A DNA stretch of 39,913 bases from an uncultured Heliobacteriaceae bacterium (GTDB lineage Bacteria > Acidobacteriota > Blastocatellia > RBC074): NCBI GenBank assembly GCA_964457105.1, contig CAYWDW010000001.1, forward strand, positions 1 through 39,913. Reading direction: 5' to 3'. Shown here piece after piece: positions 1 through 39,913 of the stretch. The position numbers were made by a program, and so were the translations under genes. The notes under the pieces are model-generated. The model was given only the letters and a program-made list of their open reading frames with translations, was not told the DNA's origin and made no database searches. Every line of letters begins with the position of its first letter. The stretch's first letter is position 1.

Positions 1-2521
1 AGAAGCTGTAAACATTGTCGTTCGCCGTCAGATTGCGGCCATTGACGGCGAGCAGGTACTCGCCTTCCTTCACTTCCACGCCGGGCTGTGTGAGCGGCGC
101 GCGCAGGCCCGGATTCCAGTTTTCGCCGTTGTAAACGCGAGCGAAACGGTACCGCCCGTTTTCAATCTTGTAATCGCAGCCGAGCAGTCCGCCCGGCACA
201 AAGTTCGGGTTCGGCATCTCGCCGCCTCTGACGAAGTGATGACCGACGCCGATGTTGTTGAGCATTTCCTCAAACAGGTAGTTCAGATCGGCGCGATGCG
301 CGACGGCGTTCAGGTACGGTTCGTATCTTTTTTCGGTGGCCTTGAGGTCGAGGCCGTGCAGATTCGGGTCATACAGGAAGTCGCGCTGAATGCGCCAGGC
401 TTCGTTGTACATCTGCTTCCATTCGGCCTGCGGATCAACCTGCACTTCCATTTCACCGATCTTCAGCAGATGCGGCGCGCCCGGCGCGCCCGGCGGCAGC
501 GGCTGGCCGAGCGTCGCAATGCTGGCAATCGTCCAGTTCTGGCCCTGGCGATAAAGCGCCTTTTCACCATTCGCTGAAATGTCAAAGAAGGTGATGCCAT
601 CAAGCGCCTTGTCGAACTTGCGCTTGTCGAGATCGAACTTGTGAACCGTCGCCGGGCCGGTGCCCATCAGCCCGCCGCCGGAGGCTTCGGAGATAAAGAT
701 CAGACCGGCCTTTGCGGCATCCAGCCCGACGTAGTTGCGCGCCGGAATCGGCAGCGAAAGAATGCGCTGACCGATGCCGTCAAAATCAATCGTGACGACC
801 ACAGTCTTTGCCCGGTCGCTACTGCTCCCGGTACTGTTCGGGCCTTTCGGCGCTTCGTCCTTCTTTTCTTCAGCGACCTTTTCTTCATCGCTTTCGGGCG
901 CGAGCGGCGAGGCTTCGCCCTTCTTCAGCACCACAAGGTAAACGCTGCGCGTGGTCTGAAACGGGAAGCTCGACATATCAAGCCAGCCCGTGGTCGGCCC
1001 GACATCGGTGCTGGCCGTGAAGTAAAGATACTTGCCGTTCTTGTCGAATGCGGCATAGCGCGCATCGCTCAGGCCGTCGGTGATCTGCGTGGCTTTGCCC
1101 TGCTCAACCGAATAAGCAAAGACCGCGCACAGGCGATTGCGCAACTGCTTCGTGTAGGCAATCCATTTGCTGTCGGGCGACCAGGTCGGATCCATCACGC
1201 GCCAGGGGTTTTCATAAGTGTTCGTGTCAACTTTGACCGGCGCGCCTTTTTCAATGTCGAGACACCACAGGTTCAGCCGCTTGTCGGTGAAGGCAATCTT
1301 TTTGCTGTCGGGCGACCAGACCGGCGTGTAGAAAAACGACGGCGGGTTGCCGAGGCTGACCTTTCTGACTTCGCCCATGCCTGACTGATTGCTCAGGTGC
1401 AGCGCGTATTCGCCCGATTCATCGCTGAAGTAAGCGATCCATTTGCCGTCCGGCGACCACGCCGGATCACGATCCATGACGCCCGGCGTGCGGGTCAGGT
1501 TGCGCGCATCGCCTTTCTCGGCGGGCACACTGAGAATTTCACCGCGCGCCTCAAAGACCGCGCGCGCGCCAGTCGGTGAGAGCCGCGCCGCCGCAATGCG
1601 ACTGCCGACACGCTCAAAGCGCGGACGCACGGAAAGCAGGTCAGCATTGATGCGAATGTTGACCTGCTGCGCCTTCTTCGATTTCACATCGTAAAGATGA
1701 ATCGTGCCGAACTGTTCGTAAGCGATCACGCCCGGCCCGGCTGAGGCCGATTTGATGTCGAGGCCGTCGTTATTGATGATTTGCTCGACCTTTTTTGATT
1801 TCGTGTCGAAGGCAAAAAGCGACACCGCGCCGCTCGGCGAGTTGCGATCAGAGAGAAAGTAAACTTTGTCGCCGACCCACATCGGGTGATGATCGTTTGA
1901 ATTTTCGCGCGGGAGCTTTTCGATGGATGAATCGGCGAGCCTGGCAATCCAGATGACATCCTGCTGCCCGCCGCGATAATGCTTCCAGTCGGGCTGCCAC
2001 TGAATCAGCGGCTCATAAGCGATGAAAGCGCCATCCGGCGAATAAGAACCGCGTTCGGCCATCGGCAGCGGCACTGCTTCCGGCAGTCCGCCGCCTTCGG
2101 TGCTGATTGTAAACAGGCGCGGAACCGGATTGCTGCTGTTACGGCCTGAAATGAACAGCACCCGCTTCCCGTCATTCGTCCAGCCGGCGGTGAGGTCGCC
2201 GCCCGGATGATAAGTCAGCCGCTTCGGCACGCCGCCCGCCGCAGGCACAACGTAAACATCGGTGTTGCCGTCGTACTGTCCGGTAAAAGCGACCATCGTG
2301 CCGTCAGGCGAAAAGAACGGGTTGGTTTCAGTGCCGACGCCTGTGGTCAGTTGTTTCGCCTCGCCGCCCTCGCGCGGAACGATCCACAGATCACCCGCAT
2401 AAACAAAGACGATCTGCGTGCGACTGACCGTCGGCGTCTGAAACAGCGTGGGCGCGCCCTGGGCGAAACCAGCGCTCGCGGTGACAAGCAGTGTGACGAG
2501 AATCAGGAACCAGATTTTCAT
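1..2521 (-). CDS. Tricorn protease-like peptidase (TolB-like beta-propellers + S41 domain), paralog A; C-terminus cut by window edge
   Basis: Minus-strand frame is open from the ATG at 2519-2521 (GGAG about 10 nt upstream) to the window start. It is absent from the ORF track because it has no in-window stop. It is colinear with the 2651..6007 paralog at a constant 3486-nt offset from 1397 to 2521. Nucleotide identity is roughly 85%, reaching 100% over about 130 nt (2201-2331 vs 5687-5817). Confidence 0.85.
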   Translation of the reverse strand, partial: MKIWFLILVTLLVTASAGFAQGAPTLFQTPTVSRTQIVFVYAGDLWIVPREGGEAKQLTTGVGTETNPFFSPDGTMVAFTGQYDGNTDVYVVPAAGGVPKRLTYHPGGDLTAGWTNDGKRVLFISGRNSSNPVPRLFTISTEGGGLPEAVPLPMAERGSYSPDGAFIAYEPLIQWQPDWKHYRGGQQDVIWIARLADSSIEKLPRENSNDHHPMWVGDKVYFLSDRNSPSGAVSLFAFDTKSKKVEQIINNDGLDIKSASAGPGVIAYEQFGTIHLYDVKSKKAQQVNIRINADLLSVRPRFERVGSRIAAARLSPTGARAVFEARGEILSVPAEKGDARNLTRTPGVMDRDPAWSPDGKWIAYFSDESGEYALHLSNQSGMGEVRKVSLGNPPSFFYTPVWSPDSKKIAFTDKRLNLWCLDIEKGAPVKVDTNTYENPWRVMDPTWSPDSKWIAYTKQLRNRLCAVFAYSVEQGKATQITDGLSDARYAAFDKNGKYLYFTASTDVGPTTGWLDMSSFPFQTTRSVYLVVLKKGEASPLAPESDEEKVAEEKKDEAPKGPNSTGSSSDRAKTVVVTIDFDGIGQRILSLPIPARNYVGLDAAKAGLIFISEASGGGLMGTGPATVHKFDLDKRKFDKALDGITFFDISANGEKALYRQGQNWTIASIATLGQPLPPGAPGAPHLLKIGEMEVQVDPQAEWKQMYNEAWRIQRDFLYDPNLHGLDLKATEKRYEPYLNAVAHRADLNYLFEEMLNNIGVGHHFVRGGEMPNPNFVPGGLLGCDYKIENGRYRFARVYNGENWNPGLRAPLTQPGVEVKEGEYLLAVNGRNLTANDNVYSF

Positions 2522-2650
2522 TGCGGTAGTCTCCGGGAAAATTTGCGTAAACCTGTCACTCATTACCCGTCATCTTTTGTGGCTGGCCGATGAATCTCAA
2601 ACAAAGACAGGCGTTCAGCCACAGATGAAAGATGACAGGTGTCGGGTCGG

Positions 2651-5600
2651 TCAGTTCTGATTTTTAGCCGTGCTTCTGGTGTGATAGTTCGGGAAGGCCG
2701 GCAGTTTGTACTGCGGCTTCGGATTTTTCTTCAGCTCTTCCATCAGCACTTCGACGGCCTTTTCAAGCTGCGGGTCGCGGCCCTGGCGCCAGGCCGCCGG
2801 ATCGAATTCAACTTCAATGTCGGCAGGCACGCCGACGTTTTCGACTTCCCATTCACCGCCGAGGCCGTAAATCGCGGCGTCGGGCGCGGTGACGAAACCG
2901 CCGTCCATCAGTTGCGGCGCAGGGAATGAAGCGATCAGACCGCCCCACGTGCGTTTGCCAATGGTCGGGCCGATCTTCATTTTGCGGAAGTACCAGGGCA
3001 TCGCGTCGCCGCCCGAACCGGCCAGTTCGTTGATGAGCATGACCTTCGGCCCGTAAATCGCGCCCGCCGGCACCGGCACGTCCTGCCCGCCTTCGCGGTA
3101 ATGAATGAAGCTGAGAAGCTGACGGCTCAGATGCTGCACAACGTAATCAGCGAGCAGTCCGCCGCCGTTGAAGCGTTCATCCATCACGGCGCCTTCGCGG
3201 TTGGTCTGCGCGAAGAAATAACGATTGAAGCTCGTATAGCCGCCGTTCGCCGTGTCGGGCATGTACACGTAAGCGAGCCGCCCGCCGCTCAGTTCATCAA
3301 CCTTGCGCCGATTGCCTTCAATCCACGCCAGATTGCGCAGCCCGTTTTCACTGGTCACCGGCACGACCGTGACTTCGCGCGAACCTGCGCCGTCAGCGTT
3401 CGGGCCGACCCTGATGATGACCTGCTTGCCGGCTTTCGATTCAAACGCCTGATAGACGTTGTCGTTCGCCGTCAGGTCGCGCCCGTTCACAGCGAGCAGG
3501 TATTCACCGGCTTTGACGTTGACGCCGGGTTGCGTGAGCGGCGCGCGCAGGTTCGGGTTCCAGTGCTCGCCGTTGTAAACACGGGCGAAACGGTACCGCC
3601 CGTTTTCAATCTTGTAATCGCAGCCGAGCAGCCCGCCGGGCACAAAGTTCGGGCGCGGCACATCGCCGCCGCGAATGAACATATGCCCGACCGTCAGTTG
3701 ATTGAGCATTTCGGTGAACAGATAGTTCAGATCGGCGCGATGCGCGACGGCGTTCAGGTACGGCTCGTACATCTTTTCAGCCGCCTTGAGGTCGAGGCCG
3801 TGCGCGTTCGGGTCGTAAAAGAAATCGCGTTCGCCGCGCCAGACTTCTTTGTACATCTGCTTCCATTCGGCTTTCGGGTCAACCTGCACTTCCATTTCGC
3901 TGACCTTCAGCAGATGCGGCGCGCCGGGCGCGCCGGGCGGCGTCGGCTGTCCGAGCGTGGCCGTGCTGGCAATCGTCCAGTTCGGCCCCTGGCGATAAAG
4001 CGCCTTTTCGCCACTGGCTGAAAGCTGAAAGGCGCTGACGCCTTCAATCGCCTTGTCGAACTTGCGCTTTTCAAGATCGAACTTGTGAACGATGAACGAA
4101 GGCGGCGCGGAGGCTTCCGGATTGACCGGCGGCGCTTCGACGAGGTAGATGCTGCTGGCCTTGCCGGCCAGCAGGTCAACGAAGTTGCGCGCCGGAATCG
4201 GCAGCGCCACGATGCGCTGGTCAATCCCGTCAAGGTCCACGCGCACAGGTTCAGGCTCTTTCTTTGCCGGAGGCTTCGCGCCTGCCTGGGCGTTGTCGGC
4301 CTTCTTTTCACCGTCCTTCGCGGCGTCGCCCGGTCCTGCCGCGTCTTTCTTTTCAGGCTGCAATTTTTCTTCATCGCTTTCAGGCGCCAGCGGCGAAGGC
4401 TGATCGTTGCGCAGCACTACGGCATAGACGCTGCGCGTGGACTGATGCGCGATGCCTGACAGATCGGCAAAGCTGATCGAAGGACCGAGATTGGTGCTCG
4501 CCGTGAAGTACAGATACCTGCCGCTCCGGTCAAAGGCCGGATAGCGCGCATCGCTCAGGCCATCGGTGAGCTGACTGGCTGTGCCTGCATCGAGCGAATA
4601 GATAAAGACCGCGCGCAGCAGGTTCGGCAGGTGCTTCGTGTAAGTGATCCATTTGCTGTCGGGCGACCACATCGGCAGCAGCACGTCGTCATTGTTGCCA
4701 ATCGGGTTGCGATCAACTTTGACCGGCGCGCCCTTGTCAACTTCGAGATACCAGAGGTTCAGCCGCTTGTCGAAGTACGCGATCTTTTTGCTGTCGGGCG
4801 ACCAGGTCGGCGCGTAATAAAACGATGGTGGATTGCTGAGGCTGAATTTTCTGACTTCGCCTTCGCCTTTCTGATCGCGGAGGTGCAGCGCGTATTCACC
4901 CGATTCATCGCTGAAATAAGCAACCCACTTGCCGTCAGGAGACCACGCCGGGTCGCGTTCCATGACGCCCGGCGTGCGGGTCAGATTGCGCGCATCGCCT
5001 TTTTCGGCAGGCACGGTGATGATTTCGCCGCGCGCTTCAAAGACCGCGCGCGCGCCCGTTGGCGAAAGCTTCGCATTCGTGATGCGGCTGCCAACACGCT
5101 CGAAGCGCGGACGCACCGAAGCGAGATCGGCGCTGACGCGAATATTCACTTTCTGCGCCTTCTTCGCTTTCAGATCGTAAAGATGAATCGTGCCGAACTG
5201 TTCGTAGGCGATCACGCCCGGCCCGGCTGAGGCTGATTTGATGTCGAGGCCGTCGTTATTGATAAGCTGCTCAACTTTTTTCGATTTCGTGTCGAAGGCA
5301 AAAAGCGACACTGCGCCGCTCGGCGAGTTGCGATCAGAAAGGAAATAGATCTTGTCGCCCACCCACATCGGGTTTTTGTCGGTGGCGTTTTCGCGCGGAA
5401 GCTTTTCGATGGATGAATCGGCGAGCTTTGCAATCCAGATCACGTCGCGCTGCCCGCCGTGATAGCGCTTCCAGTCGGGCTGCCACTGAATCAGCGGCTC
5501 ATAAGCGATGAAGGCACCATCCGGCGAATAAGACCCGCGTTCGGCCATCGGCAGCGGCATTTCTTCAGGCAGTCCGCCGCCTTCGGTGCCAATGGTGAAC

Positions 5601-6007
5601 AGGCGCGGCGCAGGCGTGCTGCTCTGGCGAACCGAAGAAAACAGCACGCGCCTGCCATCATTCGTCCAGCCGACGGTGAGGTCAGCGCCCGGATGATAAG
5701 TCAGCCGCTTCGGCACGCCGCCCGCCGCAGGCACAACGTAAACATCGGTGTTGCCGTCGTACTGTCCGGTAAAAGCGACCATCGTGCCGTCAGGCGAAAA
5801 GAACGGGTCGGTTTCGGTGCCGACGCCTGTGGTCAGTTGTTTCGCCTCGCCGCCCTCGCGCGGGACGATCCACAGATCACCGGCATAAACAAAGACGATT
5901 TGCGTGCGGCTGACGGTCGGCTGCTGAAACAGTGTCGGGGCGTCCTGGGCCAGGCACGCACCTGCGGCGCAAATGGCACAGAGAAGGGCCAGCGTGATTC
6001 TGATCAT
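2651..6007 (-). CDS. Tricorn protease homolog (signal peptide, TolB/WD40-like beta-propellers, PDZ-like segment, S41 peptidase domain), paralog B
   Basis: 1118-aa ORF with AGGAG upstream of the ATG and a signal peptide (MIRITLALLCAICAAGACLAQ). FSPDG/WSPDG propeller motifs recur, and the C-terminal part resembles tail-specific (S41) proteases. This architecture is recognised from the tricorn protease family. Confidence 0.88.
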   Translation of the reverse strand: MIRITLALLCAICAAGACLAQDAPTLFQQPTVSRTQIVFVYAGDLWIVPREGGEAKQLTTGVGTETDPFFSPDGTMVAFTGQYDGNTDVYVVPAAGGVPKRLTYHPGADLTVGWTNDGRRVLFSSVRQSSTPAPRLFTIGTEGGGLPEEMPLPMAERGSYSPDGAFIAYEPLIQWQPDWKRYHGGQRDVIWIAKLADSSIEKLPRENATDKNPMWVGDKIYFLSDRNSPSGAVSLFAFDTKSKKVEQLINNDGLDIKSASAGPGVIAYEQFGTIHLYDLKAKKAQKVNIRVSADLASVRPRFERVGSRITNAKLSPTGARAVFEARGEIITVPAEKGDARNLTRTPGVMERDPAWSPDGKWVAYFSDESGEYALHLRDQKGEGEVRKFSLSNPPSFYYAPTWSPDSKKIAYFDKRLNLWYLEVDKGAPVKVDRNPIGNNDDVLLPMWSPDSKWITYTKHLPNLLRAVFIYSLDAGTASQLTDGLSDARYPAFDRSGRYLYFTASTNLGPSISFADLSGIAHQSTRSVYAVVLRNDQPSPLAPESDEEKLQPEKKDAAGPGDAAKDGEKKADNAQAGAKPPAKKEPEPVRVDLDGIDQRIVALPIPARNFVDLLAGKASSIYLVEAPPVNPEASAPPSFIVHKFDLEKRKFDKAIEGVSAFQLSASGEKALYRQGPNWTIASTATLGQPTPPGAPGAPHLLKVSEMEVQVDPKAEWKQMYKEVWRGERDFFYDPNAHGLDLKAAEKMYEPYLNAVAHRADLNYLFTEMLNQLTVGHMFIRGGDVPRPNFVPGGLLGCDYKIENGRYRFARVYNGEHWNPNLRAPLTQPGVNVKAGEYLLAVNGRDLTANDNVYQAFESKAGKQVIIRVGPNADGAGSREVTVVPVTSENGLRNLAWIEGNRRKVDELSGGRLAYVYMPDTANGGYTSFNRYFFAQTNREGAVMDERFNGGGLLADYVVQHLSRQLLSFIHYREGGQDVPVPAGAIYGPKVMLINELAGSGGDAMPWYFRKMKIGPTIGKRTWGGLIASFPAPQLMDGGFVTAPDAAIYGLGGEWEVENVGVPADIEVEFDPAAWRQGRDPQLEKAVEVLMEELKKNPKPQYKLPAFPNYHTRSTAKNQN

Positions 6008-6109
6008 ATAGTGGCTCCTGAAAGACTGGTATTGCGTGGATTCCTGATACTGCGCGGAGTTGCGGAGTTGAATGTTGCTTACGTTTCAGAGGCCGCGCCG
6101 GTTCCACTC

Positions 6110-7069
6110 TCATTTCGCCGGAGTGATCGTGATCTTCCGAAACGAAACTTTGCCGTGATCGCCCTGCAGCAGAATCGGGCCGGGCGCGGCCTCGTCGCTG
6201 TCAATCGCGCCGCCTGTGATGCCGGGAATCTCGATGTTATCAATGATGGTTTGGCCGTTCAGGACCACCGTCACGTGGCGACCGAGGAGCGTAATGTCAC
6301 AGGTCTGCCACGCGCCCGGTTTGCCTGAAGCATTGACCGAAGGTCTGATGAACCCGTACAGGCCGCCCATTCTCAGGCTGTCGCGTTCGCGGCCCAGATC
6401 GTCATTGATCTGCACTTCGTGGCGACCGCGCAGGTAAATGCCGCTGTTGCTTTCGGGGAGGATGTTGAATTCAACGTGCAGTTTGAAGTCAGTAAATTTC
6501 TGCTCGGTCAGAATGTCCACGCACGGGACGTTGTTGGTCATCGCGCCATTGGCGACGCTCCAGCAGTTGCCTTTGGTGTTATTGCGCAGCTTCCAGCCGG
6601 TCAGGTCTTTGCCGTTGAAAAGATTGACGGGTTTGCCCCACTGCGGCGCGGCGGTGCGCTTCATTTCAGGCGCGCGGACGGCCACCCAGTTGATCGTCGC
6701 GCCTTTCTCGTCAACGGTCGTGCCTGTGAGCTTGTCGCCGCTGAGCCTGCCGTGAAAGATCAGATCGCTGGTCGTCATTTCATACTGAGGTGGAATCTGA
6801 ACGGTCAGTTCGCCGTCCTTGTATTCAACCCTGGTCGCATAGCGCAGGCTGCCGAAGCGCCCGACAAAACTGCCCATCAGTTCAACCTCCTTGCGCAGGC
6901 GGATTTCCATCCACGACGGGTAAGGCCCGTCCGTCCCCTGGACGGTCAGATCCCAGCGGCCCAGAACTTTGTCAAAGGGGCCGGGGGCGCGTTGCGCCGC
7001 CGCAGTCAGGGTCAGGGTCACAAGGGCGAGCGTGAGCAGCAGAAGCTGCCTGAAAACATTCCGGTGCAT
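6110..7069 (-). CDS. Secreted DUF1080 (3-keto-disaccharide hydrolase-like, concanavalin-type lectin fold) protein
   Basis: 319-aa ORF with an AGGAGA SD and a signal peptide (LALVTLTLTAAAQ). The C-terminal half carries motifs typical of DUF1080: LFNGKDLTGWK, FKLHVEF, SNSGIYLRGR.EVQI and ILLQGDHGKVSFRKI. Confidence 0.8.
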   Translation of the reverse strand: MHRNVFRQLLLLTLALVTLTLTAAAQRAPGPFDKVLGRWDLTVQGTDGPYPSWMEIRLRKEVELMGSFVGRFGSLRYATRVEYKDGELTVQIPPQYEMTTSDLIFHGRLSGDKLTGTTVDEKGATINWVAVRAPEMKRTAAPQWGKPVNLFNGKDLTGWKLRNNTKGNCWSVANGAMTNNVPCVDILTEQKFTDFKLHVEFNILPESNSGIYLRGRHEVQINDDLGRERDSLRMGGLYGFIRPSVNASGKPGAWQTCDITLLGRHVTVVLNGQTIIDNIEIPGITGGAIDSDEAAPGPILLQGDHGKVSFRKITITPAK

Positions 7070-7463
7070 GCAGAATTTCTCCTGTTGATTCGGTCAGTTT
7101 GAATTGCAGATGATCTCTGGTGGAGAACGAACGAATGAGGCCGACCAGAGTCGCTGCCGGGTTCTGCGGCAACGGCTGTCGGCTTCGGCCCGCGGTGTCC
7201 GTGGACGCCGGGATTGTAGCAGAAAGGCTGCGGTTATTGGATGCGGCACGTACCGGCGGACAAAGAAAAACGCCCGCGCGCGCAGGGTCTTTCGGATTGC
7301 CCGCCAGGACCGAAAACCAGCAAAAAAAGATAGCCTGAGGTCAAATGGCTGTGCTAGATTGTGCGCGGTTTCAACCTGGCCCTGCCCTGAATTTTCAGCA
7401 TTTTAATCAGTCCTCCTGAACAGCCTCACAACTGGCGGCCCATGGTCCCGGTTCCTGGTTCAC

Positions 7464-10400
7464 ATGGCTCAGATCAAAAGCTACGTTGACCTCGAAAGTT
7501 ATGACGAGATAACCACCTTCGCGGGCGCTGACGCCGAGCGGGTGGTGCGGTCTTACGTCGTGACTGAAGAGACCGGGAAGCTGGCGGCGCAGATGCTGCG
7601 TGATCTGATTGCGCCGCGCGGTGCGGCGCCGGCCCTGCAGTTGATTTCAGGTCCGCGCGGCAGCGGCAAGAGTCACCTGCTGGCCTTTTTACGCGCGCTG
7701 ACCGGCACGCGGGCCGTGCGCTCCATTCCCGGTCACCCGCAGTTGCAACAGACGCTCAGCCACCTCGGCGGCAGGACGCTGATTCCGGTCGAACTCAATT
7801 TCATGGCCGGTGAGCCGACGGCATTTGAAGCCGTACTGCGTGCGGGCCTCAACAGCATTCTGGTCGAAGGCGCGGCCTTTGACGATACGCGGTGGCAGCA
7901 GGCCGTCGCCTGCGAACAGGTCTTTGAGCAGACGCTCAGTGTCATGTCGCTGGATGTGCAACTGGTGCTCTTCATTGACAACCTGTCGAGCCGCTGGCGG
8001 GCGACGCCGGAAGTGATTGAGAGCGATCTGAAATGGCTGAAGCTGATTGCACGACAAGCCGAATCGCTGCCGCTCAGGGCCGTCCTGGCCCTGGATGAAA
8101 AGGATTACGCCGCGCAACTGGAAGCTGGCGGACCGGGCGCCCTGCAGCCGCCGGTCAGCGTGCGCGCGCTGCCGCCGCACCTGCTGCGCACGGTCATCAC
8201 CCAGGGCGTGCTGCGCAAAAAGCCGGAAGCGAAAGCCCGCCTGACCGCTTTGTATCAGCAGATCACAGACAGTCTGCCGGGGTTTGCCTGGAGCGAGGGC
8301 GAGTTCATCGCTTATTACCCGGTGCATCCGACGCTGGAAACGCTCGCTCCGGCGATGTGCCGTCATACGCGCCATTTTTCACTGCCCGGCTTTGTCTCGA
8401 CTGCCGTCGCGCGCGCCCTCAACCGCCCGGAACTGTCGCTGGTCACGGTTGACGAACTCTTTGACCGCTACGAATACGAACTGCGCAAAAGCGAAGCGAC
8501 CGCCGCGCCCTTTGCGCTTTATGACCGCCTGGTCACTGAGGCGCTCGGCAATTTGTCAGTTGAGGATCGGCTGTGGGCGAGGATGCTTGGCAAGGCGCTG
8601 ACGCTGTTTCTGCTGACCGAAGAACCGGTGACGGTCGAGCGGCTGGCCGATGCGACGCTGATGTTCGACGGCGGCACGGCGACTGAAAGCGGATACGAAA
8701 GGGCGGCGCGCATTCTGGCGCATTTTGAACCGCTCGCGCCCGAAACAATTCGTCTGGCGGGCGCGGCAGGCGCGCGATCCTGGCAATGGCATCTGGTGCC
8801 GCCGCCGGTGCCGCTCAGTGAACAGCTCGCGACGGCAGCGCGTGACATCAGCCGCGCTGATCCGCGCCTGGCCAGGCTGCTGCTGAGCGTTGGCGGCAGC
8901 GTCTTTGCGGACTGGAATCCGGGCGACCTGGCGCGGCCCGCTGAGGCCGACATCTTCAGACCGCTGCTGCCGGAATCGGCTTTCAGTGAGATCACCTGGC
9001 GCGGCACACCGCGGCGCGGGCAGATTGGCCTCGCGACAAACGGGCAGCCGCCGTCGGGCGATGAACAGAACTGGCGGCTGCTGATCGTGCCATTCAATGC
9101 GGCGGCAAAGTCTGCCGCGACGATCAGTCAGCCGGGCGAAGTGCGCTGGCAGGCGGGCGAACTTGCGGATGACAAGGCGCTCGAACCGCTCGCCTGGCTG
9201 CTCGCGCTGCACGAACGCCCGGAACCGACTGAGGATGAGCAGGAGGAAGTGAATCGCCTGAAGGCTCAACTCGTCGCGCAGGTCAGAGAACTGTTCACCG
9301 ATTTATACCTGCGGCGCGGCGTGTTTGCCGATCAGCACGGCACGCGCCCGGTTTCGCCGGACCTTGATCCGGCCTCTGGTTTTGCCGCGCTGCTTAATCG
9401 TGAAATCACCGCCACGCTCGACAGTCTCTATCCCGATCATCCGCATTTTAACGGCCAGCTCACGAGCGACGATGTGCTGCTGCTGCTGACGGGGCTGTTT
9501 GCCAGCAGTTCACCGAATACCGAGCAGGTGCGCGAACTCGCGGCCAGGTTTGCGGTGCCGCTCGGCCTGGTCAGCGAAACGCGGGGCCGGTTCCGGCTCA
9601 ACGTGTTCAATGAAGCCGCCAACCTCCCGCCCTTTATTCACGCGCTGGTCACGCTGGTTGAAATTCATGCCGATGCCGAAGGCTGTTCGGATGTGCCGCT
9701 GCACAAGGTGCTGCGCCTGCTTGAAGTCTCGCCTTACGGGCTGCCGCTCGCGGCGCAGCATCTGATTCTGGTGGCGTTCATTTCGAGCGGCGTTTACGAA
9801 CTGATTGACGAAGCGACCGGCAAACGGCTGACGAAGGCGAATCTGCATCTGGGTTTTGAACCGGCGCGTTTCTCGACGCTGCGGCGCGTGGCCACGACCG
9901 ATTACCCGCTCGACATTCTGCAAACGTGGTCGAAACGCCTGACCGGACGCGACGATCTGCCAGCGCTGATTTCGCCCGAAGCGCATCACACCGTCCGCGA
10001 TGCGCTCTCGGACTGGCTGGAGCAGTGGCGCACACAGGACCTGCGGGAAAGATTTGAGGAACTGCCCGCGGATCTGATCACGATGACGACGTGGGTCAGC
10101 GTGAATATGAGCATCCGGCGTTATGAACGCGCCGCCGCGATGATCGAAAACATTCTGGAAGACGTGCTGACGATTGAAACCGGGCTGTCGCGCATCCTCG
10201 ATCTGTTCGGCCTGGATGTCATGGCGCTGGAGCAGGCGTGGCTGAAGATGCAGTCGCTGGCCGGGTTTCTGGACTGGCTGCCGCGCTTTGTGCAGCTCAG
10301 AAATTATCTGCTCGCGGCAGAGATGACCGGCGAAGCAGCGATTGATGAGCAGGGTGACGAGTTGCAGTCAGGTTTGCGCGAACTGCACGAACTGCTGCTG

Positions 10401-11084
10401 GCCGAATCGCGGCAGCAACTGGAACTGCGCTTTGAAGGGTTCCGCGAACAATACGGCAGTTATTACACCGCCGCGCACGAATCCAGCGTCGGTCATCGGG
10501 CTTACGTGGAAATGATCGAAAGCTTTTATGCCAGCGCCGAATGGCAGAGCTTCAAGCTGCTGACGCAGCTCAAGCTTGACGGGCGCGCCTTTGAAAGCGA
10601 TGCGCGCCTGCTGACCGAACTGGTGGAAAAGACGCGCTGCGACCTGCCGATCAGCGACATCCTGCAACGTCAGCCGCATTGTGGCTGCTCCTTCCGGCTC
10701 AATCGCCGCCTCAATCTCGGCAGCATTCTGGATGCCTTCCGCAGCCTCGCCCGCTCGGCGGCGGCCTGTTACAGCCAGGAGGTCTGGAAGCGCCGCGAGG
10801 AGTTGCGGCTGTGCGTGCGCGAACACGCCAGCGAACCGCTGGCGAGCGCCCTCAGTTGCTTTCTGAGTTCCTGCGGCGAAGGCCGGATCGAAGGCCTCTC
10901 GCAGGAAGTCGTCAGCTTTCTTAACGAACACCTGCCCGACCCGCCGCTCGTCGCCGTCCTGCCCGACATTCCGCGCTTCGATGACGGCAGCTTCACCCGC
11001 GAACAGTTGCGCGAAAACCTCAACCGCTGGATTGATTCGCTGCCCGAAGAAGAAGGCCTGCGCTTTCGCGTCGAACGCGCCTGA
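7464..11084 (+). CDS. Large soluble P-loop NTPase, BrxC/PglY-like (DUF499/DUF6079-type), orphan
   Basis: 1206-aa ORF. Walker A GPRGSGKSH lies at nt 7650-7673. The Walker-B-like strand LVLFIDN has Asn in place of the usual acidic second residue (nt 7977-7982). An AYYPVHP motif sits at nt ~8313-8330. The N-terminal leader ending in YVVTEE before the P-loop resembles BrxC-type ATPases. A C-terminal Cys cluster (C-x13-C-x-C) lies at nt ~10630-10700. No TM segments and no clear SD. The CDS is confident; the family assignment comes from motif memory only. Confidence 0.65.
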   Translation: MAQIKSYVDLESYDEITTFAGADAERVVRSYVVTEETGKLAAQMLRDLIAPRGAAPALQLISGPRGSGKSHLLAFLRALTGTRAVRSIPGHPQLQQTLSHLGGRTLIPVELNFMAGEPTAFEAVLRAGLNSILVEGAAFDDTRWQQAVACEQVFEQTLSVMSLDVQLVLFIDNLSSRWRATPEVIESDLKWLKLIARQAESLPLRAVLALDEKDYAAQLEAGGPGALQPPVSVRALPPHLLRTVITQGVLRKKPEAKARLTALYQQITDSLPGFAWSEGEFIAYYPVHPTLETLAPAMCRHTRHFSLPGFVSTAVARALNRPELSLVTVDELFDRYEYELRKSEATAAPFALYDRLVTEALGNLSVEDRLWARMLGKALTLFLLTEEPVTVERLADATLMFDGGTATESGYERAARILAHFEPLAPETIRLAGAAGARSWQWHLVPPPVPLSEQLATAARDISRADPRLARLLLSVGGSVFADWNPGDLARPAEADIFRPLLPESAFSEITWRGTPRRGQIGLATNGQPPSGDEQNWRLLIVPFNAAAKSAATISQPGEVRWQAGELADDKALEPLAWLLALHERPEPTEDEQEEVNRLKAQLVAQVRELFTDLYLRRGVFADQHGTRPVSPDLDPASGFAALLNREITATLDSLYPDHPHFNGQLTSDDVLLLLTGLFASSSPNTEQVRELAARFAVPLGLVSETRGRFRLNVFNEAANLPPFIHALVTLVEIHADAEGCSDVPLHKVLRLLEVSPYGLPLAAQHLILVAFISSGVYELIDEATGKRLTKANLHLGFEPARFSTLRRVATTDYPLDILQTWSKRLTGRDDLPALISPEAHHTVRDALSDWLEQWRTQDLRERFEELPADLITMTTWVSVNMSIRRYERAAAMIENILEDVLTIETGLSRILDLFGLDVMALEQAWLKMQSLAGFLDWLPRFVQLRNYLLAAEMTGEAAIDEQGDELQSGLRELHELLLAESRQQLELRFEGFREQYGSYYTAAHESSVGHRAYVEMIESFYASAEWQSFKLLTQLKLDGRAFESDARLLTELVEKTRCDLPISDILQRQPHCGCSFRLNRRLNLGSILDAFRSLARSAAACYSQEVWKRREELRLCVREHASEPLASALSCFLSSCGEGRIEGLSQEVVSFLNEHLPDPPLVAVLPDIPRFDDGSFTREQLRENLNRWIDSLPEEEGLRFRVERA

Positions 11085-11093
11085 CCTCAGAAA

Positions 11094-11213
11094 TGCAGAT
11101 TGCAGATTGCAGATTGCGGAATAAAGACCGGGTTTCTGATCCCGCAATCCGCAATCTGCAATCTGCAATCTGCAATCTGCAATCTGCAATCTGCAATCTG
11201 CAATCTGCAATTC
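11094..11213. repeat. Heptanucleotide tandem-repeat hairpin: (GCAGATT)x3 opposite (GCAATCT)x8-10
   Basis: Read directly from the sequence. 11095-11120 pairs perfectly (26 bp) with 11148-11173 across a 27-nt loop. The right arm continues as further unpaired GCAATCT units to 11213. The element starts 10 nt after the ATPase stop codon (11082-11084). Confidence 0.9.
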
Positions 11214-11350
11214 TGACTGCCTGTCTCCTGGGCTTCACCTTGTCTGCCTGATCTTCCCAGGGTATTGTCTGCGACTCAGTATCCTGCGGGTTGGCGGGCG
11301 TCTCGCGGCTTTCCTGATTTTCAAGCAACTGACTGAACGGAATTGAAGTT

Positions 11351-14245
11351 TTGGCCCTGAATCTGCAATCAGTCGCCGGCAGCCGCGCGGTTGTGAGCGC
11401 GGCGCTGCTGTTAATGCCGGTGATCTATTTTTATCCGGTCATCACCAGCCACGTCACGCTGCTGCCCGGCGACGGATGGACGCAGATTTTCGGCATCAGA
11501 ATGCTGACCGGAAAGCTGATCGCCCAGGGCCTGCTGCCGCTGTGGAATCCGTATGTGTTTGGCGGCATGCCGCTGCTGGCCAGCATTCAGCCGGGCGCGC
11601 TCTATCCGCCAAGCTGGCTCTTTGCGCTGCTGACGCCGCGCGCCGCAATGAACGTCATGGTGATAACGACTTATCACCTGGCGCTGACGGGCGCTTACCT
11701 CTATGCGCGGCGCATCGGCATTGACCGCACTGGCGCCGTCATCAGCGGGCTGGCCTTTGCCTTCAGCGGCTATCTGATTTCACACCTCGGACACACCAAC
11801 CGCATTGCCGCCGCCGCGTGGCTGCCCTGGCTGCTGCTGGCGGTCGAAAACCTCTCGCTGACGGCCAGGTGGCGCTGGGTCACGCTCGGCGCACTATTCA
11901 TTGCGCTGCAAATGCTGGCCGGTGAACCGCAGATGACCTGTTACGCGGGGCTGGTGACGGCGGCTTACTGGGCTTTCACTTTGCTGTTCAGAAAACCGCC
12001 GGCGGGCAGATGGCGATTCATCATCACAACGGCGGTCATGGCGATGTGCGGCGCACTGCTGTCGGCCATTCAACTGCTGCCGACGCGGGAACTGCTCGCA
12101 CAGGGGCCGCGCGCGCGACTCACTTACGAATACTTTTCGCTTTACGCGCTGCCGCCGCATCAACTGACTGAATTCATCCTGCCGTATTTTTACGGCGGCG
12201 CGGTGGCGGGGCCGTACCACATTCCGTTCTGGGGCCAGGAGGCGATTACTGAAACGTGCGGTTATGTCGGTCTGCTCGCGCTGCTGCTCGCGCTGACGGC
12301 GATTATCGGGCGCAGGCGGCAGCCGCTGGTGTGGTTCTGGGCCGCCGTCGTGGTGATTTCGCTGCTGCTGGCGTGTGGCGCTTACCTGCCGTTTGACATC
12401 AACCGGGCGCTGTATCGGATTCCGGTTTACAACCTCTTTCGCGCTTCCGGGCGGCATCTGCTGGAGTGCGATTTTGCGCTGGCGGTGCTGGCCGGACTCG
12501 GCGCGCAATTCATCAGCGAAAGAAAGCCCGCTGAAACCGCCCGCGCCGCGCTCGCGGGCACGCTGCTGCTGGCGGCACTGGTGACGCTGACGCTGGTGCT
12601 TTATCTCTTTTTCGGCGAGCGCCTGGTCAGCGGCATTCCGCGTCCGCCGCAGGCCGGTTCAATCGCCGCCCCTGAAGCCTTTGTCCCGCTTTTACTCTTT
12701 ATCGTCAGCACAGCGGTCTGCTGGCTTCATCTCAGACAACGCCGGGCGTGGTCGGGGGCGGCCATGGTGGCGGTGCTGTTCATTGATCTTTGTTCGTTCG
12801 GGCATTTCTTTGACTGGCGGGTTTACGATTTTGATGTGGCGGCGCGGCTGGCCGATCCTCCGGCGGTCAGCTTTATCAAACAGCGCGAGCCTGATTTCAA
12901 TGGCTTTCGCGTGGCGAGTTCGACCGTGCGCCCCTGGCCGTTTGGCGCAGCTTACGATCAGATCAATGCGCCGAACGTTTCGATTGCGCGCGGGTTGCAA
13001 AGCATCAATGGTTATGACCCGGTGCGCCTGCTGCGCCTGAGCGCCATCACCGGTGAAATGAGCATCGAAGGCGAGCCGCAGAATCTGAATGTGTATGGCG
13101 CGGAGCATCAGGGCTTCAATCTGCTCAATGTGAAATACCTGCTGCACGAACGGGCGCAGGCTGACGCGGCCAGGCCGAGCGTAAATTACGACGGCATCAT
13201 CTTTGACGAAAAGCCGCTGCATCTGAAACTGCCGCCGGGCAGTCAGCTTGAATTCACTCCGAACGGCATAACAGCGGCGGAACTGGCCATCGTGTCCACG
13301 CTGGCCAATTCGATTCACCTGCCGGACGGCGCGCCGGTCGCCAGGATCACGCTGCAAACACGCGACGGGCGCACCATCGAACGCGAACTTCAGGCCGGGC
13401 GCGACACCGCCGAATGGTCGTGGGATGAACCGCGCACCAGCCAGGCGGCGCGGCATCACCGCGCCAGGGTCGTGAGCAACTGGCCGGTCAATGAAACTTA
13501 TCAGGGCCATCATTATCTCGCCCGCCTCGCCTTTGAGCGCAGCGACATCACCCGCATCACCCTGACCTCAGCGCAATCGGCCAGCGGTCCGGCGGCGGAT
13601 GTGCTGCTGATGCGGCTTTCGCTGTTTGATCCGGTCACGGGCCGGTCAGCGCCGCTTGATCCGGTCGCGCTGCCGACGACCAGGTGGCGCAAACTTCAAA
13701 GCTTCGGCGCGGTTGATCTGTACGAAAACCTGAAGGCGCAGCCCCGCGCCTGGTTCGTGCGCGAAGTCGCCGCGCGTCCCGCCGCCGAAGTGTTGCAGGC
13801 GGTCACGTCAGGCCGCATGAAAGACGGGCAGCCATTCGACCCGGCGCAGACGGCCCTGCTTGAGACTGAAGATTTCGGCGCGCGCGCGATCACGCTGCCC
13901 GCGACCGGCCCGGTCAGCGAGGCCCAGGTCAGCGTTACAAAATATGAACCGCAGCGCATTGAACTGGTGACGCGCAACGCGCAGCCGGGCTTTCTGGTGC
14001 TGAGCGAAATTTATTATCGCGGCTGGGAAGCGTGGATTGACGGGCAGCGCGTGCCGGTTGAGCGCGCCAATTACGTCCTGCGCGGGCTGGCCGTGCCTGC
14101 CGGTGAACATCGCGTGGAATTCATCTTTCGCGCGCACAGCTTTCGCAACGGCGCAATGTATTCACTGCTCGGCGCGCTGCTGCTGACGGGCGGCGCGCTG
14201 CTGCAACGACGTTACTCACGCAGGAGAGCAGAAAAGCGGCTCTGA
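11351..14245 (+). CDS. YfhO family GT-C membrane glycosyltransferase, paralog 1
   Basis: 964-aa polytopic membrane ORF. The N-terminal motif is PGDGWTQ..LWNPY.FGG.PLLA. The C-terminal periplasmic domain ends with the YfhO-typical YYRGWEAWIDGQRVPVERANYVLRG..VPAGEHRVEF plus a final TM helix. The only in-frame start ahead of the first TM helix is TTG at 11351 (upstream in-frame stop at 11330-11332). Confidence 0.85.
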   Translation: MALNLQSVAGSRAVVSAALLLMPVIYFYPVITSHVTLLPGDGWTQIFGIRMLTGKLIAQGLLPLWNPYVFGGMPLLASIQPGALYPPSWLFALLTPRAAMNVMVITTYHLALTGAYLYARRIGIDRTGAVISGLAFAFSGYLISHLGHTNRIAAAAWLPWLLLAVENLSLTARWRWVTLGALFIALQMLAGEPQMTCYAGLVTAAYWAFTLLFRKPPAGRWRFIITTAVMAMCGALLSAIQLLPTRELLAQGPRARLTYEYFSLYALPPHQLTEFILPYFYGGAVAGPYHIPFWGQEAITETCGYVGLLALLLALTAIIGRRRQPLVWFWAAVVVISLLLACGAYLPFDINRALYRIPVYNLFRASGRHLLECDFALAVLAGLGAQFISERKPAETARAALAGTLLLAALVTLTLVLYLFFGERLVSGIPRPPQAGSIAAPEAFVPLLLFIVSTAVCWLHLRQRRAWSGAAMVAVLFIDLCSFGHFFDWRVYDFDVAARLADPPAVSFIKQREPDFNGFRVASSTVRPWPFGAAYDQINAPNVSIARGLQSINGYDPVRLLRLSAITGEMSIEGEPQNLNVYGAEHQGFNLLNVKYLLHERAQADAARPSVNYDGIIFDEKPLHLKLPPGSQLEFTPNGITAAELAIVSTLANSIHLPDGAPVARITLQTRDGRTIERELQAGRDTAEWSWDEPRTSQAARHHRARVVSNWPVNETYQGHHYLARLAFERSDITRITLTSAQSASGPAADVLLMRLSLFDPVTGRSAPLDPVALPTTRWRKLQSFGAVDLYENLKAQPRAWFVREVAARPAAEVLQAVTSGRMKDGQPFDPAQTALLETEDFGARAITLPATGPVSEAQVSVTKYEPQRIELVTRNAQPGFLVLSEIYYRGWEAWIDGQRVPVERANYVLRGLAVPAGEHRVEFIFRAHSFRNGAMYSLLGALLLTGGALLQRRYSRRRAEKRL

Positions 14246-14306
14246 ATGAACACGAATTTTCACGAATGACCGAAATTCAAAATCATCAGCGTGAAATGAT
14301 CCTGAC

Positions 14307-17300
14307 TTGAAGGCTTCAACCTCAAAGCTGAAATCAACCAGCACGCATCGCGCCCTGATCGGGGCGGCGCTGCTCGTGCTGCCGCTGGTCTGGTTTTATC
14401 CGGCGTTCACGGGCAGTTCATCGCTCGCGCCGGGTGATGGCTGGTTTCAGAATTTCGGCGTGCGCGTGCTGACTGGCAGGCTGCTTGACAGCGGTTTTCT
14501 GCCGCTCTGGAATCCGTATATTTTCGGTGGCCTGCCGTTGCTGGCGAGCACCTATCCGGGCGCGCTTTATCCGCCCAACTGGCTGTTTGCGCTGTTCTCG
14601 CCGGGCGTGGCGATGAAGGTCGTGGTCATCACGACTTATCACCTGGCGCTGCTTGGCACGTATCTTTATCTGCGCCGGGTCGGGCTGTCACGACTGGCGG
14701 CGCTGGCGGGCGGGCTGAGCTTCACCTTCAGCGGTTTTATGATCGCGCATCTCGGTCACACGTCGCGCATCGCGGCGGCGGCGTGGCTGCCCTGGATGAT
14801 GCTGGCGATGGAGCAGCTTTATCAGCGCATTTCGTGGCGGTGGGTCGTCATCGGGTCCTTCTTTTTCGCGCTGCAGTTTCTGGCCGGTGAACCGCAGATG
14901 CTGGTTTACACGGCGCTGGTGGCCGGGGCTTATGTGCTGTTTGCCATGCTCTTTCGTCCGGCGACTGCGCCGCGCTGGCAGTTGCTTGCGGCGGCGGCCA
15001 CGATGATTGTTTGCGGCACGCTGCTGGCGGCGATCAACTGGATTCCGTCCCGCGAACTGGTGCAGCAAAGCGGGCGCGCAAAGCTGACGTATGAATACTT
15101 CAGCGCGTTTTCAATGCCGCCGCGTCAGGTGGTGTCGCTGATCTTTCCCTATTTTTTCGGCGGCGCGGTTTCGCGGCCATACATCCTTGCGCCCTGGGGG
15201 CCGTCGGACTGGGGCGCCGACAACGTGGCGGTTTCGTGCGGCTATGTGGGAATGTTCGCGCTGCTGCTGGCGCTCGTGGCCATCTGCGGGTCGCAGCGGT
15301 GGCGGCTGGTCTGGTTCTGGGGCTTTATCGCCGCGCTGTCGCTGACGCTGGCCTTTGGCGCCTACCTGCCCTTCGGACTCAATGGCCTGTTGTATCGCCT
15401 GCCGGTTTACAACCTCTTTCGCGGCTCTTACCGTCACCTGCTGGAGTTTGATTTTGCGGTTTCAGCGCTGGCCGGCTTCGGGCTGCATTACCTGGCGCAG
15501 ATGGATCAGGCCAGCGTGCGCCGCGCCCTCACCCGCGCGGCGGCAAGCCTGGGTCTGCTGGTGACTGTGACCGCGATTGTTTACTGTTTTTTCTGGCCGC
15601 ACCTGCTGACGAATAAACCGCGTCAGCCGCAGTTCGGTTCGCTCACCAATGCCGAAGCGCTCATTCCGATCAGCTTTTTTCTGCTCAGCGTGATGACCGC
15701 ATGGTTTTATGCGCGGCGTCGCAGCCGCCTGGCCGGCGCGCTGCTGATCGGATTGCTGCTGGCTGATCTGGCGGCTTTCGGGCACGCCTTTGAGTGGCGC
15801 AATGCGGCGTTTGACGCGAACGCGCAACTCAGCGATCCGCCCGCCGTCAGGGCCATCAAGGCCCGCGAAACCGATCTGAACTCGTTTCGCATTCTCAGTC
15901 ACGGCGCAATGCCGTTTGTCGAAAATTACGACGCGCTCGATTTTCCGAATGTCTCGATTGCGCGCGGCCTGCAAAGCGTCAACGGCTATGACGTGCTGCA
16001 ACTGCGCCGCTTCGCCGCCGTCGCCGGTGAGATGACCGCTGAAGGCGCGGTGCAGGACAGCAGCGCCTTCGACCCGCAGCATCAGGGTTTCAATCTGCTC
16101 AATGTGAAATACCTGCTCAATGAACGGCGCGTGCCGGTTGATGAATTTCACGGCGATAAAATTGACGGCGTCGTGTTCAGCCGCGCTCCGCTGAGCCTCA
16201 GGCTCAGGCCGGGCACGCACGTTGAAATGGCGCTGAACGGCGTGACGGCCACTGAACTCGCCGTCATTTCATCGCTGAGCAATGCAGCCGCGCTGACAAA
16301 CGGCACGCCGGTGGCCAGCGTCAGGCTGCACACGAGCGACGGGCGCGTGATTGAACGCGAATTGCAGGCCGGGCGCGACACTGCCGAATGGGCCTGGGAT
16401 CGCGCCGATGTGACGTCCGTCATCAGACATCAGCGCGCTGCCGCAGCGCAAAGCTGGGACGCGGGCGGCTTCGCGGGCCATCGGTATCTGGCACGGCTGC
16501 GGTTTGACCGGGCTGAAATCGTCAGCGTGGAATTTGATTTTCGTGAAACCGGATCGGTTGAACTCAGCCTCGAACGCGCTTCGCTGTTTGACGCGCAGTC
16601 GCAGACCTCAACGCCGCTCGACAGTCGCACGCTGCCCGCTTCACGCTGGCGCAAACTGGCGCAGTTCGACACCGTTGATTTATACGAAAACATCAGGGCG
16701 CTGCCCCGCGCCTGGTTTGTGCGCGAGGTGCAGGCCCGGCCTGCCGCTGAAGTGTTGCAGGCCATCAAAACCGGCAGGCTGACCGATCAGCAGCCCTTCG
16801 ATCCGGCACAGACGGCCCTGCTTGAGACTGAAGATTTCGGCGCGCGCGCGATCACGCTGCCCGCGACCGGCCCGGTCAGCGAGGCCCAGGTCAGCGTTAC
16901 AAAATATGAACCGCAGCGCATTGAACTGGTGACGCGCAACGCGCAGCCGGGCTTTCTGGTGCTGAGCGAAATTTATTATCGCGGCTGGGAAGCGTGGATT
17001 GACGGGCAGCGCGTGCCGGTTGAGCGCGTCAATCACGTCCTGCGCGGCGTGAGTGTCGCGCCGGGCAGCCATCGCATCGAATTTGTGTTTCGCTCGCCGG
17101 GCTTTCGCAACGGCATCAGGTATTCACTGCTCAGCCTGCTCGTGCTGCTGACCGGAGCCGTCATCAGTCAGACCGGGTGGCCGCGACGCCCAGGCCTGCA
17201 GTCAGCGGCAAAATTTCGTTTCAGGGTGCGCGGTTCAAAATGGTGGCTCGGCGGCGTGGTCGTGGCGCTGACGCTGTATGGCGCAACGCTCATTCGGCAG

Positions 17301-18719
17301 GCTTCTTATGCGGTCGGCGGCTCTGACAGTTCAGGGTATGCCAGCGTTGCGCGCGCACTGTTGAGCGATCATCTGGTGCAGGAGGTCGCGCCGCTCAGAC
17401 AACTCGGACTGCCCGCTGAGTTCGCGCCGTATTTCATTCCGCTCGGTCACGCGCCGGGGCCGCGTCCGGGCACGATGTCGTCATTTTATCCCGTTGGCTG
17501 GCCGCTGCACCTGGCGGCGGCGGCGACGCTGGCAGGCTGGAAAAACGGGCCGTTCATCGTCAGTCCGCTGCTGGCGGTGCTGTGCCTGGTGCTGATGTAT
17601 CTGGTCGGCATCGAGCTGGGATTGTCGCGCGGTCTGGCCGCGACGGGTTCATTTCTGCTCGCGGTGTGTCCGGTCTTTGTGTATCTGGCGCTGCAACCGA
17701 TGAGCGACATTGCCGCGACTTTCTGGTCACTGCTGGCAGTGCTGGCGGCCTTGCGTTCAGGGCGACAGCAGCCATGGGCCGTCGTGGCCGGCGCGGCCTT
17801 CGGCGTGGCCTTTCTGGTGCGCCCGACGAATGTGCTGCTGCTGGCGCCGCTGCTGCTGAGCCTGCGGCTGAAGCCCAGGACGCTGCTTTACTTTCTGCTC
17901 GGTGGCGCGCCGCTGGCCCTCGTTTTTCTGATTTACAACCAGGCGGCGTATGGTCATCCGCTGCGCACCGGGTACGGGGCAATTCAGTTGCAGGATGCGA
18001 TTGCGCTTCATTATTTTCCGGCGCGCTTCAGGCACTATGTTTACTGGCTGGCGATGATGATGAGTCCGCTGCCGCTTGTCGGCTGGCTGCTGACGGCCTT
18101 CAATCGCCGGATTGAATGGCGACGGCGCGCGTTGCTGATCGGCTGGTTTGCGGCGTTCTTTCTGTTTTACTGCTGCTACGAAATTTACAACGAATGGTGG
18201 TACACGCGCTTTTTACTGCCGGGCATTCCGGCGCTGATTATCGGCCTGCTGCTGACGGCGCAGACGCTGGCGGCAAACGTGGCTGACCGGCTGACGAGTG
18301 AACGACGGCGGCAGGCGTGGCGCGCGGCGGTAATTTGCGTGCTGCTGATTATTCCGGCAATCTTTGCGCAGCAGATCCTCCGGCGTTTTGCGATTCTCAG
18401 TCTGGGCGCGACCGATTATGTGCATGCGCGTTCGTGTCGCTGGGCTGATCGTCAGTTGCCCGCGCAGGCGCTGGTGGTTTCGATGGAGATGAGCGGCGCG
18501 CTGAAATTTTACACGGGCCGCCCGATTGCGCGCTGGGATTACCTGCTGCCGGAACAATGGACGATCATCAGCCGTCACGCGGCGGAGCGGAACGTGCGCT
18601 GTTATGCGCTGCTGATGCCGCAGGAGATTGCCGCCGCGCAGCAACACCTGCCTGGCCGGTGGCGTCAGCTTGGGCAGTATCAGCAGATCAGCCTCTGGCA
18701 GATTGAGCAACAACCATAA
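14307..18719 (+). CDS. Fusion protein: YfhO family GT-C module (aa 1 to ~950) + ArnT/PMT-like (GT39/GT83-type) GT-C module (aa ~970-1470)
   Basis: 1470-aa continuous ORF. The N-terminal ~950 aa are paralogous to 11351..14245 and include a 220-nt identical tract. The C-terminal ~500 aa add about 10 more TM helices with an early loop motif (GGSDSSGY) and a soluble tail, resembling polyprenyl-phosphate-dependent ArnT/PMT_2 enzymes. TTG start at 14307 (in-frame stop at 14292-14294). Confidence 0.8.
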   Translation: MKASTSKLKSTSTHRALIGAALLVLPLVWFYPAFTGSSSLAPGDGWFQNFGVRVLTGRLLDSGFLPLWNPYIFGGLPLLASTYPGALYPPNWLFALFSPGVAMKVVVITTYHLALLGTYLYLRRVGLSRLAALAGGLSFTFSGFMIAHLGHTSRIAAAAWLPWMMLAMEQLYQRISWRWVVIGSFFFALQFLAGEPQMLVYTALVAGAYVLFAMLFRPATAPRWQLLAAAATMIVCGTLLAAINWIPSRELVQQSGRAKLTYEYFSAFSMPPRQVVSLIFPYFFGGAVSRPYILAPWGPSDWGADNVAVSCGYVGMFALLLALVAICGSQRWRLVWFWGFIAALSLTLAFGAYLPFGLNGLLYRLPVYNLFRGSYRHLLEFDFAVSALAGFGLHYLAQMDQASVRRALTRAAASLGLLVTVTAIVYCFFWPHLLTNKPRQPQFGSLTNAEALIPISFFLLSVMTAWFYARRRSRLAGALLIGLLLADLAAFGHAFEWRNAAFDANAQLSDPPAVRAIKARETDLNSFRILSHGAMPFVENYDALDFPNVSIARGLQSVNGYDVLQLRRFAAVAGEMTAEGAVQDSSAFDPQHQGFNLLNVKYLLNERRVPVDEFHGDKIDGVVFSRAPLSLRLRPGTHVEMALNGVTATELAVISSLSNAAALTNGTPVASVRLHTSDGRVIERELQAGRDTAEWAWDRADVTSVIRHQRAAAAQSWDAGGFAGHRYLARLRFDRAEIVSVEFDFRETGSVELSLERASLFDAQSQTSTPLDSRTLPASRWRKLAQFDTVDLYENIRALPRAWFVREVQARPAAEVLQAIKTGRLTDQQPFDPAQTALLETEDFGARAITLPATGPVSEAQVSVTKYEPQRIELVTRNAQPGFLVLSEIYYRGWEAWIDGQRVPVERVNHVLRGVSVAPGSHRIEFVFRSPGFRNGIRYSLLSLLVLLTGAVISQTGWPRRPGLQSAAKFRFRVRGSKWWLGGVVVALTLYGATLIRQASYAVGGSDSSGYASVARALLSDHLVQEVAPLRQLGLPAEFAPYFIPLGHAPGPRPGTMSSFYPVGWPLHLAAAATLAGWKNGPFIVSPLLAVLCLVLMYLVGIELGLSRGLAATGSFLLAVCPVFVYLALQPMSDIAATFWSLLAVLAALRSGRQQPWAVVAGAAFGVAFLVRPTNVLLLAPLLLSLRLKPRTLLYFLLGGAPLALVFLIYNQAAYGHPLRTGYGAIQLQDAIALHYFPARFRHYVYWLAMMMSPLPLVGWLLTAFNRRIEWRRRALLIGWFAAFFLFYCCYEIYNEWWYTRFLLPGIPALIIGLLLTAQTLAANVADRLTSERRRQAWRAAVICVLLIIPAIFAQQILRRFAILSLGATDYVHARSCRWADRQLPAQALVVSMEMSGALKFYTGRPIARWDYLLPEQWTIISRHAAERNVRCYALLMPQEIAAAQQHLPGRWRQLGQYQQISLWQIEQQP

Positions 18720-18775
18720 AGATGAACAAACGACCGGCTGCCGTCCGGCCAGCCAACTGACAAGGAGATCACGCG

Positions 18776-19285
18776 ATGAACAAAGCTCTGGCACTGATTT
18801 TATTACTGCTGCTGTGCGGTCTGGCCGGGTGCGCGGCGGATGAGGACAAGGCGTCCCCGACTCCGGCGGCAGCGACGACGCCCACGCCCGAACCACAGGT
18901 GATTTATGAAAAGGGATTCTTTGATGAAGAACGCGACCGCGATCTGACGTGGCGCTGGATGAGCGAGGAAGGCGTCATCAGGCTGAAGAATCCGAAGCGC
19001 GACGCCGTGCTGAAGATCAGGGGCAATGTGCCGAAAGACCGCTTCCCGCAACCGCCGACCATCACCATCAAACTCAACGGTGAACAGCTCGATCAGTTCC
19101 CGGCCCCGACCGAACCGACTGAGAAGGTCTACAACATTCCGGCAGCGCGGCTCGGCAACGGCGACTTTGCCGAACTGACCATCAGCAGCAGCAGAGTTTT
19201 TATCCCCAAAGAAGTGGATAAAAACTCAACCGACCCGCGGCACCTGAGTTTTTCGCTCCAGGGCCTGAGCTGGGAAGCAAAGTGA
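18776..19285 (+). CDS. Small lipoprotein of unknown function (Pro/Thr/Ala linker + ~125-aa beta-rich domain)
   Basis: 169-aa ORF with an AAGGAG SD. The lipobox LLCGLAGC is followed by a low-complexity linker (AADEDKASPTPAAATTPTPEPQ). It lies 56 nt after the GT-C fusion gene on the same strand and is followed by a strong hairpin. Confidence 0.75.
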   Translation: MNKALALILLLLLCGLAGCAADEDKASPTPAAATTPTPEPQVIYEKGFFDEERDRDLTWRWMSEEGVIRLKNPKRDAVLKIRGNVPKDRFPQPPTITIKLNGEQLDQFPAPTEPTEKVYNIPAARLGNGDFAELTISSSRVFIPKEVDKNSTDPRHLSFSLQGLSWEAK

Positions 19286-19297
19286 CAATGCACACGC

Positions 19298-19344
19298 AGC
19301 CACAGCCGGACCGCGAACTTTCAGTTCGCGGTCCGGCTGTGGCT
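19298..19344. terminator. Bidirectional hairpin terminator between convergent genes
   Basis: Perfect 22-bp inverted repeat (19298-19319 with 19323-19344) and a minimal loop. It sits between the lipoprotein stop (19285) and the PhzF-like stop (19349). No U tract on either side. Confidence 0.65.
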
Positions 19345-19348
19345 CACT

Positions 19349-20278
19349 TCAGAAAGTCATCTTGCCGGTCAGCACTTCAACGGCAGCGCCGCCGATGCGC
19401 ACGACGCTGACCTCACCGGCGGTGCCTTCGACTTCAGCTTCGATGCGACTGGGGCGGCCCATGTCAATGCCCTGTTCGATAATGAAATTTGCGGCGCCAT
19501 TGACTGAGGCCACCACGCCGTAATGCACCAGCGCGGCGGCCAGCGTGCCGGCGGCGCTGCCGGTCGCGGGGTCTTCGCCAACGCCGGTTGATTCATCGGC
19601 AAACATCCGCGTGCTGACGAAGGATTCCGCATGGTGCGTTTCGCGGGTGACGGCATAGAGGCCCGTGCCTCCGGTGCGCCTGAGCAGGGCTGACAATTCA
19701 GCGCCGTTCGTTTTCATCCGGCTCAGGGCCGAGCGGCTGCGCAGCGGCACGATCAGAAACCTCACGCCGGTTGATGACACAATCACCGGCAGGACCGAAT
19801 CGCCAATCTCATCCGGCGACAGATTCAGCGCGCGGGCGCAGGCGGCAATTTCATCGAGCGGCGCGCCGACTTCCGGCCTGCCCTGCGTCATCACGACTCT
19901 GACCGGCCTGCCGTCAGCGAAATCAATGGCCACCGGCAGCACGCCGAGTTTCAGTTCCTGCTGAATCGTGACGCGCCCGTTGCCTGAGGCGGGCGGAGCC
20001 ACCACGCCGCGCCGCGCCAGGACATTCCACGTCCCGACCACCGGATGCCCCGCAAGCGGCAGCTCCTGGCCCGGCGTGAAGATGCGCAACCGGCGCAGCG
20101 CCTTTGCCGGATCGCCCGGCGGCAGCACAAAGACTGTTTCTGACAAATTCATTTCTCGCGCAATCCGCTGCATCGTTACCTCGTCAATGCCTGCGGCCTC
20201 TGGAAAGACCGCCAGCGGATTGCCCTCAAAAATCCTTGCCGTAAAGACGTCGCACTGAATGAATGAATATGCTGGCAT
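19349..20278 (-). CDS. PhzF family phenazine-biosynthesis-like isomerase
   Basis: 309-aa ORF. The N-terminus MPAYSFIQCDVFTARIFEGNPLAVF...LSETVFVLPP is the typical PhzF-family signature. Confidence 0.85.
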   Translation of the reverse strand: MPAYSFIQCDVFTARIFEGNPLAVFPEAAGIDEVTMQRIAREMNLSETVFVLPPGDPAKALRRLRIFTPGQELPLAGHPVVGTWNVLARRGVVAPPASGNGRVTIQQELKLGVLPVAIDFADGRPVRVVMTQGRPEVGAPLDEIAACARALNLSPDEIGDSVLPVIVSSTGVRFLIVPLRSRSALSRMKTNGAELSALLRRTGGTGLYAVTRETHHAESFVSTRMFADESTGVGEDPATGSAAGTLAAALVHYGVVASVNGAANFIIEQGIDMGRPSRIEAEVEGTAGEVSVVRIGGAAVEVLTGKMTF

Positions 20279-20289
20279 AGGTGAAAGCG

Positions 20290-20421
20290 GGAATTCGGAA
20301 TTCGGTAGTCGGTAGTCGGAAACCGAAAGCGAGATGGCAGATGGCAGATGGCAGCGAGACTGCGGCTGCTCTTCCTTCCGACTACCGACTACCGAATTCC
20401 GACTTCCGACTTCCGACTTCC
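20290..20421. repeat. Heptamer-repeat hairpin element, copy 1 (arms of GGAATTC/GGTAGTC/GGAAGTC units; core with (GATGGCA)x3)
   Basis: The left arm is [GGAATTC]x2[GGTAGTC]x2 (20290-20317). The right arm is [GACTACC]x2[GAATTCC][GACTTCC]x3 (20380-20421). About 25 bp pair perfectly. The core carries GATGGCA x3 (20333-20353). The right arm ends 8 nt from the stop codon of the 20429.. gene. Confidence 0.88.
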
Positions 20422-20428
20422 TGCTTTA

Positions 20429-21214
20429 TTACTGCGCCGCCGGCTTGCCAAACTTCGCGTCCTCAATCGGCGTGTTGTGTTTCACTTCTGTCAGCTTGAT
20501 TGAGAGCGTGAAGGCCGGTGTGACCTGGCGGATTGAATACGGAACCCTGACGCCGTCCACCGTCTGGTAATCGTCGGTGTAAATTTCGACGGGCATCTTT
20601 CCCTGCGGGCTTTCGCGTTCAGCATCGTGCCGGATCAGCAGGCCTGAAGCGACGTCAAAATAGAGTTTCTCCGGGCTGCCTTCAGCCGGTGTGGCTTCGA
20701 TGACCCAGGCGTCCGATGAGCCGACTTTCTCTTTGCCCTTCAGCTCCATTTTCGAGAAATGTTTCCTGAGATTGATGGCCCCATAGAAATCAGAATCGCG
20801 CTTCAGCGTGGTCAGCTCCGCGCCGCTCAGTTCGCGCAATCCGCTCATCGGGTCTGACGACCAGCCACTGCTGCCGTCAAAGACATTGTTGACGGTGCCG
20901 AAACCTGACAGCGTAATGACCACCGCATTTTTATTCGGCGCTTTCGAGAAGGTTTCGACCGTGCCGCTCATGCCCATGCCTTCGAGTTCGATGGTGCCTT
21001 TGCTCGTGCGCGAGGTCAGCTTTTCAATGGCCTCTTTGCCGCCCACGGCCTGAACCTGCTTTGCCAGAATTTCATCAACGGTCGGGGTCGCGGCGGCCTT
21101 CGTGTCGGCTTTCGGTTCGGGTTTTGCGCCGTTGCCGGCCTTTGGATTTTCCTGCGCGGCAGCGACCGCCAGGAGCAGCAGCGAAATCGTCAGAGTGAGT
21201 GCAATGCGTTTCAT
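20429..21214 (-). CDS. Secreted protein, LolA-like / outer-membrane lipoprotein-sorting-like fold (function uncertain)
   Basis: The ORF-track version (to 21337) overlaps pcm. The likely start is the ATG at 21214 (MKRIALTLTISLLLLAVAAAQ, signal peptide) with AAGGA 8-9 nt upstream; 21223 is an alternative. The fold assignment rests on general sequence resemblance only. Confidence 0.6.
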   Translation of the reverse strand: MKRIALTLTISLLLLAVAAAQENPKAGNGAKPEPKADTKAAATPTVDEILAKQVQAVGGKEAIEKLTSRTSKGTIELEGMGMSGTVETFSKAPNKNAVVITLSGFGTVNNVFDGSSGWSSDPMSGLRELSGAELTTLKRDSDFYGAINLRKHFSKMELKGKEKVGSSDAWVIEATPAEGSPEKLYFDVASGLLIRHDAERESPQGKMPVEIYTDDYQTVDGVRVPYSIRQVTPAFTLSIKLTEVKHNTPIEDAKFGKPAAQ

Positions 21215-21278
21215 TACGTCCATCCTTTTCTGTTTGATGTTGCGGTGATTGGGGGACTGGTTGATGTGGCCGGGTGCT

Positions 21279-21962
21279 TTATCGCTCGCTGTGCCAGCCG
21301 TGCTGCCCGACCAGTCTGACAAACTGGCAGCGGCCAAAATCTTCGGTCTTCGGGCCGGTGTCGGTGCGCGTCACACGCATCAGCCGTTGTTCCGTTTCAG
21401 TGCCGACGGGAATGACCAGCCTGCCGCCAATGGCCAGTTGTTCGACGAGCGGCGGCGGGATTTCGGGCGACCCGGCAGCCACCAGAATCCCGGCATAAGG
21501 CGCATAATCACGCCAGCCGCTGGTGCCATCGAAGCACTTGAGAATTACGTTGGTGAAGCGCAGTTCGTTCAGCAGTTTTTGGGCACTGCGCGCCAGCTCA
21601 ACTTTGCGTTCGATGGCGAAGACCGCGCGCGCCAGGTGCGCCAGGATCGCCGTCTGATAGCCTGAGCCAGCGCCGATTTCCAGCACGCGGTCGCCGGGTT
21701 GCAGTCCGAGCAGTTCAGACTGTCGCGCCACGATGTAAGGCTGCGAAATGGTCTGCCCCGCCGCAATCGGCAGCGCGTGATCGCCGTAAGCATTGCCGCG
21801 CAACGCTTCGGGCACGAATAAATGACGCGGCACGGCGTTCATCGCCGCCAGCACGCGCTCATCACGAATCTCGTAATGCTGGCGCAAATGTTCGACCATC
21901 CGCGCCCGAATGCGGGCCTGATCGTAACCGCGATTGCGACCTGAAGCATCAGCCTGAACCAT
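21279..21962 (-). CDS. pcm: Protein-L-isoaspartate O-methyltransferase
   Basis: 227-aa ORF with the motifs PRHLFVP, GQTISQPYIVA and the SAM-binding VLEIGAGSGYQTA. It lies directly downstream of surE, as in the conserved surE-pcm pair. Confidence 0.9.
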   Translation of the reverse strand: MVQADASGRNRGYDQARIRARMVEHLRQHYEIRDERVLAAMNAVPRHLFVPEALRGNAYGDHALPIAAGQTISQPYIVARQSELLGLQPGDRVLEIGAGSGYQTAILAHLARAVFAIERKVELARSAQKLLNELRFTNVILKCFDGTSGWRDYAPYAGILVAAGSPEIPPPLVEQLAIGGRLVIPVGTETEQRLMRVTRTDTGPKTEDFGRCQFVRLVGQHGWHSER

Positions 21963-21983
21963 CTGTCTCTGACTGGTCCTTTC

Positions 21984-22745
21984 TTATTCGTGCGCGTTGT
22001 TCATAAACCCGTTCCAGGTGCGCAGATCTTCAAGGGCGCGGTAATCGGTCATTTCAGCGCGCAGCGGGGTGATTGACACGAGGCCCTGCTCGATGGCGGC
22101 ATAGTCGCTGTTGAGGTCTTCCTTTGACCACGCAATGTCCTGAATGCCGATCCAGACGTAAGACCGCCCGCGCGGGTCTGTGCCTTCGACGATATTGGTT
22201 GTGCCGAGATTGGTGCCCTGATGCGTGATGCGCGAGCCACAGATTTCGCCAGGCGGGACGTTGACGTTCAGAATCGTGCCTTCGGGCAGACCTTCCTGCA
22301 ACACCTTGCGCGCCAGTTCAGCGGCAAAGGCGGCGGCCTGCTCGAATTCAAAGCGGCGGCGCGTGGCCAGGCTGACCGCGATGCCCGGCAGCTTGAAAAC
22401 AGCGGCTTCCAGCGCGCCGGCCACCGTGCCGGAATAGGTCACGTCATCGCCCAGGTTCGCGCCGTAATTGATGCCCGACACAACGATGTCAGGGCGGCGG
22501 CCCTCCATAATCCGGGTCAGCGCCAGCACGACGCAATCGGTCGGCGTGCCGTCCACCGAGTACCGCCGCTCTTCGTGCTCCCGAATGCGCAGCGGGCGCG
22601 TCAGCGTCAGCGAATGCGATGACGCGCTCTGTTCCGAGGCCGGAGCGACGACGGTGACTTCGCCGACGCTTTCCAGGGCAGCGGCCAGCGCGGCCAGGCC
22701 TGCCGAAAAAATTCCATCATCGTTGGTGACGAGAATTCTGGTCAT
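21984..22745 (-). CDS. surE: 5'/3'-nucleotidase SurE
   Basis: 253-aa ORF starting MTRILVTNDDGI..., the hallmark SurE N-terminus, with GINYGANLGDDVTYSGTVAGA further in. Confidence 0.92.
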   Translation of the reverse strand: MTRILVTNDDGIFSAGLAALAAALESVGEVTVVAPASEQSASSHSLTLTRPLRIREHEERRYSVDGTPTDCVVLALTRIMEGRRPDIVVSGINYGANLGDDVTYSGTVAGALEAAVFKLPGIAVSLATRRRFEFEQAAAFAAELARKVLQEGLPEGTILNVNVPPGEICGSRITHQGTNLGTTNIVEGTDPRGRSYVWIGIQDIAWSKEDLNSDYAAIEQGLVSITPLRAEMTDYRALEDLRTWNGFMNNAHE

Positions 22746-23024
22746 GTTAAGCTTGTGTTCCCCCTGCTGTGACCCTCACTGGTTTGGGCGGAAAGTCATT
22801 ATCCCCGATCAGCCGCCTGGAAACCATGTAACACAGTTTGCCTGTAAATTCACCGCCGCCAGCCTGACACACCATCTCCGCGTGGAGACTTGCCCCGATT
22901 AAAAGTTTCATCTGTGGGAAATATGTGCGCCTGCAGGGACAGCCAGCGCCCGCCCCGGGGTCAGTTCCGGCTGATTGCATGCTCAATCCGGGCCACCTGA
23001 TTTATTCACCCGATTCAGAAAAGG

Positions 23025-25913
23025 ATGTACGCCATGATTATGATCCGCCACACGGCCAAACGTCTGTCGGCGCTGACGCTCGCCCTGCTGCTCAACCTCG
23101 CGGCAATGCCCGCGTTCGGCCAGGGGCCGCGCCTGATCCAGCCTGCTGCAGCCGCTCAATCGGCGCAGGCCGAAGCTGCACATTCATTCGGCCAGTTGCC
23201 GCTCAGTTTTGAAATCAATCAGGGCCAGGCCGCCGATGCAGTGAAGTTTCTGGCGCGCGGCCAGGGTTACGGGCTGTTTCTGACTGCGCGTGAAGCCGTC
23301 TTTCAGGTGCAGCAGGTCGGCAAATTGCCGAACTCTGAAACGCTGCGCCTGCAGTTTCGCGGGGCGAACCCGTCACCACCAATCAGCGGGCTGAATGAAC
23401 TGCCCGGCCAGAGCAGCTATTTCACCGGCAGCGACCCGGCGCAGTGGCGCACCGGCATTGCCAGTTATGCGAAGGTTGAATATCGCGCCGTCTGGCCGGG
23501 CGTGGATCTGATTTATTACGGTCGGCAGCAGCAGCTTGAATATGATTTCGTCGTGGCTCCGGGCGCTGACCCGCGCGCGATCAGGCTGACTTTTGCGGGC
23601 GCGCAAAGTGTGCGGATTGATCGTCAGGGCGACCTCGTGCTCAAGCTCAGCAGCGGCGAAATGCGCCAGGCGCCGCCGCTCGTTTATCAGGAAATCAACG
23701 GCGAGCGGCAGATCATTCCCGCCCGTTACGCGATCAGTCATCGTCAGGGCAAAGCTGAAATCAGCTTCCGGCTCGGCGCTTATGACCGCACAAAGACGCT
23801 CGTCATTGATCCGGTGCTGAGTTATGCCACGCTGCTTGGCGGCAGCGGCAACGATACCGGTCAGGGCATTGCGGTTGACGCGCAGGGCAATGTTTACGTG
23901 ACCGGCTTTACGGCTTCGACCAACTTTCCGGGTGCGGCGCGGGTTCCGTCAGGCAGCAGCGGCGGCAACGGCGACGCCTTCGTCCTCAAACTCAATCCAG
24001 CCGGAAATCAGATCGTTTATGCCGCTTACATTGGCGGATCGGGCGCTGATGCCGCGACCGATCTGGCGCTGGACGCAGGCAATAACGTCTGGTTTGCGGG
24101 TTACACCAGTTCGACCGATTTCCCAACCGTCAGCCCGCGTCAGGCCGGTCAGGCCGGAGGCGCGTTTGACGGGTTTGTGGCGAAGCTCAACGCCAGCGGC
24201 ACGGCGCTCGATTTTGCAACTTACCTCGGCGGCCCTGGCACGGGAGCCGCAGGCAGCGGCGATGACCGCGTCTTCGGCATCGCGGTTGATGCCGACGGCA
24301 GCGCGCTCGTCACGGGCCAGACCAACTCGGCTTCGTTTCCCTTGCAGAATCCGCTGCGCAATGCGATTGGCGGCGGCTTCGATGCGTTCGTCACCAAATA
24401 CAACAGCACCGGCTCGGCCATCGTTTATTCAACTTACCTCGGCGGCAGCGGCGACGACGCCGCGCAGAAAGTAGCCGTGGACAGCAATCGCAACGCTTAC
24501 GTCACGGGCTTCACGGCCTCCGCAAACTTTCCGACCACCGCGCCGTTGCAGGCGCAAAGCGGCGGCAATCGTGATGTGTTCATCACGAAGCTCAATGCTA
24601 CCGGCTCGGCCTTCGTTTATTCGACTTATCTCGGCGGCAGCAGTGACGACATTGCTTACGGCCTGGCGGTTGACGGCAGCGGCAATGCTTATGTGTCGGG
24701 CGTGACGAGTTCAACGAACTTTCCGGCGCAGAACCCGGTGCAAACCAAATACGGCGGTGGCGGCACCGATGCCTTTGTGACAAAGCTCAATGCCGCCGGA
24801 TCGGCGCTGACCTGGTCAACGTGGCTGGGCGGCAGCGGTGACGATTACGCCTCGCGCATCGCGGTTGACGCGGCAGGCCAGGCGCACGTCACCGGCAATA
24901 CTTTTTCGACGAACTTTCCGCTTGAGAACATCGTGCCGGACGCCGCCGGCAGCGGCAGCGATGCGTTCATTGTCAAATTCAATGCCGCCGGTTCAGCGCG
25001 TCTGTTTGCGACTTATTACGGCGGCGACGGCAATGATTACGGCAATGCGATTGCGCTGGACGCCGCAGGCCATGCTTACGTGACGGGCGACACGGGTTCG
25101 ACCATTCTGCCGGTGGCAGCAGCCCTGCAGCCCAGCCCTGGCGGCGGCGGCGATGCGTTTATCGTCAAACTCGACACGACCAGAAACCTGACCAACTTTG
25201 TGACCGTGTCAGCCGCGAGTTACGCAAGCAGCCAGCTTGCGCCGGAATCAATCGTCGCGGGCTTCGGGCCGAACGTGGCCACCGGGCTGGCGCTGGCCTC
25301 GTCGTTACCATTGCCAACCGTGCTTGGCGGCGCATCAGTCAAAGTGCGTGACGCCAGCGGAGCCGAAAGGCTCGCGCCGCTCTTTTTCGTGTCGCCCAAT
25401 CAGATCAACTATCAGATTCCCGCAGGCACGGCGCCGGGCCGCGCGGCGGTGAGCGTCCTCAACAGCAGCAATGTCGTCATCAGCGCCGGAGTCATCAATG
25501 TGGCCGCGATCAGTCCGGCGCTCTTTACCGGCGATGCGAGCGGCGGCGGCGCGCCGGCGGCTTATGCCATTCGCGTCACAGCAGGCGGGCAGCAGAGCGT
25601 TGAATCAGTCTCGGATGGCGCCACGCCGATGCCGATTGATGTCGCACCGCCGGGCGATCAGGTCTATCTGGTGCTCTATGGCACAGGCCTGCGCGGGCGC
25701 AGCGCGCAGAACAACGTGACGGTCAACTTTCTGTCAGGCAGCACCATTCTGGCCGCAACAGGCGTGGATTACGCCTCGGTCGCGCCTGGCTTCGTCGGTC
25801 TGGATCAAGTCAACCTGATGCTGCCGCGCAAGCTGGCCGGTCACGGCATGGTTGATCTGGTCATCATCGCCGACGGTCAGACGACCAATGCGGTCAAGGT
25901 CAGCTTCAAATAA
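23025..25913 (+). CDS. Secreted SBBP (beta-propeller) repeat protein with TIGR03437 (Solibacter-type) C-terminal domain
   Basis: 962-aa ORF with a signal peptide; ATGs at 23034 and 23040 are alternative starts. More than 8 repeats of the form YSTYLGGSG.D.A..IAVD..GNAYVTG.T.S.NFP are present. The C-terminal ~220 aa (SAASY...FFVSPNQINYQIP...ALFT...YLVLYGTGLRG...FVGLDQVNL.LPR) match the TIGR03437 pattern. Confidence 0.8.
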   Translation: MYAMIMIRHTAKRLSALTLALLLNLAAMPAFGQGPRLIQPAAAAQSAQAEAAHSFGQLPLSFEINQGQAADAVKFLARGQGYGLFLTAREAVFQVQQVGKLPNSETLRLQFRGANPSPPISGLNELPGQSSYFTGSDPAQWRTGIASYAKVEYRAVWPGVDLIYYGRQQQLEYDFVVAPGADPRAIRLTFAGAQSVRIDRQGDLVLKLSSGEMRQAPPLVYQEINGERQIIPARYAISHRQGKAEISFRLGAYDRTKTLVIDPVLSYATLLGGSGNDTGQGIAVDAQGNVYVTGFTASTNFPGAARVPSGSSGGNGDAFVLKLNPAGNQIVYAAYIGGSGADAATDLALDAGNNVWFAGYTSSTDFPTVSPRQAGQAGGAFDGFVAKLNASGTALDFATYLGGPGTGAAGSGDDRVFGIAVDADGSALVTGQTNSASFPLQNPLRNAIGGGFDAFVTKYNSTGSAIVYSTYLGGSGDDAAQKVAVDSNRNAYVTGFTASANFPTTAPLQAQSGGNRDVFITKLNATGSAFVYSTYLGGSSDDIAYGLAVDGSGNAYVSGVTSSTNFPAQNPVQTKYGGGGTDAFVTKLNAAGSALTWSTWLGGSGDDYASRIAVDAAGQAHVTGNTFSTNFPLENIVPDAAGSGSDAFIVKFNAAGSARLFATYYGGDGNDYGNAIALDAAGHAYVTGDTGSTILPVAAALQPSPGGGGDAFIVKLDTTRNLTNFVTVSAASYASSQLAPESIVAGFGPNVATGLALASSLPLPTVLGGASVKVRDASGAERLAPLFFVSPNQINYQIPAGTAPGRAAVSVLNSSNVVISAGVINVAAISPALFTGDASGGGAPAAYAIRVTAGGQQSVESVSDGATPMPIDVAPPGDQVYLVLYGTGLRGRSAQNNVTVNFLSGSTILAATGVDYASVAPGFVGLDQVNLMLPRKLAGHGMVDLVIIADGQTTNAVKVSFK

Positions 25914-25916
25914 CAC

Positions 25917-25983
25917 CTGCACGCTGTCACGCCCGCCGCGCCAACAGCCGAGATGTTGGCGCGGCGGGCGTGACAGCGTGCAG
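25917..25983 (+). terminator. Long hairpin terminator after the SBBP gene
   Basis: Perfect 30-bp inverted repeat (25917-25946 with 25954-25983) and a 7-nt loop, starting 4 nt after the stop codon. No U tract follows. Confidence 0.65.
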
Positions 25984-26148
25984 AGCAACGCAGGCTTTCG
26001 CCGAACCACCGGCGGCCATGTTGTTTTCTGATTTCATTCGCTATACTGCGCCTCTCCCTGTGTGACTGGTATCCCTGAAGCCCCTGCAAGGCACAGCATC
26101 CCTCAGCCTGAAAATCAAACTACCTTTTCCTCAGTGAGGTTGTGCAGT

Positions 26149-29076
26149 ATGAAGTCAGTGTTCCGTCTCTGTCTCGCGCTCGTTCTTGTAACCTTCACGC
26201 TGTTTGTATTCGGAAAACAACTCCGGCCCTCAGGCCTGCGGGCCGCTACCGCGCAGGCGGTGCAGGCGGCGCCGCCACCGGCCACTGCCCGCGCCGACCG
26301 CTTTGGCGCTTACAACTGGAGCATTGATTACGGCGCTTATCCGGGCGATGCGGGCGGCAATGACCGGCTCAACTGGGGCGCGGGTCAGGTTGCGGCCATC
26401 GGCAGCCGCGTCGTGCGGGTCTGGCTGGGGGCACGCGATATTTATTACGTCAATTCGCCGCAGCCTTACGATCTGGTCCGCGAAGCGTCGGGCGCGGCTT
26501 ATGACAAACTCTTCCGCGATCCGCGCTTCAGGACTTACCTGCTGACCGTCTATTCACGCGCTGATATGTCTGCTCAGTGGGCCGATGGTTACACGACGGC
26601 TGAATATGCTGCCGAACGCGCCGAGATTCGCGCGCTGGGCGAAACGCTGCTCAGCAATCCGAACTATGCGGACAAGACTTTCATCATTCTGAACTGGGAA
26701 GGCGACGGGATGATGGACGGGCAGTATAACAAGCAAAACGCGTGGGACCATTTCACCCGCTGGGTGCAGTCGCGGGCCGATGGCGTCAGTGATGCGCGTC
26801 AGACCTTTCCAGCGCAGGCTGCCCGGCTTTATTCGGCGCTCGAATTCAATGAAGTGCGGCGCAGTCGCACGGGACAGCCCTGCGGCACGCCGGTCAGCGA
26901 TCCGATCAAAGAGAATCCACTCAGGAACCGCTGCGTGATTGATTACGTCGCGCCCAGAGTTACGGTGGATTATTACTCGTACTCGGCCTATCAGTCGTTT
27001 TATGACCGCGTGAGCAATCCGTCGCTCAACGTCAAAGAGGCTTACAACCGCGATCTGAACTTTGCGCTGGCAAAGGTGCGCACGCTGCGACCTGAAATCG
27101 GCGAAAGCAATTTCATCATCGGTGAAGTCGGGTTCCCGCGCACAGACTTTGGCGAATGCTACGCGGCAGAAACGCTGCGCGAGGTGCTGGAAGCCGCCGC
27201 CGCGCCCGACAGCTTCCAGGTGTCATACGTCATGCTCTGGCAGATTGTGGATAACGGCCCGATCTGGGACGGCGACGGCTGGCCCGGTTTCGGAATGTAT
27301 CGCGTGCGTGACGGACAGCTTCAGCAGACCCAAAGCGGGCGCGTCTTTCAGGCATTTCTCGCCGGTCAGCAGTTCAATTTGCCCACCGATTGCCCGCGTG
27401 TGCGGCGCGGGCCTGAGGCCGGCATTCTTGATTCAAAGACCGGCACGCCTGATTTCACACTGGACCCCGGCAGCGTCATGGCCATTTATGCGCAGGGCTG
27501 CTGCCAGAATACGACCACGCCGTTTTCGCTGACGGGCAACACTGTGCGCGTCCGGCAGCGCAGCCGCGAAGCGTTGCTGCCGCGTGACAATGGCGAATCG
27601 TTTTATGAATCGCCGGTGCAGATCAATGCGGCGCTGCCGCCCGTCAGGCATCCGGGCTGGGCGCTGGTTTATGTGACCGATCAGCGCGGCCTTGACAGCA
27701 ACGGGCAGTATCTCAATCTGAAATGCGAAAAGTGTCCGGCCATCAGAGAAACTTACGGCGTTCTCAATGCGGCAACGCAGATGGACGGATTCTTTCCCGG
27801 CGGGTTCATTACCATTTCCGGCGAAAGATTTTCGGAGACCGGAAATCAGGTCATCATCGAACAACTCGATAATCAGCAGGCGACGCGCTCGTGGACGCTG
27901 CCAGCCAGTCTGACGATGAACGACGGCGCGCCGCAACTGACCGCGCAACTGCCGTCGGAACTGACGGCTGACCGCTTCGCCTGGCTCTACACCATTGATT
28001 TGCAGGGTCGCCGGTCAAACCTTGTGCGCCTGCTGATCAGCCTTGAATGCCCGGCCTGCGGGCCGAACCTGCGACCGGTCGCGGGCGTCATCAATCGCTT
28101 TTCGGGCAAGGCTGATTTTCGCCCAGGCGCCGGCATTGAAATTCGCGGCATCAACTTTTCAGCCAGCGGCAATCAGGTGATTGTCGAGCAGGGCGCTGAC
28201 CGCTATGTCCTCTCGCGTGACAGCGGCTGGTCTGAATCGCCCGTCAAAATCACGGCCTCGCTGCCCGGCGCGCTGCAACCCGGCAATGCGGTGATTTACC
28301 TGATTGACGCGGCGGGCCGCGAAAGCGGGGGACGCGATCTGACAATCACTTCAACTCCGGTGGCCACCGTTTCCGCCGCCAGTTACAGCGCCGCAGCGGT
28401 CGCGCCTGAAGCCATCGCCGCCGCCTTCGGCACGGGCCTCGCCACCCGCACGGAGAGCGCCCAGGGGCTGCCGCTGCCGGTGACGCTGGCCGACACGACG
28501 GTTTCCATCAAAGACGCTGAAGGCATCACGCGCGCGGCCTCGCTCTTTTTCGTTTCGCCAACTCAGATCAATTACCAGATGCCGCCCGGCACAAAACCCG
28601 GCGCGGCAACCGTCACCGTCGTCAGCAGCGATGGCTCGATCTCAACCGGCACGGTGCAGATTGCCAGCGTGGCGCCGGGCCTGTTCAGCGCCGATGCGAG
28701 CGGCAGCGGCCTCGCGGCGGCGTTTGTAGTGCGCGTCAAAGCTGACAATTCACAGATTTATGAACCCGTTGTCAGCTTCGATCCGGCGCAGAACAAAATC
28801 GTGCCGGTGCCGATTGACCTCGGCCCTGACAGCGAACAGGTTTACCTCGCGCTTTTCGGCACAGGCCTGCGCGCCCGCAGCAGCGAAGCGAATGTGAAAG
28901 TGACGATTGCCGGGCTTGACGCGACGGTAACTTACGCCGGAGATCAGCGGCAGTTGATCGGCCTCGATCAGATCAATGTCAGGTTGCCGCGCACGCTGGC
29001 CGGACGCGGCCTGGCTGAGGTGAACGCCATCATTGACGAGCAGAACGCCAACCCGGTGCAGGTGGTCATCAGGTAG
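26149..29076 (+). CDS. Secreted multidomain protein: clan GH-A-like TIM-barrel glycosidase-like domain + 3 IPT/TIG-like repeats + TIGR03437 C-terminal domain
   Basis: The ORF-track start is GTG at 26062. The ATG at 26149 gives a clean signal peptide (MKSVFRLCLALVLVTFTLFVFG). ILNWEGD and FIIGEVGFP resemble the acid/base (NE) and nucleophile (GE.G) motifs of clan GH-A. Three repeats of ~95 aa contain SGNQVI(I/V)EQ. The C-terminal ~215 aa are homologous to the C-terminus of the 23025 gene. Confidence 0.7.
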   Translation: MKSVFRLCLALVLVTFTLFVFGKQLRPSGLRAATAQAVQAAPPPATARADRFGAYNWSIDYGAYPGDAGGNDRLNWGAGQVAAIGSRVVRVWLGARDIYYVNSPQPYDLVREASGAAYDKLFRDPRFRTYLLTVYSRADMSAQWADGYTTAEYAAERAEIRALGETLLSNPNYADKTFIILNWEGDGMMDGQYNKQNAWDHFTRWVQSRADGVSDARQTFPAQAARLYSALEFNEVRRSRTGQPCGTPVSDPIKENPLRNRCVIDYVAPRVTVDYYSYSAYQSFYDRVSNPSLNVKEAYNRDLNFALAKVRTLRPEIGESNFIIGEVGFPRTDFGECYAAETLREVLEAAAAPDSFQVSYVMLWQIVDNGPIWDGDGWPGFGMYRVRDGQLQQTQSGRVFQAFLAGQQFNLPTDCPRVRRGPEAGILDSKTGTPDFTLDPGSVMAIYAQGCCQNTTTPFSLTGNTVRVRQRSREALLPRDNGESFYESPVQINAALPPVRHPGWALVYVTDQRGLDSNGQYLNLKCEKCPAIRETYGVLNAATQMDGFFPGGFITISGERFSETGNQVIIEQLDNQQATRSWTLPASLTMNDGAPQLTAQLPSELTADRFAWLYTIDLQGRRSNLVRLLISLECPACGPNLRPVAGVINRFSGKADFRPGAGIEIRGINFSASGNQVIVEQGADRYVLSRDSGWSESPVKITASLPGALQPGNAVIYLIDAAGRESGGRDLTITSTPVATVSAASYSAAAVAPEAIAAAFGTGLATRTESAQGLPLPVTLADTTVSIKDAEGITRAASLFFVSPTQINYQMPPGTKPGAATVTVVSSDGSISTGTVQIASVAPGLFSADASGSGLAAAFVVRVKADNSQIYEPVVSFDPAQNKIVPVPIDLGPDSEQVYLALFGTGLRARSSEANVKVTIAGLDATVTYAGDQRQLIGLDQINVRLPRTLAGRGLAEVNAIIDEQNANPVQVVIR

Positions 29077-29077
29077 C

Positions 29078-29980
29078 TCAGTTGCTGCCGCTCAACTTTA
29101 CTTTCATCGTGCCCTGCACTTTGTAGGTCGGCAGGGTCAGCTTGAGGTCAGTTGAATCACCGGTCATTTTGATGGTGGCCTGCAGGGTGGCCTGGGTTTC
29201 TGAGCTTTTGACGAAATTGCGATCCACGTTCATCAGCAGCGGGCCGCCGCCGCTGACCGTCATTTCAACGGTCGTCATCACCTTGCCCTGCGGCGTATTG
29301 ATTTCTGATGAAGAGTTCACTCTGCCGTCCAGGGTATTTTCAAACCTCGCCAGCCGGTCAGCGCCATCCTTTTCGACCGCGACCAGTTTGTATTTGTTGC
29401 TGCCGTCAAATTTCATCTGGCCTGCGCCGGGAACCGGCAGCGCCATCTCAAATGGCGTCGTGATGGTTTCGCCAATGGTCAGCGGCTTTTTCGGCACGAG
29501 GCCCATCAGGCCTTTGATCATTTGCTTGATGGTGTCAGCGGGCAGGCCCGGATCATCCGGCAGTTTGAGATCCGCGAGCGTGCCGTCCGGTTCCCAGATG
29601 GCAGTCATCTTTTTGCCGAGGAGCCGGTTGGCCTGCCCGCCGGAGGGCATCGGCGAGCCGTTCAGCGTCAGCTCAGCAACGGCTTCATCCCAGGTCAGTT
29701 CGGCGCTGAGCTGCCCCTTGTCATTCGGCTTGCCGGTCTTTTGCGTCATGGCAAAGACGGTTCTGCCGCTCATCTTCATCGGCCCCAGGCCAGCTACCGA
29801 CGAAGCGGCAGCCGTCTCAAAGCTGAGCTGAAAATCCAGCTCCTGCGTCATCTTCAGGTGAACCGTCTGTTCAGGCTGTGGCCGCAGATTGAAAGTGATG
29901 CTGTCAGCCTGAGCGGCAAAGATCACCGGACACAGGCAAAGCAGGATCGTCAGCCGATGAACTGAAAACCATGAAATCAT
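29078..29980 (-). CDS. Secreted protein of unknown function
   Basis: 300-aa ORF with a GGAGGA SD and an N-terminal signal-like segment (LTILLCLCPVIFAAQA). It lies 16 nt downstream of the TIM-barrel gene on the same strand. Its stop is 1 nt from the stop of the convergent 26149..29076 gene. Confidence 0.6.
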   Translation of the reverse strand: MISWFSVHRLTILLCLCPVIFAAQADSITFNLRPQPEQTVHLKMTQELDFQLSFETAAASSVAGLGPMKMSGRTVFAMTQKTGKPNDKGQLSAELTWDEAVAELTLNGSPMPSGGQANRLLGKKMTAIWEPDGTLADLKLPDDPGLPADTIKQMIKGLMGLVPKKPLTIGETITTPFEMALPVPGAGQMKFDGSNKYKLVAVEKDGADRLARFENTLDGRVNSSSEINTPQGKVMTTVEMTVSGGGPLLMNVDRNFVKSSETQATLQATIKMTGDSTDLKLTLPTYKVQGTMKVKLSGSN

Positions 29981-29996
29981 GTTTGTTTCCTCCGCC

Positions 29997-30881
29997 TCAG
30001 GCCGCGCGTTCGGCCAGCAGACCGCGAATGAATTTCAGGTTGGTGGTCATATCGTTTTCGACCGAACCGCTCGGCGCGTCGCATTCAAGCTGCGCCCAGT
30101 GCTGGTAGCCAATCCCGGCGAGCGCATCAATGACGGCTTTGAAATCAATTTTGCCCCGACCGAGATAATGCGGGTTGTCCTTGAGATGCACTTCGCAGAT
30201 GCGCGCGCGGCCCAGCCAGCGAATCTCTTCGATGATGTTGTAGCCTTCATTCGACGAATTGCCGACATCGTAATAGACCAGCACCGCCGGCGATTTGGCG
30301 CGCTCCATAATCCGCACGTTTTCACGCGCCGAAATGGTGTTTTCAAGGCCGAGAATGATGCCCGCCTTTTCAGCCAGCGGCGCCACCTCCCGGAGCGCAT
30401 CGCCGACGCGCTCCTGTTCAGCCTGCTGCTTGATCGCCCATTTGCCAAAGAACGGCAGCAGGATGACTTTGACGCCCATCGCCTTTGCAATCGGGATTGA
30501 TTCCGCCACCCAGCGCGGGCCGAGCGGATCGGACTTGAGGCCGTTCTGATGCAGAATGTCGAGGCACAACGAAGCAATCGGCAACCTCAGCCGTTTCGAT
30601 TCAGCGAGATATTTCTGCTGCAATTCCCTGTCGGCCAGCGGCAGGCGATCAGGCGCGCGGCCAATGCTGATCTGCACGCCGTCAAAACCGAGTTTGCGCG
30701 CCGTCGCCACAGCTTCGACCTTCACCGTCTGCCGCAGGTTCCAGTCCGGCACGCCAACTTTGAATTTCACGCCCTTCGCCGCGGCATAAGCCGCCAGCGA
30801 ACCGTGACGCCATAACCCGGCAGCCGCGAGGCCCGCCGCTCCAGCCTGCATAAATTCGCGTCGTGTCACACGCATCGTCAT
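29997..30881 (-). CDS. Tat-exported sugar phosphate isomerase/epimerase (xylose isomerase-like TIM barrel)
   Basis: The ORF-track version (to 31061) reads through the repeat element. The real start is the ATG at 30881 with AAGGAG upstream, giving MTMRVTRREFMQAGAAGLAAAGL (twin-arginine signal). The remainder resembles the AP endonuclease 2 / xylose isomerase-like TIM barrel family. Confidence 0.8.
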   Translation of the reverse strand: MTMRVTRREFMQAGAAGLAAAGLWRHGSLAAYAAAKGVKFKVGVPDWNLRQTVKVEAVATARKLGFDGVQISIGRAPDRLPLADRELQQKYLAESKRLRLPIASLCLDILHQNGLKSDPLGPRWVAESIPIAKAMGVKVILLPFFGKWAIKQQAEQERVGDALREVAPLAEKAGIILGLENTISARENVRIMERAKSPAVLVYYDVGNSSNEGYNIIEEIRWLGRARICEVHLKDNPHYLGRGKIDFKAVIDALAGIGYQHWAQLECDAPSGSVENDMTTNLKFIRGLLAERAA

Positions 30882-30980
30882 GGACTCCTTTTGAATTGAA
30901 AGTCTGCTGACCAGGAAAGTTTGCTGACGCGGCGGATTATACCCCTGACCAGCGCCTGGCTGAAGCGCGCGAGCCTGAGA

Positions 30981-31140
30981 AAAAGTCGGAAGTCGGTAGT
31001 CGGTAGTCGGAATTCGGCATGAAGAGAGGCCGCAGTCTGGCTGCTTCCTGTCATCTGCCATCTGTCATCTGCCATCTCGCTTTCAGCTTCCGAATTCCGA
31101 CTACCGACTACCGAATTCCGAATTCCGACTTCCGACTTCC
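30981..31140. repeat. Heptamer-repeat hairpin element, copy 2 (same family as 20290-20421, core inverted)
   Basis: The left arm is [GGAAGTC][GGTAGTC]x2[GGAATTC] (30988-31015). The right arm is [GAATTCC][GACTACC]x2[GAATTCC]x2[GACTTCC]x2 (31092-31140). The core holds TGTCATC/TGCCATC x4 (31049-31076), the reverse complement of the GATGGCA core of copy 1, with shared flanks (gaaagcga... and ...agactgcggc..ctcttc). The element ends 10 nt from the stop of the 31151.. gene. Confidence 0.88.
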
Positions 31141-31150
31141 TCCAGCGGCC

Positions 31151-31852
31151 TCAGAACGTCAGGCCGTAATAAACAAACAGCCCGTTATTTTTTTTGCCTT
31201 TGTTGCCGACGCTGTAGCCGACATTGAACAGGCTGTTTTTGGGCAGCGCGAAAGACAGACCCGGCGTGACATAACCAAAACCGTTGTGGCCGCTGAACCA
31301 GTCGGCTACAAAATTCACTTTGCGGCTGAGCGGCTGTTCGTAACCCAGCATCGCGCCGCCCTTGTCGAATCCTGCCGCGTCGTAATCAGCCAGGCCATAA
31401 CCACCGGCAGTGACGCGCGGGCCGTAAGTGCCTTTGAATTTTTTGCTGACATTGCCGTAGAAAAATCCGAACGAATCGTTCAGCCGCCGATCCTTCACCG
31501 GCACGTAAGCAATCGCGCCCGCCGTCAGGGCTGTGCCGGCATCTTCATTCGCGTAAAACTGCCACTTGATGTTCGGCTGCACATAAACCGTCGTGGGCGC
31601 CAGTGAATGCGTCGCGCCCACATTGACGCCGACTTCGACGCCCCTGCCGACGCCGACCACCACGCGCGGCACGTAAGTCTGAAAGCCGCCGTTGTCGTGG
31701 CTTTCACAGTGCGTGATGAAATCGAATTCAAAGTAAATCTTCTTTTTCGTCACGACATCAGTCGAAGGGATATTGAAGATCGTTGATTGCGCGAGGGCCG
31801 GCACGCTCAGCACGGTGAGCATTGCGGCCAGGCAGATTCTGCGGATGGTCAT
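31151..31852 (-). CDS. Outer-membrane beta-barrel (porin-like) protein
   Basis: The likely start is the ATG at 31852 (AGGAGG upstream), giving MTIRRICLAAMLTVLSVPALAQ (signal peptide). The sequence has alternating beta-strand patterning rich in Gly and Tyr, and a C-terminal ...VYYGLTF ending in aromatic Phe, typical of OM barrels. Confidence 0.6.
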   Translation of the reverse strand: MTIRRICLAAMLTVLSVPALAQSTIFNIPSTDVVTKKKIYFEFDFITHCESHDNGGFQTYVPRVVVGVGRGVEVGVNVGATHSLAPTTVYVQPNIKWQFYANEDAGTALTAGAIAYVPVKDRRLNDSFGFFYGNVSKKFKGTYGPRVTAGGYGLADYDAAGFDKGGAMLGYEQPLSRKVNFVADWFSGHNGFGYVTPGLSFALPKNSLFNVGYSVGNKGKKNNGLFVYYGLTF

Positions 31853-32087
31853 TGGTGTTGCCTCCTGACGGTTGTGGTGATGACCGGAACCGCCAGCAGG
31901 CGGGCTGATGACAGGGAGCCTGCGGCCTGGCAACGCGCCGAGCGAGGTTTTATACTCAGCGCGTAATCGGACTGGGTTCCTGTCAGCAGGTTTCCGGTGC
32001 GGTTAGGACAGGGGGAAGCAGCAGGATGATGTTGCAGCATCATCAATCAAGCTGGTGCTTCCCCTGCTTCATTTCAGGGCCTCGAAA

Positions 32088-33922
<1,835 letters not shown>

Positions 33923-33985
33923 AAGTGATGACTCCTTTGAGTGATTGAAGACTGGCCCCGCTGACCGGCGGCCAGATCGCCCGGG

Positions 33986-36697
33986 CTATGCGCCTGCGGG
34001 CAGCGACGGGGTTGATTCAGGACTTTCGCTGAGCGCCTGCCGGATGGCCGCTTCAAGGCGCGGCAGTTCGGCCTCAGGCAGCTTGTCGCCAGCGGCATCG
34101 GTGATGCTGAAAATGTCGAGCGCGAGATGCTTTTCAGTAGCGACTTTGGCAAAGACGATGTCGAGATCGAGCGCCGCCAGCGTGCTGGCAATGCGATAAG
34201 CCAGACCGAGCCGGTCGCCCGTCCGCACTTCGAGAATCGTGTTTTTGTCCGATGATTCGTTGTCCCACGTGATGCGCGTCGGCACGGGTTTGTGCAGCGC
34301 ACGGCGACGCGGACGCGCAGGCTGTGATTTCAGTTTCCTGGCGACGGCGGCGGCAACATTGAGTTCGCCGGTCAGGGCGCGCCTGATTTCATTGTCAATC
34401 CGCTCCCACCGCTGCGGGTCGCTGAGCGGTTCGCCCACCGTGTCACAAACCTTGAATGAATCAATCGCCACGCCGTCGGCGCGCGTGTTGAGGTTGACGC
34501 TGAGGATGTTGACGCCCTGCGCCGCAAGCGTCCCGGCAATCCGGGCAAACAGGCCGCGCCGGTTGCGGGCGCACAGATGCAGATCGGTGCAGCGCGCCTG
34601 CGCATTGACGCGCCAGCTTGTCCGCACAAGGCGTGAATTGAGCGAATGCGCCAGGCGAATGTGTTCGATGATGACCTGCGGCGCAATCAGCCTGGCATAA
34701 TCAGTTGGCAGCAGGCTGAAATGCTCGCGCACTTCGCTGATTCCGATTTCGCTGATCAGCATTTGCGCGATGTGTTCGCGCAGCCGCTCGACTGAATCAT
34801 CGCTGCCCTGCGACGGCTCCAGCACGCGCCGCGCCTTCTGATAAAGTTCCCAGACCAGCGCATCCTTCCATTCATTCCACACGCCCGGCCCGACGCCGCT
34901 GATGTCGCCAAAGGTGAGCAGCGCGAGCAGATTCAGATTTTCAATCGTCCCGACCTGCGCCGCGAAAGTCTGAATCACTTTTTCATCGGCCAGGTCGCGC
35001 CGCTGCGCCGTGTGCGACAGGGTCAGATGATGCTGCACCAGAAATTTCACCTGGCCGGTGATGGCAGGCGCAAGCTGCAGGCGCTGACACACGCGCTCGG
35101 CAATCACCACGCCTTTTTCTGTATGCCCGCCGCCCAGGCCCTTGCCGATGTCGTGCATCAGCAGCCCCAGGTGCAGCACCGCCGGATCGCTGATTTCGCT
35201 GTAAAGCGCGCGCCAGCGTTCGAGCTGACGGCTGCGCGAATTGAACAGATCATCGAGCGCCTCAATCGCGCGAATGGTGTGTTCGTCAACCGTGTACTTG
35301 TGATAAAGGTCGTGCTGCACCAGGCAGGTCAGCCGCCCGAACTCAGGCAGAAAGCGCCCCAGAAAGCCCGCTTCATGCATCTGCCGCAACGTCGTTGCCA
35401 CACGCCCGCGCGCGCGCAGCATCTTCAGAAAAGCCTGCGCGGCTTCGGGCGATGAACGAAACACCCGGTTCACAAGCGGCAGGTGTGCCTGCACGAATTC
35501 ATCCAGCCCGCTGCCAAACGTCGCATTGGTCGCCTGCCCGTAACTGAAGGCCATCATCAGCCGTTCGGCGCTGACCGGCGCGGACCGGGCGTCGGCGGCG
35601 ATTTCAAGCGCGCCGTCGCGCATCACGAAACCGCCCAGCGCGGCCTCCCGAATGCGGCTGAACCAGCGCCGCTTCGGTTCGCTCGCCGCCGCTTTTTTCA
35701 GATGAATGTCGCAGAGCCGGTGCAGGCGCCGCGCGTGCAGGTAATAGTCGCGCATGAAAATTTCCGACGCCTGCAATTCCCTCGTGTCGGCATAACGCAG
35801 ATTGAAAGCCACCTGCGTTTGCAGGTCGAGCGTCAGCAGATCGGTGCGCCGCGCCGTCACAAAATGCAGGTCGTTGCGCACGCGCAGCAGAAAGTCATAC
35901 GCCGAGGTGATCGCTTTGGCGTCGCGCTCAGGCATTTGCCCGCTTTCGATCAGCGCCGGCATCGTCGCGTGCCCATAAGCCACGCGGCCCGCATAAAGCA
36001 GCGAATGCAGATCGCGCAACCCGCCGGCTGATTCCTTGATGTTCGGTTCCTGCAAACAGGCGACCTCGCCGAATCTGGCGTACCGTTCAGCGCGTTCATT
36101 CAGCAGTTCATCGAGCAAAGCTTTTCGGCTGGCGCTGAAGACTTCGTCATTCAGTTTTTGTTGCAGCGTTTCAAACAGCTCCCGGCTGCCCCACAGCAGC
36201 CGCGCATCAACGAGCGCATTGCGCGACACGCCGTCCTCTCTGGCCATGCTGACGCACTCGCTGAGCGACCGCGTGACCTGCCCGACGACAAACCCGGCAT
36301 CCCAGAGCAGGTAAATGATCGCTTCGCTCAGCCGCGCCGCTGCAGTCGCATCCCGGCGCCCGTGCAGAAACAGCACATCAATGTCTGAATGCGGCGCGAG
36401 TTCACGCCGCCCGTAACCGCCAAGCGCGATGATTGCAAACGGCGGCGACTCTTCAGCGCTGTGTCGGGCGGCTGCCGTGCGCGCCATGCGCTGAATCAGC
36501 AGATCAACAATCAGCGTGCGCGCCGCCACAATCTGCGAGCCGCTGATGCCGAAGCGGTGCCGCAGGTGCAGCCGCTGCGTTTCAATCTTCAGAAACTTTT
36601 TGAGCGCGACGAGCCGTTCGGCATCGTCCCCCTGGCTTTCAATCCGGCGCAGTTTTTCGCCCGCGTGCTGCTCGATAGTCTCGAAGTTGATCTGCAT
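33986..36697 (-). CDS. glnD: [Protein-PII] uridylyltransferase / uridylyl-removing enzyme
   Basis: 903-aa ORF with an N-terminal nucleotidyltransferase segment (ALGGYGRRELAPHSDIDVLFL), an HD domain (HDIGKG...) and two C-terminal ACT-like domains. An AGGAGG SD precedes the start. Confidence 0.9.
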   Translation of the reverse strand: MQINFETIEQHAGEKLRRIESQGDDAERLVALKKFLKIETQRLHLRHRFGISGSQIVAARTLIVDLLIQRMARTAAARHSAEESPPFAIIALGGYGRRELAPHSDIDVLFLHGRRDATAAARLSEAIIYLLWDAGFVVGQVTRSLSECVSMAREDGVSRNALVDARLLWGSRELFETLQQKLNDEVFSASRKALLDELLNERAERYARFGEVACLQEPNIKESAGGLRDLHSLLYAGRVAYGHATMPALIESGQMPERDAKAITSAYDFLLRVRNDLHFVTARRTDLLTLDLQTQVAFNLRYADTRELQASEIFMRDYYLHARRLHRLCDIHLKKAAASEPKRRWFSRIREAALGGFVMRDGALEIAADARSAPVSAERLMMAFSYGQATNATFGSGLDEFVQAHLPLVNRVFRSSPEAAQAFLKMLRARGRVATTLRQMHEAGFLGRFLPEFGRLTCLVQHDLYHKYTVDEHTIRAIEALDDLFNSRSRQLERWRALYSEISDPAVLHLGLLMHDIGKGLGGGHTEKGVVIAERVCQRLQLAPAITGQVKFLVQHHLTLSHTAQRRDLADEKVIQTFAAQVGTIENLNLLALLTFGDISGVGPGVWNEWKDALVWELYQKARRVLEPSQGSDDSVERLREHIAQMLISEIGISEVREHFSLLPTDYARLIAPQVIIEHIRLAHSLNSRLVRTSWRVNAQARCTDLHLCARNRRGLFARIAGTLAAQGVNILSVNLNTRADGVAIDSFKVCDTVGEPLSDPQRWERIDNEIRRALTGELNVAAAVARKLKSQPARPRRRALHKPVPTRITWDNESSDKNTILEVRTGDRLGLAYRIASTLAALDLDIVFAKVATEKHLALDIFSITDAAGDKLPEAELPRLEAAIRQALSESPESTPSLPAGA

Positions 36698-36733
36698 AAC
36701 CGCACCCGCCTCCTTTCGGGCGCTGCCGAAAAG

Positions 36734-36749
36734 AGCAAGCCGGGTGCCA
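36734..36749 (-). promoter_or_regulatory. Sigma-54 (RpoN) -24/-12 promoter upstream of glnD
   Basis: The minus strand reads TGGCAC-CCGGC-TTGCT, an exact match to TGGCAC-N5-TTGC. The -12 element lies about 37 nt upstream of the glnD ATG (36697), with the AGGAGG SD in between. Confidence 0.6.
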
Positions 36750-36933
36750 GGGCAGACCGGGGTTCAGACAAAGCCTGCCGTGTGGCTGAGAAAGCCCGTC
36801 TTTATTGAGTTTGCGGCGCACAGGGCAAGGAGCGCTGAGGGTTGCCGCCCGCCTCCGGCAGGCAACAATAATGTCGAATGAGCCAGGCATTCCAACAAAA
36901 ATGTCTGCCACCTGGAACCCCGAACCCTGAAGC

Positions 36934-37041
36934 AGAGAGAACGGAACAGACGGAAATAACGAAACACACGGAAAGCTTCCCGACCGGTTCCCCATCCTTT
37001 TCCGTCTGTTTCGTTATTTCCGTCTGTTCCGTCATCTCTCT
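36934..37041. repeat. Long imperfect inverted repeat (about 40-bp stem) in the ilvE-glnD intergenic region
   Basis: 36941-36966 pairs perfectly (26 bp) with 37007-37032. The stem extends inward 7 bp after one mismatch and outward 7 bp (agagaga/tctctct) after a 2-nt bulge. The loop is about 23 nt. Confidence 0.75.
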
Positions 37042-37191
37042 TCTTCTGTCTGAATTTTTCCCGCTCCTACAAAATTGTCCTTCCGAACACTCACATTCAC
37101 ACTTCTGTAGGAAGCCGACTTCGATCTCAGGCGTAAAAAAACGGGGACGCCAGCGCGGCATCCCCGTTTGCGGTTCTGATCTGAATGGTTC

Positions 37192-38136
37192 TTACGACGC
37201 GACCGGCTGCGCCACCTGCACGGGCGTCAGCCATTCGCGGTAACGCGGCTCCCGGCCACGCACAACGCTGAAAAAGAGTTCCTGAATCCGGGTGGTGACG
37301 GGGCCGCGCGTGCCTGCGCCGATGGCGTGATGATCAACCTCACGCACCGGAGTGATTTCAGCCGCCGTGCCGGTAAAGAACGCTTCGTCGCAGTTGAGCA
37401 GGTCTTCCGGTTTGAGATGGCCAATCTCGACCGTGTAACCGAGATCGCGCGCCAGTTGAATCGCCGTGTCGCGCGTGATGCCCATCAGAATTGAGGAATC
37501 AGCGTCGTTGGTGCGAAGCACGCCGTCTTTGATCACAAAAAGATTTTCGCCCGAACCTTCAGAAATATAACCGTCGCGGTTGATCAGCACGCCTTCGTCA
37601 TAACCTTCGTCAATGGCTTCGGTCACGGCGAGAATCGAGTTCAGATAATTGCCGCTGGCTTTCGCGGTCGTCGGAATCATGGACTGATGGATTTTGGTCA
37701 TCGACACGAATTTCACGCGCACGCCGTTTTTCAAACCTTCTTCGCCGAGATACGCGCCCCACTTCCAGACCATGATCGCCACCTCAACCGGCAGCCCCTT
37801 CGGATAAACGCCCAGCCGCCCATACCCGTAATAAGCAATCGGGCGAATATAACAATCGGTGAAATCATTGCGCACGATCAGTTCACACATCGCCGCTTCG
37901 AGTTCTGCGGGCGAGTAAGGAATCTTCAGCCGATAAGGAACGCCTGAAGCATAAAAGCGATCCAGATGCGGCTGCAGCCTGAAGATGGCCGGGCCGTCAA
38001 CCGTGTCGTAACAGCGAATGCCTTCAAAAACGCCGCTGCCATAATGCAGCGCGTGCGTGGTCACGTGAATAGTGCCTTCGGCCCAGGGTTTGATTTCACC
38101 ATTCATCCACAGATATTTGACGCCATCGAAACTCAT
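37192..38136 (-). CDS. ilvE: Branched-chain amino acid aminotransferase
   Basis: 314-aa ORF starting ...LWMNGEIKPWAEGTIHVTTHALHYGSGVFEGIRCY..., with the class IV aminotransferase pattern throughout (EGSGENLF, GITRD). Confidence 0.9.
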   Translation of the reverse strand: MSFDGVKYLWMNGEIKPWAEGTIHVTTHALHYGSGVFEGIRCYDTVDGPAIFRLQPHLDRFYASGVPYRLKIPYSPAELEAAMCELIVRNDFTDCYIRPIAYYGYGRLGVYPKGLPVEVAIMVWKWGAYLGEEGLKNGVRVKFVSMTKIHQSMIPTTAKASGNYLNSILAVTEAIDEGYDEGVLINRDGYISEGSGENLFVIKDGVLRTNDADSSILMGITRDTAIQLARDLGYTVEIGHLKPEDLLNCDEAFFTGTAAEITPVREVDHHAIGAGTRGPVTTRIQELFFSVVRGREPRYREWLTPVQVAQPVAS

Positions 38137-38220
38137 GATTTGTCCTTTCAGTCGTGCGAGCAGTTGAACTGCAAACCAGAAGCGGTGTGAAACAGCGGCA
38201 GGCTGACAGCCTGTCTGACA

Positions 38221-39705
<1,485 letters not shown>

Positions 39706-39751
39706 CTCAATATTCTTTCGTTTTGCTGATGAGGAGAATTCAGTTTGGCAA

Positions 39752-39913
39752 TTAAAGTTCATAATGCGCGAATGATTGCGCAACTTTTCCGTTTTGTGCG
39801 AAAAGAAAAACCTCAGCAGCCATGCGTCCGTCAGCAGAAATGTAATGGATTGTCAGACTGTCTGCTCCGATCAGAATCTGTTTCAATTCAAAATGAAGAT
39901 CAGGAAGCATCTG
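39752..39913 (-). CDS. Partial ORF (C-terminal 53 codons), possibly a small NTF2/SnoaL-like protein; N-terminus outside the window
   Basis: The minus-strand frame is open from the window edge to TAA at 39752-39754. It translates to ...[53 protein letters not shown]. It is not in the ORF track because no start lies in the window. The sequence is AT-richer than its surroundings, and the fold guess is weak. Confidence 0.35.

Follow-up and report, generated by a model that had tools for sequence, protein, structure and literature searches.

Results

The gene and its flanking signals

The window, that is, the whole stretch of 39,913 nucleotides that was analyzed, carries a long open reading frame with a putative control signal on either side:

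7328..7362, plus strand: promoter-like motif about 100 nt before the ATG, a conserved block in seven upstream regions
7464..11084, plus strand: gene for a solitary BrxC/DUF6079-like protein (ORF of 1206 aa, ATG start)
11087..11217, plus strand: long hairpin of inverted heptamer repeats directly after the stop codon, detected by folding

The ATG start codon is supported because 20 of 20 full-length homologs begin, in the alignment, at the same M-x-Q-[IV]-K. No Shine-Dalgarno sequence was found upstream of the ATG at 7464, and the gap to the preceding gene (7070-7463) measures 394 nt. The original prediction, made from the sequence alone, had described this translation signal as unusually poor. 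The missing Shine-Dalgarno sequence and the long gap are both real, but about 10 of the 20 candidate genes in the window likewise have none, and its absence is thus ordinary for this genome. The GC content of the gene resembles that of its surroundings. Within the promoter-like motif, a -35-like TAGCCT (7331-7336) is separated by an 18-nt spacer from TG-n-TAGATT (TAGATT at 7355-7360). An alignment of upstream regions revealed conservation of this block in seven loci whose proteins are 40-98% identical, while a strict consensus scan missed it. The hairpin has a folding energy of -68.3 kcal/mol (z -8.7) and an array of 9.7 copies of the heptamer GCAATCT at 11144-11211; beyond it lies the next gene downstream, a YfhO gene at 11351. 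The conserved promoter-like motif and the strong hairpin past the stop codon suggest that the gene forms its own transcription unit.

The predicted protein has a pI of 5.2 and is soluble, with a highest 19-residue Kyte-Doolittle mean of 1.58 and no transmembrane-like segment detected on this scale. Every motif that had been predicted was located: YVVTEE (residues 31-36), GPRGSGKSH (63-71), LVLFIDN (167-173), AYYPVHP (283-289) and the C-x13-C-x-C cluster (C1059/C1073/C1075). Residues G63, R65, G66, G68, K69, S70, H71, D172, Y285, P286, H288, P289, C1059, C1073 and C1075 are invariant in the window protein's own family, and residue 173 is variable there (N/Q/H/G/E).

A full-length member of the BrxC/PglY family

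The product of the ORF is a genuine full-length BrxC/PglY (DUF6079) homolog, as had been proposed. BrxC is the ATPase that forms the scaffold of BREX, a defense system against phages. Pfam PF19557 (DUF6079, named BrxC-PglY_N in newer releases) matched residues 3-290 only, with 41 bits against a cut-off of 23 (E 6e-11), compared with 238-250 bits for canonical DUF6079 members. PADLOC BrxC-PglY models matched the protein down to 9e-9, and the NCBIfam equivalog NF033441 (BREX_BrxC) gave 20.1 bits, below its cut-off of 400. Alignment of the window family with canonical DUF6079 proteins by hhalign extended the homology to the full length, with a probability of 100 and an E value of 1.4e-53 over 1132 columns (1-1221 versus 2-1198). 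The canonical profile comprised seven DUF6079 proteins, those of L035 and L036, for which an adjacent PglZ gene was confirmed, and those of L039, L042, L044, L050 and L051. Motifs common to both groups are M-x-K-I-K, GxGKSHLLAF, P-x-HP, HP-x-F, PYG and Y-x-x-x-HE-x-x-VG, and the hhalign comparison also placed the Cys cluster and the C-terminal end in common. Consistent with this homology, the best four Foldseek matches in the PDB were to Acinetobacter BrxC (9zll/9zdx; E 2e-6 to 3e-5, probability 1.00), followed by ORC/Cdc6 proteins; the TM-scores are low (0.28) because the whole multi-domain model was superposed.

Two other families were considered and rejected. The relation to DUF499 ATPases that had also been suggested was abandoned, as the protein has no Pfam DUF499 match even at an E value of ≤1 and no methyltransferase or helicase-nuclease neighbors. 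Similarity to SspC/DndF of phosphorothioate systems is confined to the P-loop region (residues 23-86; E 2.7e-5 to 0.09), and Pfam and PADLOC searches found no Ssp or Dnd genes in the window.

Domain order

The AlphaFold2 (AF2) models divide the protein into the following regions:

7530..8558, plus strand: ORC/Cdc6-type AAA+ core and helical lid, residues 23-365 (AF2 model, Foldseek)
8559..8813, plus strand: first winged-helix-like domain, residues ~366-450 (AF2 secondary-structure order)
8814..9368, plus strand: two-helix connector and alpha+beta domain, residues ~451-635 (AF2: strands 506-563, long helices 570-617, hairpin 620-629)
9369..9908, plus strand: two more winged-helix-like domains, residues ~636-815 (AF2), with a conserved PYG common to canonical proteins
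9909..11081, plus strand: all-helical C-terminal module, residues 816-1206 (separate AF2 model)
10638..10688, plus strand: Cys cluster C1059-x13-C1073-x-C1075 in the distal subdomain, a candidate metal site by conservation

Judged by the secondary structure of the model only (pLDDT 73.7), the domains run from an ORC/Cdc6-type AAA+ core through a winged helix, an alpha+beta domain and a pair of winged helices to a long helical C-terminus, which has a Cys cluster and a small distal subdomain. This order agrees with that of published BrxC. The BrxC order, including the two-helix connector and the alpha+beta domain, has been described in bioRxiv 10.1101/2025.10.09.681413. The connector and alpha+beta region is the most variable part of the window protein, with indels and the highest dN/dS (0.40), and the alpha+beta domain of canonical BrxC has been reported to be fast evolving (bioRxiv 10.1101/2025.10.09.681413). 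The middle domains, like those of canonical proteins, are acidic (pI ~5), and charge thus gives no support for DNA binding.

The model of the C-terminal module (pLDDT 89.3, pTM 0.74) had no match in the PDB. In sequence, a segment of the module pairs with the C-terminal end of canonical DUF6079 proteins, and the terminal R-[FI]-[RK]-[VL] is common to both; dimerization of BrxC is mediated by its last 80 residues. The Cys cluster is invariant in 26 diverse solitary sequences and has a canonical counterpart, C-x13-C-x2-C, at the aligned place. H1005 (10476-10478), within the common H-E-x-x-V-G motif, is also invariant.

Residues for ATP hydrolysis are not conserved

Within the AAA+ core, the modeled strands are b1 (58-63), b2 (105-112), b3 (165-172), b4 (204-211) and b5 (231-235), with the lid helices next. 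The nucleotide site comprises the following positions:

7650..7676, plus strand: Walker A/P-loop GPRGSGKSH, residues 63-71 (invariant residues in the family alignment)
7962..7982, plus strand: Walker B strand LVLFID (b3 in the model) and N173, which stands where the catalytic Glu would be, residues 167-173
8094..8099, plus strand: acidic pair D211-E212 at the sensor-1 position, end of strand b4 (model, motif tables)
8100..8153, plus strand: variable linker at the place of the canonical arginine-finger pair, residues 213-230 (family alignment, motif table)
8310..8330, plus strand: AYYPVHP signature, residues 283-289, common to canonical BrxC-type proteins
8373..8378, plus strand: H304-F305 at the position of the BrxC sensor-2 arginine, R430 (alignment to Acinetobacter BrxC)

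The solitary clade to which the window protein belongs keeps the P-loop and the Walker B aspartate, whereas the glutamate, the arginine-finger pair and the sensor-2 arginine of BrxC are not conserved. The P-loop Lys is kept in 81 of 82 solitary-clade sequences, and P286, H288 and P289 are invariant across these 82 and nine canonical sequences. As predicted, Asn replaces the catalytic acid: N173 aligns exactly with E269 of the Acinetobacter BrxC motif LFLVD-E269. Of 82 clade sequences, 81 have T, N, G, S, H, D or Q at this position, against E in all nine canonical ones; in a larger set, the Walker B glutamate was absent from 127 of 133 clade sequences, and D-E occurs in the Walker B of P0009, a member of the family. 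Where canonical proteins have R-x3-R (K326/R330 in Acinetobacter BrxC), the alignment shows a length-variable linker with no conserved basic residue. The invariant canonical sensor-2 Arg, equivalent to Acinetobacter R430, aligns with H304/F305, and F305 is invariant in the window's own family. R303, one or two residues before this position, could partly substitute for the sensor-2 arginine in the window protein; just 14 of 82 clade members have Arg there. The acid at D211-E212 is ancestral rather than compensatory, because canonical DUF6079 proteins are also acidic there (Q-E). Walker A and Walker B lie about 90 residues closer together than they do in Acinetobacter BrxC.

In Acinetobacter BrxC, E269, K326/R330 and R430 contact ATP, and in the BREX system of this organism the BrxC substitutions E269Q and R330E each abolish both restriction and methylation. 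E269Q stabilizes ATP-dependent dimers of the BrxC N-terminal domain, which raises the possibility that a protein naturally devoid of the Glu resembles an ATP-locked state. The association of heads through ATP that is seen in BrxC may not form where arginine fingers are missing. The nonconservation of the arginine fingers and the sensor-2 arginine strengthens the earlier suggestion, made from the Asn, of an ATP-binding switch.

A large, vertically inherited clade

The window gene belongs to one large clade found mainly in the class Blastocatellia (Acidobacteriota). This branch, previously undescribed, resides in the core chromosome of Blastocatellia soil bacteria. It has at least 227 representatives (50% identity, E≤1e-30), mostly from Blastocatellia/Pyrinomonadaceae, and 582 clusters matched a Pyrinomonas-type member, P0036, at E≤1e-10. 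Among the matches listed (120 of these 582 clusters), essentially all were full length, and the informative source names were Pyrinomonadaceae or Acidobacteria. The Glu-less sequences form one clade in a neighbor-joining tree without support values. The gene is not a rare orphan but a member of a very large clade.

Members of the clade have diverged together with their neighbors, lie among housekeeping genes and are under purifying selection. Protein identity among loci declines in step with that of the neighboring genes, dS equals the dS of the neighbors, and dN/dS is 0.18-0.21 for the gene and indicates purifying selection in all domains. Such a large, vertically inherited clade argues against a mobile defense island. 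These data bear on a possible role as a sensor that guards against phages or plasmids as a single gene. In this reading the protein would keep the DNA-recognition modules of BrxC and work unaided; it might, for instance, sequester or clamp foreign DNA, with neither methylation nor a nuclease. Such a role would fit descent from a defense family, the position of the fastest-evolving segment (dN/dS 0.40, indels) in the alpha+beta domain, as reported for canonical BrxC, and the conflict-system-like layout of sister giant proteins that adjoin a Ser/Thr kinase. However, throughout the class the gene keeps a fixed chromosomal position and has been passed down together with its housekeeping neighbors, no defense island or mobile-element genes lie nearby, selection is purifying throughout, and Pfam, NCBIfam and PADLOC profile searches detected no effector domain in the protein. 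We therefore consider a sensor unlikely.

Neighborhood

Consistent with the original prediction, Pfam and PADLOC searches of the remaining large ORFs in the 40-kb window found no PglZ, PglX, BrxA, BrxB, BrxL, nuclease or helicase. About 30 related loci, most of them viewed over flanks of ~10 kb, likewise had no BREX partner genes, and the clade members there are solitary. It is improbable that the protein serves as BrxC in a BREX-like system that has been split, with PglZ, PglX and BrxB encoded elsewhere in the genome. BrxC does normally work with BrxB-PglZ and PglX, and the view of most loci spans only ~10 kb per side, but no partner was seen within 40 kb here or at the other loci. Moreover, mutation of E269 or R330, residues absent from the clade, destroys methylation and restriction in Acinetobacter, and the genes of BREX usually lie in one compact locus, in contrast to the fixed place of this gene in core synteny throughout the class.

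In 16 of the 20 subfamily loci that could be read, with proteins 36 to 98% identical, the gene is succeeded on its own strand by GT2 and/or YfhO genes. This association is what favors a partnership, for example as a regulator, with the downstream GT2/YfhO (CsbB/YfhO-like) envelope glycosylation genes, which we nevertheless regard as very doubtful. A gap of 190-400 nt always lies between the gene and GT2/YfhO in the subfamily, occupied here by the -68 kcal/mol hairpin, and the gene has its own conserved promoter-like motif. The link is missing at four subfamily loci (L005, L008, L013 and L026), and members of the wider clade neighbor ClpP-trigger factor, M48/UbiB, PspA/ProRS or RecO/TruB instead. 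The protein is also cytoplasmic, with domains of DNA type. Because the order is conserved only inside the window's subfamily and is split off by the gap and the strong hairpin, the glycosyltransferase neighbors probably reflect inherited gene order and not partnership, and the significance originally attached to this context does not hold.

Finally, a decaying remnant of a former BREX locus without present function, as the loss of catalytic residues might imply, is contradicted by the selection data (dN/dS ~0.2 in all domains), by the persistence of an intact, full-length ORF across hundreds of lineages, and by the many invariant noncatalytic positions and the conserved promoter-like motif, and can be set aside as extremely improbable.

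Discussion

The window protein is probably an ATP-binding, poorly hydrolyzing, dimeric, DNA-associated scaffold that acts outside BREX. From homology and models, we infer nucleotide binding, dimerization, metal binding and DNA binding. The residues of the active site suggest that the protein would bind ATP-Mg and hydrolyze it very slowly or not at all; if ATP is bound but hardly hydrolyzed, nucleotide binding would therefore act as a conformational or assembly switch. By analogy with BrxC, dimerization would occur through the conserved C-terminal end, and the Cys cluster may form a metal-stabilized knuckle. Its winged-helix and alpha+beta domains would engage DNA, with the protein serving as a scaffold or clamp. 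The protein would function without BREX enzymes, in a lineage-wide chromosomal role and not in a mobile defense island, and the downstream glycosyltransferase genes would be neighbors by descent.

The loss of hydrolysis residues, together with a solitary life in the core chromosome, suggests that a defense protein may serve another use. We tentatively extend the scaffold reading to the possibility that a single event at the root of a large acidobacterial lineage turned a BrxC-type defense scaffold into an ATP-gated, nonhydrolyzing chromosomal DNA-binding protein. This would be a bacterial ORC/Cdc6-like factor with a housekeeping role in chromosome organization, replication or DNA surveillance that needs no BREX enzymes.

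Comparison with known systems

The closest relatives, BrxC/PglY of BREX/Pgl systems (9zdx, 9zll, 9zn5), have the same length class (~1200 aa) and domain order. Traits in common are the N-terminal leader, the GxGKSHLLAF P-loop, the Walker B aspartate, the acidic sensor-1 position, P-x-HP, HP-x-F, PYG, H-E-x-x-V-G, the Cys cluster and the C-terminal end. Unlike these proteins, the window protein is without the Walker B glutamate and without a conserved arginine-finger pair or sensor-2 arginine, and, unlike BREX/Pgl genes, its gene has no PglZ, PglX, BrxA, BrxB or BrxL neighbors and is vertically inherited in fixed core synteny. DUF6079 also occurs outside classical BREX, in DUF6079 and PglZ pairs and in a HerA/FtsK-centered BREX-related system (Rakesh & Krishnan, bioRxiv 10.1101/2025.10.09.681413). 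The canonical DUF6079 proteins aligned here keep D-E, R-x3-R, the sensor-2 Arg and, where checked, the PglZ neighbor, whereas the window protein is without these residues and its gene has no PglZ beside it. [quoted passage not shown]

Giant BrxC-like proteins of 1700-2050 aa (L027, L029, L030 and L034) belong to the same Glu-less clade, with the Walker B sequence FIDG and 25-27% identity over residues 4-806. They are followed by proteins of ~210 aa and ~650 aa, the latter a Ser/Thr kinase in L027, the one locus scanned, and the window protein has no such partners. Among ORC/Cdc6-clade subunits, some bind ATP without hydrolyzing it, and the AAA+ fold is kept as a binding or assembly module. The likeness of the window protein to these subunits and to BrxB-type inactive STAND proteins is one of analogy only, without a specific sequence relationship. 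In the BrxB type, the fold was kept for assembly after catalytic loss, as proposed here for the window protein; however, BrxB lost its Walker motifs entirely, whereas the window protein retains Walker A and the Walker B aspartate.

Identity and architecture of the window protein

The open reading frame at 7464..11084 on the forward strand begins with ATG and encodes an acidic protein (pI 5.2) of 1206 amino acids with no membrane-like segment. This start codon is supported by an M-x-Q-[IV]-K opening that 20/20 full-length homologs share at the same place. All of the motifs listed in the original prediction were recovered in the protein:

Motifs of the window protein
Residues 31-36: YVVTEE
Residues 63-71: GPRGSGKSH, the P-loop
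Residues 167-173: LVLFIDN, Walker B strand b3 and N173
Residues 283-289: AYYPVHP
Window 10638-10688: C1059-x13-C1073-x-C1075, the Cys cluster

Within the protein's family, the P-loop residues, D172, Y285/P286/H288/P289 and the three cysteines are invariant, and residue 173 is N, Q, H, G or E. The weak translation signal ascribed to the gene was borne out in that a Shine-Dalgarno sequence is lacking and the upstream gap spans 394 nt, but it is not unusual: about half of the window's 20 candidate genes also lack a Shine-Dalgarno sequence, which rules out its absence as a special feature.

The BrxC/PglY-like identity first proposed for the protein was upheld in profile and structural comparisons. 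Pfam DUF6079 (PF19557; BrxC-PglY_N in newer releases) scored 41 bits against a cut-off of 23, over residues 3-290 only, and PADLOC BrxC-PglY models matched the N-terminus (up to 9e-9). The NCBIfam BrxC equivalog gave 20 bits, far below its cut-off of 400. The comparison set consisted of seven canonical DUF6079 proteins from other phyla (loci L035, L036, L039, L042, L044, L050 and L051); the two that were scanned, those of L035 and L036, scored 238-250 bits on the Pfam model, and a PglZ gene directly follows each. Alignment of the solitary and canonical family profiles with hhalign extended from the first residues to the last (probability 100, E 1.4e-53, 1132 aligned columns). Common to the two families are an N-terminal M-x-K-I-K leader, GxGKSHLLAF, P-x-HP, HP-x-F, PYG, Y-x-x-x-H-E-x-x-V-G, the Cys cluster and a C-terminal R-[FI]-[RK]-[VL] end. 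Net charge did not separate solitary from canonical proteins.

The AlphaFold2 model of the window protein was of medium confidence (pLDDT 73.7); the structure and representative searches used a 1200-aa truncation or a smaller alignment. With domain boundaries set by secondary structure only, the model contains AAA+ strands b1 (58-63), b2 (105-112), b3 (165-172), b4 (204-211) and b5 (231-235). A helical lid comes next, then a winged-helix-like unit, a two-helix connector and an alpha+beta domain whose fourth strand is succeeded by two long helices. Beyond these lie a further pair of winged-helix-like units and a long C-terminal module made up of helices. Rakesh and Krishnan give the same domain order for BrxC (bioRxiv 10.1101/2025.10.09.681413). 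Foldseek against the PDB placed the N-terminal structures of Acinetobacter BrxC, 9zll and 9zdx, at the top (E 2e-6), with ORC/Cdc6 proteins next. Collectively, the profile-profile homology, the domain order and the Foldseek matches demonstrate that the assignment is correct over the whole length, and thus that the window protein is a full-length member of the BrxC/PglY (DUF6079) superfamily.

A degenerate nucleotide site

In Acinetobacter BrxC, ATP is contacted by K78, E269 and R430 (sensor 2) of one subunit and by the arginine fingers K326/R330 of the partner subunit (PMC13326643, NAR 2026). These residues were mapped with the canonical profile as query against Acinetobacter BrxC sequences in the PDB, a search that reaches N-terminal BrxC constructs only. 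LVLFID forms strand b3, the Walker B strand, in the AlphaFold2 model, and N173 aligns with E269, in agreement with the original prediction that Asn takes the place of the catalytic acid.

Elements of the nucleotide site
Walker B: Acinetobacter BrxC, LFLVD-E269; canonical DUF6079, hhhhD-E; window protein, LVLFID-N173
Arginine fingers: Acinetobacter BrxC, K326/R330; canonical DUF6079, invariant R-x3-R just before b5; window protein, variable linker with no conserved basic residue
Sensor 2: Acinetobacter BrxC, R430; canonical DUF6079, invariant Arg ~16 residues past P-x-HP; window protein, H304/F305

Residue counts were taken from an alignment of nine canonical proteins with 82 members of the clade of Glu-less solitary BrxC-like proteins. 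Directly following the Walker B Asp, 9/9 canonical proteins have Glu; in the clade this residue is T (57 members), N (9), G (6), S (4), H (2), D (2), Q (1) or E (1). In a set of homologs that include an N-terminus, the glutamate is absent in 127/133, and the six with D-E are the family member P0009 and five canonical-type proteins. The arginine-finger region of the clade is a linker that varies in both length and sequence. At the sensor-2 position, F305 is invariant within the window protein's own family, and R303, one or two residues before it, is Arg in only 14/82 clade sequences. The Walker A Lys is kept in 81/82 clade members and the Walker B Asp in 82/82. In one clade member, P0027 (L063 10001-13744), the Walker A Lys is replaced by Arg (GPRGVGRSH); judging from this substitution, even nucleotide binding may be altered in that lineage.

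E212 of 'AVLALDE' (ALDE 209-212), a motif resembling the hhhhDE form of a canonical Walker B, was considered as a relocated catalytic Glu and rejected: it lies on b4, at the sensor-1 position, in the AlphaFold2 model, and since Q-E occupies this position in canonical DUF6079 proteins, the acid is ancestral and not compensating. Restriction and methylation are both lost in Acinetobacter BREX when BrxC carries either E269Q or R330E; E269Q also reduces ATPase activity and makes ATP-dependent dimers formed by the N-terminal domain more stable (PMC13326643). Taken together with the degenerate site, these mutant data make a binding switch, and not a hydrolase, the best reading of the window protein. 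This putative ATP-binding switch, originally proposed from the Asn, can now be argued from three missing elements instead of one: the Glu, the arginine fingers and the sensor-2 Arg.

The C-terminal module and its cysteine cluster

When residues 816-1206 were modelled alone with a deeper alignment, a confident all-helical fold was obtained (pLDDT 89.3, pTM 0.74). No structural relative of this module was found in the PDB (best E 0.64), as expected since the C-terminal part of BrxC is unresolved in the cryo-EM work (PMC13326643). The three cysteines and H1005 (window 10476-10478, in H-E-x-x-V-G) are invariant in 26 diverse clade members and have counterparts in the seven canonical proteins, where the spacing is C-x13-C-x2-C; in the window protein they lie where one helix breaks off and another starts. 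This placement fits the 'small distal subdomain' of BrxC, which has been likened, by analogy, to a Zn hook (Rakesh and Krishnan). The cysteines are mentioned neither there nor in the NAR paper (PMC13326643). The conservation of the His and the cysteines in sequence makes it reasonable to propose that the distal subdomain of BrxC-type proteins holds a metal site.

Extent of the clade

A word-indexed search returned 21 full-length relatives (37-98% identity) from Blastocatellia MAGs, some already named 'DUF6079 family protein' by NCBI; with the wide family alignment A6, such a search returned only the close family. An exhaustive profile search of sequences clustered at 50% identity yielded 770 representatives at E<=1e-3, of which 227 passed E<=1e-30. 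Among the 150 matches listed, most were ~1100-1300 aa and matched over nearly the whole profile, the rest being fragments. A query with the homolog P0036, whose cluster holds the Pyrinomonas sp. protein WP_352432010.1, found 582 clusters at E<=1e-10; among the 120 matches listed, essentially all were full length, and the informative source names were Pyrinomonadaceae or Acidobacteria, the taxonomy of relatives being that of MAG source names, as cluster records carried little taxonomic detail. A neighbour-joining tree of 451 N-terminal columns, built without support values, grouped all Glu-less sequences together in one clade, with all D-E sequences, PglZ-adjacent or PglZ-fused, making up the other.

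Giant Glu-less BrxC-like proteins of 1715-2053 aa with Walker B FIDG were also observed, at L027 9986-18557 and at equivalent places in L029, L030 and L034, in Blastocatellia, Acidobacteria and 'Clostridia' MAGs. Each is followed by a ~210-aa protein with no Pfam match and then a ~650-aa protein, which is a Ser/Thr kinase in L027, the only locus scanned. The three genes appear to form a system that is as yet undescribed and that is related to the window protein.

Genomic setting

The following features flank the gene or lie elsewhere in the window:

8-2506 and 2651-6007: tandem tricorn-protease paralogs, one of the two cut by the window edge
Divergent from the window gene: 3-keto-disaccharide hydrolase
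7328-7362: promoter-like motif, ~100 nt before the start codon, conserved in seven loci
11087-11217: 130-nt hairpin directly past the stop codon (-68 kcal/mol, z -8.7)
11351-14245 and 14307-18719: two tandem YfhO-type membrane glycosyltransferases downstream, 56% identical paralogs
Elsewhere: PhzF, PCMT, SurE, an Amt-GlnD pair, an aminotransferase and a pyridine-nucleotide oxidoreductase (GltD-like by our own reading)

The tricorn-protease tandem has three paralogs in the homologous locus L001 (1-8545). The second YfhO paralog is fused to a PMT_2 domain, and the pair is followed by a conserved 169-aa protein that matched no family; relatives carry a GT2 (CsbB-like) gene ahead of YfhO. Four ORFs had no Pfam or PADLOC match: 26062-29076 (1004 aa), 29078-29980 (300 aa), 31151-31933 (260 aa) and 20429-21337 (302 aa). 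PADLOC found nothing among the window's other proteins. As originally noted, no BREX partners occur among the window genes, and none was found near the loci of wider clade members.

The promoter-like motif, derived from conservation alone, consists of a conserved A-rich stretch, (A)TTGCCT, 17-18 nt and then TGTGCTAGATTG. It aligned in the window and L001, L003, L005, L007, L008 and L009, and persists even between loci whose proteins share just 40-50% identity. It resembles an extended -10 promoter, which would imply a leader of ~100 nt. A strict sigma-70 scan found no promoter, and terminator-like sites occurred only at chance level. A riboswitch or known RNA in the 394-nt leader was rejected: Rfam was empty there, and sub-threshold 'mir' matches fell in the downstream hairpin only. 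That hairpin has no U-tract and sets three GCAGATT units opposite a tandem array of ~ten GCAATCT/AATCTGC heptamers. Repeats of a similar kind, GGATTGC/GCAATCC, are present upstream of the L008 homolog, and the repeats may be a dispersed family of these genomes.

A functional link between the window protein and the downstream glycosyltransferases would be in keeping with the window protein's closer relatives, in which GT2 and/or YfhO comes next on the same strand in 16/20 loci with a readable downstream flank (exceptions: L005, L008, L013 and L026). However, the gap to the next gene is always ~190-400 nt and here holds the hairpin, the window gene has its own conserved promoter-like motif, and wider clade members sit beside other genes: ClpP and trigger factor, M48 peptidase and UbiB/RibF, or PspA and ProRS, while others lie near RecO and TruB. 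YfhO was found near none of these wider clade loci, nor was any BREX gene. The evidence thus counts against a functional link, and we read the adjacency as gene order inherited within one lineage. On the upstream side, one sub-branch of the subfamily has the hydrolase as neighbour and the second has proline dehydrogenase. The L026 homolog (10001-13509) matches as two pieces, 10001-10825 and 10837-13509, possibly through a frameshift or an assembly error in that MAG.

Selection and inheritance

The dN/dS of the gene was 0.18 against L057 (a 98% identical strain) and 0.21 against L001 (an 88% identical relative), with neighbouring genes at about 0 to 0.31. All domains are constrained, least of all the connector and alpha+beta region (dN/dS 0.40), the same region reported as least constrained in canonical BrxC (bioRxiv 10.1101/2025.10.09.681413). 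Divergence of the window protein runs in step with that of its neighbours: percent identity of the window protein and of DUF1080 was 87/92 in L001, 71/91 in L003, 63/75 in L015 and 52/66 in L013, and that of the window protein and PhzF 40/65 in L007. Horizontal acquisition was rejected in view of this parallel divergence, of a dS against L001 of 0.30, within the neighbours' range of 0.28-0.62, and of GC content (62.9% in the gene, 60.7% in the window). Collectively, these data point to a functional, vertically inherited gene that is neither a mobile island nor a relic.

Proposed mechanism

The window protein combines a complete BrxC architecture, with P-loop and Walker B Asp intact, with the loss of any conserved catalytic Glu, arginine fingers or sensor-2 Arg, and its gene is solitary, under purifying selection and vertically inherited. 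From its sequence, the protein would bind ATP-Mg and hydrolyse it slowly or not at all. It would dimerise through its conserved C-terminal end, since the last 80 residues of BrxC mediate dimerisation (PMC13326643), and would contact DNA through its winged-helix and alpha+beta domains, acting as a nucleotide-gated scaffold or clamp independent of BREX enzymes. Its fixed core-genome position favours a housekeeping, chromosome-associated role over stand-alone immunity.

Significance and comparison with known systems

Defence-finder pipelines and the 'DUF6079 family protein' label will misname these genes as BREX fragments. A simple discriminator is Walker B D-E versus D-[TNGS], used in combination with the R-x3-R pair. 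Of the core components of BREX, BrxC is the least understood, its mechanism still under study, and Acidobacteriota are a major but poorly studied soil phylum. The clade is a natural experiment: in hundreds of lineages, purifying selection maintains the full BrxC architecture with the hydrolysis residues missing and no BREX partner nearby. It separates what BrxC can do alone (nucleotide-dependent assembly, DNA binding, C-terminal dimerisation and a possible metal site) from what depends on PglZ, PglX and BrxB, and is a candidate example, in Acidobacteriota, of a defence protein co-opted to serve a cellular role throughout a lineage.

The literature searched held no account of solitary BrxC homologs or of BrxC in Acidobacteria. 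The DUF6079 family label was already known from databases; undescribed are the clade itself, the degeneracy of its site and a solitary distribution that spans the class. Consistent with the original prediction that it matches no described system, the window protein is part of none of the BREX, Pgl, DUF499-BR and HerA/FtsK-linked systems as described, and, unlike canonical BrxC, it lacks the catalytic residues and is not a catalytically canonical BrxC.

Follow-up and report, generated by a model that had tools for sequence, protein, structure and literature searches.

A block of four genes in a soil acidobacterium raised the question of whether a BrxC-like ATPase and the glycosylation genes downstream of it form one system or are merely neighbors. 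The original prediction, made for the same 39,913-nt stretch of DNA (here called the window), proposed a coupled five-part system of ATPase, repeat hairpin, two YfhO-type enzymes (one fused to a second GT-C module) and a lipoprotein, with two adjacent units as a fallback. All sequence features that it listed were found at the coordinates given (Table 1). ORF coordinates placed the four genes on the same strand, reproduced gaps of 61 and 56 nt within the presumed operon, and confirmed that the flanking genes, coding for a Tricorn protease, a 3-keto-disaccharide-hydrolase-family protein (keto3) and PhzF, are on the opposite strand. The ATPase gene and yfhO1 are separated by 266 nt. Purifying selection was evident for all genes (dN/dS, 0.08 to 0.31). 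As set out below, we consider it likely that the four genes belong to two transcription units, independent of each other and adjacent by descent, the fallback being a better reading than the coupled system.

Table 1. Coordinates of genes and sequence features at the locus
Feature	Position in window	Strand	Size or remark
Tricorn protease	2651-6007	-	
keto3	6110-7069	-	
Divergent intergenic region, keto3 (-)/ATPase (+)	7070-7463		394 nt
ATPase	7464-11084	+	1206 aa
Hairpin with heptamer-repeat arms, terminator-like	11087-11216	+	between ATPase and operon
Promoter-like motif TTG(C/T)CTG-N15-16-TAT(C/T)(C/G)T	11240-11268	+	conserved, heads glycosylation operon
YfhO1	11351-14245	+	964 aa
YfhO::PMT_2 fusion	14307-18719	+	1470 aa
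Lipoprotein	18776-19285	+	169 aa
Perfect hairpin between convergent lipoprotein and PhzF genes	19298-19344		22-nt arms, 100% complementary
PhzF	19349-20278	-	

The predicted BrxC-like nature of the ATPase was borne out by a Pfam match to DUF6079/BrxC-PglY_N (41 bits; gathering score, 23) and by weak matches to BrxC in PADLOC; the NCBIfam BrxC model gave 20 bits, with a cutoff of 400. Alignment to BrxC of BREX type-3-like operons with hhalign had a probability of 100% and an E value of 2e-43 over 1109 aligned columns, at only about 17% identity. An AF2 model (pLDDT, 80) retrieved the BrxC structures 9zll, 9zdx and 9zn5 as top Foldseek matches (Acinetobacter BrxC best), with ∼570 aligned columns at the N terminus matching solved Acinetobacter BrxC and, next, ORC/Cdc6. 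The Walker A residues (G63-x2-G66-x-G68-K69-S70) and D172 were invariant, the C-terminal Cys motif conserved in the family was present, and dN/dS against the orthologous locus L001 was 0.21. Judged by these sequence matches, the ATPase is a full-length, highly diverged, ORC/Cdc6-like AAA+ protein of the BrxC/PglY (DUF6079) family. Its full-length homology, intact Walker motifs, Cys motif and purifying selection could also be those of the BrxC of a complete but dispersed BREX system, with PglX, PglZ and other genes elsewhere in the genome. We regard this as very improbable, given the low NCBIfam score and the genomic setting: no PglZ, PglX, BrxF, BrxHII, BrxA or other BREX gene was found within about 10 kb at about 27 orthologous Blastocatellia loci, and at none of these was the ATPase a neighbor of a methyltransferase or helicase gene. 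Distant DUF6079 genes (L028-L046), in contrast, mostly lie in compact operons with a DNA methylase, often also with a helicase and PglZ. The ATPase is an orphan BrxC lineage, long inherited vertically in Blastocatellia beside housekeeping genes and not in a defense island, and its gene appears monocistronic.

The divergent intergenic region upstream probably carries the promoters of both keto3 and the ATPase gene. In blastn it was 87% identical to L001 over its full length, while in L134, L004 and L005 conservation was limited to an inner block; in relatives this block comprised 43 to 66 nt, at about positions 7322-7387. A 100-aa ORF at 7104-7406 was not conserved as a protein. At its other end, the ATPase gene is followed by the predicted repeat hairpin, which was confirmed by repeat detection (TGCAGAT, 3.4 copies at 11094-11117; GCAATCT, 9.7 copies at 11144-11211; arms up to 41 nt) and by RNA folding (MFE, -68.3 kcal/mol; z = -8.9; 0 of 200 shuffled sequences folded as well). 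Most orthologues likewise have a long stable hairpin, of different sequence, after the ATPase stop codon (exceptions, L130, L132 and L137). Since the hairpin has no U-tract and the terminator scan made no call, read-through is possible; most likely, this terminator-like element marks the boundary between the ATPase unit and the glycosylation operon. Long perfect hairpins stand directly 3′ of other terminal genes in the window as well (19298-19344, 25917-25983 and 36934-37039). The first of these, predicted as the right-hand border of the block and confirmed (-48.4 kcal/mol; z = -10), looks like a bidirectional terminator, and L001 has a hairpin of other sequence at the equivalent position.

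Downstream of the repeat hairpin, the promoter-like motif was an invariant block across the four intergenic sequences aligned and was unique in the window, where 0 matches were expected by chance. In 17 loci it lay 5′ of the leading glycosylation gene; two of these, L048 and L061, lack the ATPase and have the motif 5′ of a GT2 gene. Because a strict sigma-70 consensus scan did not call this site, it is from conservation that we infer the motif to be the operon's own promoter.

The repeat hairpin might serve to regulate the YfhO operon and not merely to terminate the ATPase transcript: changes in copy number by slippage, or recombination between the arms, would tune or switch the first GT-C gene in the manner of a contingency locus. 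Of 10 GT2-proximal (“YFYPV”-type) YfhO genes, 9 had tandem arrays of 7- to 8-nt units no more than 260 nt 5′ of TM1, usually paired with their own complement as a hairpin; among the 28 other YfhO paralogues, such arrays were seen in just 2 (Fisher p = 3e-6). The repeat units vary by locus (AATCCGC, GGGGAGT, GGGGACAA and GGAGAGAC), suggesting that it is the structure on which selection acts. An AATCCGC array lies within the first codons of YfhO in L057, L066 and L085, and the start of YfhO1 in the window retains a relic, AATCTGCAATC. Moreover, a sister strain has arms of 3 and 4 copies and an inverted loop, and between it and the window there is a net length difference of 49 nt (7 units) in the ATPase-YfhO1 gap, most of it in the right arm. 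Against such a role, ten independent sister-strain assemblies had identical hairpins, so that this lineage shows no hypervariability, and the arrays of L057 and L066 were equal in length. In the window, the element lies 5′ of the promoter-like motif and thus outside an operon transcript starting there. Repeat-arm hairpins resembling it also occur at unrelated intergenic sites (20290-20421 and 30983-31140, which are two oppositely oriented copies of one element, and 36934-37039) and may be a general REP-like feature of the genome; the tandem-repeat hairpin elements had no match in Rfam. On balance, we hold regulation of the operon by the hairpin to be possible, but rather doubtful.

ATPase orthologues do occur next to GT-C operons. 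A glycosylation gene was found directly 3′ of the ATPase gene in 17 of 27 informative loci and nearby, behind other genes, in two (L130 and L003); eight had none. Direct adjacency of the two, with the genes co-oriented, was retained down to 36% ATPase identity, although the upstream neighbors differ between the two main clades. This could reflect function and counts against two unrelated units; it would fit a single defense or envelope module in which the ATPase, for example, senses phage or stress and controls surface-glycan modification (receptor masking). The ancestry of the ATPase in a phage-defense family agrees with such a module, as do L013 and L027, where an ATPase > GT2 pair outlived the loss of the YfhO genes, and L016, the only locus of the 36-41% identity group without glycosylation genes, where the ATPase gene is split by a frameshift.

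We nevertheless judge a coupled module to be improbable. The eight ATPase loci without a downstream glycosylation gene (L127, L129, L133, L134, L136, L137, the P0017 contig and L016; 0.8 to 10 kb of downstream sequence covered) include a close relative, the 67%-identical L134, and loci of the clade with 48-53% identity retain the ATPase, yet just one of the nine has a glycosylation gene directly after it. Conversely, the ATPase was absent from all 80 metagenomic YfhO loci, in which the sequence 5′ of the first glycosylation gene exceeded 1 kb in 48, 2 kb in 39 and 4 kb in 25. The gene order of L061 (tricorn < keto3 <> GT2 > YfhO) is that of the window minus the ATPase. Not only do the hairpin and the independent promoter-like motif separate the ATPase gene from the operon, but most loci have a gap of about 170 nt or more between the two, versus 18 to 61 nt within the operon. 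In 16 of the 17 loci from clades with at least 48% identity, the secreted, unrelated keto3 protein is encoded 5′ of the ATPase; it is retained just as frequently as the glycosylation genes, so common descent accounts for the adjacency and no shared function need be assumed. At the other border, PhzF adjoins the operon in L001, L008, L011, L021 and L130. Sequence identities further indicate that the histories of ATPase and operon are decoupled, the operon having been exchanged among close relatives independently of the ATPase: L002 and L135 are 90 to 91% identical to the window in keto3 and 71 to 72% in the ATPase, but 55 to 56% in YfhO, whereas YfhO1 of L001 is 92% identical. Finally, the ATPase is soluble, with no predicted TM segments, and no membrane or glycan-related domain was found in it.

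The three downstream genes constitute, as predicted, a GT-C (YfhO/PMT_2) extracytoplasmic glycosylation operon with a lipoprotein. Both large proteins matched YfhO in Pfam (60.4 bits for YfhO1 and 42.4 bits for the fusion; gathering score, 28.5), as did 10 of 10 homologues scanned. YfhO1 comprises a polytopic N-terminal domain (at least 8 TM segments in aa 1-485, with an invariant PGDGW in the first loop), a soluble, probably periplasmic domain (about 440 aa) and a TM segment at the C terminus. In the fusion, a YfhO module (about aa 1-980) is followed by a polytopic, ArnT/PMT-like PMT_2 module (about aa 981-1470, window positions about 17247-18719) with an invariant Asp near the module N terminus. 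The PMT_2 match, which spans only about 110 residues of the ∼490-aa module, scored 25.6 bits in the whole fusion and 28.7 bits for the module alone (gathering score, 26.1); homologous C-terminal modules matched PMT_2 in 11 of 12 and PMT in 8 of 12 cases. The same fusion (about 1490 to 1544 aa) was present in L011, L014, L021, L047, L048, L052, L056, L058 and L130. Compared with L001, the PMT_2 module was 57% identical and the YfhO part 86%, which suggests exchange of the module.

The lipoprotein has a signal peptide and an L-A-G-C lipobox, the Cys of which (Cys19) was invariant in 9 homologues, and a disordered Pro/Thr/Ala linker (aa 20-40). Its AF2 model (pLDDT, 83.5; >90 across a beta-sandwich domain) had CBM35, CBM6 and the carbohydrate-binding domain of BcsB as top Foldseek matches (E about 1e-4; TM, 0.4 to 0.5), and the modeled domain resembles carbohydrate-binding modules. 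The GT2 that would charge the lipid carrier, already noted as missing, was not detected anywhere in the window by tblastn with three GT2 queries (best E, 0.44); in distant relatives, a 235-aa GT2 (Glycos_transf_2, E 4e-30) is encoded by the first gene of the same operon. The operon of the window is a shortened version of one that is widespread among acidobacteria and has the order GT2 > YfhO > (YfhO/PMT_2) > lipoprotein.

With two independent units as the preferred reading, the gene for the ATPase, a cytoplasmic protein, would be transcribed alone, probably from the divergent region, up to the repeat hairpin. By homology, its product is predicted to be an oligomerizing, nucleotide-dependent, ORC/Cdc6-like protein binding DNA or partner proteins. 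The second unit (yfhO1, yfhO2::pmt2 and the lipoprotein gene) would be driven by the promoter-like element. By analogy to the CsbB/GtcA/YfhO, GtrB/PgtC2 and Pgf systems, a GT2 encoded elsewhere in the genome would, in the cytoplasm, charge polyprenyl phosphate with a sugar, the lipid-linked sugar would be flipped across the membrane, and the GT-C modules would pass it to a periplasmic or envelope acceptor. With its Thr/Pro-rich linker and CBM-like domain, the lipoprotein may either be an acceptor itself or act as a partner that binds the glycan. Of continued interest are the orphan BrxC lineage, the fusion of two GT-C modules and the recurrence of 7- to 8-nt-repeat hairpins at YfhO 5′ ends.

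In published work, the role given to BrxC within BREX is that of an ORC/Cdc6-type scaffold ATPase, and DUF6079 is named as the profile that fits it best; glycosyltransferase contexts are not mentioned in the main text of this BREX survey (bioRxiv 10.1101/2025.10.09.681413; PMC13326643). The nearest kind of BREX is type 3 (BrxF-BrxC-PglXI-BrxHII-PglZ-BrxA). The ATPase of the window shares full-length homology, Walker A/B motifs and the C-terminal Cys cluster with BREX BrxC/PglY, but differs in its low identity, its score below the NCBI cutoff, its lack of BREX neighbors and its vertical inheritance beside housekeeping genes within one bacterial class.

The operon resembles three-component GT2/flippase/GT-C systems, i.e., CsbB-GtcA-YfhO (Bacillus subtilis, Listeria LTA), GtrB-PgtC2 and streptococcal Pgf (PgfS, PgfM1 and PgfM2), in its YfhO-family GT-C enzymes and, in relatives, in a DPM1/GtrB-type GT2 as first gene. 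Unlike these, it has no GT2 in the window, and one of its YfhO proteins carries a second GT-C module as a fusion. No flippase was identified for it, and the host is presumably diderm. Its two YfhO paralogues recall PgfM1 and PgfM2, although matches to the NCBIfam PgfM1/PgfM2 models covered only the last ∼70 residues (22 to 28 bits; cutoffs, 1400 to 1500). Like the Pgf cluster, which encodes its own adhesin substrates, the operon encodes an envelope protein with a Ser/Thr/Pro-rich disordered segment; GtrB/PgtC2 adds sugar to disordered regions rich in Ser/Thr, among them the one in the lipoprotein PrsA (PMC12041528). The C-terminal module of the fusion is like PMT/ArnT-type GT-C enzymes (Pfam PMT_2 and PMT; GT39/GT83) in being polytopic with an invariant Asp, and unlike them in its fusion to YfhO and its short match. 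REP/BIME and the cyanobacterial STRR heptanucleotide repeats are palindromic or tandem-repeat intergenic elements. The short tandem heptamers of the window are likewise intergenic, hairpin forming and present in several copies per genome, but differ in that their unit sequence changes from site to site and in their statistical link to the 5′ side of a YfhO subfamily.

The four plus-strand ORFs of the block were found exactly where the original prediction had placed them, with internal gaps of 61 and 56 nt, and the flanking genes, coding for a 3-keto-disaccharide-hydrolase-family protein (keto3), a Tricorn protease and PhzF, are on the minus strand. Both hairpins described previously are real: the heptamer hairpin behind the ATPase gene folded at -68.3 kcal/mol (z = -8.9), and the 22-bp hairpin past the lipoprotein gene is perfect (-48.4 kcal/mol). 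As had been noted, the entire window has no gene for a polyprenyl-phosphate (carrier-charging) glycosyltransferase (GT2); in relatives it is the first gene of the operon. The interpretation as a glycosylation operon missing its GT2 was retained, but its coupling to the ATPase in one five-part module was not: boundary elements separate the units, YfhO loci from metagenomes lack the ATPase, and neutral neighbours are kept about equally well. We consider it probable that the block consists of two adjacent units. The window belongs to a Blastocatellia (Acidobacteriota) genome, and by source names the nearest homologues of its proteins are from that class. An origin of the block as a mobile element or island was rejected because of the even GC content across the window (0.57-0.65) and the housekeeping neighbours. 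Upstream of keto3, close relatives carry two or three Tricorn-protease paralogues in tandem (window, L001, L002, L005, L134 and L138; L numbers denote loci of relatives), which are 62-94% identical to the window copy.

Coordinates of features in the window and in loci of relatives
Sequence	Feature	Positions	Strand	Remarks
Window	Region of tandem Tricorn-protease paralogues	~1-6007
Window	Tricorn protease	2651-6007	-
Window	keto3, 3-keto-disaccharide-hydrolase-family protein	6110-7069	-	319 aa, signal peptide
Window	ORF considered as BrxF remnant	7104-7406		100 aa
Window	ATPase ORF	7464-11084	+	1206 aa
Window	Heptamer hairpin	11087-11216
Window	Promoter-like motif	11240-11268
Window	YfhO1 ORF	11351-14245	+	964 aa
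Window	Identical YfhO stretch, YfhO1	13832-14065		approximate
Window	YfhO::PMT_2 fusion ORF	14307-18719	+	1470 aa
Window	Identical YfhO stretch, fusion	16800-17033		approximate
Window	PMT_2 module	17247-18719
Window	Lipoprotein ORF	18776-19285	+	169 aa
Window	3'-end hairpin	19298-19344
Window	PhzF	19349-20278	-
Window	Repeat element, one copy	20290-20421		between two - genes
Window	3'-end hairpin	25917-25983		perfect 30-nt arms, 4 nt past stop of 962-aa gene, before next same-strand gene
Window	Repeat element, other copy	30983-31140		between two - genes
Window	3'-end hairpin	36934-37039		directly past gene 3' end; 41-nt arms of ~9-nt repeats, 93% complementary
L001	PMT_2 module	19954-21408
L016	ATPase in two frames	10001-13509		aa 1-281, 285-1157
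L017, L019, L020, L024	Longer DUF6079 proteins	~10000-16000		1715-2053 aa
L130	Malic enzyme gene	6431-8722
L048	7-8-nt-repeat hairpin	4445-4560
L052	7-8-nt-repeat hairpin	200-290
L057	7-8-nt-repeat hairpin	6947-6967
L061	7-8-nt-repeat hairpins	6730-6830, 8237-8264
L066	7-8-nt-repeat hairpin	6881-6908
L067	7-8-nt-repeat hairpins	800-920, 2317-2351
L085	7-8-nt-repeat hairpin	3020-3160

Most ATPase orthologues have a long stable hairpin behind them, its sequence being either unique or built of repeats; the exceptions are L130, L132 and L137. The one in the window has the stem of a canonical terminator, has no U-tract and was not listed by a terminator consensus scan, which returned 19 hits versus 14.7 expected (no enrichment) and missed both long hairpins. 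Other terminal genes of the window are also followed by long perfect hairpins, which appear to have no U-tracts either; long hairpins of this kind may be the prevailing type of terminator in this DNA. Downstream of the ATPase hairpin lies the motif TTG(C/T)CTG-N15-16-TAT(C/T)(C/G)T, unique in the window with none expected by chance, whose hexamers and spacing would resemble a -35/-10 pair. It precedes YfhO1, the first GT-C gene, in the window's clade and GT2 in the other clade, and it is also present ahead of GT2 in L048 and L061, two loci that have no ATPase. A strict sigma-70 scan called no promoter, so the case for a promoter is the conservation of the motif itself. Genes of the operon are spaced 18-61 nt apart, and the gap between ATPase and operon is at least ~170 nt in most loci. 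Together, the hairpins, the conserved motif and the gap sizes argue for two transcription units.

Synteny around the ATPase was studied in 46 loci, found by scanning a single genome for each species, and in further contigs obtained via exact-protein look-ups, with neighbours annotated by tblastn, ORF clustering and Pfam. Glycosylation genes lie directly downstream of the ATPase in 17 loci, nearby in 2 and are missing in 8, among which L136, L137 and the contig of the homologue P0017 offer only 0.8-3.2 kb of downstream sequence.

Gene order around the ATPase in relatives, by ATPase identity to the window
ATPase identity	Arrangement	Loci
at least 63%	keto3 divergent from ATPase, YfhO and following genes downstream	window, L001, L002, L005, L135
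at least 63%	keto3 divergent from ATPase, glycosylation genes absent within 10 kb	L134 (67%)
48-53%	GT2 immediately downstream	L132
48-53%	glycosylation genes one or two genes off	L130, L003
48-53%	no glycosylation gene	L127, L129, L133, L136, L137, P0017 contig
36-45%	ATPase, GT2, YfhO(::PMT_2), lipoprotein, then PhzF on the opposite strand; or ATPase and GT2 alone	L006-L011, L013, L014, L021, L027 (L007, L009 and L010 are short contigs with only GT2 visible)
36-45%	ATPase frameshifted, glycosylation genes absent	L016

keto3, which served as a neutral synteny control, is located upstream of the ATPase in 16 of the 17 loci of the two clades with at least 48% identity, and in all clades PhzF stays next to the glycosylation operon. 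Retention of these neutral neighbours is thus roughly on a par with that of the ATPase-operon pair. keto3 itself was rejected as a functional partner of the ATPase: it is secreted and has a ConA-like domain, and the 36-45% clade lacks it, with genes upstream that were assigned by eye as proline-dehydrogenase-like and ECF-sigma-like. The interrupted ATPase of L016, which is a pseudogene or else reflects an error in MAG assembly, marks the sole locus of the 36-41% identity group with neither GT2 nor YfhO downstream. In L130, a malic enzyme gene lies directly after the ATPase gene (50% identical), between the promoter-like motif and GT2. A malic enzyme gene also follows the ATPase in the next-closest clade (P0035, 31% identical; L148/L149), where the contig ends.

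Seen from the other side, a metagenome scan with the YfhO alignment yielded 80 loci at 27-71% identity. The ATPase was detected in 0 of these 80, even at a tblastn E value of 10, with sequence upstream of the first glycosylation gene exceeding 1 kb in 48 loci, 2 kb in 39 and 4 kb in 25. Several metagenomic loci showed GT2 and YfhO behind unrelated upstream genes, and L061 has the window's context minus the ATPase, with Tricorn protease and keto3 divergent from GT2 and YfhO. The predicted glycosylation operon is autonomous and occurs far more widely than the ATPase. Except for L001 (92%), identity of YfhO to the window levelled off at ~50-57% in all loci. Since this plateau includes L002 and L135, despite keto3 being 90-91% identical there, the operon has been exchanged independently of the ATPase-keto3 side. 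If the two-unit reading is right, the block is mostly a caution: same-strand adjacency conserved within one class is not enough to define a module where unrelated neighbours show the same degree of conservation.

The ATPase matched Pfam PF19557 (DUF6079, now BrxC-PglY_N) with 41 bits versus a gathering score of 23, over residues 3-290 only. Matches to the PADLOC BrxC models were weak, and the protein was below the NCBIfam BREX_BrxC equivalog cut-off (20 versus 400 bits). Full-length homology to BrxC was found using hhalign with a profile of 20 ATPase orthologues (A1) against one of 12 DUF6079 proteins (A6) out of BREX-3-like operons of verified type (probability 100%, E 2e-43, 1109 columns, 17% identity). 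The latter operons comprise a small ~150-aa gene, DUF6079, an N6_N4 methylase, an SNF2 helicase, PglZ and a ~235-aa gene. Since PDB sequence searches gave only marginal BrxC matches with the ATPase profile (E 1e-3) and no solved YfhO structure with the YfhO profile, structure prediction with Foldseek was needed. The AlphaFold model of the ATPase (pLDDT 80) had its best PDB matches in Acinetobacter BrxC (9zll, 9zdx and 9zn5, ~550-570 columns; E 2e-6 for 9zll and 9zdx), with ORC/Cdc6 next. In published work, canonical BrxC is a scaffold ATPase of ORC/Cdc6 type whose best-matching profile is DUF6079 (bioRxiv 10.1101/2025.10.09.681413; PMC13326643). Walker A (GxxGxGKS), Walker B (D172) and a C-terminal Cys cluster are invariant, no TM segment is present, and the gene is under purifying selection (dN/dS 0.21 versus L001). 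By homology, the protein would be an oligomeric ORC/Cdc6-like ATPase now working without BREX partners nearby.

Neither a PglZ phosphatase gene nor PglX/PglXI methyltransferase or PT modification genes were present in the window or within ~10 kb in orthologous loci; PglZ occurs at distant DUF6079 loci, such as L036, and the N6_N4 methylase only at such distant loci. A 100-aa ORF upstream of the ATPase was rejected as a BrxF remnant, as its DNA conservation is patchy with frame changes and not protein-like. Judged from sequence, this BrxC lineage of Blastocatellia is vertically inherited, has intact ATPase motifs and is an orphan as to nearby BREX partners. A profile-free search of 1.84 billion representatives returned 133 ATPase clusters at E ≤ 1e-30, many of them full-length relatives at 24-32% identity. 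The partner-less lineage and the 133 clusters, part of which were checked for context, suggest that BrxC-type ATPases may also operate outside BREX. MAGs of Blastocatellia, Acidobacteria and 'Clostridia' encode much longer DUF6079 proteins, ~25% identical over the first ~800 residues; genes for a membrane protein of ~210 aa and a TM Ser/Thr kinase come next, another non-BREX context of the family.

The same heptamer hairpin is present in a sister strain (L138-L147, ten independent assemblies, 98% identical), in which the arms contain 3 and 4 copies versus 3.4 and 9.7 in the window. The window's right arm is ~6 heptamers longer, its intergenic gap is net 49 nt (7 units) longer, and the ~22-nt loop is inverted between the two. 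The ten sister-strain assemblies are identical to each other at this site and thus give no sign of hypervariability in that strain. No Rfam family passed its gathering threshold anywhere in the window, the hairpin and the 5' region included. Arrays of AATCCGC, a rotation of the window's CGCAATC unit, were found within the first YfhO codons in L057, L066 and L085, the last with a complementary arm after the GT2 stop, and differing 7-8-nt-repeat hairpins occupy the same place in other loci. Arrays lie upstream at 9 of 10 GT2-proximal YfhO genes versus 2 of 28 other paralogues (p = 3e-6), and those at the YfhO 5' end may provide translational control or a frameshift switch. The 7-8-nt-repeat hairpins fall in the stretch that runs from the GT2 stop to TM1 of the first YfhO, often inside the first codons, where the AATCCGC arrays encode KSAIRNPQSAI; the array recurs in an internal YfhO loop.

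Repeat-built hairpins recurring 5' of one YfhO subfamily hint that surface glycosylation may be under structured or switchable control, and repeat-arm hairpins also occur at unrelated sites in the window. On these observations, we treated the window's hairpin primarily as a terminator-like, REP-like element and regard a regulatory or phase-variation role for YfhO as rather unlikely. That a BREX-derived BrxC, domesticated in Blastocatellia to stand alone, acts on, or responds through, the adjoining polyprenyl-phosphate-dependent surface glycosylation operon, with the first GT-C gene of the latter tuned by a slippage-prone repeat hairpin, is improbable; if true, soil bacteria would have a phage-defence ATPase tied to variable masking by surface glycans. 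Elsewhere in the window, an element of ~130-160 nt occurs twice, the copies facing opposite ways, with arms of the heptamers GGAAGTC/GGTAGTC versus CTTCCGA/CTACCGA and core AGATGGC/CTGCCAT repeats. These look like members of a dispersed REP- or STRR-like element family.

Within the glycosylation operon, the second of the two proposed units, both large membrane proteins are predicted YfhO-family GT-C enzymes, scoring 60.4 and 42.4 bits against Pfam YfhO (gathering score 28.5), which also matched 10 of 10 relatives. Both have a polytopic N-terminal domain and a large soluble domain: 8 or more TM segments fall within aa 1-485, residues 490-935 are soluble, and a further TM segment lies at the C-terminus. 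An invariant P39-G40-D41 with its acidic residue lies in the putative first extracytoplasmic loop. The fusion protein carries an extra ~490-aa polytopic module that matched PMT_2 with 28.7 bits alone and 25.6 within the full protein (gathering score 26.1); 11 of 12 homologous modules matched as well. This module is 57% identical between the window and L001, versus 86% for the YfhO part of the same protein and 87-94% for the neighbouring genes (whole-gene dN/dS of the fusion, 0.31), and appears to have been swapped or to evolve very fast. YfhO1 and the YfhO part of the fusion are 56% identical overall, yet share 78 residues at 100% identity (YfhO1 aa 828-905), the surrounding 300 nt being 88% identical as DNA, which indicates recent gene conversion between the tandem paralogues.

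The carrier-charging enzyme absent from the window is a 235-aa DPM1/GtrB-type protein in relatives (Glycos_transf_2, E 4e-30), encoded by the first operon gene in L006-L014, L021, L027, L048, L057, L061, L066, L130 and L132. No GtrA/GtcA-type flippase family matched among the window proteins scanned, a set above small-ORF size. To our knowledge, the envelope glycobiology of Acidobacteria is little studied; the acidobacterial GT2-YfhO-(YfhO::PMT_2)-lipoprotein operon is widespread and includes two GT-C modules fused in one protein.

The lipoprotein has a signal peptide followed by the lipobox MNKALALILLLLLCGLAG|C (LAGC), with C19 invariant in 9 sequences, and one N-terminal hydrophobic segment. 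It further comprises a disordered Pro/Thr/Ala linker and a confidently modelled beta-sandwich, whose Foldseek neighbours were CBM35, CBM6 and the BcsB carbohydrate-binding domain (E 8e-5 to 1e-3, TM 0.38-0.50, 10-19% identity); the fold class is clear in the model, the domain being a candidate carbohydrate-binding module. Domain identities, operon composition in relatives and boundary elements were observed directly, and by analogy GT2 would make a polyprenyl-P-sugar, which would be flipped across the membrane and transferred by the YfhO and PMT_2 modules to an extracytoplasmic acceptor. A plausible acceptor or glycan-binding partner would be the lipoprotein, which combines the Thr/Pro-rich disordered linker with the CBM-like domain. 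One template for this mechanism is the CsbB/GtcA/YfhO system. Further templates are the GtrB/PgtC2 and Pgf systems (PMC12041528).
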